The position numbers were made by a program, and so were the translations under genes. From the IMG/VR virus record IMGVR_UViG_3300032272_000030, positions 1-42,147 of that record: a stretch of 42,147 nucleotides of DNA; one strand, 5' to 3'. The notes beneath the pieces were generated by a model. The model made no database searches, was not told where the DNA came from, and saw nothing but the letters and a program-made list of their open reading frames with translations. This DNA comes from a virus. Its lineage: Duplodnaviria > Caudoviricetes. Shown piece after piece: positions 1-42,147 of this stretch. Positions within the stretch are counted from its first letter, which is position 1, and the number at the start of each line of letters is the position of its first letter.

Positions 1-127
1 GGTCACCGAGGTGCATCTCCGCGGACCACTTCTTGGCGGACTTTTCTGCGGCCTCTTTGTGGGCGCCGGTGTAGTTGAAGCAGCCCGTGACCGTAGCGGC
101 CACGACGACACAGATGAGGGCAAGGCT
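1..127. repeat. 127-bp terminal direct repeat, copy 1 (identical to 42021-42147); probable circular-assembly overlap
   Basis: Exact identity of 1-127 with 42021-42147. An ORF reads through the junction in frame, and 127 is a common assembler k-mer length. Confidence 0.93.
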
Positions 128-154
128 TGTGGGTTTTTGCTTGAGGGGGTTCAT
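1..154 (-). CDS. 5' part of a Cys-rich lipoprotein that spans the circular junction (continues in 41854-42147)
   Basis: ATG at 154 (ATGA overlap with the upstream gene) gives MNPLKQKPTSLALICVVVAATVTG-C: basic N-region, hydrophobic stretch and lipobox VTGC. It is in frame with ORF 41854..42123. Confidence 0.8.
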   Translation of the reverse strand, partial: MNPLKQKPTSLALICVVVAATVTGCFNYTGAHKEAAEKSAKKWSAEMHLGD

Positions 155-318
155 TTCGAGGTATCTCCGCAGCGGGCGTGTACAGGTCCGTCGGAGGACG
201 GGCCGGTGTTGGGGTTCCTGAAGTAGATTGCGTACTGTCCCTTGATGATCGCCTTTCCGCAAGCGCGGCAGGGACTAGGGCAGCCGAGAACGGTTCTGAT
301 CGGGTCGTTGTCGCTCAT
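151..318 (-). CDS. 55-aa putative zinc-finger protein (CxxC...HxxC)
   Basis: Manual translation MSDNDPIRTVLGCPSPCRACGKAIIKGQYAIYFRNPNTGPSSDGPVHARCGDTSK; ATGA overlaps at both ends; too short for the ORF track. Confidence 0.7.
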   Translation of the reverse strand: MSDNDPIRTVLGCPSPCRACGKAIIKGQYAIYFRNPNTGPSSDGPVHARCGDTSK

Positions 319-1934
319 TTCAGATACGTCGCTGCGCTGAGCTTCTGCGGCTCTTGGTTCTGGGCTTCAAGGATCGCCGCGCTGTCTCGTGCGCGGCGCA
401 GGGCTTCCGTGTGGTACGGCACCGCTCGTGAGCGGATCCACCGCATCCGTATCGTATCGGCGCGCTGCCCTTCGCGATGGGTACGACCGATCAACTGCTC
501 GAGCAACTCAGCGTTCGGGCTCGGGCACAGTAGCAGATTTCGGTTGAACTGCTGCAGGTTCATCCCCACACCGCACGACCGCATCGAAGCGGATATTGTT
601 CCCGTACCCGGGTCTTTTTCGATGTGCTGCCCTGCCTGGCTACGGCCGTTCTTGCCGTAGTGCTGCATCAGCTTTCCGAGGCACTCCCCAACCGCGCGGT
701 ACTTGGACCAAACGATCGTGGGGTGCTCAGCAGTCGCGCGGATTGCCTCGGTCATGACCGCGTGATCCAGCCACACCGGGCTCGTTTGGATCTTGAACGA
801 AGGTTTCACGGCCAGCCAATGCGCGGCCTCGCGAGGGTGCGCCGCGGCAACCTGGGACTCGCTGTCCCAGGTATCGTTGTCCTCGTCCTCGAGCACCTCG
901 CGGACAAACCTGCACCAGTCGCGGCGCGCGTTCATCCAGTGCTCGGGAGGTAGAGGATCCCAGCGGTACCAGAAACCCAGCGCCAACTGGCACCGTACGT
1001 CCACCGACTCAGGGGGTGTGAGGGGGGTGCCATCGGGGCGCTCGTCCTGCGCCATGACGTTGCGGATCTCGTCCACACAGACCTCTGGCGCGTCCCAACG
1101 GGAGATCTCAATGGACGCTTTACAGCCGACCGCCTTGGTGCTCACCACGCCCGGGGTGTCACGGATCCACTTGCCAAGTGCGGCGTTCGTGTAATCCCGA
1201 CCGAAGTGTTTTGCCAGCGCACCTACGTCGGTAGGGGCGGACCCGTGATCAGGGTTCAGTGCCTGATCCCAGGTCTTGACCACCTCGATATCGAGAGGGA
1301 GCGGGGAGTTTTTGCCCAGCGCCCACATCGCGAGGTGTCGGTACGACTCAAGTTTCTCCCCTTGTGCGGTGCCTGACAGGCCGCAAAAGACAGTCTCAGG
1401 GGCGGCGCGGATGTAGCGCTCTACTCGTCGGGTGACGGCTGAGCTCCGGAACCTCAGGCGGTGGCACTCGTCAGCGACGATCAGGTCGGGCTTGAAGTTC
1501 GCGAGATCGTCCGCGTGGTGGGGGTGCCCCAAAGTCTCGTACCCCAGCACGTGAGGGACGCGAATCTCCCAGTGCTTCCGCATCTCGTTGATCTCTTCGT
1601 AGGTCCGCTCACGCAGCGCTGATGGGACCATCAGCACCGTCTTGTCCGCCTCGAGGATGGTGGCGAGGAGCAGAGTGATCAACGTCTTGCCCCCGCCCAC
1701 GCGGATCGGGGCGAGTAACCCGCGCTGCTCATACGCCTCCAGTAATGCCCGCGCCTGTGCTTCGCGCAGGGTCATCGTCCCACAGGGCAGTTTCAGCAGC
1801 TCGGTCACCTCGGCCGAGAAGTCTTGGTACTTCCGCCGTTTGAGTTTGACGATCCGCTGCAGATCGGGGGAGTCAACAACCGCCTTCTCCCGGCCCCGTC
1901 GCATCGCGGAGCCCATCGCGCTACCGATACCCAT
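315..1934 (-). CDS. superfamily 2 (SNF2/DEAH-like) helicase
   Basis: Walker A GGGKT, Walker B IVADECH, motif III LSGT, GVGMNLQ and motif VI QLIGRTHREGQ. Confidence 0.9.
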   Translation of the reverse strand: MGIGSAMGSAMRRGREKAVVDSPDLQRIVKLKRRKYQDFSAEVTELLKLPCGTMTLREAQARALLEAYEQRGLLAPIRVGGGKTLITLLLATILEADKTVLMVPSALRERTYEEINEMRKHWEIRVPHVLGYETLGHPHHADDLANFKPDLIVADECHRLRFRSSAVTRRVERYIRAAPETVFCGLSGTAQGEKLESYRHLAMWALGKNSPLPLDIEVVKTWDQALNPDHGSAPTDVGALAKHFGRDYTNAALGKWIRDTPGVVSTKAVGCKASIEISRWDAPEVCVDEIRNVMAQDERPDGTPLTPPESVDVRCQLALGFWYRWDPLPPEHWMNARRDWCRFVREVLEDEDNDTWDSESQVAAAHPREAAHWLAVKPSFKIQTSPVWLDHAVMTEAIRATAEHPTIVWSKYRAVGECLGKLMQHYGKNGRSQAGQHIEKDPGTGTISASMRSCGVGMNLQQFNRNLLLCPSPNAELLEQLIGRTHREGQRADTIRMRWIRSRAVPYHTEALRRARDSAAILEAQNQEPQKLSAATYLK

Positions 1935-2158
1935 CAGGGCGTATTCACTTTGGTCAAGGTGCGGCTGTACACCTCACGCTTCGTTGCCTTCGCTACCCGC
2001 ACAGCTTCGTCGTAGTGTGGCCAATCTGCGGGGTCACCACCTCTTGCCCGCCTAGCCTCGTGCTCGGCGATGGCGACCTGCAACCGGGCTGCGTACCGTG
2101 CGAGCTGTCGGGGGCTCATCGTCAAGATCTCGCTCGCTGTCTTTGTTCTTGGCATCAT
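1934..2158 (-). CDS. small hypothetical protein (about 74 aa, MMPRTKTASEIL...)
   Basis: The stop overlaps the helicase ATG (TGATG). Start placed at the ATG after an A-rich leader, because the longer ORF-track start lies inside the tRNA-like RNA. Confidence 0.6.
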   Translation of the reverse strand: MMPRTKTASEILTMSPRQLARYAARLQVAIAEHEARRARGGDPADWPHYDEAVRVAKATKREVYSRTLTKVNTP

Positions 2159-2167
2159 CTCTCGCTC

Positions 2168-2198
2168 TTTGTTCTTGTTCTTGTTCTTGTTCTTGTTC
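2168..2198. repeat. hexamer microsatellite (AAGAAC) x about 5 on the minus strand; unstructured leader
   Basis: ttgttc repeated directly between the tRNA-like RNA and the next start codon. Confidence 0.85.
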
Positions 2199-2203
2199 TG
2201 GGT

Positions 2204-2299
2204 TGGCCGCGGGTGGGATTTGAACCCACGAACCCTGCCTTGCGGCTGTTGGGTCCCTGCGACAAAACAGGGCGCTTCGACCTCTTGCATACCGCGGCC
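2204..2299 (-). tRNA. non-canonical tRNA-like RNA: 8-bp acceptor stem, 5-bp T stem, 8-nt anticodon loop, long variable arm, no encoded CCA
   Basis: Minus strand reads GGCCGCGG-TA-TGC AAGAGGTCGAA GCG-CCCTG TTTTGTCG CAGGG-ACCCAACAGCC GCAA GGCAGGGTTC-GTGGG TTCAAAT CCCAC-CCGCGGCC-A. It has a canonical T loop and GG in the D loop. Amino-acid identity cannot be assigned. Confidence 0.75.
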
Positions 2300-2305
2300 G
2301 GGGGG

Positions 2306-3607
2306 TCAATCTGTGGTGAGCTGGGATGCCAGCAGCAGTACCAACACCCGCTCTCGATTGTTCAACGGCTCGAGTATTGCGGTCACCTCGATCAGTGCCT
2401 TGAGCTCGTTCGAGAAGGTGTCCGGCAAGCTGCCGCCGCGGGGTTTCCCGACGTCAGCGCGGGGTTTCTTGGTCGCCTTCTTGGCAGCCTTCTTGGCGCG
2501 TGGCGCCTTCTCCTCGTTGGTGCGGGTGTCCGCCTTCTCCTCTGCGCTGTCTTGGGTCGGCGCAGCGGCAGCGGTCGCCTTCTCCTCGGGCGCCTTCTCC
2601 TCTGTGCTGTCTTGGGTCGGCGCAGCGGCAGCGGTCGCCTTCTCCTCGGGCGCCTTCTCCTCGGGCGCCTTCTCCTCGGGCGCCTTCTCCTCGGGCGCCT
2701 TCTCCTCTGCGCTGTCTTGGGTCGGCGCAGCGGCAGCGGCAGCGGCCGCCTTCTCCTCTGCTGCCTTCCGTTTGGCTGCTTGCTTCTGGCGGAGTTTCTT
2801 GAGGGTGGGGTTTTCGGTATCGGACATCAGTGAGCCTATCGATGGTTTTGGTGGGGAGCAGCGGGCCATGTACGGGCAGGGTTTGCCGAACGCGCTGCAG
2901 TGGGAGGTTGTGCGGGGCTGTTCTTCGGTCAGCTGTTGGTACGCAGCGACGATCGCCAGCCCGTCTGTCTCGTGGAGGGTTACCATGCGCGCCGCGGTCT
3001 CATTCCCGGTTTCTGCAAAAGAAACGAGGCGCGTCGTGTAGGGCTTCGCGGTGCAGCCGTAGCCCCAATCAGCCCGGACAGTACCGTCGTGCATCTTACG
3101 CCCAAAGCGGTGCGCGTAGATGATCCGCTGCGGATCCTCAGCGAGCTCGTCCTCAGTCTTGGCCCACTGGAGATTCCCCGAGGTCTTGTGGTCGCGGACG
3201 ACCTTCATACTGCCCTCCCACCACGACGCGTCGATGAAGCCGTGATAGACCGCCCAGTCCTTGCCGCCCGGCGTCCCCATTGAGAAGGCGAAATGCTCCT
3301 CTACCCGGAGCTGAATAGCCTCGGTCTGGTGGTGGGTCGGCAGCGTGCCCAGCATCCTCGTGGCGATGTCGCCGGCCTTGGTGCCCGCCTCCGAGGGCGG
3401 CACGCCGCGGAGCAGCCACCGCTCGAGCAGAGCGTGTACGGCGGTACCCAGCGCGGCCGCGGCCCCCGCAGGATCGGGCAATTTGTCCACGTACTGGTAC
3501 GACCACCGCCGCCGACACGCACGCCACTTGACGATGCTGGACGGCGAGATCAGCCGGCCCTGTTGACGGGCCTCTTGAGCAAGCGGTGGGAGCGGGGGAC
3601 GGCTCAT
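2306..3607 (-). CDS. PD-(D/E)XK RecB/Cas4-like exonuclease with a repetitive Ala/Glu/Lys C-terminal tail
   Basis: ISPSSI...CRRRW, VEEHF, GFIDA, DHKT, QRIIYA and C-terminal C-x6-CPY-x3-C (1+3 Cys pattern of Fe-S staple nucleases). Start at ATG 3607, which has an ATGA overlap. Confidence 0.85.
   Translation of the reverse strand: MSRPPLPPLAQEARQQGRLISPSSIVKWRACRRRWSYQYVDKLPDPAGAAAALGTAVHALLERWLLRGVPPSEAGTKAGDIATRMLGTLPTHHQTEAIQLRVEEHFAFSMGTPGGKDWAVYHGFIDASWWEGSMKVVRDHKTSGNLQWAKTEDELAEDPQRIIYAHRFGRKMHDGTVRADWGYGCTAKPYTTRLVSFAETGNETAARMVTLHETDGLAIVAAYQQLTEEQPRTTSHCSAFGKPCPYMARCSPPKPSIGSLMSDTENPTLKKLRQKQAAKRKAAEEKAAAAAAAAPTQDSAEEKAPEEKAPEEKAPEEKAPEEKATAAAAPTQDSTEEKAPEEKATAAAAPTQDSAEEKADTRTNEEKAPRAKKAAKKATKKPRADVGKPRGGSLPDTFSNELKALIEVTAILEPLNNRERVLVLLLASQLTTD
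2532..2760. repeat. in-frame nested 15-bp (APEEK) and about 60-bp tandem repeats in the exonuclease tail
   Basis: gccttctcctcgggc repeated; the block ctgtcttgggtcggcgcagcggcagcgg occurs three times. Confidence 0.9.
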
Positions 3608-3897
3608 GATGTTGCCTCGTCGGCGGTGCAATTCCCCCGGGCAGCCTCGGCCTCTGCCTCTCGGTAGTAGCGGCGGACCGCAAGGAACCCCGTGTCACCT
3701 GGGTGCAGGTACCGACCGCACGCCGCACCTGCACGACACTCCAGCCCGTGCCCGGCGGGCTCGAAACCGCAGTCGCCCTTGCAGCCGATCGCGCCCTCGG
3801 GCCAGACCGGGAGCGTGGGCGTGCTGCCACCAGTTCCGGTCGCGCCGTGGAGGCCGTCAGATTTCACGCAGCCGTGGCGCTGTTCGTGCGGTGCCAT
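3604..3897 (-). CDS. 97-aa Cys/His-rich hypothetical protein
   Basis: ATGA overlap with the exonuclease start; TAGTGGTATACCACC lies 4 nt before its ATG. Confidence 0.6.
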   Translation of the reverse strand: MAPHEQRHGCVKSDGLHGATGTGGSTPTLPVWPEGAIGCKGDCGFEPAGHGLECRAGAACGRYLHPGDTGFLAVRRYYREAEAEAARGNCTADEATS

Positions 3898-3902
3898 CGG
3901 TG

Positions 3903-3914
3903 GTGGTATACCAC
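3903..3914. promoter_or_regulatory. palindrome GTGGTATACCAC; putative operator or extended -10
   Basis: Perfect 12-bp palindrome, repeated at 11838-11849, with related cores at about 4195-4205 and 10536-10543. Confidence 0.55.
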
Positions 3915-4129
3915 TACGGCTTGGTGGCGTCCACGTCTAAATCGTCGCACCCCATCAGCTCGCGGGCCAGTGCTCCCACCGATCGCCCCGTCTCTTTCGC
4001 AGCCTGCTTGAGTGCCTCCTTGAAGGCGCGAGGCACCCGAAACTGCAAAGGTACAGCTGCGTCGGCACTGCGCCGAGCTGCGTCCTTCTTTGGGCCTTCG
4101 GGTTTCTCGTTGCTGCGGGAAGTATCCAT
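3914..4129 (-). CDS. ribbon-helix-helix (Arc/CopG-like) DNA-binding regulator
   Basis: PLQFRVPRAFKEALKQAAKETGRSVGALARELM fits the RHH strand-helix-GxS-helix pattern. TACCTT (-10-like) lies 5 nt before the ATG. The gene is divergent from the primase. Confidence 0.8.
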   Translation of the reverse strand: MDTSRSNEKPEGPKKDAARRSADAAVPLQFRVPRAFKEALKQAAKETGRSVGALARELMGCDDLDVDATKP

Positions 4130-4192
4130 CGGGTAAGGTAGTTGCGCGGGAGCGGCACCTACCACAGCGCCGCTCCCGCTCCGAAAGCTACG

Positions 4193-6625
4193 ATGAGTAT
4201 ACCACAAGACACCCAGCATTTCATCTACCACTTGACCGGGCATTCGGGAGAGGCGTGCGCGTTCGCCTGTCTCGACGACAACCCCCACCACCCGGACAGG
4301 GAACCTCTCCCTGCAATAGACCACTTCGGCACGCTAGAGCAGGTTTGGCCCGCTCTAAAGGAGGCAAATGACCGAGGTTACGGGATATTTGTAGCTATAA
4401 ATGCTATATCTAAGCTCCCGCGGCGTAACGAGAACGTAACCCGTGTGCGCGCGGTCTTCGCGGATTTCGACGCCAAGCACGGGCAGGCGCCTCCGGCGGT
4501 GTGGCCACTGCCGCCTTCGCTGATCGTCAAGTCCGGGGGCGGGTTCCACGCGTACTGGCTCTGTACCCCGGGATCGCCGGTGCCGCTGGATCGGTTCAAC
4601 GTGCTGCAGGGCCGCCTGGCCAAGCGGCTCGGCTCCGACGCCCAGGGGACCAAGGGGTTGCCGCGGCTGATGCGGCTGCCCGGCACCGATCACCACAAGA
4701 CGGACACGCCGCGGCCCGTGGAGCTGCTCAAGCGCAGCTCGGACGTCCACCAGCTCCATGCCATCGAGAGCGCGCTCCCTGATCCTCGGCTCGTTGACGG
4801 TGCGCGTGCCCTCTCCCGAGGGTGGAAAGCGGGGCAGGGTCACGACTCTTGCCTTGCGCTGGCCGGGGCGCTGGCCCGTGCGGAATGGGACATCGATCGG
4901 GCCCTTCTCTTCGTCAACATGGTCTGCGAGATGGCAGGCATGCTCGGCCCCGAGAATGGCGAGGTCACCGACACCTTCACTCGCCATGGCGATGGGGTGC
5001 GGGTCACCGGGTGGAGCGCGCTCATTGCCTTGGTCGGAAAGAAACCGGTCGCCGAGTGCCGGGAAGCCCTCGGTGAGCTCGCGCTGCGGCAAGACAAGCC
5101 TATCGTCTGGGTTGGTGCCGAAGAGGCCAAGGTTGCTCGAGAGATGCTCGGGCACCTGGTAGCCAACGGCGCGACCTTCGTGCGTGGTGGCTCTCTGGTC
5201 TACGCAGCTCGAGATGCGCAGGTGGGGATTCGCATCTACCGCTACACGCGCAACTCACTGCGCTCGCACCTGACCGATGTGATCACCTGCGTACGCCCCG
5301 CTGCGAGCAGCGACTCGGCGCCCGTCCAGCTCGCGCCCCCTGACGCGATCGTGCTCGCGATCATCGACACCCCTACGCTCTGGGAGGCGGTCCCGAGTCT
5401 GGTCGGTGTGGTGGACTACCCTGTGCTGACGCCCTCTGGGCGCATCCTCGTAGGGCAGGGGTACGACGAGGAGACCGGGTTGTGGATGGATAGTGAGAGC
5501 CCCGAGACCGTCCCTCTTTCCGATGCTGTGGAGGTGCTCAACGAGCCCCTCTGCGACTTCCCTCTCACCGACCAGGGGCGCGCTGGTGTCTTGGCTCTGG
5601 TGCTCACGATCCTCACACGGCCGGCGATCCGCGGCGCAACCCCGGCCTTTGTTTTCGACAGCAACGCCCCTCGCGTCGGCAAGAAAAAGCTGGTCGACGT
5701 CGCCTGCCTCATCGCAACCGGCCGCCCGGCGGCTGTCACGGTGCAGCCCTACAACGACGATGAGATGCGCAAGCGGGTCTTGGCGATTCTCGAAAGCGGA
5801 GCATCGGTCGCCCTTGTCGACGACTGCAAGCGGAGCATCGGTGGAGGTGTTGTCGATCCCCTGCTCACCGCCTTTCCGTCCTACTCCGATCGCCGGCTCG
5901 GTGTCTCTGAACTCGTGGACGTCCCCGCCGAGACGGTCTGGACCTTCACCGGCACCAACGTGGAGATCCGCGACCACACCGCGAATCGCATCATCCCGAT
6001 CCGCGCGACGACTGACCTCGAGGACCCCTCTCGGCGCGGGGACTTCCGCCACCCCCAGCTCGAGACCTACGTGCGGGAGAACACCCCGCTCTTTCGCGGT
6101 GCTGCCATCGCACTGATCAAGGGGTGGATTGCCGCAGGCTCACCAGCAGACCCGAGCATGGCACCGATGGGTTCGTACGAGGCGTGGGGCAGTGTTGTCC
6201 GGGCGATCTTGCTCTGGGCTGGAGTGATCGACCCTGTACCTGCTACGGCGCAGACCTCCACCGAGCTGGGCGGCGCGGCGCTGCTGTACGACGAGATTGA
6301 GCGGCTCGCCGCGGGCGACGACGGGACCCCGCTGGTCATCGCAGGCGAGCAGTACCGAGGGCTGCGCACGCTCTCGATCATCCGCCTCGCCATCGGGGCC
6401 GGGGGCTTTGCTGCTCTGGGGGCTGGGGGGAACCCAGCGCTCGACGAGGCCCTCGCTCACCTTGTTGCGGGGGAGAGGACTCCGCGGCGTGTGGGGTTCA
6501 TGCTGCGCACGCTCAAGGGGCGCGTGATCTCCGATGGCGAGGGGCGGCGAAGGGCTCTCCAGAGCGCCCGCGCTCGGGACAACACCTCCGTGTGGTACTT
6601 GCAGCCTCTGGGAGGCAAACTGTGA
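4193..6625 (+). CDS. primase-helicase: RepB'-like AEP primase domain plus C-terminal P-loop domain
   Basis: RVRAVFADFD, KSGGGFHAYW and PRLMRLPGT primase motifs; degenerate Walker A (APRVGKK) and Walker B-like ALVDD. Confidence 0.85.
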   Translation: MSIPQDTQHFIYHLTGHSGEACAFACLDDNPHHPDREPLPAIDHFGTLEQVWPALKEANDRGYGIFVAINAISKLPRRNENVTRVRAVFADFDAKHGQAPPAVWPLPPSLIVKSGGGFHAYWLCTPGSPVPLDRFNVLQGRLAKRLGSDAQGTKGLPRLMRLPGTDHHKTDTPRPVELLKRSSDVHQLHAIESALPDPRLVDGARALSRGWKAGQGHDSCLALAGALARAEWDIDRALLFVNMVCEMAGMLGPENGEVTDTFTRHGDGVRVTGWSALIALVGKKPVAECREALGELALRQDKPIVWVGAEEAKVAREMLGHLVANGATFVRGGSLVYAARDAQVGIRIYRYTRNSLRSHLTDVITCVRPAASSDSAPVQLAPPDAIVLAIIDTPTLWEAVPSLVGVVDYPVLTPSGRILVGQGYDEETGLWMDSESPETVPLSDAVEVLNEPLCDFPLTDQGRAGVLALVLTILTRPAIRGATPAFVFDSNAPRVGKKKLVDVACLIATGRPAAVTVQPYNDDEMRKRVLAILESGASVALVDDCKRSIGGGVVDPLLTAFPSYSDRRLGVSELVDVPAETVWTFTGTNVEIRDHTANRIIPIRATTDLEDPSRRGDFRHPQLETYVRENTPLFRGAAIALIKGWIAAGSPADPSMAPMGSYEAWGSVVRAILLWAGVIDPVPATAQTSTELGGAALLYDEIERLAAGDDGTPLVIAGEQYRGLRTLSIIRLAIGAGGFAALGAGGNPALDEALAHLVAGERTPRRVGFMLRTLKGRVISDGEGRRRALQSARARDNTSVWYLQPLGGKL

Positions 6626-7236
6626 TCGCAGCTTTGTTCGTGGACCGTAGGGGTCCGTACGCTCGAGACGCCTTCGATTGGTGGGATGTTGCGCGGGATG
6701 CTCGGCTATACGACGGGCCTCACCGGGTGATCGCCCACCCACCATGTAAGCGGTGGGGTAGGTACTGGTCGGGCGGCCCATCCGCGAAGGTCCGGCGCAA
6801 GCTTGGAGACGATTCGGGGTGCTTTGCGTCAGCGCTTGCGAGCGTGAGACGTTGGGGCGGGGTGCTCGAGCACCCCGAGGCGAGCCATGCGTTCGCTACA
6901 CATGGCCTTGTGCGACCCCCGAGGACTGGGGGTTGGGTTGCATCTGGTGAAGGGGGTTGGGTCTGTTGTGTCGAGCAAGGCCACTACGGACACGCAGCAC
7001 GAAAGGCGACTTGGCTCTTTGTCTACACCGGAGGGGTTGCTCCGGGGAATCTTCGTTGGGGTCCCTCATCGGGGAAAGTCCGTTTAGATCCAGGCTTCCA
7101 CTCTGCGGCCGAGCGTGCTGCCGCTTCACCTGAACGACGGAAGATCAAGCGACTGACCGAGCGCGAGCGCATCGAAACCCCCGTTCCCTTCGTCAAGTTG
7201 CTCACCCGGTTGGCGAGCTTGCAACCACTGGACTGA
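6622..7236 (+). CDS. compact DNA cytosine-5 methyltransferase-like protein
   Basis: N-terminal IAALFV, catalytic-like AHPPC (motif IV), VLEHP (motif VI) and Q..YGH.ARKATWL (motif VIII-like); GTGA overlap with the primase stop. Confidence 0.7.
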   Translation: MIAALFVDRRGPYARDAFDWWDVARDARLYDGPHRVIAHPPCKRWGRYWSGGPSAKVRRKLGDDSGCFASALASVRRWGGVLEHPEASHAFATHGLVRPPRTGGWVASGEGGWVCCVEQGHYGHAARKATWLFVYTGGVAPGNLRWGPSSGKVRLDPGFHSAAERAAASPERRKIKRLTERERIETPVPFVKLLTRLASLQPLD

Positions 7237-7291
7237 GAGGCTATCGTTCCGGCTCACCCACCGCGGTACCTGAGACTGCGAGGGGTTCGCT

Positions 7292-7328
7292 ACCCGCCCA
7301 GCCCGCCAGTTGGGCGGGTTTGCTTTTG
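7292..7328 (+). terminator. intrinsic terminator after the primase-methyltransferase operon
   Basis: ACCCGCCCAGC-ccgcca-GTTGGGCGGGT stem followed by TTGCTTTT. Confidence 0.7.
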
Positions 7329-7553
7329 GGGTCTTTGATAATTTCCCTATTGTGTGGCGGGGTGGATCCCGAGCTGGGTTTCTGTAGCGACCGCCGCTCG
7401 AGAATCTGGACCTGCGCGTTTAGAGGCACGCGCGCGTTTCCGCGGCGGAATCTGATTTCAGAATTGCAATTAAATTCTCATTCTGGAATCGCCCTCGAGC
7501 CGAGCTCGGTTTTTGTGCCGAGCTCGGTCATCCGCCGGACCTGTGCGCACAAC

Positions 7554-7601
7554 GCGCAGTGCGGCGGCTGCGCAGTGCGGTGGTTGCGCAGTGCGGTGGT
7601 T
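7554..7601. repeat. three tandem 16-bp repeats GCGCAGTGCGGYGGYT
   Basis: Units at 7554, 7570 and 7586. Confidence 0.9.
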
Positions 7602-7850
7602 GCGCCGCTCGAGATGACCCAGCGCCGCACGAGGTGACCCAGCGCCGCTCGAGATGACCCAGTGCCGCTCGAGATGACCCAGCGCCGCACGAGGTGACCC
7701 AGCGCCGCACGAGGTGACCCAGCGCCGCTCGAGATGACCCAGCGCCGCACGAGGTGACCCAGCGCCGCTCGAGATGACCCAGCGCCGCTCGAGATGACCC
7801 AGCGCCGCACGAGGTGACCCAGCGCCGCTCGAGATGACCCAGCGCCGCAC
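7601..7850. repeat. 12.5 tandem 20-bp repeats in two variants (AGCGCCGCTCGAGATGACCC and AGCGCCGCACGAGGTGACCC); iteron-like
   Basis: Exact 20-bp period with no spacers, in a non-coding region between convergent operons and near an AT-rich tract at about 7449-7489. Confidence 0.95.
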
Positions 7851-7852
7851 GG

Positions 7853-7890
7853 ACGAAAGCCCCGGCCCCGGGAAGGGTCGGGGCTTTCGT
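7853..7890 (-). terminator. long hairpin ending the minus-strand accessory operon (possibly bidirectional)
   Basis: ACGAAAGCCCCGGCCC-cgggaa-GGGTCGGGGCTTTCGT, just past the stop at 7918; shares GCCCCG...CGGGGCTTTCG with the cassette hairpins. Confidence 0.7.
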
Positions 7891-7917
7891 GCACAGCTGA
7901 GTCGGTGCGGCGCAGGT

Positions 7918-8268
7918 CTAGGTCCGTAACCGCTCAAGCGCGGCGCGCAGTTCTGCTACCTCGTTTGCATCGCGGTCGTCTGCGAAAGTCTCCGGGGCGC
8001 ACGTGCAAGGGTCGTTTGCGTTGGGTGTGAGCTGGATGTGCAACCGCTCGCACGTCCCGCACTGCAAGGCCCCGCTGTGGTCGTACCGCACGAGAGCGTG
8101 GTCAAGAGCGACTCCGTACGCTATCGGGCACTCAGGGGCCGCTAGCACCGCGGCCAGTTCTCCCGCGTCGTGCTCGTAAAGATCCACCCGTTCGTACCAG
8201 TCAGATGCCGTGTGCAGTGCTGCGCGCGCGGCGTGAAGTACCTGTTCTGTTTTCGTTTCGGTGGGCAC
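7918..8268 (-). CDS. accessory hypothetical protein (116 aa) with CxxC and CxC motifs
   Basis: GTG start inside the conserved repeat element (VPTETKTEQVL...); contains CGTC and CTC. Confidence 0.6.
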   Translation of the reverse strand: MPTETKTEQVLHAARAALHTASDWYERVDLYEHDAGELAAVLAAPECPIAYGVALDHALVRYDHSGALQCGTCERLHIQLTPNANDPCTCAPETFADDRDANEVAELRAALERLRT

Positions 8269-8304
8269 ACCTCGAGAGCCCCGACCGCGTAAGCGGTACG
8301 GGGC
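8255..8304 (-). promoter_or_regulatory. repeated double-hairpin element, copy 3
   Basis: GCCCCG-T-ACCGC-TTAC-GCGGT-CGGGGC-TCTCGA-GGTG-TGCC-CACC-GAAAC. Confidence 0.8.
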
Positions 8305-8326
8305 GCGCAGGAGTGCGGCGCGGATC

Positions 8327-8764
8327 CTATGCCTGCGCAACCTCACCAGCATCGGTTACGTATAGATACACCTCACCGCAGACCCGCGCGTGTTCTTGTA
8401 GTGCATCCGCGTTCGCTTCGCCATACACCTCACCGCGGTCAAAAAACCCAGCTCCATGGCCGTTGCGTGACAGCCAGAAGTCATGCCCGGCCTGCGCCGC
8501 GTTGCCATATCGAGAGCGGTTTGCGGCGGGGTCGATCAAGCCACTGTGGGCCGTGAGAAACGCGTTGCAATCCGCGCGCATGCTCGCCACAGTACCCGCA
8601 TCGAAGTCGCTCGACCCATAGTTCGCGTCCAACGGCTCACCCCCATAATCGTCCGACTCGTCACTGGTCGACCATAGCGCGCACTCCTGGTAGGCCGCTA
8701 GAAACTCTGGGAGGTACTCGTGCTCGGGGGCGGTTTCGGGGGCGGTTTCGGGTGTGGAGGTCAC
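8327..8764 (-). CDS. acidic accessory protein (145 aa) with a GHDFWLSRNGHGAGFFDR motif
   Basis: GTG start within the repeat element. I recall this motif from uncharacterised phage proteins; function unknown. Confidence 0.75.
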   Translation of the reverse strand: MTSTPETAPETAPEHEYLPEFLAAYQECALWSTSDESDDYGGEPLDANYGSSDFDAGTVASMRADCNAFLTAHSGLIDPAANRSRYGNAAQAGHDFWLSRNGHGAGFFDRGEVYGEANADALQEHARVCGEVYLYVTDAGEVAQA

Positions 8765-8800
8765 GCCCCGAAAGCCCCGACCGCGGGAGCGGTACGGGGC
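8745..8800 (-). promoter_or_regulatory. repeated double-hairpin element, copy 2
   Basis: GCCCCG-T-ACCGC-TCCC-GCGGT-CGGGGC-TTTCGGG-GCGTG-ACCTC-CAC-A-CCCGAAAC. Confidence 0.8.
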
Positions 8801-8819
8801 GGGGCCAAGTGCAGGTTGG

Positions 8820-9476
8820 CTAGTGGTCAAGGTGGCCGATGGCCAGTTCAATGCCACTGGCATCAAGGACGGATTTAGTGAGCGGTTGCGGCCATCCAAG
8901 ATCTTGTGTCCAGACGATGCCGGTCCCTGTAAAGTTGCTCTGGTACGCGTACCCTTCCACAAGATCGGGACCACCCTCCGGCATCTCCTCTGGCCACACA
9001 CCATCTAGAAACGCTGCGAAATCTTCTGAGGTATCGAAACCGTACGCCGCGTGCAAATCTTCCTCGGGCACTGTGGGCAGTTCATCTATCAATGCCTCGT
9101 AAGCGTCGTGCTCTCCTACCGCCGCCACGATACCGGCGACGACGCCAAAGTGACCGCATGCTTCCCAGACAATCCAAAGCGCCTCCCCATAGGCGACAAC
9201 GACGCGAAGGTCTGAATGGCCCTTGTGCATGGTCGCATTGGCGATCTCGGTGCCGTCGCGTAGGCGTAGTTGCGTCTGTCCTTTTTTGCGGGTGGCGCCG
9301 ACCCACGGGCCGGTCTCCACGTGGGAGCCGTTGACGTTGCGCTCGCGCGTACTACCATCGCTGCGCCGGTCGGTGAAACACGCGCAACCGTGCGCCGCAC
9401 GGTTCTCTGTTGCGCCCTTGATTGGGCCGGTGAAAGGGAACGGGCCGAGGGTCTCGATGCTCGTTTCAGTGGGCAC
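8820..9476 (-). CDS. accessory hypothetical protein (218 aa), possibly a fusion of two small domains
   Basis: GTG start within the repeat element. The N-terminal part has NRAAHG...NVNGSHVETGPW; the acidic C-terminal part has EGYAYQSNFTGTGIV. Confidence 0.75.
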   Translation of the reverse strand: MPTETSIETLGPFPFTGPIKGATENRAAHGCACFTDRRSDGSTRERNVNGSHVETGPWVGATRKKGQTQLRLRDGTEIANATMHKGHSDLRVVVAYGEALWIVWEACGHFGVVAGIVAAVGEHDAYEALIDELPTVPEEDLHAAYGFDTSEDFAAFLDGVWPEEMPEGGPDLVEGYAYQSNFTGTGIVWTQDLGWPQPLTKSVLDASGIELAIGHLDH

Positions 9477-9512
9477 ACCTCGAAAGCCCCGACCGCGTGA
9501 GCGGTACGGGGC
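9463..9512 (-). promoter_or_regulatory. repeated double-hairpin element, copy 1
   Basis: GCCCCG-T-ACCGC-TCAC-GCGGT-CGGGGC-TTTCGA-GGTG-TGCC-CACT-GAAAC. Confidence 0.8.
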
Positions 9513-9602
9513 AGGTAGGCCAAGGGGAGCGCGGCCGGTCCTAGCAGGGACCCCCGTGCATGCAGGGAGGTCTGTGCGGTGCCAAGGCGACGCCCGTGGA
9601 AG

Positions 9603-10145
<543 letters not shown>

Positions 10146-10146
10146 T

Positions 10147-10401
10147 TCAGCACCCCCGCCCTTGTACGAGTGCGACAGCCGCGGCTTCTACTTCGACGAG
10201 CGCTAGATACGCCTCGCCCCAAGTCCCGGCGGACAGGTCCGCATCCTCAGCCTGTAGCGTGATCGCCTCGCTCGCATCGAACGCCTGCACGCTCTCCAGT
10301 CGGCGTTTGATGTCGCAGATCCGCCCCATCACGTCACGCGCGCAAATCTGCGCGTGCCGATCGTCGCAGGTCTCAGTCACCGCCTCCGGTTGGGTGTCCA
10401 C
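10147..10401 (-). CDS. accessory hypothetical protein (84 aa)
   Basis: GTG start at 10401 overlaps the upstream TAG (TAGTG); the stop lies 1 nt before the next ATG. Confidence 0.55.
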   Translation of the reverse strand: MDTQPEAVTETCDDRHAQICARDVMGRICDIKRRLESVQAFDASEAITLQAEDADLSAGTWGEAYLALVEVEAAAVALVQGRGC

Positions 10402-10517
10402 TAGACCAACCCTCCCAGGGCCACAACGCAAGGGAGCGCCCAGAGCATCGCGGAAAGTGTCCAGGCCAACCGCCCGCGGGGCGTCAGCTGAGGTGTCGTC
10501 GGTTGCGTCGTCTCCAT
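10401..10517 (-). CDS. 38-aa single-pass membrane peptide, first gene of the accessory operon
   Basis: Manual translation METTQPTTPQLTPRGRLAWTLSAMLWALPCVVALGGLV; ATG lies 6 nt after a -10-like TACCTT. Confidence 0.55.
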   Translation of the reverse strand: METTQPTTPQLTPRGRLAWTLSAMLWALPCVVALGGLV

Positions 10518-10523
10518 GAACAC

Positions 10524-10551
10524 AAGGTAGCACTGGGTATACCATCGGCAA
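10524..10551 (-). promoter_or_regulatory. sigma70-like promoter TTGCCG-16-TACCTT (extended TG), probably leaderless, with GGTATACC in the spacer
   Basis: Minus strand TTGCCG ATGGTATACCCAGTGC TACCTT GTGTTC ATG. Confidence 0.55.
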
Positions 10552-10669
10552 GTGTCGCGGTGTTTTTAGTTCTAGATATCGTCATATCTAGCGATATCTA
10601 GCACTACAGCCCGTTTTCGGTGTTTGCGCCGCTGGCGCATAGCGCAAGTTACTACTCGCGAGCAACGCG

Positions 10670-10965
10670 CACCGTCCCGGAACCGCGTTTCGGACATGTT
10701 CGGACATGGTGTTCGGAGTAATCCTGCAGAAAAGACACAAGGTATCAGGCACTTGGCCCAGATGCAGGATATGAAGCCAAAAATCCGCACCGTATACGTA
10801 GAAACGCAAAACGCATATAACCTCGCGTATAGAGATTTGAGAAGATGTCCTGCATATCCTGCCGCGGTACTCAAGACGTTGTAATCATAGCTGTTTTTGT
10901 GCAGGATTACCTGTTTCGGTATGTCCTGCCATGTCCGCCTATGTCCGAAACGTTGTTCTGCGGTG
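10670..10965. repeat. about 290-bp imperfect nested inverted repeat in an AT-richer non-coding region; candidate origin or packaging site
   Basis: Mirror-ordered blocks CGTTTCGGACAT..CGGACATGG, GTAATCCTGCA.AAAA and GCAGGATATG occur on both arms; TATCAGGCACTTG at 10743-10755 matches the IHF consensus. Confidence 0.75.
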
Positions 10966-11017
10966 TTTTAGAGGTGCGCGGTGGTTTGGGTTGCGGCGGT
11001 GCGGTATTGTCGCGCAG

Positions 11018-11689
11018 ATGTCTACAGAGACCAAACCGCGCCGCGCACTACGAGATGCTGAGATTGGGCTGGCTATTGCTGAACATGGGACGATAGCGGC
11101 GGCATCTCGGGCGCTGCAGTGCTCTCCAAGCACGATTTATAGGCGTTTGCATCGCATTCCGGGATTACGCGACCTAAACGATGGTCCCAGCGGTCTCGCT
11201 GCGCAGGTACGGCTCCGCGTCGTGCACTTGATGGGCACCGCCGTTGAGACGACCGGTGCGCTGCTCAAAGCGGCTAACCCTACGCACCAGCTCGCTGCGG
11301 CGCGGCTCCTAGGCTCTTGGGCCACCTCTGGGGCTCTTGCGGCATCGGAGCGTGACAGTGCAGAGGCGCGGGGGCAGACGGCATCGCCAGAGCAGACCCT
11401 GCGCACGCACGCGATTGCTCAATGCACGCACGCGGAGACCGTGGCGTCACTCATCGTCGAGCATGAACTGTCGGAGATTGCCGCCGAGACGCTGGTACGG
11501 GAGAACGCGGAAGCCTTCACCCGCTACGCCCGCCATGGGCGCGCGCTGATGCGTACGCGGGCTATGGCGCTGGTAGATGACCCTAAGATGGTCGCTGAGT
11601 TGGCGCGCCAGTACTCAGGATGGAGCCGTTCCGGGTACGCGGACGACGTAATCCGCGGTGTCGAGCGCGCTGAGGAGCGGGAGCACTAG
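11018..11689 (+). CDS. HTH DNA-binding protein, probable terminase small subunit
   Basis: GTIAAASRALQCSPSTIYRRL helix-turn-helix followed by a helical QLAAARLL region; first gene of the late strand. Confidence 0.6.
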   Translation: MSTETKPRRALRDAEIGLAIAEHGTIAAASRALQCSPSTIYRRLHRIPGLRDLNDGPSGLAAQVRLRVVHLMGTAVETTGALLKAANPTHQLAAARLLGSWATSGALAASERDSAEARGQTASPEQTLRTHAIAQCTHAETVASLIVEHELSEIAAETLVRENAEAFTRYARHGRALMRTRAMALVDDPKMVAELARQYSGWSRSGYADDVIRGVERAEEREH

Positions 11690-11837
11690 GGGGCGGAAGG
11701 CGCGCAGCGCGGGCTCTGCGCAGAGCGTGATTTGCGCAGATCCGGCAAACAAAAACGCCCCGGCTCGAGCGGCGCGGGAGTCCCATATACACCCGCGCTA
11801 CTTTTTCGCCGCTGGAGCCTGGCCGACAACCCTTTTA

Positions 11838-11849
11838 GTGGTATACCAC
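11838..11849. promoter_or_regulatory. palindrome GTGGTATACCAC, copy 2
   Basis: TAGTGGTATACCACC, then 4 nt, then ATG (11855): same geometry as the site upstream of 3897. Confidence 0.55.
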
Positions 11850-11854
11850 CTGCA

Positions 11855-12355
11855 ATGCGCCTGATCGAGATCCAGCTAGTCGACAATGACGGTAATAAAA
11901 GCGATGTTTGGCTCAACCCAGAGCATATCGTGAGCCTTTCCCAGCGAAGGATCACCCCAAACGTCTGTATTACGCTTGTTCGGGGTAGTTTCGACACCGA
12001 TGAGCCTTTGTGGGATGTTCGGGCCCGTATCCAACGCGCTCTGGGAGGGCTCCCTGAGCCTGAGCCTGAGCCTGAGCCTGCGCCCGTCGAGCCTGCGCTC
12101 ACCCTCGACGACGAACCCGAGCTCACCCTCGATGAACCCGAGCTCACCCTCGACGACGAACCGGAGCTCACCCTCGGCCACGCTGATGTGGCGGATTTCC
12201 TTTCCGCCGAGTCTGAGCCTGAGCCCGCCGAGCCTGAGGAGCCCTGGGTAGCGGATCGCAATGCAGTTCCTGCCAAATATGGACGCCCCTCAAAAATAGC
12301 CTTCGCCACAGGGGCGTGGTGGGGCCGCTACCTCAAGCCGGGGAGGGCGTCCTGA
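11855..12355 (+). CDS. hypothetical protein with an FlbD-like N-terminal domain and acidic Pro/Glu repeats
   Basis: MRLIEI...VWLNPEHIVSL...ITLVRG...EPLWDVRARI resembles FlbD-family small beta domains; PEPEPE and LTLD(D)EPE repeats follow. Confidence 0.6.
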   Translation: MRLIEIQLVDNDGNKSDVWLNPEHIVSLSQRRITPNVCITLVRGSFDTDEPLWDVRARIQRALGGLPEPEPEPEPAPVEPALTLDDEPELTLDEPELTLDDEPELTLGHADVADFLSAESEPEPAEPEEPWVADRNAVPAKYGRPSKIAFATGAWWGRYLKPGRAS

Positions 12356-12732
12356 TGGGCATCCGCGGGGGGTCTGACCTCGAGGACCTCCTCGAGGACA
12401 TCCTTGGCCCCAGAGGACTCGCGGAGCTCCGCGAGACCCAAGAGCGGACCTTTCGAGCACGCCACAAGGCACGCATCCGCGCATGGCGTTGGGGTGTCCG
12501 CGAACGGGACGAAGCGCTCCGCGCGGCTCGTGGTACGCTGTCGCCCATGACCCCTGCAGAGTTCACCGTGGCGGCCGAGCAGCTCAAGGCCGAGATCAAG
12601 GCCGATTGGGCGACACTCACGGACGGCGTTTGGAACAAGAAGGACATTTCCGCTTTGGTCTCCCTGGTCGGAGGTGTCGCTGGCATCCTCGCGCTCGGAC
12701 ACACCACAGCGACCGCGTTGGGATGGCTGTAG
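12355..12732 (+). CDS. hypothetical protein with a C-terminal hydrophobic segment (lysis region)
   Basis: TGATG overlap; ISALVSLVGGVAGILALG. Confidence 0.6.
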   Translation: MGIRGGSDLEDLLEDILGPRGLAELRETQERTFRARHKARIRAWRWGVRERDEALRAARGTLSPMTPAEFTVAAEQLKAEIKADWATLTDGVWNKKDISALVSLVGGVAGILALGHTTATALGWL

Positions 12733-12960
12733 ATGGCAGGCGAGGTACTCAAACTGCTCTGGGAGGGCGCGCGGATCGCAAGGTCGGCGGAAGCTCTCCG
12801 GGCGCGTATGGAGGTCGCCCTGGATCGGTCGATCGCGTGGGACCGCCGCGCCGCGAACGAGAGGAACCCGCGGAAGAAGCGGCGGCAACTCTGGTGGGCG
12901 GGCGTCTGGGATCGCCGGGCGCAGGTGCTCGCGACACGCATGCGCCGAGCGATGAGGTAG
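12733..12960 (+). CDS. basic hypothetical protein (75 aa)
   Basis: ATG directly follows the previous TAG; tightly packed in the operon. Confidence 0.55.
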   Translation: MAGEVLKLLWEGARIARSAEALRARMEVALDRSIAWDRRAANERNPRKKRRQLWWAGVWDRRAQVLATRMRRAMR

Positions 12961-12965
12961 CAGCC

Positions 12966-13310
12966 ATGCCGGATAGCGAAGCGGCTCGATACGAACGGAT
13001 ACGGGCTGATCACTCGCGAATCCTGCAATACCAGAAGGAACACGCCCGGACCCTTGGGCGGATCGAGCAGGCGACGCGCGCCATCAACGAAACGTTAGTG
13101 CACCTCGCGAGCTCCCTGGTGCGCAACCCAACCCCGGTACACGCGTCGCCACTGGCGCGCGCCGTTGTCGACACCGAGCCTCACGAGATCGTTCCGGTCG
13201 AAAGGGAGCGCCGCCGAGACAAGCGCGGGTACCTGCTCGGCGGTGGTGCGGTCGGTGGTGCTACACTTCTCGCTGCACTCAAGATGTTGATCGACGCCTT
13301 CGCGCAGTAG
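12966..13310 (+). CDS. coiled-coil protein with a C-terminal TM helix; holin/XhlA-like candidate
   Basis: GAGGT SD before ATG 12966; GYLLGGGAVGGATLLAALKMLI; immediately upstream of the endolysin. Confidence 0.55.
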   Translation: MPDSEAARYERIRADHSRILQYQKEHARTLGRIEQATRAINETLVHLASSLVRNPTPVHASPLARAVVDTEPHEIVPVERERRRDKRGYLLGGGAVGGATLLAALKMLIDAFAQ

Positions 13311-13319
13311 GAGACAACG

Positions 13320-13826
13320 ATGACCTGCCCAAACACGACCCTCTCACCCAAACGACCTGCAACCCGCACCACGCATTTCCGAATGTCCGAGTTCAGCTCG
13401 CCGGGGGTCCCCAAGGCGAACGGGCGCCACACCGCTCGCGTACCTGTCCCGGCCAAGCTCCACAGCAACGCCGTGGCGCTGATGCGCGAGCTGGAGATCA
13501 TCCGCACCGCGCTGGGCGGTGCGAGCGTGCGCATCATCAGCGGGTACCGGACACTCGCGTACAACAAACTCAACAAAGGCCGCGCGAGCAAGAGCCTGCA
13601 CCTGCAGGCAAAGGCCGCCGACATCGTTGTCCGCGACAAGGAGGGGAAGAAGATTCGCCCGCAGCGGGTGTACTGGGTTATCAAAGACCTGATGAACGCG
13701 GGCGCGATCACCAAGGGTGGCCTCGCCGCATACCCCTCGTTCGTGCACTACGACATCAGGGGCCGCGTCGCTCGTTGGCGGAAGGCTCCCAGCCGTCCGG
13801 TCCGCGGGCTCGGTGCGGCCAAGTGA
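13320..13826 (+). CDS. endolysin, peptidase M15A family Zn peptidase
   Basis: IISGYR, SLHLQAKAAD (H-x6-D) and FVHYDIRG motifs; AGGAG SD. Confidence 0.9.
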   Translation: MTCPNTTLSPKRPATRTTHFRMSEFSSPGVPKANGRHTARVPVPAKLHSNAVALMRELEIIRTALGGASVRIISGYRTLAYNKLNKGRASKSLHLQAKAADIVVRDKEGKKIRPQRVYWVIKDLMNAGAITKGGLAAYPSFVHYDIRGRVARWRKAPSRPVRGLGAAK

Positions 13827-14074
13827 CGCCTACCGAGAAGTACCAGGGGGCCGGCATGGTCCGGGTGCCTGGACACCCGGGGGTGTTTCGCGAGCCCAAC
13901 CCTGTGCAGGACGAGGACGGAGATTTCGTGTTCACCGTACACAAGCACTACATAGGGGACAAGCACCCCTGGGCGTGGGGTATAGGGCTGAGTGTGGAAG
14001 AGGCGATCCGGGCGATGAAGGCCGACCGGAAAGCGCGGCGTCGCAGACCACTCCGGCACCGCCGCAAGCGATGA
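13823..14074 (+). CDS. small hypothetical protein (83 aa)
   Basis: GTGA overlap upstream and ATGA overlap with TerL downstream. Confidence 0.55.
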   Translation: MTPTEKYQGAGMVRVPGHPGVFREPNPVQDEDGDFVFTVHKHYIGDKHPWAWGIGLSVEEAIRAMKADRKARRRRPLRHRRKR

Positions 14075-15678
14075 GACCTGCGGCCAGAGACCTTGCGCGA
14101 ACGATCCACGCGGATCGTGTAGAGGAGCGCGAGAAGGCGATCGCAGCCACGCGCGTCGAGACGCACGATCCGATTGATCGGATCGAGGCGGCGATGAAAC
14201 GCAGCGTGGTCCCGAGGCTGCAACCGGCCTGGGACCTCGGCGCCGAAGTGATCGACTTCCTAACAGGGCGCCGCGTCGGCAAGACCGAGATGATCGTTCG
14301 CAAGTCGCTCGTCGAGGCGGCGAAGAACGCACGCACGATCAACCCGATCATCTACCCCACGGCCAAGACCGCGAGGGACACGGCATGGAAGCCGCTGCTA
14401 CGCGCGCGGCAAGAGTACTTCCCTGACGCCCGCGTGCGCGGTGATCAGGTGGAGATCACCCCGTACGGCGGCGACCCTGTGAACGCGGGCACCGTGCTGC
14501 TGGGCGGTTGTGAGACCGCCAGCGACGTCGGCAAGTGGTTCGGCAAGCCCTTCGCGCTCGGCGTCTGCGACGAGATGGGCAACTTCGGCCCGCACGTCGA
14601 GGAGCTCATCAGTGACGGGCTCGAGCCCGGCATGATGGACTTTCAAGGCAAGCTGGCCGGCGGGGCAAGCCCCGCGCTGTGGCGCAGCGGGAACCCGGGG
14701 CTCGTGCTCGAGGGTTTCTGGTACGACGCGACCGGCCCCAGCAGGAGTCTGGACGACCCGACGTTCTTCACCGGCGACGCGCGAGACAACCCGTACATCA
14801 ACAACGCGGAGGCGTACTTTCGCCGCATCCTCAAACGAAAACGCTGGGATTGGAAGACCCCAACGTTCGTGCGGATGTACCTCGGCCAGTGGTGTCTGGA
14901 CGAGGGGGTGTTGGTCTACCCGATCGGGCCCAAGAACCTCGTCGATCTTCCGTTCAATGAAGCGGAAGGCCGCGTTGTTCTACCGACCAAGAACCCCGAG
15001 GGGTTCCCCCTCCCGTTGAACAAGTGGCGGTTCGGGATCGGCTGCGATACGGGGCAGGTAGATCTGTTCACGGCGGTGGTGCACGCGTCGCACCCCGCAC
15101 TCTACGAGGAGTACATCGTTCACGCGGAGGGGCATGCGAGCATCCTCGACGACGAGAAGGCGCAGATCATCGAGCGCTTGCGGGAGCGTTTCCCAGGCGC
15201 CGCTGTGGTGGTCGACCCGGGTGGCGGCGGCAAGCACCTGATCCAAACCCTACAGCGCCGAAACAAGATCCCCGCGATCGTGGCGTACAAACCCCACAAG
15301 GCAGCGGGAATACGCGAGACACGAGACGGGTTGCTCAGCGGATGGCTGAAAGTGCTGAATCACGAGTGCACAAGACCTCTACGAGACGAGCTCTCCGTGC
15401 TGGGTTGGGACGACGACAAGGTACAGCACAGCAAGAAGCAGGCGGACCACTTCGCGGACGGCATGCTCTACATCGTGCGGTACGCAGCGCACTACCGGAG
15501 CGATCCGGAGAAGTTCAAGCCCAGACCCAAACCGGGCTCGGCCGAGGCGCGCGAGGCCGCGATCCGGGCGATGATTCTCCAAGGCGCCGCCAAAGAGGCG
15601 AGGGCGATCCGAGCTCGCATGGCGAAGGGTCGCCCCAAAGGCAAGAGCGCCCGCCGCAAGAGCCATCGATGGACGTAG
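14071..15678 (+). CDS. terL: terminase large subunit
   Basis: Walker A GRRVGKT, Walker B GVCDE, coupling motif GNPG, DNPYI, RNase H-like GIGCDTG and DHFADGMLY. Confidence 0.9.
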   Translation: MRPAARDLARTIHADRVEEREKAIAATRVETHDPIDRIEAAMKRSVVPRLQPAWDLGAEVIDFLTGRRVGKTEMIVRKSLVEAAKNARTINPIIYPTAKTARDTAWKPLLRARQEYFPDARVRGDQVEITPYGGDPVNAGTVLLGGCETASDVGKWFGKPFALGVCDEMGNFGPHVEELISDGLEPGMMDFQGKLAGGASPALWRSGNPGLVLEGFWYDATGPSRSLDDPTFFTGDARDNPYINNAEAYFRRILKRKRWDWKTPTFVRMYLGQWCLDEGVLVYPIGPKNLVDLPFNEAEGRVVLPTKNPEGFPLPLNKWRFGIGCDTGQVDLFTAVVHASHPALYEEYIVHAEGHASILDDEKAQIIERLRERFPGAAVVVDPGGGGKHLIQTLQRRNKIPAIVAYKPHKAAGIRETRDGLLSGWLKVLNHECTRPLRDELSVLGWDDDKVQHSKKQADHFADGMLYIVRYAAHYRSDPEKFKPRPKPGSAEAREAAIRAMILQGAAKEARAIRARMAKGRPKGKSARRKSHRWT

Positions 15679-15842
15679 CGGGAGAGCACCCGGCCGTGGG
15701 AAGTGCGGCGGAAACTCTTGAATGTGCGGCGGAAACTCTTGAATTGCGGCGGAAAGTTCGCTTTTGGCGTCGATACGCGCTCGCGTGGGGTTTCGGGCTT
15801 CTGGTACTCGCCGCCCAGCAGTGCTACGAGTGGGCGTCGTGA
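15669..15842 (+). CDS. 57-aa membrane peptide
   Basis: MDVAGEHP...RRYALAWGFGLLVLAA; contains a 21-bp tandem duplication (AAETLE twice). Confidence 0.45.
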   Translation: MDVAGEHPAVGSAAETLECAAETLELRRKVRFWRRYALAWGFGLLVLAAQQCYEWAS

Positions 15843-15912
15843 TCCCCGGAATGTGCATCGCAGCGGCCTGTACCTGGCTGTTTTGGCTGTTCGTACGGAT
15901 GTGCGAACCGGA

Positions 15913-15968
15913 CGATATCTAGGATTCGTAGCAAAAGGCTTGCGTTCGGCCGGTGTTGTGCGTAATCC
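15913..15968 (+). promoter_or_regulatory. putative promoter TTGCGT-17-TAATCC with an upstream CGATATCTAG box
   Basis: Non-coding gap ahead of the head genes; the same 10-mer occurs at 10572-10601. Confidence 0.45.
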
Positions 15969-16007
15969 TGTCAACAGGACAGCGGCCATCCAGCGCCGCG
16001 AACTGCC

Positions 16008-16358
16008 ATGCTAGTCGAGATTCCTTTCGAGATCGAAGCCAAGAACAAGTCCAAGTACTCGGGCCGGGTCGTTGTCGACCCCACCCAAGTCGCCGCGATC
16101 AACCGCGGTTACGACCGAATCATCATCCTGATGGCCGGCGCCGCGAACAAAGCGTTCATGAGCACCGCGCCCAAGACAAAGATGGCCGTCGCGAACGGCA
16201 AGCTGTTCGTTCCGGGCGAGGGTGATCCCGATGCGCCGGTGTTCGAGGGGATGCCGGACGACGAACTGCTCAACAAGTGGTACGACGAGACGATTCGCGT
16301 CGTCAACGACGCGTTGGTACCGGCTGTTGACTTCGCGGCGCTCGCAGAAGCCCACTAA
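16008..16358 (+). CDS. hypothetical protein (116 aa)
   Basis: GC3-rich codon usage; first gene after the promoter gap. Confidence 0.7.
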   Translation: MLVEIPFEIEAKNKSKYSGRVVVDPTQVAAINRGYDRIIILMAGAANKAFMSTAPKTKMAVANGKLFVPGEGDPDAPVFEGMPDDELLNKWYDETIRVVNDALVPAVDFAALAEAH

Positions 16359-16361
16359 GCC

Positions 16362-16949
16362 ATGGGCGCTTTGGTCCTACGCGAACCCGATGCGCGAGAG
16401 CGCAAGTGGATCTTGGGGCAGTGGCTAGGGGATGTGCTCCCCAAGTCCGCCCGAGCCACTGGTGCGGGTATTCCCAAAGATGCACAGCGCTCTGGGTTGC
16501 GAGGGCCCGCGGGCTGGGAGCGAGGCGAAGGGTACTGGCGCTCTCCCGATCCCGTAGTGCTGCTGCACCCTCGGCTGTACCGCGAGGCCATGCGAGAGTA
16601 CGTGAAGCGGGCGTTCCAGAGGGCGTCTGTGCTTGTGGCCGAGCTGGCTGTGGTGCCAGGGGAGGCCGTGGGGTGGGTCGTGTTCGAGACCTCCACAGAC
16701 CTTGCGCTGCTCAACATCGACGAGCCCGATGGCGTCACGCACTACGTGAGGGTCCTCGGCCCGGCGCGTCGGCACGGCATCGGCACCCAACTATTGCAGG
16801 CCGCGGGCACAGCGGCTCCTGCCTACCTCACCCCGGCAGGCGCCGGGCTGATCGCTTCGATGGACGCACGGCCTGGCGCCGCTCACACGAGGAGCAGCGA
16901 TGGGCCAAGAGACCGATCCGAAGCAATGGCAGTGGTGGAACGTAGGTAG
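16362..16949 (+). CDS. GNAT-family acetyltransferase-like protein
   Basis: HYVRVLGPARRHGIGTQLL matches acetyl-CoA-binding motif A (R-x-x-G-x-G); AVGWVVF strand upstream. Confidence 0.7.
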   Translation: MGALVLREPDARERKWILGQWLGDVLPKSARATGAGIPKDAQRSGLRGPAGWERGEGYWRSPDPVVLLHPRLYREAMREYVKRAFQRASVLVAELAVVPGEAVGWVVFETSTDLALLNIDEPDGVTHYVRVLGPARRHGIGTQLLQAAGTAAPAYLTPAGAGLIASMDARPGAAHTRSSDGPRDRSEAMAVVERR

Positions 16950-18795
16950 AGGAACGCCCGACAGCGAGGGGCGTGAGGTACACGAAGTCCTCCAAAACAC
17001 GGTGAAGGATGTCATCCTGAACCAAAACAAGCCCCGAAGGCAGTACCTCGCTGCGCTACGGAGCATGTACCTTGACCTGCCGGATGATGCGATGTACGCG
17101 GCGCTCGATATAGAGCGCCAGGAGCGCTCGCCGTACCATCTGATACAGGGCGCGGTGGACAGCACACACGCCCAGATCACCGCGCAGCGGCCCCGGCCTT
17201 TCGTGGTCACCGTGGGAGGTAACGGTCCGCTGCAGCGGCGTGCCAAGCTCCTACAGCGGTGGATTGATGGCGAATACGAGCGTCTCAAGGTCCATCAGTT
17301 GATGAACGAGGCGTGCAAAGACGCGCTGTTGTTCGGCACGGGGTTGCTCAAGGTGGGCACTTCGGATGGCCGGAACACGCTCGAAAGGATCTGGGCTGGA
17401 GACCTCTGGACCGATCCGCGAGAGGAGCGGTTCAACGCTGTCCGCACGCTGTATCAGGTCCACGCGATCGACACCGATGTGTTGAAGGCGCTGTACCCCG
17501 ACAAACACGCCGAGATCGGAAAGATCAAGAAAACAGCGCCGATCGATGATGTGCTGTTTCCGGACCTCGAGGTCAAAGGGTACAGCTCCCCGGGGCTCGT
17601 GACCGTGATCGAGGCTTGGCGGCTGCCGGCATCTGAGGCGCAGCCGGGGCGGCATGTTACGTGGTGCGATGGCGGCATCCTGCGGGATGTGCCGTGGAAG
17701 CGGGGGTTCCCTTTCGCGCGCTATCGCTGGACCGATGTCCCGATGAGGTGGTGGGGGCAGGGGATGGTCGAGCGCGGTGTGGGGATCCAACAAGACCTCA
17801 ACGAGACCTGCGGGATCGTTCGAGACTCGTTCAGCGACTTCGTTCCGAAGATCGTCGCATCCAAGGCTTCGGGGATCGACGAGGAGCAGCTCACCGACGA
17901 AGGAGGGGGCATCCTCTGGGTCAACGGCTCGGTCTCCGAAGCGCTGCAGGTGTTCTCTCCGGTGATCAATCCTGCGGTCATGCAACGAGAGCACACGTTG
18001 GCCGCACGCGCGTATCAGGTACTCGGGGTGTCGCAACTCCAAGCAGGCGCCGTGAAGCCCGAGGGCATCGAGAGCGGCAAGGGGATGCAGGTCTACAACG
18101 ACAGCACCTCCAGCCGCTTCAACCCCCAAGCCCAAGGGTACGAAGACCTCTCGATGGACTGCGCGCGCATGCTCCTCGAGAACGGCGACGAGATCGCCGC
18201 TACCAACTCCGAAGCCGCACAGCGGGTTTTTGGAGGCAAGCACTCACTCGAGCTGGTGGAGTATCGCCAGGCGCAGATGAAAGACGACGACATCTACGCA
18301 CTGCGGGTGTACCCGGTGTCCGGACTGTCCAACTCGATCAGCGCACGAATGGACGAGATCATGCGACTGCAGCAGATCAAGCCTGACATCGACCCCGAGC
18401 AGGTGGATGCGCTGATCGATATTCCGGACGTCGAGCAATACCGCGACCTGAAAAGCGCAGGGCACGACATCGTGAATCGCGCAATCGATGCCTGCCTCGA
18501 TGGCGAGGACATCGCCGCGTCTACCTACTGGCCGCGCGACTACGCCGTGGTGCGGATCGCCCAGTCGATCCAGATGGCCGAGTACCACAACGAGAGCCCG
18601 GAGGGGATCCAAAAACTCAGAGCTCTGCACGCAATGGTGCTGGCGATGGGAGCCCCTCCGCAGCCGTTAGAGGGTTTGCCCGGGGGACCGATGGATCCCG
18701 GGGGACCGATGGATCCCGGCATGCCGCCGGGTGACCCGATGATAGATCCCGGCATGCCGCCGGCAACCGAGCAGCTACCCGAGCCGACTCCATGA
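16900..18795 (+). CDS. portal protein
   Basis: 631 aa; ITAQRPRP and DALLFGTGLLKVG motifs typical of podovirus portals; Pro/Met-rich tail; precedes scaffold and MCP. Confidence 0.85.
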   Translation: MGQETDPKQWQWWNVGRGTPDSEGREVHEVLQNTVKDVILNQNKPRRQYLAALRSMYLDLPDDAMYAALDIERQERSPYHLIQGAVDSTHAQITAQRPRPFVVTVGGNGPLQRRAKLLQRWIDGEYERLKVHQLMNEACKDALLFGTGLLKVGTSDGRNTLERIWAGDLWTDPREERFNAVRTLYQVHAIDTDVLKALYPDKHAEIGKIKKTAPIDDVLFPDLEVKGYSSPGLVTVIEAWRLPASEAQPGRHVTWCDGGILRDVPWKRGFPFARYRWTDVPMRWWGQGMVERGVGIQQDLNETCGIVRDSFSDFVPKIVASKASGIDEEQLTDEGGGILWVNGSVSEALQVFSPVINPAVMQREHTLAARAYQVLGVSQLQAGAVKPEGIESGKGMQVYNDSTSSRFNPQAQGYEDLSMDCARMLLENGDEIAATNSEAAQRVFGGKHSLELVEYRQAQMKDDDIYALRVYPVSGLSNSISARMDEIMRLQQIKPDIDPEQVDALIDIPDVEQYRDLKSAGHDIVNRAIDACLDGEDIAASTYWPRDYAVVRIAQSIQMAEYHNESPEGIQKLRALHAMVLAMGAPPQPLEGLPGGPMDPGGPMDPGMPPGDPMIDPGMPPATEQLPEPTP

Positions 18796-19772
18796 GCTTC
18801 ACAGGACACAACCCCCTCGCCACGGCGCACGTACCCACGGCGCCCGCGGCTCCTGATACCCCCGCCACCGATCCGATCGCCGACCGCCGCACAGCTGCGC
18901 TCGATATCGAAGCGCGTCAGCACGCGGAGCGAGTGGCGCCCGAACCCCCAACGGGCGGCTCCGTAGAACCCCCACCCGCAGAACCGCCCGCGGACCCGAA
19001 CGCACTACCCACCCTTGATGAGCTGCCCGCGCTGATCCAGAAGCGTCACGAGGAGAGGCTTGCCAACGAGCAAGCCGAGCAAGACCGGCGCGAGCTCGAA
19101 ATGTGGAGAGCGCAGAGGGGCGCTACCGTTCCAGCACCTCCAGAGCCCGCCGACAGCGCCGCAGTTGCGCAGGCGTATTTCGATGCGCTACCCCCCGGCC
19201 AGAAGCGGGAGTACCTTCGGGATCTCGCCACGAAAGTCACCGCAACGCCCGCGGTGCAAGCGCTGACGCCGCAACTGCAGGCGCTCGAGGAGCAGGTCAA
19301 GGGCGTTCAGAACGTTCTCACAACCCAGCAACAGGCCGATCAAGCCGCGCGCGACGCGAAGCTGGAGGCCGAGTTTCAGACCTTCACAGGCAACGAGGAC
19401 GCTTATCCCGCCCTCGCGACACTCCCACCTGCAGAACGGCTGCGTTTGGGGTATGGTGTCATGAAGCAGTACCGAGCAGCGGGTGTCGAGATCACAGATG
19501 CGCAAATCGCGGCTCACCTCAACGAAGTAGAGCAAGAGAAGATAGACAGGATCATCGCCCGGCACACCGGGGGTGCTCCACAACAAGGCGCCGCACAGGC
19601 GTCGGCTCCGACAACCCCTGCATTCGGCAGGACCCAAGCACCGGACTCCCCGGCTACGCTAACGAACGCACACGCCGCAGCGGCACCCCTACGCGCTCCC
19701 TCCACACCTGAGGAGCGCCGCGAGGCAGCCAGACGCATCGAAGCGTCGCAACGCGCAAAACGACGTAGCTAG
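18792..19772 (+). CDS. capsid scaffolding protein
   Basis: Pro/Ala-rich and coiled-coil; lies between portal and MCP; C-terminal TLTN...STPEERREAARRI helix. Confidence 0.75.
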   Translation: MSFTGHNPLATAHVPTAPAAPDTPATDPIADRRTAALDIEARQHAERVAPEPPTGGSVEPPPAEPPADPNALPTLDELPALIQKRHEERLANEQAEQDRRELEMWRAQRGATVPAPPEPADSAAVAQAYFDALPPGQKREYLRDLATKVTATPAVQALTPQLQALEEQVKGVQNVLTTQQQADQAARDAKLEAEFQTFTGNEDAYPALATLPPAERLRLGYGVMKQYRAAGVEITDAQIAAHLNEVEQEKIDRIIARHTGGAPQQGAAQASAPTTPAFGRTQAPDSPATLTNAHAAAAPLRAPSTPEERREAARRIEASQRAKRRS

Positions 19773-19786
19773 CCCGGAGATTCCAG

Positions 19787-21037
19787 ATGACCAGTACAAT
19801 CGCTGACGCGACCGAAATCGCAAAAACCCTGTATCACGGTGTTGTTCCAGAGATCGGTTTCACCGATACGCCCTTTTGGGGGATGTTGCCGAAGAATGAA
19901 AACTTCTTCGGGCTGAACAAGGCGTTCTCAAGCCGCTACACCAAAACCCCGGGCGCCTCCAAGACCTACGCCCGCAGCCGCACCCGAGCAGGGGCGTCGG
20001 CGTTTGGTCGGTGGACCGTCACACGCACCGAGGATTTCGTCACGATGCAAATCGAGGCGCAGATGTACGAGGCGTTGGGCAACGAAGAAGGCGCCCAGAC
20101 CAACTACGTCGAAGAGGAGTCGACGTCGGCGTTTGACCACGCGGTGCAGCGGATCGAGCGGAACCTTTTCCGCAACGCGGGCGGCGCGGTCGCGCGCATC
20201 AGCGACGACGGGGACACCGCTGTTCTCACGGTCACCGATCCCGCCGATCTGGTGGGCTTGGATGTAGGGCAGTATGTCACCACATCCAACACAGACGGCA
20301 CCTCGGGGTCGGATGATGGGTTTCCGCAGGAGATCACAGGGATCGATCGCGTGGCCGGAACCCTCACCACGGACGCCGCCTCGTGGGACGTAGATGGCGG
20401 GTTCAGCGACAATGACTACCTCTTCGTAGACGGTGACTTTGGGCTCGCTTTGTCAGGGCTCGATGCGTGGATCCCCCCGCAGAATCCGACGTCGGCGCTG
20501 TTCTACGGCCAGGATCGGAGCATCGATGTCCAGCGGCTCGGGGGCATCCGCTACACCGCACAGGCCGGCGAACCTGATGGGTCGATCGAGCGCGCGCTCG
20601 TCAACGCGGGCGTGCTGGCGCACAACCTGGGTGGGCGAACGTCGCACATCTTCATGAACACCCTGGACTACGGTGTGTTCCTGAACGACCTAGGCAACCG
20701 GGCGCGCGTGCACATCACCCCGGGCCAGGGGATCGACGGCAAGAAGCTCGAAGTTTCGTACAGTGGGATCAAGGTCCAGCTTGCGAGTGGTACCGCTGTG
20801 GTCTACCCATCGCGACACTGCCAGCGCTACACCGCGTGGCTCCTCGACATGAAGGATCTGCAGTGGTGCGGTCTGGGCAAGACCCCACGGTTCTTCGATC
20901 TCGACGGAGGTAAGTGGTTCCGCATGTCTGCCGACGATGTTCACGGCCTGGAGGCGTACCTGTACTGGTACGGCCAGTTCGTCGTGAAATCGCCCGGTTG
21001 CCACGTCCGGGTTGACCTGACCGAGCTCTTTGAGTAG
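19787..21037 (+). CDS. major capsid protein (HK97 fold inferred)
   Basis: 416 aa following the scaffold; ERNLFRNAGG, LSGLDAWIP and LFYGQDRS motifs; GGAG SD; followed by a GC-rich imperfect hairpin. Confidence 0.85.
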   Translation: MTSTIADATEIAKTLYHGVVPEIGFTDTPFWGMLPKNENFFGLNKAFSSRYTKTPGASKTYARSRTRAGASAFGRWTVTRTEDFVTMQIEAQMYEALGNEEGAQTNYVEEESTSAFDHAVQRIERNLFRNAGGAVARISDDGDTAVLTVTDPADLVGLDVGQYVTTSNTDGTSGSDDGFPQEITGIDRVAGTLTTDAASWDVDGGFSDNDYLFVDGDFGLALSGLDAWIPPQNPTSALFYGQDRSIDVQRLGGIRYTAQAGEPDGSIERALVNAGVLAHNLGGRTSHIFMNTLDYGVFLNDLGNRARVHITPGQGIDGKKLEVSYSGIKVQLASGTAVVYPSRHCQRYTAWLLDMKDLQWCGLGKTPRFFDLDGGKWFRMSADDVHGLEAYLYWYGQFVVKSPGCHVRVDLTELFE

Positions 21038-21108
21038 CGCTCCGGCGGTCGGATCGGGGAGTACGCTACAAGGCGCCCCGCCGACCGTCACCTCTCGTCC
21101 GTAGACCC

Positions 21109-21801
21109 ATGGCCGATCTCGTAGACATCGACGACATGATTGTGCAGGTTCGTTCGAGGACGGATCAGCTGAGTTCTACGTTCATCGAGGACGCACGGGA
21201 CCTGATTCCCTGGCTGAACGCGGGCATCGCCAAAGTCTACAACCGCTTGGCGGCGCGGGATGCGACTTGGTTTCTTACCCAGAGCACCGTGACCACGGTC
21301 TCGGGGACCTCCGAGTACGCGCTACCCTCCGACTTCATGACCATGAACGGGGTCTCTTACACGGCGGGGTCTCGCACCATCCAGGTGTATGAGGAACCGT
21401 TCGGCGAGCGACACCAACGCCAGCACGCACAGCGCAACGTGCGCTACCGGGTGCAGCGCAGCGGGGTGGATGGCTCAGGGGTCCGGATTGTCTTTTCGCC
21501 GAACCCAGGCGCGCGTACCTACACAATCGAGTACACCCCCGCACCACCAACGCTCGAGGCTGGGGACAGCTGGGATGGCGTGGCGGGGTTCGCCGAGTAC
21601 GCGATCGAGTTTGCCTGCACCAAAGTCCGCGCACGTGCGGATGAGGACCCCTCGCCCCATTTCGCCGCCATGCGTGATACGGTGGCCGACATCGAGGCGA
21701 TGGGGCATCGCAGGAACACAGGGGGCGGCGGCCCGCGGATCGCAAGAGTCCGCAGACGCAGAGGCTACCGCAACGCCCGCAGGGGTCTAGGAGTACCGTA
21801 G
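21109..21801 (+). CDS. head-tail adaptor protein
   Basis: VRSRTDQ...LIPWLNAG and TTVSGTSEYALPSDF pattern; position after the MCP. Confidence 0.7.
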   Translation: MADLVDIDDMIVQVRSRTDQLSSTFIEDARDLIPWLNAGIAKVYNRLAARDATWFLTQSTVTTVSGTSEYALPSDFMTMNGVSYTAGSRTIQVYEEPFGERHQRQHAQRNVRYRVQRSGVDGSGVRIVFSPNPGARTYTIEYTPAPPTLEAGDSWDGVAGFAEYAIEFACTKVRARADEDPSPHFAAMRDTVADIEAMGHRRNTGGGGPRIARVRRRRGYRNARRGLGVP

Positions 21802-22311
21802 ATGGCCAACTTTCCCGTAAAACTCGGTGGTGCACGCCAGGCAAACGCCGACGTGCTCCATTTCATCCCTCAATCCATCTGGCCGGTACAGTGGGACTTT
21901 TGGTACCACCAGGTTGTAGATGTCACGAGCTCCGCGCTGACACTGCCCGCTGCGGGGACGTACGCCATCGACTTGAACACGGTCTTTCCGCGGAACACGT
22001 TTCCCCAGAACGTGGACATTCTCGCAGGCTCCAAGATCCGCTTGGTGCGCGCCTTCTCCGGAGGGGCCATCAGCGACTTCGATGTGGAGCTCGGCGACGC
22101 CACGGACCCGAACGGGTTGCTCACAGCTACCGATGTTTTCGGCGAGGCGTTGGGGTACTACACAACCCCAGCGGCAGCTGAATACGCGCAGCACCCAGAG
22201 TCGGCGTTTGAACCCCAGCTGTTGTTGACAGCCACAGGTGCTAACGTCGATGCCGTCGTCGCCGGGATCGTTGAGGTCTTCATCCCGTGGGCACCACTGA
22301 AAGAGCTCTAG
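21802..22311 (+). CDS. virion structural protein (169 aa, beta-rich; decoration/cement-like)
   Basis: Position and composition; paralogous to the N- and C-termini of the next gene. Confidence 0.6.
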   Translation: MANFPVKLGGARQANADVLHFIPQSIWPVQWDFWYHQVVDVTSSALTLPAAGTYAIDLNTVFPRNTFPQNVDILAGSKIRLVRAFSGGAISDFDVELGDATDPNGLLTATDVFGEALGYYTTPAAAEYAQHPESAFEPQLLLTATGANVDAVVAGIVEVFIPWAPLKEL

Positions 22312-22312
22312 C

Positions 22313-23755
22313 ATGCCCAACTTCAAGGACTTCTTTGGACAACTCGGGGGTCGTCGCAACGGAGGCAATCGCCGGGTGCTTGATGCGATGATGAGGCCTT
22401 GCCCGTGGGTGTGGACGCCCTCGTTCCGCTGGGTCGCGCGAATCCTCGCCCGGGATCTGGCGCTCAATCAAGCAGCGGCCACACTGCAGACGACGCTGAT
22501 CACGATCGCGGCCGCAAACTTTGAGGCGGGTACCGCGACGGTCACCTTTTCAGGAGGGCCGCTCGCGGACCCGATTGTGCTCACGGTCCTTGCGGACGTT
22601 TCGGACACCAACGTCACGTTGGGAGCGGCACTGGACGCCGCGATAGACGCCAACCCAACGCTCGCCGCAGCTGCGAACACCGTCGGGAATGCGGCGGGTA
22701 TCGTCACGATCACCTGGGTAGAGGGGCAGGGGTTGATCGATGTGTCGGCCGAGTACGAGAACGCTCAGCAGACCACTGTGCAGTTCGCGGGTACTCTTGT
22801 GGATGGTCCCTACGTGTCCACGTTCTCGGGTGGGGGCCTAGGGGCGCCTGTCGAGGTGACCACCACGCGCGCGGGCGGGGTTCCGGCCAACGCCGCGGCG
22901 ATGGCTGTTCAACACGAGGCAGACATCGAGGCGCTCGTCGGCACCACCCTCGCGGGGGTTGTGCAATCCGCTGACGACGATGGTACCGACCTGTGCACCA
23001 TCGTTATGGATCCGAACATCGCCGCTGTGGCGGTGGAGACGCTACCTCCACGGCAAACTTTCGACCTCACGGTCGGCGGGACGGCAGACAACGGCATCTA
23101 CTCCGGGCGCATCAATCACAGCTCCCTGCCGAACGGCTACCAGCCGTACAGCTTCACAGCCGCGGGTGAGACCAACACCCAGATCGCCAGTGGTCTCGAG
23201 GACGACATCGAGAGCAACGGCGCGTTGTTGGCTGTGGTGGAGAGCGCCAACAACACCGCGGAGGTCGCCGAGGTGGTCACGCTGGAGGGTGTCTCTGGTG
23301 TGACGCTGACCAACGAGGACGCGCCGGGGACCGGCACATTGGGTTCCACCGAGACCTCGCCGACCATGGCAACCGCTCTGCTGGAGCTCGACCCTGCGCT
23401 GATCACCGTGGCGCAGTTCGCCTCGTTCGATCTGAACGTGGTGGGCAAACGTCCTTTCCCCACGCACGCAATCCGAGGTATCTGCTCCATGGAGAGGATC
23501 ACCTCGTTCGGGGTGGGCCGCCTGGCCTATGTAGGGAACACGGCGGACGCCGATGGCATCCTTGAGAGCACTTCCGTGGCGACCACAGGGCGTGTTGTTG
23601 CGGCGGATTCGGTGGCTGAGTACCAGCCGCGATACGAAGCGGCATACCTTCCCCGACTCACCATCGAGCTGGGCTCAAGTGTGGCATTGACCGAGGGGTC
23701 CCTCGAGGTTCAGATCGCTTTCAAACCGGCCCCCGGGCCTAGGATCGCCGCGTAA
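22313..23755 (+). CDS. virion protein: paralog of 21802-22311 with three inserted repeat domains of about 90-100 aa
   Basis: Shared blocks DLN..FP, G...D..G.L, AEY....E.A..P.L and G..EV.I...P; internal TFSGG...AA.D..I repeats. Confidence 0.7.
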   Translation: MPNFKDFFGQLGGRRNGGNRRVLDAMMRPCPWVWTPSFRWVARILARDLALNQAAATLQTTLITIAAANFEAGTATVTFSGGPLADPIVLTVLADVSDTNVTLGAALDAAIDANPTLAAAANTVGNAAGIVTITWVEGQGLIDVSAEYENAQQTTVQFAGTLVDGPYVSTFSGGGLGAPVEVTTTRAGGVPANAAAMAVQHEADIEALVGTTLAGVVQSADDDGTDLCTIVMDPNIAAVAVETLPPRQTFDLTVGGTADNGIYSGRINHSSLPNGYQPYSFTAAGETNTQIASGLEDDIESNGALLAVVESANNTAEVAEVVTLEGVSGVTLTNEDAPGTGTLGSTETSPTMATALLELDPALITVAQFASFDLNVVGKRPFPTHAIRGICSMERITSFGVGRLAYVGNTADADGILESTSVATTGRVVAADSVAEYQPRYEAAYLPRLTIELGSSVALTEGSLEVQIAFKPAPGPRIAA

Positions 23756-24582
23756 TGAGCTACTCCAAAGCCGCAATCAAGAAGTACATCAACAAGCGGT
23801 CGATCCGGGACTTCCACATTCTGTGTGTGAAGGGCCCCGACGCTACCGCGGATGTGGACGCGGATGATCCCGATTACTTCGGGGAGCAGCTGCCGCTCAA
23901 CACAGGGGAGTACACGATCACCGGCGCGGCCGCTGGCGATTACGTGCTCACCCTTCTCAACTCGAACGGGCAAACCCTCGCGAGCGTCACGTACACCGCG
24001 GGTGGTGGTGACGCAGAGTCGGACGTTGCAGAGGGCATCAGCGACGCCATCAACGCCGCGCTCTTGGTCGCTGGGTCTGGTGAGGTGCTTGCGCGGTACA
24101 TCGACAGCTCGAGCTACGCAGCTGGGGATGAGTTTTCGATCCGTTGGGCGTCTACGCGGGTGCGCACCACGGCGGTGCTCACGGTACCCGGGGGCACTTG
24201 GACCCCGCAGTCGGCTGCCGACTCGACGGGAACGTGCGGCACGTGGCCGCGCACCCGGGAGATCCCCCACGTCGACCGCGGTGGCGAGGGGCAGAACATT
24301 CAAGCGGAGGTTACGGTCGTAGGGGTTACCGCAGCCGGGGTCCCTGTCGCGCCGCAGGGCACCTACTCGATGCAGTTTCTTCAAGAGGTGTTGCGCGCGG
24401 ATGATGCAGGGGAGGCCAGCCCTTCAATCGCCAACCGCGGAGAGGTGACGGGCGCCAACATCGGCGACGTTCATTCAGTGGCGATGAATGGAGGGCTCTT
24501 TGGCGTCCGAATGCACACCATCGCGGGGGAGAGTGGGTCCGTGGACCGCTGGGAAATCCAAGTTCGCGCTGTTGTGACGTAG
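23755..24582 (+). CDS. virion structural protein (275 aa)
   Basis: TAATG overlap; contains a similar module (AGDYVLTL...DAESDVAEGISDAINAA). Confidence 0.65.
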   Translation: MSYSKAAIKKYINKRSIRDFHILCVKGPDATADVDADDPDYFGEQLPLNTGEYTITGAAAGDYVLTLLNSNGQTLASVTYTAGGGDAESDVAEGISDAINAALLVAGSGEVLARYIDSSSYAAGDEFSIRWASTRVRTTAVLTVPGGTWTPQSAADSTGTCGTWPRTREIPHVDRGGEGQNIQAEVTVVGVTAAGVPVAPQGTYSMQFLQEVLRADDAGEASPSIANRGEVTGANIGDVHSVAMNGGLFGVRMHTIAGESGSVDRWEIQVRAVVT

Positions 24583-26307
24583 ATGGTCGACCCAACCACA
24601 GTTGCGCCGATCACAGTCGGGCCAGCCACGGTCATGCCGATCACGATCGGGGGCGGGGCCGTCGAGCTATTTACGTCTTCGTGGACCGTGCGCGCTCCGG
24701 TCATCTATGACTGGTATTGGGCGCTTGGTGCTGGGCGGCTGACGAACTATCAGGGCTGGTACCACCGACTTGGCACGACCCGGTACGTCTACGTCACGAT
24801 TGACGGGAACGGTGCCGACCCTGGACTCGCAGTGGCTGAACTGTCGGGCAGCACCGGTACGGCGGTCGACCTGACGAGCGGGGACACAGCCGCGCAGGCG
24901 GCAACGGCCATTGCAGCGGGCGTCGCGGCACTTCCAAACTGGGGTCTGACCGCCAGCGACGGCGCCGACGTGAACTACTCCGGACCGGGAGTGGTCGCGG
25001 AATCGGCCGCGGACTGGGACGACCGCGGGAACGCGACCGTCGACACCGACGAGCGCAACGGCATGCTGGGCATGCACACCCACCGCTACGACAGCGGGTC
25101 GGGGATGGTCGATGGGCCGCTAAACGGCATTTGCACGACCCAGCACATGACGGTCCCCGCGGGGGATACGAGGCGCATCTACGCGCTGCAGATCTACATT
25201 GGTGCGGGGTGGTCAGCCACGGACGCCGAGCGCGCCCACTGGGCACTTTACAGCGGGACCTCGACGACAACGCCGATCACCGGCTCGACGCTGCTGTACG
25301 ACTTCGGTCAGGAGCTCGCGACGTTCGGCGCCGACGGCTGGCACACGTTGTGGGTCGACGCCGACACGCTCCTCGAGGTCGAGGCAGCGGACGAACTGTG
25401 GCTGAGTTGCTACGGCGCCGGCACGACCACGACGCACGGCATTTGCAACGTGTCCGCCGCGAGCCACGTAGGCGACTGGACGAACCAGGGGTTTGTTCAA
25501 AGCACGTCGACCATGCCGACGGACGCCACCACTGCGGCACCGCCAGCACACGCGGGCACCGTCTCGACCGTCTACGCGGGCACGTTCATGGCCCGATTCA
25601 TCACCGAGCAAGCACCGTTTGCCGGACGCGCCCAGCTGGGCAGCGCAGCCGATCCGCTGATCATTGGGCACCACACCGACTTTACGGACGCAACGCTCGA
25701 CGCAAACGCTGTCCTCACCCAGACGGTCACCATGCCGGCGATCGGACCGAGCATCCCTGTGGCGTTGGACATGTTCGTCGCCAACCTGCACGACGCGACC
25801 AACCAGCCGCTCGCCTACGTCTACCAGGGGGGCAGTTTTGCCTCCGACCCGCTCCAGCCCACGATCAACGGGGCGACGCTGGTCCGCAACTTTGGACGCA
25901 TGACTGGCACCGCAACCAACCAGTGGGTGCGGGTCTCAGGTGGGACAGAGGTCGAGGTGGCTAACCAGGCGGTGCTCACGCCCGCCATCACACACGCTGG
26001 CTCCGACAACGCTGGTGCGGGCACGGTGACCAACATCGGCTACATCGAGAACGCGGCCAGCTCCGCAGCCAACGGCGACCCCATCACGGCGCCCATGGAG
26101 TGGATCCGTCCAACGGCCGGCACTCCGAACCGTGGCCCCGAACTCGCGCTGATATCGGACAGCTCGAGCAACTTCACGGTGGGAGACCCATCGGTGGCCC
26201 CACCCGCAACCATCGGCACGTACACGGTCCCGACAAACGCGCTGCAGTTCGACAATATCGGTGGGATCAGACTGTGCGTGCGGTGCGAAGGAGTGTTGGC
26301 AGCCTAG
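24583..26307 (+). CDS. tail fibre/spike or receptor-binding protein candidate (574 aa)
   Basis: Thr/Gly/Ala-rich, Lys-free and beta-rich, with two similar internal modules (ALYSG...LLYDFG and YVYQGG...LVRNFG); position in the tail region. Confidence 0.55.
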   Translation: MVDPTTVAPITVGPATVMPITIGGGAVELFTSSWTVRAPVIYDWYWALGAGRLTNYQGWYHRLGTTRYVYVTIDGNGADPGLAVAELSGSTGTAVDLTSGDTAAQAATAIAAGVAALPNWGLTASDGADVNYSGPGVVAESAADWDDRGNATVDTDERNGMLGMHTHRYDSGSGMVDGPLNGICTTQHMTVPAGDTRRIYALQIYIGAGWSATDAERAHWALYSGTSTTTPITGSTLLYDFGQELATFGADGWHTLWVDADTLLEVEAADELWLSCYGAGTTTTHGICNVSAASHVGDWTNQGFVQSTSTMPTDATTAAPPAHAGTVSTVYAGTFMARFITEQAPFAGRAQLGSAADPLIIGHHTDFTDATLDANAVLTQTVTMPAIGPSIPVALDMFVANLHDATNQPLAYVYQGGSFASDPLQPTINGATLVRNFGRMTGTATNQWVRVSGGTEVEVANQAVLTPAITHAGSDNAGAGTVTNIGYIENAASSAANGDPITAPMEWIRPTAGTPNRGPELALISDSSSNFTVGDPSVAPPATIGTYTVPTNALQFDNIGGIRLCVRCEGVLAA

Positions 26308-26708
26308 TGGTCCAGCGGATGGAATGGACCGAGGTGGAGATCCCCCTCGGAGAAGGCCCCGACGAGAAAACGGCACGGTTGCTCCGAGCGCCCGGAGTGC
26401 TCCGCGCCCCGCTCAATGTGGACAACCGCACCAGCGGGATGCTCCGCAAGCGGCGCGGGCACACCCTCGTTGATCTCGATGCCGTGGTGAACGTCGCCGA
26501 GGACAGCGAGGACGTCTTTCACGCGCTCGGGTTGCTGCGTGGCGAGCTCGTGGTGATCGGTCACGACTACCTCTACGCGGTGGTGTCGCTGGGCGGGAAC
26601 GTCACGGGGCTGCACGCGAGCGGCACCATCAACCGAAGGGGACCAGTCATTCGGGGCGGGTACGCCATCGAGCACGTGGTGTCCTCGAGTATGGGGACCG
26701 AGATTTGA
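26307..26708 (+). CDS. N-terminal-type fragment of a tail nozzle/DNA-stabilisation protein (P22 gp10/T7 gp12-like), 133 aa
   Basis: VEIPLGEGPDEKT...PGVL...NV....GMLRKRRGH resembles nozzle N-termini; TAGTG overlap (alternative ATG at 26319). Confidence 0.6.
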   Translation: MVQRMEWTEVEIPLGEGPDEKTARLLRAPGVLRAPLNVDNRTSGMLRKRRGHTLVDLDAVVNVAEDSEDVFHALGLLRGELVVIGHDYLYAVVSLGGNVTGLHASGTINRRGPVIRGGYAIEHVVSSSMGTEI

Positions 26709-26711
26709 GCC

Positions 26712-26882
26712 ATGGGGCGGTTCAGTACACAGCGGGACAAGGACAACAACCGCCTGGCGCGTGAGGTCGAGCGAGATCTGCAGAAGATCGAACGACGTCT
26801 CGCGGCCGTCGAGACCGCACTTGAAAGTTTGACCGCAACCGTCGCGGCTCTGGATGCTCGCCTCGTCGTGCTCGAGCCCTAG
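26712..26882 (+). CDS. 56-aa coiled-coil protein
   Basis: Manual translation MGRFSTQRDKDNNRLAREVERDLQKIERRLAAVETALESLTATVAALDARLVVLEP shows clear heptads. Confidence 0.7.
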   Translation: MGRFSTQRDKDNNRLAREVERDLQKIERRLAAVETALESLTATVAALDARLVVLEP

Positions 26883-26891
26883 TGCTAGAAT
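26883..26891 (+). promoter_or_regulatory. extended -10 promoter TGcTAGAAT, 6 nt before ATG 26898 (leaderless)
   Basis: Near-consensus TGnTATAAT; no SD before the ATG. Confidence 0.5.
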
Positions 26892-26897
26892 CGCCCG

Positions 26898-29800
26898 ATG
26901 GTCGTCACCGCCACGTACGCAGGAGTAGATCAGCCGGACGTCGCGAGCCTGGAAAGCGGGGGTGAGTTCTACCGCTGCTTTGTGTACCGCAACGTCGCCC
27001 GGAACACGATCGACGCCACCATCAAGATCGAGAACCCTGGCGGGGTTTCTGTGATCGTGTGGTCGGGGGTTGTCCGCGATGTAGAGGCGGACGGCGATGC
27101 TCGGCACGTCGGGGATATGCCCAAGGTGCTAGGGCTCGACAACGGGATCTTCGTGGCCCATTGGATCGAGTCCGACAGCTCGGGCGGCGCATCGGCAATC
27201 CACAGAGCGACCATCGACGTAGGCGCGCTGGCGCTGACCTGGACTTACCAAAGCAGCCAGGCCATCCACAACTCTACTTGGGCGATGTACGACCACGCGG
27301 TTGTTCGGGATGGGACCACCAGCGAGTTTGTGGTGGCCTGGATCGACAACATCGCCGATATCGGCGGGGTCGATTACGGGGACTACGCGCTCGCCCGGTA
27401 CGAAGCGGACTACGCTTGGACGGATACGGTGTGGAGTGTGACGTCCGGGGGGAACACGGTGGTCAACCGGCTCCTCTCCCTGGTCGCAGACGACGATGCC
27501 GATGCCGTGGTGGGGGTCGCGTTCCAGGCGGTGGGAAACGCCTTGTTGTTGACCCAGCACGACAGTGCGGATGGTCTGAACTTCACTTTCGCCACCGTCT
27601 CGACAGGGCTGGCGGCCAGTCAGTTTGCGCAGGTTGGGCTTGTGCAGTTTCCTGGCCTCTCGGCCTGTGCTTTGGTGGCCGAGTACGCCCTACAGGCCGG
27701 GCAGACCGCGGGCGGCCGGGCTGCAAAAGAGCGGGGGATCTTCTACCGAGAATGTGCTCTCGGATCCGGCGCGGCTGTCTCCACCTCGGTGCAGTGGACA
27801 CCCGGGCTGCATATGGTCTCGCGCCCCTGGACACGGGCGAACGGTTACGACGAGCACGAGGTCTACTGCTTGGTCAGCGCCAAGTCGGTGAGCATCGCCA
27901 ATCGTGCGTGGGATCAGACCTTCGGGTACGTGGTACGACTCAATCGCCGTGACTGGAGCGCGGTGCAGGGAGCGGGGACGATCCGTGCGATTGCCTGCAG
28001 CATCCTCGGGAACGGATCTTTCGACGGGCGCGCGTCGGGAAGTAGTCCGAGCAGCGACCAAGAGCTCGTCAACTCCGTGGCCGACACCCGGGTTGGCCAT
28101 ATCTCGAGCGTCAGCTACGCCCCGAGTTTCACCCAAGGGCCCAACGTGAAGTCTGTAGTGCTGGCCGCGCTGCACTTCGAGCGCACCATCGCTAGCCAGG
28201 ATAGTGACGTCGAGGACGGTGAGCGCGACCGGGCGCAAGCGGCTGTCAAAGGGGTGCGGCACTTCCACGAGGAGCCTTGGACGCGGCGGCGCGACACAGC
28301 GGACCCCACGCGCGAACCTGCACTACCGGCCGCACTGAACTTTCGCGGGTACTCGCCCTATGCGATCGGGCGCAACCTTGAAGTAGCCTCGGGGCTCCTG
28401 ATCGCCGGAGGTGTTCTCTCCCAGTACGACGGGCGCCAGCTCGTAGAGGTTGGGTTCACGAACGCGCCCGAGATCGAGGTGGTCCAGACGGGCACCGGCG
28501 GCGGTGGTACAGGGATACACCAACAGGGGGTGTACTGGGTCGTCGGCACCTACTCGTGGACGGACCTCCAGGGGGTGGTGCACCGATCGGCCCCGAGCAC
28601 GCCGCAGTCGGTGACCGTAGGACCGCTGCACGCGGACGCGTTCACCTACGCCGCGCGCACTGTACCGCTCACCCTCAAAGACGACAGGCACCACTACCCA
28701 GATGCGCCGCGCATCTTGCTCGAGTTTTGGCGAACCGCGCTCTTGACCGGCTCGCCCGAGGGTGAGGCTAACGGGTCGCTCCTCTTTCGGCGTGTGTTCA
28801 GCGGCAACGTTGCGGGGATGGGGCTCGGGGACACCCCCGTCAATGATGCGTCGATCCCCGCGGTGACAGGCATCACCGATATCCTGCCCAGTGATGACCT
28901 GCAGTACAACGACCTGCTTCCGTGGCAGCTGAACACCGAGACGCTGCAGTACAACCTAGCGACACCTACACCAAGCGTCAGCGCAAGAGCGCCCGCGAAA
29001 TGGAAAAACCGACTTTTCTCGGTGCCGATGGATGACCCGAACATCATCCAATACAGCGATGAGTTTCTTCCGTTAGGTCTGCAGAACGCTGCGGCTGAGC
29101 ACTTCGACACCAACAAATACCGTTTCGATTCGCGCGGGTTCATCGTCGCAATGCAAGCGATGGACAACGACCTGATCATCTTCACGCGAGATGGCATCTA
29201 CGCGCTGACCGGCGAGGGGAACGACGCAACGGGAGCGAACGCGACGCTCGACCTGCAGGTGATCGCTACCGACACCGGGTGTGTAGAGGAGGGCTCCGTC
29301 GTCTACACCCCTGCGGGGATCTTGTTCCAGTCCGCCAAAGGGTTCTACCTGCTCAATCGCGAGCAACAGCTGGATCATGCGAGTGCCGGCGCGGCGCTGT
29401 CCGAGTTGGTCCGCACGCTGGGCAACGTCCGCGAGGGTACGCTCCTCGAGGATCGTCATGTTGTGCGGTACGTCTGCAACCGCCAGCCCGCGGGTTCGGT
29501 CGTCTCCCCTACCATCCTCGACTACAACTACGAGCTCAAGATCTGGGCGATCCACCCTCTTGCATCGTTCGCCTCAGGGACCGCGGCCGTGCTGCAGAGC
29601 GGTGTGGCCTGGCGCGGGCGAATGGGCCAGACTTGTCACGTGGTGCTCGCAGAGAACGGCCTGGCCGTCGAGAGGGGGGACGATGATACCAACTACTCGG
29701 ACGAAAACTTCTCGTCGGTGGAGATCCCTATCCCGCTGGACGCTCAGACCGAATGGATCCACCTCGCGGGTGCCTCGGGTCTGGTGCGCATCCGTTCGAT

Positions 29801-30092
29801 CGGGATTCAAACGGAGCGTGTAGACCCGGGCGAGGTGAGCGTCGACGTCTACCACGACATCAACGGGGAGTACGACGAAACGCTCCCTACCGACACCTTC
29901 ACGTGGAGTAGCCCCGCGCCCGCCTACATGCGGTTACGACCATCGCTGCCCAAGTGTAGTGCTATCATGTTGAGGATCTACGAGAGCGGCGTCGTCCCCG
30001 CTACCGAAAACCTGCGAATTGTCTCGATCACCCTGGAGATCGGGCAGAAAACACGCACCCGACGCGTACCTGTCGGCCAAGTAGGAGTCTGA
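26898..30092 (+). CDS. tail nozzle/tubular B-like beta-propeller protein (1064 aa)
   Basis: WKNRLF, IIQYSD, DLIIFTRDGIYALTG, DTGCVEEGSVV.TP.GILFQSAKGFYLL and a C-terminal QTEWIHL are typical nozzle blade motifs; precedes the ejection proteins. Confidence 0.75.
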   Translation: MVVTATYAGVDQPDVASLESGGEFYRCFVYRNVARNTIDATIKIENPGGVSVIVWSGVVRDVEADGDARHVGDMPKVLGLDNGIFVAHWIESDSSGGASAIHRATIDVGALALTWTYQSSQAIHNSTWAMYDHAVVRDGTTSEFVVAWIDNIADIGGVDYGDYALARYEADYAWTDTVWSVTSGGNTVVNRLLSLVADDDADAVVGVAFQAVGNALLLTQHDSADGLNFTFATVSTGLAASQFAQVGLVQFPGLSACALVAEYALQAGQTAGGRAAKERGIFYRECALGSGAAVSTSVQWTPGLHMVSRPWTRANGYDEHEVYCLVSAKSVSIANRAWDQTFGYVVRLNRRDWSAVQGAGTIRAIACSILGNGSFDGRASGSSPSSDQELVNSVADTRVGHISSVSYAPSFTQGPNVKSVVLAALHFERTIASQDSDVEDGERDRAQAAVKGVRHFHEEPWTRRRDTADPTREPALPAALNFRGYSPYAIGRNLEVASGLLIAGGVLSQYDGRQLVEVGFTNAPEIEVVQTGTGGGGTGIHQQGVYWVVGTYSWTDLQGVVHRSAPSTPQSVTVGPLHADAFTYAARTVPLTLKDDRHHYPDAPRILLEFWRTALLTGSPEGEANGSLLFRRVFSGNVAGMGLGDTPVNDASIPAVTGITDILPSDDLQYNDLLPWQLNTETLQYNLATPTPSVSARAPAKWKNRLFSVPMDDPNIIQYSDEFLPLGLQNAAAEHFDTNKYRFDSRGFIVAMQAMDNDLIIFTRDGIYALTGEGNDATGANATLDLQVIATDTGCVEEGSVVYTPAGILFQSAKGFYLLNREQQLDHASAGAALSELVRTLGNVREGTLLEDRHVVRYVCNRQPAGSVVSPTILDYNYELKIWAIHPLASFASGTAAVLQSGVAWRGRMGQTCHVVLAENGLAVERGDDDTNYSDENFSSVEIPIPLDAQTEWIHLAGASGLVRIRSIGIQTERVDPGEVSVDVYHDINGEYDETLPTDTFTWSSPAPAYMRLRPSLPKCSAIMLRIYESGVVPATENLRIVSITLEIGQKTRTRRVPVGQVGV

Positions 30093-30095
30093 ACC

Positions 30096-31499
30096 ATGCC
30101 CCTCCCCCTCGTCATTCCCGCAGTAGCTGGCGCCGTTCGTGGCTCAAAGGGCCTTTGGGGCAAGAAGGGGCGCGAGCGTCGGCGCAAGCGGCGTGAGGGC
30201 GATCAGGATACGGTCGCCGCGCCCGAGCTCGGTCGGGATTTCGCCGCGGAGCAGGCGCGGATGGGAGGCCTCTCGGGCACCTCGGGCGCCGCGTACGGTA
30301 CGGACCGCGCCCAGCAGGCGGCGGCTCTCGATGCGTACCGCCGCGCCGCGAGCGGCAATGCGCCCTCACAGGCTCAGCTGATGCTGCAGCAGCAGACCGC
30401 GGCCAACGTGGGAAACTTCCAGTCCGCTATCGCGGGCGGGCGCGGCGGAAACATGGCCGCGCAAGGTCGGCAGATGGCTGCTATGTCGGGCGCGGCGCAG
30501 ATGGGCGGGCAGCAGCAGATCGCGCAGCTTCGGGCTCAGGAGATGGAGGCCGCACGCGCAGGCCAGGCCACCTTGGCCTCTACCATGGCTGGGCAAAGCT
30601 CAGACCGGCAGATGCAGGCCGAGCAGATGCGGATGGGAGGTGCTGGAATGCAGCTCGATGCCGACCTTTCGCAGCGGGGTCTGAACATCGGACAGCGCGA
30701 CAGCCAGGCGGCACGCAATCAGCAGTGGGTCATGGCGGGCTCCAAAGGGGTGGACTCGGCAGTTGCCGCGGGCAAGACCATGAGCGATGAGCGGGTGAAG
30801 ACCGACATCAGCCAGGGCGAGTCGGCGAGCGAGGCCGAGGCCAGCAGACTCTCGGCAGCGCCCCAGCCCCCGCAGGCCCCTGTCGAGGCGCCGCTCGAGA
30901 GGGCGCTTCAAGGGCTGGTCGGCTTGTTCCATTCGGCACAAGCACCCGGCGGGCCACCCCAACAGCCCGCACCTCCGCCTCAACGGTACAGCCCTCCGCT
31001 GCGTCCGGGTAGCGAGCGTGTAGGCAGCCCGCCTATAGAGGGACCGTTTCCCGCAGCACAGCAAATCGGCCACGGTGCGTTCTCTGACGAGCGGGTGAAG
31101 ACTGACGTTGGCCGCGGTGACGTCGCGGCCAGTGAGGCGATGGCCGAGCTGAAACCGTCGACCTACCAGTACGCCAGTCCGGAGTACGGGCCGGGTGGGC
31201 AGAAGATCGGGATCATGGCTCAAGATCTGGAGAAGACCCCCGCAGGGAGCCAGCTCGTGCAGAACACACCCGCAGGGAAGCAGGTGGACGTCGCAGGGGG
31301 TATGAGCCTGGCGCTTGCCTCCGGGGCGGATCAGGAGAAGCGGATTCGTGAGCTGGAGGCGGCGCTTGCTCAAGGTGGGGGCGGCCTGGCCAGTACCGGC
31401 CAGCAGTATTGGCAGCAGGCCAGGGGGTTGCCGAACTTACCGAACGGCGAGGTTGATCCTCGACGGCGAAATATGACGCTGGGAGGGGATTACGCGTAA
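30096..31499 (+). CDS. ejection/pilot-like protein with a C-terminal Peptidase S74 autocleaving chaperone domain
   Basis: Gln/Ala/Gly-rich helical body; SDERVKTD twice, then YQY...GIMAQDLE...KRIRELE. Confidence 0.75.
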   Translation: MPLPLVIPAVAGAVRGSKGLWGKKGRERRRKRREGDQDTVAAPELGRDFAAEQARMGGLSGTSGAAYGTDRAQQAAALDAYRRAASGNAPSQAQLMLQQQTAANVGNFQSAIAGGRGGNMAAQGRQMAAMSGAAQMGGQQQIAQLRAQEMEAARAGQATLASTMAGQSSDRQMQAEQMRMGGAGMQLDADLSQRGLNIGQRDSQAARNQQWVMAGSKGVDSAVAAGKTMSDERVKTDISQGESASEAEASRLSAAPQPPQAPVEAPLERALQGLVGLFHSAQAPGGPPQQPAPPPQRYSPPLRPGSERVGSPPIEGPFPAAQQIGHGAFSDERVKTDVGRGDVAASEAMAELKPSTYQYASPEYGPGGQKIGIMAQDLEKTPAGSQLVQNTPAGKQVDVAGGMSLALASGADQEKRIRELEAALAQGGGGLASTGQQYWQQARGLPNLPNGEVDPRRRNMTLGGDYA

Positions 31500-33634
31500 T
31501 GGCACTTTTCAACGTTGGTCCGAACAGGTACCCCGATCTGGAGCCTCCTGCCCCTTTGCCCACGGCATCTGCGCCCGCGCCCGCGCCCGATCCGAACTAC
31601 GATCCCACATCTTTCGGGGACGTGTGGGGTGGGTTTGCGGACGACTTCACCGCAGGGGCGCCCGACCGGTACGTGGCTCCTGTTGAGCCCGAGCCCCCTA
31701 TGGATGTGCTCGAGCAAGCGGATGCCATCCTTGCGAGCCAAGAGGCCGCGATGGCCGGGCCTGGCGGGGTGGCTGAGGCTCCGTTGGCGGGACCCAACGC
31801 CTACGGCATCAATGCCGATCAGATGAGCCGAGACTCCGACGAGTACGCCAAGCTGCGCGCAGAGCTGCTGCAAACCACGTCCGTCACGCGCGACAACCTC
31901 AAGTACCCTTTCGCACAGCGAGATCAACTCGAACTGCAGGGAGGTGCCCCGGCCGCACCGTGGGACGAGTCGATGATCGACACCACGGAGTTTGTTCCGT
32001 ACCGAGCGGACCTGACCGAGCAGGCGGCGATCGAGGCGTACGAACCCCCTGCGCGAGAAGAAGGCGAAACGCTCGAGGACTACCAGCTGCGGCGGACGGC
32101 GGATTTCCAGCTGCACAAAGAGAATGCGCGGTGGGAGGTGATTGCAAACGAGGCAGCACTCACCACCAACATGGCGCATATCGACCGCCAGCGCGCCGCG
32201 TACGAGGCCGAGGTGGAGGCGCGCGCGAACACTGTCGACATCGAGGCTTTCGGGGAGCAGGGTGCGCCCGGTGAGCGCAAGGCGGGATTCATCGCGGAGA
32301 AGGCTCTCATGGCTGGCACCACCGAACAGGCCGAGGCGATCGTCCAGGGTGCGACGGAGGCGGCGCGGATCCACGAGCGCGGCGAGAAGGCGGGCGCTGA
32401 GCAGGTGGAGATCGCTCGCGAGCACCAGCGGGATCAGGACGAGGCGACCACCAAGATCATGGCGGCGCGCAACCGGCTGCAAGAGCAGCGCGAGGCGATG
32501 CCCGCACCTGACGCCAACAGGTTCTTCAACAATCAGACCGGCGGGCAGAAGATCCTTACCCTCATCGGCGCCATTGCAGGGGGGCTGGGCGGATCGCACT
32601 ACACGCTGGATGCCGTCAACGCGATGGCGCAGCGGGACTGGGACGAGCAGGTGGCCAGCCTCAACAAAGTTGAGTCGGATATCCATCTGCTCGACGACGC
32701 GGCCGCGTCTTCGCGAGCGATGTTCTCGGAGCTCCGGCGGTCGGGGTTGGACGTCACGTCCCAGCAGAAGGAATACAAGGCTCAGCTGCTCGACTCGGCC
32801 GCGGCCGCGCTCGAGCGCGAGGTGGCCCGGAGCAACGTAGAGATCGTTCGCGCGCAGCTCACCAAGGACGCTCTCGCGGTACGGGAGGCTGCGGATGACC
32901 TGCGTAATCAGGTGGAGTACACCGCAGCAACCGCTCCTCGCACGATCACCAAGCGCGGTATGGCCGTCTCCGGGGCCGCGCGTAAGCTCAAGATGGAGGA
33001 GCTTGGGCGGCTCGGGAAAGACCAGTCCGGGGCGAAAACTCGCGCACCAGGACTTGCGGTGAAGGATTCTGATTTCGACCTCCGTGTGCGCGAAGAAGCG
33101 CGCAAGACCCAAGAGGGTGCGCACTTGAAGGGTGAGGAGCGGAAGGAGTTTACCGAGCGGCAGGCCGAGCGCGTGATCGGCAACGTTCACAAGCACATCG
33201 CGGTTGTCGACTCTCTAGACAAGTTCTTGCAGAAACACGAGGGTTCCGTCCCCGCGGGGCGTACCTTCGGGACGTACATCTGGACAGAAGAAGGTCGCGA
33301 CGTACGGGACGATCTTCGGCGCATCGCTATCGATATCCTCTATGCCAACTCTGGTGCGGTCATTGGAGAAGACGAGAAGGCCGACCAGGACGCGCTCAAC
33401 AAGGCGGGTTGGGGTACGGAGGAGCTCATGGGCAACCTGATGGCCGAGCGTGAGCGCGCGGCGCGGAAGGTGAACGGGGCGCTCACAGCCGCTAGCGACG
33501 AGGCGATGGAGCACGTGAAGCACAACATCATTCGCACTTTCGGCAAGGATGCCTGGGCACCCTACGCGGTGACAGGGCGCTCGACGAAGGACATCGCCAA
33601 AGAGCTCGGTGCTAAGATCCTGCGCGATGGGTAA
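31499..33634 (+). CDS. internal virion (ejection) protein (711 aa)
   Basis: Long helical/coiled-coil protein with one hydrophobic patch (ILTLIGAIAGGLGG); position after the nozzle. Confidence 0.65.
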   Translation: MALFNVGPNRYPDLEPPAPLPTASAPAPAPDPNYDPTSFGDVWGGFADDFTAGAPDRYVAPVEPEPPMDVLEQADAILASQEAAMAGPGGVAEAPLAGPNAYGINADQMSRDSDEYAKLRAELLQTTSVTRDNLKYPFAQRDQLELQGGAPAAPWDESMIDTTEFVPYRADLTEQAAIEAYEPPAREEGETLEDYQLRRTADFQLHKENARWEVIANEAALTTNMAHIDRQRAAYEAEVEARANTVDIEAFGEQGAPGERKAGFIAEKALMAGTTEQAEAIVQGATEAARIHERGEKAGAEQVEIAREHQRDQDEATTKIMAARNRLQEQREAMPAPDANRFFNNQTGGQKILTLIGAIAGGLGGSHYTLDAVNAMAQRDWDEQVASLNKVESDIHLLDDAAASSRAMFSELRRSGLDVTSQQKEYKAQLLDSAAAALEREVARSNVEIVRAQLTKDALAVREAADDLRNQVEYTAATAPRTITKRGMAVSGAARKLKMEELGRLGKDQSGAKTRAPGLAVKDSDFDLRVREEARKTQEGAHLKGEERKEFTERQAERVIGNVHKHIAVVDSLDKFLQKHEGSVPAGRTFGTYIWTEEGRDVRDDLRRIAIDILYANSGAVIGEDEKADQDALNKAGWGTEELMGNLMAERERAARKVNGALTAASDEAMEHVKHNIIRTFGKDAWAPYAVTGRSTKDIAKELGAKILRDG

Positions 33635-36296
33635 AGTCAAAGTCACGCGCGGCACCGCCGTACTCGAGATCGACGAGTCCAAGGTCGAGGCTGCGCGTGC
33701 GCAGGGCTTTCAGCTCGTCCCAGACGAGGTTGCGAAGGCGAAGGTGCTGCGTGAAAGTGCGTCCTCGATCGGGGGCACGATCCGCGGCGGTGTGAGCGCC
33801 ATCGCGTCCGGCATGACGCTCGGGGTGAGCGACTGGGCGGCCGAGAAACTCGGCGCCGATCCTGAGGTCATGAAAGCTGAGCGCCAGGGTATGGCGCCCT
33901 TGGAGGTGGCCGGCGCGGTGCTCCCGGCTCTCGTGACAGGCGGCAGTTCAGCGGCAGCTACCGGAGCTGTGCGGGGAGGTGCTCTCGCCAGAGGTGCTGC
34001 GACCGCTCTCAAATACTCCCCTGCAGGGCTTGTAGCGCAAGGTGGTGCAAAGATCGCCGCAGGTCGTGGTCTCGCCGGCGCGGCCGCTGGCGCGGCGTTC
34101 GAGGGGGGCGTTGAAGGTGCTGTGCGGACCTTGGGCGAGGAGGCCTTAGGAGGTCCTGAGGTCACGGCATCCCGCGTTTTCGGCAACGCGGTCAAGGGTG
34201 CAGGGCTCGGCGCGGTTCTGGGTGTCGGTATGCACGGAGCGCTCGCCGGCGGGGCGAAGGCCGCCCGAGGGCTGGCGACCGTAGGGGAGGGTGCCTCAGC
34301 GACCGCGGGCAAGCTGGCCCGCGGGGGTGGAGCGAAGGACAAGGCGATCAAGTTGTGGGCGAAGGCTACCGGCGCTGCGCCGGAGGACTTTCGCACGGTG
34401 GTCGAGGATATGCTCCCTACCAAGGAGGGACGGCGGATCTTGCTCGAGGGGCCGGAGGCTGCGAAAAAGTCGCGCGCCGCGCTCGCCGAGCGCCTCAAGA
34501 CGCCCGTCGACAAGATGAACGATGTATGGGAGGGCATCCGCAAACAGACCGGCGCGGACCATCGCATCGGGAACGCGGAGCGCAAGCTCACCCAAGCAGA
34601 GACCGATGCAGCTCGCGGGAACGCGCTGGGGTTCGTGCAGCGCCAGTTGGCCGACATTGAAAAGCGGCTCGCGAACCCGCACCTCTCCCCTGACGAGATC
34701 ACCGATCTCACCAAGTTTCAACGGTACCACGAGGCCAGTGTGGCGAAGCTCGAGGACGCCGCGGTATCCGGAGGGGAAGCCTTCCGTGCGGTAGACCGGC
34801 TGCGGCAGGACATCGCTGCGGTGAAGAAGGGGCGGTACGCAGAGCACAGCAGGAACGCTCGTCCCGAAACGCTCGACGCCGCCCAGACAGCCCAGCACTT
34901 CACCAAGGCCGCGCGCGACCACACGACCGATGCAGCGCTCTACGGGGACGCAGCGCGCGAGCACGGTGAGAACCTGCAGGCATGGGTGACGGGGATCGAC
35001 GCCGCTGCGAAGCTCAAGAAAAAGTCCCCCGCGCTGGGAAAGCTCTTTGAGAAGGGCGCTACCGATGCCGATATCACTCCGCTTCTAACGCTTGCGCGCG
35101 GGCGGATGGGTGCGACCAAAGAGGCGGGGTTCGAGGCGGTGTTCGAGGCACGGGCGAAGGCGATCGAGGTGCTTGAGCGCAATCACGACCTGACGCCCGA
35201 GCTCCGCGCACAGATCGCAGAGTTCAAGCTGGCGCGGAAAGCCAAAGACAAGGCGATCAAAGACAACGCCTCACTGATCGAGAAGACCGAAGCGTTCTAT
35301 CGCATCCGCCAGGCCGGCGAGAGCGGACACTCACCCTCCAACGTCGGCGTGCAAGCGGCATCTACAGTGGGGACGGCTGTGGGCTTCGGGATCGGCGGGG
35401 TGCCGGGCGCCATCGTCGGCGGCGCTGTCGGGGCGCTTACCAAACCGTTCTCGTCCCTTCGGGCAGTGGCCACGATGATGAACGTCGTGGAGTCGATGAA
35501 GCTCCGTGAACGCGGGATCATCAGCGGCGCAGGGCAACTAATGGACGGGTTGCCGTCCACCTCCACGGTAGGGCGCGCTGCGGCGAAAGTGCCCTCTGCG
35601 GCGCGCCGTGGCGTTACCACCTACGAGTCCACCCGCCGTCGCAGAGAGGCCGCGCTCGCGGTCCGTGACAAGGTGAACGACTACACCGTGGAGCCGCTCA
35701 AGTTGATGGAGCACCTCGACGATGAGGTTCTGCTGGCCGAGGCGCCGAACACGTACCGGGCACGGTACACCACAGCAGCGCGGGCGGTGGCGTACCTCAA
35801 GTCGGTGGAGCCCCAGACGTACAAGCCGCTTTTCTCGGGCGGGACGGAGCTCGTCGATCCTGTCCAAGTGGAGCGCTACGAGATGGCGGTCACCGCGATC
35901 ACCGACCCGTACGGGACGTTGGAGCGGTTGGTCACCGGCCTGTTGGCTCCTGAGCACCTGAACGCGCTGGATGCAGTCCACCCCGAGCTGATGGCTACCG
36001 TTCGCGATGGCGTGCTCGAGGAGGTAGGAGAGCGCGTGGGTGCCGGCAAGGCCATTGACTGGCGCGCTCGTACGCGGCTGGGGCAGATGCTTCGCATGCC
36101 CCTCGACGACTCACAGCGGCCGGGGATCTACCTGCAGATCCAAGAGGCGATCAGCGGGAACACACAGGCCAACCCCGGAATGGAGCCACCCGGCGCCCCG
36201 AAGCGGGGGCGCAAGGCGATCCAGACCGAGGATATGAAATCCGAAAACCTGATGACAGACAGCGAACGCCGTGCGTCAGGGATCAACAGGGCTTAG
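33627..36296 (+). CDS. large internal virion (ejection) protein with Gly-zipper membrane segments
   Basis: 889 aa from ATG 33627; GMTLGVSD, AGAAAGAAFEGG and GVPGAIVGGAVG segments; last late gene. Confidence 0.7.
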   Translation: MGKVKVTRGTAVLEIDESKVEAARAQGFQLVPDEVAKAKVLRESASSIGGTIRGGVSAIASGMTLGVSDWAAEKLGADPEVMKAERQGMAPLEVAGAVLPALVTGGSSAAATGAVRGGALARGAATALKYSPAGLVAQGGAKIAAGRGLAGAAAGAAFEGGVEGAVRTLGEEALGGPEVTASRVFGNAVKGAGLGAVLGVGMHGALAGGAKAARGLATVGEGASATAGKLARGGGAKDKAIKLWAKATGAAPEDFRTVVEDMLPTKEGRRILLEGPEAAKKSRAALAERLKTPVDKMNDVWEGIRKQTGADHRIGNAERKLTQAETDAARGNALGFVQRQLADIEKRLANPHLSPDEITDLTKFQRYHEASVAKLEDAAVSGGEAFRAVDRLRQDIAAVKKGRYAEHSRNARPETLDAAQTAQHFTKAARDHTTDAALYGDAAREHGENLQAWVTGIDAAAKLKKKSPALGKLFEKGATDADITPLLTLARGRMGATKEAGFEAVFEARAKAIEVLERNHDLTPELRAQIAEFKLARKAKDKAIKDNASLIEKTEAFYRIRQAGESGHSPSNVGVQAASTVGTAVGFGIGGVPGAIVGGAVGALTKPFSSLRAVATMMNVVESMKLRERGIISGAGQLMDGLPSTSTVGRAAAKVPSAARRGVTTYESTRRRREAALAVRDKVNDYTVEPLKLMEHLDDEVLLAEAPNTYRARYTTAARAVAYLKSVEPQTYKPLFSGGTELVDPVQVERYEMAVTAITDPYGTLERLVTGLLAPEHLNALDAVHPELMATVRDGVLEEVGERVGAGKAIDWRARTRLGQMLRMPLDDSQRPGIYLQIQEAISGNTQANPGMEPPGAPKRGRKAIQTEDMKSENLMTDSERRASGINRA

Positions 36297-36313
36297 CCGC
36301 GGCTCGGCACACC

Positions 36314-36562
36314 TCATCGTTGACTCGCCGCACAGCTGCACGGGGTGCCGTCCGGTGCAGGGTACGGCTGCAGGCACTTCGGGCAATGGCTGTACCCGAC
36401 CTCGCGCCGCGCTCGCTCCACCATCCGAGCCTTGCGACGACGGTACTCGGCGAGAACCGTCCGCATCTTCTTCGGTGTACGGGTGCGGTGTTTGGCCCGT
36501 GCGGCGCGGGCCGCTGCGACGCGAAGCTCCCAGGCGGGGGTTGGGTCTCGGGGGCTGTTCAT
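36314..36562 (-). CDS. Arg-rich 82-aa protein with a C-terminal CxxC...CxC
   Basis: ATGA overlap; HCPKC...PCSC. Confidence 0.55.
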   Translation of the reverse strand: MNSPRDPTPAWELRVAAARAARAKHRTRTPKKMRTVLAEYRRRKARMVERARREVGYSHCPKCLQPYPAPDGTPCSCAASQR

Positions 36563-36807
36563 CGGAGGATATCCCTTGCGTGCTCGGCGATTCCATCCGC
36601 GCTGAACCTGTCCAGGTACCTCGGTCTCGGGACCGAGGCCAGCCCGAGTTGTCCACGCAGCGTGGCTGCAAACCGGGTGCACCGTTCCCTCTCATCGTGC
36701 GTGAGGTAGCGGGCTTCGTTGTCCTCGGTGCGTGCTTCGCAAACCGTCCGGTCAAACACCTCGGTCATGTAGAGGTACACAACCCAGCGATCATCGCCGA
36801 CGATCAT
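36559..36807 (-). CDS. hypothetical protein (82 aa)
   Basis: ATGA overlaps at both ends (MIVGDDRWVVYLY...). Confidence 0.55.
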   Translation of the reverse strand: MIVGDDRWVVYLYMTEVFDRTVCEARTEDNEARYLTHDERERCTRFAATLRGQLGLASVPRPRYLDRFSADGIAEHARDILR

Positions 36808-37016
36808 CGGAGGAGCCCCCGCCGCGCGCGGCGAACAGCGCCGAGCAGTGAACGAGCCTTGCCGTGGGGGTAGCTCCTGCCGTCGTCCGGCCAGGGGAAG
36901 CGGGCGAACCTCCACCAGCCGTCCCTATCGATCCAGTACCGATGAGTACCGTCTTGGACCTGCGCGACCGGGACGCCGCTGGCTGTGGTGGTGTTGGTGT
37001 GGATGAGTCGTGTCAC
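36804..37016 (-). CDS. hypothetical protein (about 70 aa)
   Basis: Probable GTG start at 37016; Trp/Arg-rich; stop overlaps the next ATG. Confidence 0.45.
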   Translation of the reverse strand: MTRLIHTNTTTASGVPVAQVQDGTHRYWIDRDGWWRFARFPWPDDGRSYPHGKARSLLGAVRRARRGLLR

Positions 37017-37029
37017 GGCACTTCGCTGT

Positions 37030-37305
37030 TCAAGCCCGCGGGCTGGTCTCGGAGAAGTTTTCATTCTTTGACAACATCCCCCAAAGAGGGTTCTCGTCGT
37101 AGACGAGATCATCGATCCCGCCCGCGTACCAGCGGATGCCGAACACCGATCCCTTGAAGTACGGCACGAACATCCACCCTTGTGGGTAGAGGCGCTTGAG
37201 CATCGCCGTCATATCCTCGAGGCGGTACCGAACGTGCGGATAGAGCCGTCGCTTGCGCCGCTCTCTGGCTCGGCGCAGTCGCTTGCGTGAGGTTTTCGTG
37301 CTCAT
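37030..37305 (-). CDS. 91-aa protein: Arg-rich N-terminus plus a segment homologous to the MCP N-terminus
   Basis: PLWGMLSKNENF versus MCP PFWGMLPKNENF; 35/40 nt identity to 19871-19910; ATGA overlap with VRR-NUC. Confidence 0.7.
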   Translation of the reverse strand: MSTKTSRKRLRRARERRKRRLYPHVRYRLEDMTAMLKRLYPQGWMFVPYFKGSVFGIRWYAGGIDDLVYDENPLWGMLSKNENFSETSPRA

Positions 37306-37703
37306 AGCGCGCTCTCCTCAGGGAAGCCCCAAGCCACGAGCTGCGCGATGGCCTCGGCCGCACCGTAGCAAACGGCCGCCTCCCAGCCCGCATCTCGCAG
37401 CTGCTCGAGGCAGTACAGCTGTGCAGGTGTGGCACCTGCGGGGGGCTTGGCTGCGTCGGCGGCCCGCTTCATCTCGATGGCGTACCCGCGCGGCCCGTCC
37501 GGCGTGGCAAACGGTTCCGGGATGGTGGAGAAGATCAGCAGATCGGGGATGCCCTTGCGCGTGCCCATCGCTTTGAGAATGCTCCCCTCCCTCGAACCTC
37601 GGTGGCCCTCGTTGGGGACGTGACAGAAGAAGATCTTGCGCCGCTTGAGCCACTGTGCCACGGCGATCGTCTCCTGAGTTTCGGTTAGTTGCTTCGCGGT
37701 CAC
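37302..37703 (-). CDS. VRR-NUC domain nuclease (putative junction resolvase)
   Basis: FFCHVPNEG, GIPDLLIF, YAIEMKR and TPAQ...L...GW motifs. Confidence 0.88.
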   Translation of the reverse strand: MTAKQLTETQETIAVAQWLKRRKIFFCHVPNEGHRGSREGSILKAMGTRKGIPDLLIFSTIPEPFATPDGPRGYAIEMKRAADAAKPPAGATPAQLYCLEQLRDAGWEAAVCYGAAEAIAQLVAWGFPEESAL

Positions 37704-38293
37704 GCGATCACCCGCTCCTCGTACGTGACCACCACACCGGGGATGGTCTCCCCCTCGTCGAGACCCTCCTCGATCGCGGCCATATCGGGTACCAGGTAGC
37801 GGGGAGGTATCAGCGCGGTGTTCTGAATGGCCACGAGGCGGTACCTCCGGGTCTTCGCCTGCACGACGGGCACCGCAAGAGCCTCAACTACCGCAGCTTT
37901 GGCGGCCGCAGGCTCCTCGATCTTCGCAGCCTCCTCGAGCTGCTTTCGCTGCGCCTCCTTTTGCTCCCGCAAATCCTTCTGGATGCGGGCCTTGAGTTCA
38001 TCCTTGAGCGCCTCGTACTTGCGAATCGCCGGATTGAAGAACAGGTCTACCCTCCGGCCCGCCTCCAGCGAGGGTGCCTTGAGGTCCTTGCGGGTCTTGT
38101 CCAGGCCGCGGATCTTCGCCTGCACCACCTTGAGCACCGCAACGGCCTCGTCCGAGGTCTCGATGAGCGCCACCAGCTCCTCAAACTCGTTGGCCGCGGC
38201 GAGGTTCGTAGGGGCGTTGGCCGCGGCGAGGTTGTCTGCAGAGCCGATCAGCTGCTCGATAGGTACGGGGGCGGGGTTTGGTGCGTCGACCAT
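37700..38293 (-). CDS. coiled-coil Gp157/Gam-like protein
   Basis: Long coiled coil followed by LIPPRYLVPDMAAI...IPGV at the C-terminus. Confidence 0.55.
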   Translation of the reverse strand: MVDAPNPAPVPIEQLIGSADNLAAANAPTNLAAANEFEELVALIETSDEAVAVLKVVQAKIRGLDKTRKDLKAPSLEAGRRVDLFFNPAIRKYEALKDELKARIQKDLREQKEAQRKQLEEAAKIEEPAAAKAAVVEALAVPVVQAKTRRYRLVAIQNTALIPPRYLVPDMAAIEEGLDEGETIPGVVVTYEERVIA

Positions 38294-38979
38294 CAGCCCG
38301 CCTCTCCGTTCGCGTCACTCTCGGGGAACACGGTGCCGTAGTTCGGTGCTGGTGTGACGTTGCGTCTGGGACCGAAGCTCCGAGCCCTGCGCAAGATCGC
38401 GATTGAGCGCTGGATATCCGGCATCGCGCGGTGGGGAGACCCTTTGTGCACAGGCCAACCGGCGCCCGGGAACAGTTCGATCGCGGTGCGCGCGTCGAAG
38501 TTTCGGTGCGAGAGGCGCTCGGCGGCGAGCGGCATCCAGTGTTCCAGAAACCCCCGGTCGAAGTGCACGGATTGGCCGAGAAGGGTCGGTTTGACCTCGC
38601 CGAAATTGCGGCCGATCACGAGGCACAGCTCCCCCTCGGTCTCGTCGAGCAGGAATCGCGCGCCGTACAGATGGGGGGTGCTCAGCCGCAAACCCCCGTT
38701 CCAGGGCTCAAGGAGCCCGCTACCCAGGTGCATCTTGCGGACGTACTCGTCGCATCTCTCAAGCTGCAGCGGGCTCGCGTAAACCTGGTGGTGGTACGCG
38801 TAGATCTCCTTGAGATCTTCGGTGAGGACGACGACGGCGATCTCAAGGATCCGATCCTTGCGGGGGTCGAGCCCGGTCGTCTCGATATCGATGGCGATGT
38901 AGTGTGCAGGATCGAGCCCGGCTTTCGGCGCGTCGTGGATCGTGAGGTCGGTCTTGGTCTTGGTCTTGGTTCGTGTCAT
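38293..38979 (-). CDS. orn: oligoribonuclease-like DEDDh 3'-5' exonuclease
   Basis: IDIETTGLD...ILEIAVV, MHLGSGLL, GQSVHFDRGFL, HRNFD and HRAMPDI match Orn family motifs; ATGA overlap at 38979. Confidence 0.85.
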   Translation of the reverse strand: MTRTKTKTKTDLTIHDAPKAGLDPAHYIAIDIETTGLDPRKDRILEIAVVVLTEDLKEIYAYHHQVYASPLQLERCDEYVRKMHLGSGLLEPWNGGLRLSTPHLYGARFLLDETEGELCLVIGRNFGEVKPTLLGQSVHFDRGFLEHWMPLAAERLSHRNFDARTAIELFPGAGWPVHKGSPHRAMPDIQRSIAILRRARSFGPRRNVTPAPNYGTVFPESDANGEAG

Positions 38980-39308
38980 TGACTTTCTCCGTTCAACTTC
39001 TCGCAGTTCGTGAGCTCGATGAACAGCCGTGCGGCCTCTTCGGGCTCCTCTGCTTTGTCCAAGCACCACAGCGGGCCATCGCTTCCGCCGAGCAGCTCAG
39101 GGTCGGCCATGCACTCGACCAGCCAAGCACAACCGCCGCCCTCCTGGTCGTAGCAGGCGTTGTGCTCGGTCTCGCAAACGGGTGCGGCCTCTTCGGGGGA
39201 GGTGCAGCCGAAGAGCGCGAGCACTATCACCAGGAGGGCGGGGATGATTCCGGAGACGCTCACGGTGCGGGCTTGCTCTGGGTCTTGTTCTTGCTCTGGG
39301 TCTTGCAT
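38976..39308 (-). CDS. Cys-rich acidic lipoprotein
   Basis: IIPALLVIVLALFG-C lipobox followed by six more Cys. Confidence 0.7.
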   Translation of the reverse strand: MQDPEQEQDPEQARTVSVSGIIPALLVIVLALFGCTSPEEAAPVCETEHNACYDQEGGGCAWLVECMADPELLGGSDGPLWCLDKAEEPEEAARLFIELTNCEKLNGESQ

Positions 39309-39312
39309 CTGT

Positions 39313-41100
39313 TCAACCTTCTTTCGAGTATCCCGCTCGCAGGATCTTCACGTCTACATCGGACGGCACGTGAAAATGCCAGCTATTCGCAACTTCGTTC
39401 ATTATTTCGACACCGCGGTCGGCGACCGCCTGTGCTTGACCTCTGGGGCACTCGAGCACGTTCTCATCGTGAACGAACAAGGCCTGGCGCGCGCCGTACA
39501 GAGGGGAGTCGGGCTCCGTGTACATCTCCTTGGCGAGCTTCCAGAGCGTCTCCTTTGCGATGTCGGCCTCCATCCCCTGGATCAACTGCAGCGCGATCTC
39601 ACTGTACGAGCACCCCGCCCGCAGGCGGTTGCTGCCCGGCTGCCGGACGCAGCCGTGCTCGCTGGTCTCCGCGAGCCAGTCGAAAAACGCCTGAGGTCTC
39701 CAAGTCTTGAGCCAGCCGTTCTTGTAGGAGATCGCCTGCTCTCGGGTGAGGATAACGCCCGACTGATCGCGCACGTGGGCAATGAACCTATCGATCCCCA
39801 TCGCCCCGATGAATCCGAAGTTGGGGCCCTTTGCCGTCTGGCGATCTGTCCCGAGCACCTCGCCCAGCGTGCCGTGCACGTCCTTCCCCTCGCGGAGCGC
39901 CTTCGCCATCGCGGCGCTGGGAGCGTCCTCGCCGAACATGACCACGAGCAGATGCGCCCAACACTTGAGCTGGCAGCCCGACCAGTCCATCGAGACAAAG
40001 ACGTTCCCGTCGCGGGGGACGAGACACTCGCGGTACCCCCCTTCGCGGGGGAGGTTCATGGTGGAGGGGTCGGTGGCCGAGACGCGCCCTGTTTCGAGTA
40101 GGTGATACCACGGTCGAATCATCGGCCGCATGAACGCATTGCGCATCTTCGTGCGCTCGCGACCCAGACTGGAGTACCGGACCATCCGCATGAGCGGATG
40201 CTCGGGCCCGAGACCGAGCACGACGAAATCATCCTCGGAAAGTCCAAGCCCTCGTTTGGTCTTGCGGGTGACGCCGGCCTCCTTGGCGAGTTTCTGTGCG
40301 ACCTTGATAGAGATCGAGCCGTCCGGTCTCGCGAGAGGTTCCCCGTCGACCGTGAGCTCTTGCAGGCCAGATTTCAAAACCTCCCTGTCGGCGAGCAGGC
40401 GAGCGTCGAGCGCGGCCACCTTCGCAGGGTCGGCGACCACCCCCCACAGTTGCGAGAGGTGGAGCGCCCAGTGCCCGCGCAGCTGTGCGGGCGCGTTCTC
40501 CAAAGGATCGAGCCCCTCTACGCGCACCTGTCGTTGCCGAAGATGGACGTGGAGGGTCGCCTCCGCATCGTTGCTCGCGTAGTCCGCTGCGGCTTGGGGC
40601 CAATCCTCAAGCGGTGTATCGATCAGCTCGACGTACCGCAGGCGCCAAGGGTCTTCTTTGTCGACCTTGATGCCCGAGCGTCGCTCCGCAACCGCGCCGA
40701 GGTTGAACTTGCGGCCTTTGAACTTCGGCCCGGTGAAGCCGTCCGCGATGTCGAGAAGTTTCTCCTCGAGGAGCACATCCGCGACCACCCCGCGCTCGAG
40801 CGCGTCCCACCAGGCGGTCTCGACGGGACCGAGCTCGGTGGGGTCTCGGGGCTCGTACCGTTGCGCGGTAACGATCCCATCGAACGAGCCGTTGGCTGTG
40901 GCGAGCTTCTCCGCAGGTGTCGCGTCCTTGAGGAGCCCACAGATCAGGTCCGGTACGTCTACGTCGTTGTGGTGCAGCAGCGCCGTGGCGATGCCGCCGG
41001 GCTCAGTGGGTTCCTCCCAGGACATCGACGCGCAGACCATGCGAGGGACGGGCTCCAGGTCGGAGACGAGCGAGGTTTCTGTGTCGATTGAAGTGGCCAT
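39313..41100 (-). CDS. polA: family A DNA polymerase with a 3'-5' exonuclease domain (595 aa)
   Basis: ExoI IDTET, ExoII NGSFD, ExoIII YASND; TGRVS..DP...NLPR, motif A MDWSGCQLK, motif B RQTAKGPNFG and motif C FVHDE. Confidence 0.92.
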   Translation of the reverse strand: MATSIDTETSLVSDLEPVPRMVCASMSWEEPTEPGGIATALLHHNDVDVPDLICGLLKDATPAEKLATANGSFDGIVTAQRYEPRDPTELGPVETAWWDALERGVVADVLLEEKLLDIADGFTGPKFKGRKFNLGAVAERRSGIKVDKEDPWRLRYVELIDTPLEDWPQAAADYASNDAEATLHVHLRQRQVRVEGLDPLENAPAQLRGHWALHLSQLWGVVADPAKVAALDARLLADREVLKSGLQELTVDGEPLARPDGSISIKVAQKLAKEAGVTRKTKRGLGLSEDDFVVLGLGPEHPLMRMVRYSSLGRERTKMRNAFMRPMIRPWYHLLETGRVSATDPSTMNLPREGGYRECLVPRDGNVFVSMDWSGCQLKCWAHLLVVMFGEDAPSAAMAKALREGKDVHGTLGEVLGTDRQTAKGPNFGFIGAMGIDRFIAHVRDQSGVILTREQAISYKNGWLKTWRPQAFFDWLAETSEHGCVRQPGSNRLRAGCSYSEIALQLIQGMEADIAKETLWKLAKEMYTEPDSPLYGARQALFVHDENVLECPRGQAQAVADRGVEIMNEVANSWHFHVPSDVDVKILRAGYSKEG

Positions 41101-41163
41101 TGCGTATGGGTCTCCGTGCGCTGCGGGCCTTTCACCCGCTCGCCCTCTCGGGTCACCGCACGT

Positions 41164-41694
41164 CTAGGCAGCCTTGGGAGTCGTCCAGACGTGGCCCGTG
41201 AACGGGGACTTGTTACGCTGGAACCGCGCCTGGGTGTCGAGGATCATCTCGGTCCCCTCCAGAGGGTTGGCGTCGCTGACGAGGTACTCAAGGAGCTCCT
41301 CAGCCTGGTCGTACAACTCTTTGATCGCGTTCAAGTCCGGTTTCGATTCCGCTTCGAGGTCCGCGATCTTGGAGTAGTGCTCCGCGATGTCGGGGCTCGC
41401 CGCGATAGCGAACTTCTTGACGTCGGTGGCGCCCGGGTTCCCGCCGCCAGCGATCGGCGACATCTTGACGTACCAATCCTTGTCGACCCCCACGGCAGGG
41501 AAGGGCTTGCCTTCCGGGTCCGCCGCCTCCGAGGGGGCTGCGAGGATCTCCAGCACCGTGAACGCCACGATGAAAGCGGGCTTGTCAATGAACTTGCACC
41601 CGAGGATCTTGACGCGGAGCTTTGCGTCGAGCCAGGGCATGTACGACCCGCGCGTTGAGTCCTGCGCGTCTACTACTGAACTAAATCTTCCCAT
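41164..41694 (-). CDS. putative ssDNA-binding (OB-fold-like) replication protein
   Basis: Strong AAAGGA SD; beta-rich; directly upstream of the polymerase. Function is inferred from synteny only. Confidence 0.5.
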   Translation of the reverse strand: MGRFSSVVDAQDSTRGSYMPWLDAKLRVKILGCKFIDKPAFIVAFTVLEILAAPSEAADPEGKPFPAVGVDKDWYVKMSPIAGGGNPGATDVKKFAIAASPDIAEHYSKIADLEAESKPDLNAIKELYDQAEELLEYLVSDANPLEGTEMILDTQARFQRNKSPFTGHVWTTPKAA

Positions 41695-41735
41695 GTTTCT
41701 TGTTCCTTTCGTTTCTTGTTGTACGGCATGAGGGC

Positions 41736-41846
41736 CGCAAGCTGGGGGAGTTTGGTAGTCGTGCTGCCGGTCTGCTAAGACGGACTAACGCCCTAGTCCT
41801 GTTACAGCCCAAACTCCCCCAGCTTGCGAACCGCTTGCGCGGTCCT
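41736..41846 (-). ncRNA. structured intergenic RNA: GNRA hairpin plus a perfect 20-bp stem enclosing a multi-branch junction
   Basis: CGCAAGCTGGGGGAGTTTGG (41736-41755) is the perfect inverse of 41809-41828; inner hairpins GGACTA/TAGTCC and GTCT/AGAC; flanking GGACCGC-GCAA-GCGGTTC. Confidence 0.65.
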
Positions 41847-41853
41847 GGGGACC

Positions 41854-42147
41854 CTAGGGGCGTGCTGGGATCCTCATCTTCGGCTCCCGACAGCCGGTGT
41901 TCTCGACCAGGACCGCCGCACCAGCGCACTCGTACGTCTTGATGCGCCCCTCGCCAAAGTTGAAGTTGCACGAGACGTAACCGTCGTGGTCCGTGTCCTT
42001 GGTGTTGCAGACGACGGTCGGGTCACCGAGGTGCATCTCCGCGGACCACTTCTTGGCGGACTTTTCTGCGGCCTCTTTGTGGGCGCCGGTGTAGTTGAAG
42101 CAGCCCGTGACCGTAGCGGCCACGACGACACAGATGAGGGCAAGGCT
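41854..42147 (-). CDS. 3' part of the junction-spanning Cys-rich lipoprotein (about 106 aa in total)
   Basis: Mature part CFNYTG...CNTKDTDHDGYVSC...C...GC, with a DxDxDG Ca-binding-like loop. Confidence 0.8.
   Translation of the reverse strand, partial: SLALICVVVAATVTGCFNYTGAHKEAAEKSAKKWSAEMHLGDPTVVCNTKDTDHDGYVSCNFNFGEGRIKTYECAGAAVLVENTGCREPKMRIPARP
42021..42147. repeat. 127-bp terminal direct repeat, copy 2
   Basis: Identical to 1-127. Confidence 0.93.

What the first reader, a model, noticed from the sequence alone, without database searches (positions are those of the whole stretch)
2168..2299. Non-canonical tRNA-like RNA inside the replication operon (8/5 fold, 8-nt anticodon loop, GNRA-capped variable arm)
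Seen: all four cloverleaf arms pair and the T loop (TTCAAAT) is canonical. However, the acceptor stem has 8 bp, the anticodon loop TTTTGTCG has 8 nt and no purine at the usual position 37, the variable arm is about 25 nt with an internal loop and GCAA tetraloop, and CCA is not encoded. Known: an 8/5 stem is a feature of bacterial tRNA-Sec, an extra G-1:C73 pair marks tRNA-His, and 8-nt loops mark +1 frameshift suppressors. This RNA has neither a UCA nor a GUG anticodon. Inference: the intact stems argue against simple decay. It could be a decoy for tRNA-targeting defences (PrrC/PARIS-type anticodon nucleases), a quadruplet or frameshift reader, or an RNase P/Z punctuation signal that frees the downstream mRNA with its (AAGAAC)n leader.
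Basis: partly seen in the sequence, partly recalled or inferred. Interest (0 to 1): 0.75.

Follow-up and report, generated by a model that had tools for sequence, protein, structure and literature searches.

The report
Phage tRNA mimic, shortened anticodon loop
This phage carries an intact tRNA-shaped gene whose anticodon arm matches a threonine tRNA but has a loop one base too short, as do similar RNAs in five other phages; it likely cannot decode and would instead act as bait for host enzymes that cut threonine tRNA.

Summary
The RNA is real: minus strand 2299-2204 of a circular 42-kb phage contig, 6 nt after a PD-(D/E)XK nuclease gene and upstream of a helicase. The '8-nt loop' is only one register. 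The arm is 15/17 identical to a phage tRNA-Thr(UGU), with the same C26 and U31.G39, which favours a 6-nt loop (UUUGUC): one base short, not one long. A pattern built from this RNA and one look-alike gave 50 viral hits. Six of them (five phages) have a perfect stem closing AUUGUN; the null mean is 0.16. So a small group of 'hexaloop' tRNA-like RNAs exists. This RNA is probably a diverged member (about 65%; partly circular). The 8-bp stem is a His-like G-1:C73 pair or an added pair, not tRNA-Sec. The quadruplet-reader idea has no support. Best guess: a non-decoding mimic that binds defence nucleases aimed at tRNA-Thr(UGU) (OLD, AriB); it keeps OLD's CUG/CAG motif. Against: C37 instead of A37, published rescue works by replacement, and a rod fold is predicted to be more stable. 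No reads or expression data were available. The scan's earlier notes hold no look-alike.

The parts
2204..2299 (-). tRNA-shaped RNA gene, 96 nt: acceptor of 7 bp plus G-1:C73 (or 8 bp plus A73), 3-bp D stem with 11-nt loop holding G18 G19, anticodon arm, extra arm, canonical T arm, no encoded CCA
2255..2272 (-). Anticodon arm: C26 (can pair with G44), 5-bp stem ending in U31.G39, 6-nt loop U32 U33 U34 G35 U36 C37; CUG/CAG at 28-30 and 40-42
   Evidence: 15/17 identical to phage tRNA-Thr(UGU) in L290, best of 345 canonical tRNAs; stem covariation in six elements
2230..2254 (-). 25-nt extra arm (4 bp, 4x1 internal loop, 3 bp, GCAA loop); its 3' side repeats the anticodon stem's 3' strand and can pair with the anticodon 5' strand plus loop
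   Evidence: longest extra arm among 157 Leu/Ser/Tyr/Sec calls in my loci is 22 nt
2169..2198 (-). (AAGAAC)5 A-rich spacer between the RNA and the next likely start codon; one of six hexamer repeats in the genome
2306..3604 (-). Upstream gene: PD-(D/E)XK exonuclease with a low-complexity tail; its stop codon is 6 nt before the RNA
1934..2158 (-). Downstream small ORF without a family hit (start codon inferred)
315..1934 (-). Superfamily-2 helicase gene, used to fetch related phages

Best explanation
The gene has an intact tRNA body and a threonine(UGU)-type anticodon arm whose loop is one base short; it is likely cut out of the replication transcript by host tRNA-processing enzymes, likely does not decode, and would act as bait that ties up host defence nucleases aimed at tRNA-Thr(UGU). 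Shown: the anatomy, the Thr(UGU)-like arm, the retained CUG/CAG stem motif, and the recurrence of a hexaloop arm in five other phages. Inferred: expression and processing by RNase P/Z plus CCA addition (general knowledge, recalled); exclusion from decoding; membership of the hexaloop group (about 0.65); binding to an OLD- or AriB-like Toprim nuclease. I put 'maintained, non-decoding Thr(UGU)-derived mimic' at about 0.6 and the bait role within it at about 0.35.
For: The arm is 15/17 identical to a phage tRNA-Thr(UGU) that was retrieved through a match in its acceptor/D region, not its arm (L290). Thr(UGU) is the top isotype by mean identity for 4 of the 6 arms and second for the other 2. 6 of 50 viral pattern hits (5 phages) have a perfect 5-bp stem and A at the first loop position, which the pattern did not ask for; the null mean is 0.16, maximum 3 in 5000 draws, and A32 occurs in 4 of 345 canonical tRNAs. 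The stem covaries (C-G/U-A/U.G at 29:41, C-G/G-C at 26:44). Three of the six elements lie in a helicase module: this one, L066 and L514. Features against decoding: 6-nt loop, C37, a 25-nt extra arm, and a 13-bp acceptor domain; an 8-bp acceptor lowers EF-Tu affinity for tRNA-Sec 100-fold (PMC7609411, passages). tRNA-Thr(UGU) is the preferred target of P2-OLD, which cuts paired CNG motifs at 28-30/40-42 (CUG in E. coli ThrU; PMC12445682), and a prime target of AriB. This RNA has CUG/CAG there.
Against: P2-OLD substrates have an invariant A37; this RNA has C37. In that paper phage tRNAs rescued by resisting cleavage and replacing the host tRNA, not by competitive inhibition, and extra host ThrU gave little protection. 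The CNG motif is common (119 of 345 canonical tRNAs) and was fixed by my pattern in four of the five other phages. This RNA differs from the group at U31 and U32 (others C31, A32) and has a class II body; it is closer to the canonical L290 arm (15/17) than to group members (13/17 by eye). L066's 31 bits against model R1 is within the range of ordinary tRNAs (34.6 bits). The predicted fold favours a rod that hides the loop (P 0.88; hairpin 0.08). No close homolog was found, and there is no expression evidence.
Confidence: 0.35

Rival explanations
1. A relic: a once ordinary phage tRNA (Thr-type arm on a Leu/Ser-type body) that lost decoding and is drifting; the likeness to the other hexaloop RNAs is convergent, and the extra arm grew by local duplication.
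For: There is no close homolog at the same position in 165 helicase-related loci. Related phages carry other tRNA-shaped RNAs with broken arms: no arm in L465, L467, L567; a 6-nt loop of other sequence in L468; a short arm in L472. One group member (L521) has lost its D and acceptor arms. The extra arm repeats the anticodon stem's 3' strand.
Against: No stem mismatch and no lost invariant base outside the loop. Random one-base deletions from Thr(UGU) genes should keep C32/U32; the five other phages all have A32.
Confidence: 0.25
2. An mRNA-processing signal: RNase P and RNase Z cut at the tRNA fold and release the downstream ORF-helicase message with an A-rich leader; the anticodon loop does not matter.
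For: It sits 6 nt after one gene and 45 nt before the next start. Acceptor, D and T arms are intact in it and in the armless RNAs of related phages. Both predicted folds keep the acceptor and T arms.
Against: This does not explain a conserved loop sequence in five other phages. One member opens a tRNA cluster rather than separating genes (L496/L505). An A-rich leader with a similar motif also precedes gene 41164-41694, with no tRNA.
Confidence: 0.15
3. A cleavage-resistant replacement tRNA-Thr: U31.G39 opens to give an 8-nt loop with the extra base on the 5' side, so UGU still reads ACA in triplets, as the yeast mitochondrial 8-nt-loop tRNA-Thr1 reads triplets.
For: UGU stays at 34-36 in both registers (sequence). 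Published phage tRNA-Thr(UGU) variants rescue P2-OLD and PARIS by replacement. C37 removes the A37 shared by OLD substrates. No canonical Thr(UGU) gene was found in this genome or in the five other records, all incomplete.
Against: C37, a 25-nt extra arm and a -1:73 pair. G-1 cut threonylation 150-fold for the yeast mitochondrial ThrRS (PMC3113583). The other members close the loop with C-G (P 0.95-1.0 in 4 of 5). ACA is not enriched: 80 of 685 Thr codons.
Confidence: 0.1
4. A His-charged, non-decoding mimic: G-1:C73 makes it a HisRS substrate, like the G-1 'tRNA1' species with a Thr anticodon in Mukai et al. 2017.
For: Of 120 genomic tRNAs with the same T arm and acceptor 3' strand, 6 have C73: two are called His, three show a GTG anticodon before an intron (by eye), one is unresolved. 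One His gene begins with the same ten bases (L446). G-1 tRNA1 species were histidylated but not used in translation (PMC5389517).
Against: The -1:73 position is G.U, A-U, U.G or unpaired in four other members, so the G:C identity is not conserved. An upstream G pairing with C73 can be chance.
Confidence: 0.08
5. A frameshift or quadruplet reader.
For: An 8-nt loop can be drawn at equal energy.
Against: The group has a 6-nt loop closed by C-G. None of the 489 relative ORFs with a hit on the window matched two adjacent frames (replication genes only, structural genes not covered). Natural odd-loop tRNAs are mostly not known to shift frame (PMC5009743, passage).
Confidence: 0.04
6. An assembly error in the T run hides an ordinary tRNA.
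For: The contigs laid from the one holder run do not cover the RNA, so the loop is unverified.
Against: Neither adding nor removing a T gives a purine at 37 (sequence). The extra arm and acceptor would stay odd. The adjoining contig has depth about 80 with no differences.
Confidence: 0.03

Closest known systems
Phage tRNA-Thr(UGU) genes (L290 in IMG/VR; Thermus phage TMA, AP011617.1), including the nuclease-resistant variants that rescue P2-OLD and PARIS (PMC12445682; 10.1101/2025.02.04.636281)
   Same: Anticodon stem, U33-U34-G35-U36, C26 and U31.G39 as in L290; T arm identical to the TMA gene
   Different: 6-nt loop, C37, class II D arm and 25-nt extra arm, extra -1:73 pair; keeps the CNG motif that resistant variants alter
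G-1 'tRNA1' species and allo-tRNAs of Mukai et al. 2017 (PMC5389517)
   Same: Irregular tRNA with G-1:C73 and a Thr-type anticodon; proposed to be non-translating
   Different: Those have 8/4 or 9/3 branches or E-loops, allo-tRNAs have a long D stem with a tetraloop, and they occur in polycistrons near toxin-antitoxin genes. This RNA has a 5-bp T stem, an ordinary D arm and stands alone. No similar sequence among the 30-odd supplement rows I saw
Bacterial tRNA-Sec (8/5)
   Same: 13-bp acceptor domain and a long extra arm
   Different: No UCA, no long D stem with a 4-nt loop, N73 is C or A; Rfam kept tRNA (RF00005) as the best clan match
Yeast mitochondrial tRNA-Thr1 with an 8-nt loop (PMC3113583)
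   Same: Odd loop size, His-like acceptor history, Thr link
   Different: It has an enlarged loop, lacks G-1 and decodes; here the loop is better read as shortened

Membership tests
tRNA fold (RF00005) | Acceptor, D, anticodon and T arms with invariant bases; score over the gathering cut-off | tested here: met
   38.7 bits vs 29
Canonical elongator tRNA-Thr(UGU) | 7-nt anticodon loop with purine 37 | tested here: not met
   6-nt (or 8-nt) loop, C37; 340 of 345 canonical tRNAs have R37
Canonical elongator tRNA-Thr(UGU) | UGU at 34-36 after U33, and C2:G71 (identity rule recalled) | tested here: met
   Sequence, in the 7-bp frame; arm nearest to Thr(UGU)
Canonical elongator tRNA-Thr(UGU) | Threonylated and decodes ACA | not testable with these tools
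   needs assays
tRNA-His | G-1:C73 | tested here: inconclusive
   Present in DNA; the mature 5' end is unknown; C73 hits in genomes were His where resolved
tRNA-His | GUG anticodon, short variable loop | tested here: not met
tRNA-Sec | UCA anticodon, long D stem with 4-nt loop, G73 | tested here: not met
allo-tRNA (8/4, 9/3) | 4- or 3-bp T stem, long D stem with tetraloop | tested here: not met
   5-bp T stem, 3-bp D stem with 11-nt loop; definition from PMC5389517
+1 frameshift suppressor | 8-nt loop on a normal stem, and a gene that needs the shift | tested here: inconclusive
   8-nt register needs no base 26; no junction in replication genes; structural genes untested
P2-OLD substrate | Paired CNG at 28-30/40-42 | tested here: met
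   CUG/CAG; motif from PMC12445682; base rate 119 of 345
P2-OLD substrate | A37 | tested here: not met
   C37
Hexaloop phage tRNA-like group (defined here) | CCYGY stem closing a 6-nt NUUGUN loop in a cloverleaf | tested here: met
   partly circular, since the pattern came from this RNA and L066
Hexaloop phage tRNA-like group (defined here) | C31-G39 and A32 | tested here: not met
   U31.G39 and U32 here; C-G and A in all five other phages
Archaeal intron-containing pre-tRNA | Bulge-helix-bulge motif in the rod fold | tested here: not met
   By eye on the fold: the 12 pairs run without a 3-nt bulge; the phage has a Peptidase M15 endolysin

The most novel reading that the evidence does not exclude
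Phages encode a so far undescribed class of tRNA mimics whose functional module is a tRNA-Thr(UGU)-derived arm contracted to a six-base loop, mounted on different tRNA bodies, which works as an RNA sponge against tRNA-cutting Toprim defences (OLD, PARIS) rather than as a replacement tRNA; the two members with long extra arms (this one and L500) may also switch to a rod fold that hides the loop.
Probability: 0.25. Interest if true: 0.8.

Novelty: new variant of a known kind. Interest (0 to 1): 0.5.

Why it matters
Phage tRNAs are known to beat tRNA-cutting defences by replacing the cut tRNA; the P2-OLD paper found no competitive inhibition and names dedicated inhibitors only as a possibility. 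A recurring tRNA mimic that keeps the cut motif but loses a decodable loop would be a second, RNA-based route. It is cheap to test with existing E. coli OLD and PARIS assays. Even if the bait role is wrong, a conserved six-base anticodon loop in several unrelated phages shows that some 'undetermined' or 'pseudo' tRNA calls hide a maintained RNA class. If the RNA is a lone relic, it matters little.

Tried and rejected
No own genome is held. No RNA holder listed; one DNA run, whose contigs leave a hole over the RNA. Exact or loop-anchored patterns in viral contigs: 0 hits; 55 hits, none with this build; 119 hits from 24 of 64 parts, none with this build. nhmmer on 160 loci: nothing. Model R1 on 86 sources: no non-self hit under E 0.7. 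Model R2 on 85 whole viral records: no new member; R2's D stem was set one column off for L066. Group pattern in GTDB genomes: 2 of 93 and 11 of 401 genomes, against 1 and 12 matches of the reversed control; none is a cloverleaf by eye. blastn in annotated phages and plasmids: only ordinary tRNAs and odd-loop genes of other sequence. The closest helicase relatives (60-61% identity) could not be fetched. attP remnant: no integrase hit among 46 ORFs, and the gene is whole. Second anticodon loop in the extra arm, as in earlier scan notes: it is a GCAA tetraloop. Bacterial Y RNA: no Rfam hit, and the arm order differs (recalled). Asp or His ancestry of the arm: nearest blast hits of L505 are Asp genes, but arm identity favours Thr(UGU) (only 3 Asp genes in that set). 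TGT or colicin E5 bait (UGU/YGUN rule recalled): not tested. Promoter/terminator scan: at chance level. One search used wrong columns and was redone. The reading frame open through the RNA (1934-2290) has no support and is expected by chance at 64% GC.

Full report
Setting. The window is a circular phage contig (127-nt terminal repeat; 64% GC) with polA, helicase, PD-(D/E)XK nuclease, primase, a Peptidase M15 endolysin and SU10-type virion proteins. No integrase or tRNA-handling enzyme was hit among 46 ORFs scanned. The one public holder is a sediment metagenome. The host is unknown.

Observation. One tRNA-like gene is found, on the minus strand at 2299-2204. It starts 6 nt after the nuclease stop codon and ends 45 nt before the next likely start, with (AAGAAC)5 in between. 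All stems pair and the invariant bases are present. With C26, a U31.G39 pair closes a 6-nt loop; the two cloverleaves differ by 0.2 kcal/mol. A third fold, a 12-pair rod between the anticodon 5' strand plus loop and the 3' side of the extra arm, is predicted to be 3 kcal/mol lower; such predictions ignore tertiary contacts and modifications. The contigs of the holder run do not cover the RNA, so the loop is unverified, but no one-base change of the T run gives a purine at 37.

What the parts resemble. A scan of GTDB contigs for the T arm plus acceptor 3' strand returned 120 hits (12 of 64 parts scanned). 91 are Leu genes; 6 have C73, and where resolved these are His genes. So the eighth pair reads as a His-like G-1:C73 or an added pair, not as tRNA-Sec. 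The anticodon arm tells another story. Against 345 distinct canonical tRNAs in my loci, allowing one loop deletion, the best match is a phage tRNA-Thr(UGU) (L290, 15 of 17), with the same C26 and U31.G39, and Thr(UGU) is the top isotype (the set is uneven, with 6 Thr(UGU) and 3 Asp genes). L290 was retrieved through its acceptor/D region, so this match is not an effect of the search. The loop is thus U32 U33 U34 G35 U36 C37: one base short.

Relatives. Helicase relatives gave 165 loci at 25-40% identity (best 80 of 266, best 80 of 448, and 5; the first two scans were partial). None has a close homolog. The best non-self hit of a one-sequence model was L066 (31 bits, E 0.001), a cloverleaf with a 6-nt loop in the helicase-polA operon of a related phage. 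That score alone proves little, as ordinary tRNAs reach 34.6 bits. A pattern from the features shared by the two gave 50 viral hits. Six of them, from five phages (L066, L496=L505, L500, L514, L521), have a perfect 5-bp stem and A at the first loop position, neither of which the pattern fixed. Random flanks give 0.70 perfect stems and 0.16 with A, at most 3 in 5000 draws; A32 is found in 4 of 345 canonical tRNAs. The stem covaries (7 of 500 shuffles as high; six sequences only). Bodies differ: class I (L066, L505, L514), Leu-type D arm with a ~49-nt extra arm (L500), D and acceptor arms lost (L521). An extra -1:73 pair can form in L066, L514 and L500 but not L505. L514 lies just after an SNF2 helicase gene and before a VRR-NUC gene; L505 opens a tRNA cluster; L500 and L521 have other neighbours. 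No further member was found in 85 related viral records, 494 GTDB genomes, or the annotated phage and plasmid sets (see Tried and rejected). This RNA departs from the group at U31 and U32; I put its membership at about 0.65.

Mechanism. Processing by RNase P/Z and CCA addition is expected for any such fold (recalled). Decoding is unlikely: 6-nt loop, C37, an extra arm longer than any of 157 Leu/Ser/Tyr/Sec calls, and a 13-bp acceptor domain, which weakens EF-Tu binding in tRNA-Sec (PMC7609411). ACA is not enriched (80 of 685 Thr codons in 24 genes), and no frameshift junction was seen in the replication genes. A conserved loop implies recognition by a protein. tRNA-Thr(UGU) is the preferred target of P2-OLD, which cuts paired CNG motifs at 28-30/40-42 (PMC12445682), and a prime target of AriB (10.1101/2025.02.04.636281). 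This RNA keeps CUG/CAG there, whereas resistant phage tRNAs alter it. I therefore favour a bait, at 0.35. Against it: OLD substrates have A37, the motif is common (119 of 345), the published rescue is by replacement, and the rod fold would hide the arm. Relic (0.25), processing signal (0.15), resistant replacement (0.10), His-charged mimic (0.08), frameshift reader (0.04) and error (0.03) are the rivals.

Novelty. Ten literature searches found no description of phage tRNA-like RNAs with a conserved 6-nt loop; the exact phrases gave nothing, and the library lacks most subscription papers. What I saw: PMC5389517, parts 2-3 of 5 and searched supplement rows (its structure figures are not held); PMC12445682, abstract, Results parts 3-4 of 4 and Discussion (supplements not read, and its phage tRNA library could hold such RNAs); passages only of 10.1101/2025.02.04.636281, PMC5009743, PMC9897764, PMC3113583, PMC7609411 and PMC10954879. 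The scan's earlier notes show other odd phage tRNAs but no look-alike of this RNA or of L066.

Verdict. A real, intact, non-canonical phage tRNA gene with a Thr(UGU)-type arm contracted by one base, probably part of a small undescribed group. The function is inferred, not shown. New variant of a known kind; interest 0.5.

Noticed in passing
L465 (G032:38250-38313), L467 (G029:43461-43519), L567 (G034:5591-5647): tRNA-shaped RNAs with intact acceptor, D and T arms but no anticodon arm in three related phages; L465 and L467 are clearly homologous.
   Followed up: partly
L500:1467-1586: Hexaloop element with a ~49-nt extra arm holding a second T-loop-like hairpin; its 3' end is a perfect 10-base complement of the anticodon 5' strand plus loop, like the rod fold of the window RNA.
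   Followed up: partly
L530:486-559 (Xanthomonas phage X1, OQ427096.1), L265, L468, L514:1267-1356, L532:354-439: Other tRNA-shaped genes with 6-nt loops of different sequence, two annotated 'tRNA-OTHER'; 12 of 359 distinct ARAGORN calls had 6-nt loops, some of them junk.
   Followed up: partly
L236, L247, L250, L301, L313, L317, L330, L334: A recurring viral RNA with a T-arm-like hairpin and a conserved upstream stem-loop, not called as tRNA.
   Followed up: no
window 7542-7901: Array of about 18 tandem 20-nt repeats in the gap after the primase module, possibly a replication origin.
   Followed up: no
window 8253-8311, 8749-8807, 9461-9519: Three copies of a 59-nt element with an inverted repeat, each beside a gene boundary in the small-gene region; possibly promoters or operators.
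   Followed up: no
window 19864-19910 and 37050-37096: 47-nt inverted repeat (83% complementary) 17 kb apart.
   Followed up: no
window 2169-2198, 2727-2744, 9752-9853, 12053-12076, 31571-31588, 38950-38967: Six hexamer microsatellites, the longest with 17 copies inside an ORF (NDND run).
   Followed up: partly
window 38293-41100: polA lacks its proofreading domain, and a separate exonuclease gene follows after one intervening ORF; the L066 polA has both domains in one chain.
   Followed up: no
window 16362-16949: GNAT acetyltransferase gene between terminase and portal.
   Followed up: no

Follow-up and report, generated by a model that had tools for sequence, protein, structure and literature searches.

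A stand-alone capsid N-arm gene in a phage replication operon: likely foreign origin of the arm and probable exchange with the live capsid gene

Why would a tailed phage encode one end of its capsid protein a second time, as a small open reading frame (ORF) among its replication genes, and where did that second copy come from? The question is raised by a viral genome (Duplodnaviria; Caudoviricetes) held as IMG/VR record IMGVR_UViG_3300032272_000030. The whole stretch analysed, 42,147 nt, is called the window here. Its 127-nt termini are identical (1-127 and 42021-42147), which makes the window a closed circle of 42,020 bp, with 64% G+C. Packaging, head and tail genes occupy the plus strand from about 10.9 to 36.3 kb, and the minus strand carries a replication module with a family A polymerase, an exonuclease, a Gp157/Gam-like protein and a VRR-NUC nuclease. 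Terminase, portal, scaffold, major capsid protein (MCP), tail and polymerase genes are all found, so that the virion genes are present, unlike in a satellite.

Several other features of the window were noted. About 12 tandem 20-nt units at 7602-7851 adjoin a hairpin (7853-7890) and possibly form a replication origin. A GC-rich hairpin motif of about 50 nt occurs in three dispersed copies (8253-8305, 8756-8809 and 9461-9524) among small minus-strand genes; these copies may be regulatory or processing sites. A tRNA-like gene on the minus strand (2204-2299) has a long variable arm, an anticodon left unassigned by ARAGORN and an Rfam tRNA score of 38.7 bits. An ORF on the same strand (9603-10145) contains a long run of Asn-Asp dipeptides at 9741-9861.

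The mini-ORF and its genomic setting

The small ORF, referred to as the mini-ORF, its parts and its upstream neighbour are as follows.

37302..37703, minus strand: VRR-NUC nuclease gene (PF08774 above cut-off), with its stop overlapping the mini-ORF start
37314..37319, minus strand: GAGGAG hexamer resembling a ribosome-binding site (RBS), 8 nt before the ATG and within the 3' end of the VRR-NUC gene (read from the sequence)
37030..37305, minus strand: mini-ORF, 91 aa, chimeric, with a copy of the capsid N-arm; its own frame has the best coding log-odds of the six
37219..37305, minus strand: Arg-rich leader, residues 1-29, with a predicted helix at 4-21 (scaffold-profile score and AlphaFold)
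37180..37218, minus strand: block A, residues 30-42, an N-arm helix of distant-family type with an LKRLYPQ motif (profile score)
37123..37179, minus strand: in-frame insert, residues 43-61, a predicted beta-hairpin absent from family MCPs (Tyr-to-Pro spacing and AlphaFold)
37090..37122, minus strand: block B, residues 62-72, an arm segment of distant-family type with a DLVYDEN motif (profile score, residues 63-72 scored)
37050..37089, minus strand: 40-nt tract common to the MCP gene, residues 73-85, the part predicted to dock on the MCP body (nucleotide alignment and complex model)
37027..37038, minus strand: 12-nt micro-match to the MCP gene just past the tract, containing the mini-ORF stop codon (random-stretch comparison)

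The mini-ORF thus has five parts: leader (1-29), block A (30-42), insert (43-61), block B (62-72), and the tract with a short tail (73-91). An initial annotation had described a 91-aa ORF with an Arg-rich N-terminus at 37305-37030 on the minus strand, adjoined to the VRR-NUC gene for translational coupling, and both points agree with the sequence: the ATG of the mini-ORF overlaps the TGA of VRR-NUC (37302-37305, ATGA), with GAGGAG 8 nt upstream. Coding log-odds per 100 nt are 4.3 in the frame of the mini-ORF vs -10 to -30 in the other frames. Residues 29-72 reach 12.3, similar to the core genes of the genome (10-14); the leader scores -3.6 in its own frame, and the tract is also slightly below zero. 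The reading frame has apparently been kept, given the RBS-like hexamer, the ATGA overlap, the in-frame leader and insert, and the core-gene-like score of residues 29-72. The mini-ORF is therefore likely to be translated, as judged from these signals, by coupling to VRR-NUC in the replication operon.

An AlphaFold model of the mini-ORF, built with an alignment of 37 arms, has low confidence (pTM 0.34); it places helices at residues 4-21, 29-39 and 73-77 and a hairpin at 44-61. The second and third of these helices correspond to MCP helices 3-16 and 29-33. Searches for a source of the leader in the window or in the collected family loci gave only low-complexity matches, among the matches listed. 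The leader was also considered as a scaffold tip and rejected, scoring -0.3 bits on a profile of 91 scaffold C-terminal ends vs 22.7 for the phage's own scaffold. Internal R-[LW]-Y repeats at residues 19, 37 and 57 were likewise set aside as not significant (shuffle p 0.175).

A chimeric assembly had been named as one way in which such a locus could mislead. Logan contigs of one sequencing run (X1) cover 25845-38900 and 19000-25236 of the window with 0 differences at a depth of 80-86, and in this independent assembly a single 18-kb contig spans the mini-ORF with flat depth; X1 may be the window's source, so this is a check of the assembly only. A run from another study (X2) contains an identical 151-nt piece, 37230-37380, across the VRR-NUC/mini-ORF junction. 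No chimeric join was found, and the two copies of the tract differ at 5 of 40 sites. In favour of an artefact, the whole region occurs in only one run, possibly the source itself. Joints between the two tract copies and variant contigs were absent from the contigs, which drop rare forms. An assembly artefact is largely refuted by these data, and we consider it very improbable as the explanation of the mini-ORF.

A capsid arm of foreign type and its exchange with the capsid gene

The structural genes to which the mini-ORF is compared are the following.

18792..19772, plus strand: putative scaffold gene in the portal-MCP interval (C-terminus 22.7 bits on the family profile), a candidate partner of the N-arm helix
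19787..21037, plus strand: MCP gene, HK97 fold, SU10-like (AlphaFold and Foldseek; homologs with PF17236)
19871..19910, plus strand: MCP copy of the tract, codons 29-41; codons 35, 37 and 38 derived, of distant-family type (alignments, tree and profile scores)

The MCP showed no direct match to Pfam (PF17236) or PHROGs. Its AlphaFold model (pLDDT 88.7) has the SU10 capsid, 7z48, as best Foldseek match (E 1e-10), and PF17236 is present in 14 of its 78 homologs. A search of 1,062 six-frame segments of the window with the MCP family profile gave the mini-ORF as the sole second match (E 4e-5), and the N-arm pattern within it scores 18.4 bits on a family profile built without the phage's own MCP. 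Residues 30-42 and 62-85 align with the first approximately 42 residues of family MCPs, and an alignment with 37 family N-termini indicates that blocks A and B and the tract together make up a complete N-arm. The likeness stops at the arm boundary, the first long strand of the MCP body beginning at residue 44; only MCP profile positions 6-45 are covered, and the E-loop, P-domain and A-domain are missing. The insert sets the mini-ORF apart from the family: the spacing from Tyr to Pro is 33 residues vs 13-15 in all 166 family arms, none of which has an insert of about 19 aa.

The claim of a 35/40-nt match with five transitions and a core of 10/12 identical residues was fully reproduced by alignment. 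Positions 37089-37050 and 19871-19910 lie on opposite strands and are read in the same frame; the five differences (T/C, C/T, T/C, A/G and C/T) include three that alter a residue. The repeat has an E value of 1.3e-7 by self-blastn and no other two genomic 40-mers separated by more than 2 kb match at 32/40 or better. Within it, 9 of 10 identical residues use the same codon. Upstream of it, identity falls to 30 of 69 aligned nt, and none of the five identical residues shares a codon, so the earlier observation of similarity at the protein level only is correct for this region. The 12-nt micro-match past the tract is possibly a decayed extension of it, although 135 of 12,032 random stretches score as well (p about 0.01) and the comparison is post hoc and weak. 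A diversity-generating retroelement was rejected as the cause of the tract differences, which are not confined to template adenines; no reverse transcriptase was found among the window proteins scanned.

Blocks A and B were scored on two profiles, a distant profile of 64 distant-family arms (from 140, reduced at 60% identity, with the own clade left out) and a near-clade profile of arms from which the own MCP was excluded. On the distant profile block B reaches 13.7 bits vs -1.9 for the own MCP, and on the near-clade profile 0.9 vs 25.7 bits. Block A behaves in the same direction, with 21.8 vs 14.0 bits on the distant profile and 9.2 vs 24.2 bits on the near-clade profile. The score of block A or block B was not equalled by any of about 8,800 peptides drawn from 18 window ORFs (0/8,864 for block B), and when the phage's own block B was mutated at the observed divergence, 13.7 bits were reached in 1 of 20,000 trials. 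The scores and mutation trials therefore show that blocks A and B did not arise by recent drift from this phage's MCP. They stem from a distant-type capsid gene, or have been retained since before the clade diverged. The best single matches are to proteins P0033, P0056 and P0027, each narrowly above the own MCP. The initial annotation saw in the mini-ORF the phage's own MCP N-terminus, re-encoded. That it is a copy of a capsid N-arm stands; origin from the own MCP is only partly right, blocks A and B being of distant type and the tract appearing to have been imported into the MCP. Capture from a related phage, which had been offered as one option, is the best-fitting origin in view of these blocks, and the arm is likely, on sequence grounds, a captured foreign one and not simply a copy of the own MCP.

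The direction of transfer of the tract was approached through the relatives of the MCP. In a tree of 20 proteins with the first 45 residues removed, the own MCP is sister to P0003 with support of 99/98. All seven closest MCPs (50-81% identical) have K, R or T at position 35, T at 37 and T or S at 38; the own MCP has P35, N37 and E38, and the mini-ORF has S, N and E at the same places. Since the sister protein and the closest MCPs differ there, P35, N37 and E38 are derived in the own MCP. A score of distant-like vs near-like character, calculated as own MCP minus P0003 along the protein, gives residues 29-40 the top rank for foreignness among 405 windows, and likewise among the 34 that do not overlap, with a fixed-window permutation p of 0.006. 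These comparisons suggest a recent exchange of the tract by gene conversion, with the mini-gene or its donor as the source and codons 35-38 of the live MCP gene as the probable recipient.

Not all observations fit a one-way transfer. Residues W31-G32 of the tract are own-clade-like, W occurring in 7 of 140 distant arms, so that transfer may also have run from the MCP gene to the mini-gene, and exchange in both directions is possible. The 12-nt match beyond the tract also speaks against a single direction, as does the fact that codons 35-38 are one of four patches of lineage-specific change in the MCP (17-19, 35-38, 307-310 and 328-333), on a branch about twice as long as that of the sister (0.16 vs 0.07). 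The MCP copy contains a perfect 8-bp palindrome with a 7-nt loop (19889-19911) that covers the derived codons, and palindrome-driven template switching is a possible alternative route to them.

Relatives of the mini-ORF were sought widely. No homolog was found among 5.8 billion proteins (50-160 aa) or among 1.84 billion representative proteins, the sole match in the latter (P0089) being a spurious one to a eukaryotic repeat protein. Searches of IMG/VR, INPHARED and GTDB gave no usable homolog; PHROGs, Pfam and NCBIfam gave no match; the ESM Atlas gave nothing usable with either the whole mini-ORF or residues 27-88; a BFVD fold search gave 0 matches at E 0.001; and the best E value of PDB sequences with the arm profile was 0.2. 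The expectation that short stand-alone proteins matching only MCP residues of about 5-45 could be found elsewhere was not borne out: in 5.8 billion proteins of 23-160 aa the arm profile gave nine matches besides the mini-ORF, all from a normal MCP start and all without leader or insert. P0083 (57 aa, on a 33.7-kb contig) was rejected as a homolog and is presumed to be an interrupted MCP. A degenerate motif scan of IMG/VR returned seven loci, none resembling the mini-gene; three are short, chance-like frames and four lie in frames of about 430 aa. The latter (L194, L195, L198 and L200) belong to another family, probably of capsid proteins, with the same PLWGMLPK motif about 73 residues into the frame.

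The 95 IMG/VR records that contain an MCP of the family, 19 of them at least 90% complete, were all without a stand-alone second arm; one of the scans behind this count covered 45 loci out of 50. Three records have two arm matches, explained by an identical copy at the other contig end in one and by genes split by inserts in two. On the sequences collected, the mini-gene is not a family-wide feature. Nearly all of the 95 records come from distant relatives; three are closer, and these are fragments of 8-16 kb. The own MCP as a single query had no match in IMG/VR or INPHARED; an alignment of the MCP clade found four IMG/VR loci, three metagenome loci (one of them the window's own record) and none in GTDB; and the DNA polymerase of the phage has no close relative in IMG/VR. 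The initial annotation had held that a lack of homologs in related phages together with a lack of expression would point to a one-off recombination scar. The searches did find the first of these, which has little force and is weak evidence because close relatives, as the polymerase illustrates, are barely sampled.

The 95 records also revealed that the MCP gene is interrupted within about its first 50 codons in four of them, at these places.

L012, about 785-1498: MCP-gene interruption
L085, about 1595-2273: MCP-gene interruption
L121, about 871-1392: MCP-gene interruption
L161, about 1341-1537: MCP-gene interruption

Three of the four inserts contain an HNH/endonuclease-VII-like ORF (labelled by eye from motifs) and have a group I intron-like look. 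The L012 and L085 inserts had no Rfam match at gathering score. In L085 the insertion site is equivalent in position to the tract's 3' end.

Possible roles of a free capsid arm

Docking of the mini-ORF on the MCP was predicted with ESMFold2, using as partner the MCP without its first 42 residues. Residues 69-85 were placed against MCP residues 117-128, 287-289, 311-325 and 340-366 with a score of 0.75 vs 0.00 for the best of three controls; at least 64% of contacts were common to the runs, and partner pLDDT was at least 49. The mark used is reached by 116 of 157 solved pairs and by 2 of 215 mismatched pairs. Confident placement is limited to residues 69-85, blocks A and B not being confidently placed. 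The model suggests that residues 69-85 could fit the arm groove of the MCP body, a score that mostly records resemblance to the arm-body packing seen in solved capsids, and that the part of the mini-ORF shared at the DNA level is the part that would dock. The N-arm helix of phage P22 is a scaffold-binding element that refolds as the capsid matures (PMC9965877, accessible part), so that by analogy block A could meet a scaffold.

We tentatively favour the reading that the mini-gene is a chimeric accessory gene with a foreign arm, translated into a product that acts as a free N-arm competitor or decoy. A distant-type capsid N-arm would have been captured by recombination during co-infection, later joined in frame to the Arg-rich leader and supplied with the hairpin insert, and MCP codons 35-38 would have been converted with either the mini-gene or its donor as template. 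Made in the replication operon through coupling to VRR-NUC, the free arm would compete for whatever binds the capsid N-arm. Taken singly, each kind of target is unlikely: a host protein recognizing consensus-type arms has slightly the better prospects, followed by the capsid or scaffold protein of this phage or of a co-infecting related one. Seen directly are the three N-arm blocks in a single open frame, the foreign type of blocks A and B, the near-identical tract and, inside it, the derived foreign-type residues P35, N37 and E38 of the own MCP. The reading also draws on the two-tier codon divergence, the signs of a retained frame, the end of the copy at the arm boundary and the complex model. 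Against a function of the free arm, there are only five changes between the tracts, so intact motifs alone need no selection; three of the five are non-synonymous, which gives no hint of purifying selection; an arm that is covalently attached should outcompete a free peptide; and the mini-ORF is an orphan in all collections searched, with no second arm in the 95 family records. A more ambitious version is unlikely: phages would keep stand-alone N-arms of foreign type as early mini-proteins against arm-binding host sensors or rival assembly, and the mini-gene would also be a DNA template that rewrites the live arm, decoy and capsid co-evolving.

Close behind the free-arm competitor comes a serious rival, a functionless recombination relic, in which a foreign capsid 5' end landed in frame in a dispensable gene after VRR-NUC and converted the MCP gene once. 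The non-synonymous tract changes and the lack of homologs and of second arms fit it, as do the ragged 3' end with a stop possibly made by an indel and the 5' end of family MCP genes as a hot spot for inserted DNA (4/95), which offers a source of breaks. A relic would have required that two junctions both fell in frame by chance, about 1 in 9, an objection with less force given that the open frame is why the locus was noticed; nor does it readily account for the coding signature and predicted hairpin fold of the insert or for a copy that stops at the arm boundary, and with close relatives unsampled the absence of homologs lends it little. Improbable is the idea of a donor cassette, DNA stored as an alternative arm sequence to vary the capsid gene, with the protein incidental. 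The foreign-type residues of the own MCP do fall precisely inside the shared tract, the lineage-specific patches 307-310 and 328-333 flank the predicted arm-binding surface (311-325), and the genome has an exonuclease of PD-(D/E)XK type and the Gp157/Gam-like protein. Yet a single conversion is the kind of by-product that any homology gives, the 1,062 six-frame segments include just one cassette, and among the contigs there are no variants or joints between copies. Slightly less probable still is a nucleic-acid switch, either a plus-strand antisense RNA to MCP codons 29-41 or an inversion of the 17-kb structural block that would give the MCP the N-terminus of the mini-gene. The tract copies are inverted and in frame, 35 Watson-Crick and three G-U pairs would form over the 40 positions, both copies can form an 8-bp hairpin on the plus strand of the window, and a simple scan of that strand from 35800 to the tract gave no terminator-like site. 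Such a switch leaves blocks A and B, conserved only as protein, unexplained; the antisense form would need transcription to run for about 750 nt against three ORFs, the proteins scanned include no site-specific recombinase, Rfam has no family at either copy, and the RNA fold of the mini-ORF tract is no better than shuffles (z -0.3 and 0.0).

Known systems and what the locus records

The mini-ORF shares arm sequence and predicted helices with the N-arm of SU10-like MCPs (PF17236, PDB 7z48); it differs in standing alone, with a leader and an insert of about 19 aa, in a replication operon on the opposite strand. In antigenic variation of the pilS/pilE type, silent donor cassettes serve gene conversion. 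As there, a partial second copy appears to have donated to an expressed gene, but the mini-ORF is a single copy and an open frame with translation signals, with no sign of repeated or programmed switching.

The working model for a decoy is DSAD1 of SPbeta-like phages, a small phage protein that occupies the DSR2 sensor site used by the tail tube protein (PMC11087589). DSAD1 is a competitor of the tail tube protein at a known sensor, whereas any sensor bound by the mini-ORF product would be hypothetical, and the accessible text of that source does not present DSAD1 as a fragment copied from its trigger. Satellites provide a second comparison: CpmB and Rcm are SaPI scaffold mimics that act on capsid assembly in trans (PMC12409344), and Ccm of SaPIbov5 is a capsid-protein homolog that acts on assembly (PMC8569155). 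As far as these accounts were accessible, all three are, like the mini-ORF, copies or mimics of assembly proteins. They are satellite genes directed at a helper phage, in contrast to the mini-ORF, which lies in a complete phage, carries the arm only and has a leader that is not scaffold-like. CapRel-SJ46, Lit/Gol and Avs7, Avs8 and Avs10 show the MCP as a sensed pattern, but the N-arm is not named as the sensed part in the accessible portions of the sources. Escape from CapRel-SJ46 maps to MCP residues 114-115 (PMC9712102), and Avs7, Avs8 and Avs10 bind the A-domain and not the arm (bioRxiv 10.64898/2026.01.04.697583), which argues against a sensor decoy. No capsid-fragment decoy is named in the accessible parts of a counter-defence review (PMC13728456) and a preprint (10.64898/2026.06.04.730250). 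No description of a phage-borne free capsid N-arm mini-gene was found in the full-text literature searched, mostly without subscription papers, and the phrase 'capsid mimic' was absent from the papers listed for it. The mini-ORF fails as a satellite redirector, a diversity-generating retroelement or a full MCP and would work, if at all, as a decoy of the DSAD1 type or as an assembly competitor.

Virion-protein decoys (DSAD1) and satellite assembly mimics (CpmB and Ccm) were known before; what this locus adds is an arm of foreign origin and a patch that was likely transferred into a live capsid gene. The evidence for the origin, a foreign arm and a recent exchange, is far stronger than that for any function. 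If the protein works, the capsid N-arm would be a contested surface, and its free copy may be a bait for an unknown host sensor or a block on the assembly of related phages. If it is a relic, an evolutionary snapshot is all that remains. Whatever the protein does, the locus likely records a capsid gene, of a kind usually thought hard to change, taking a foreign patch from a second copy.
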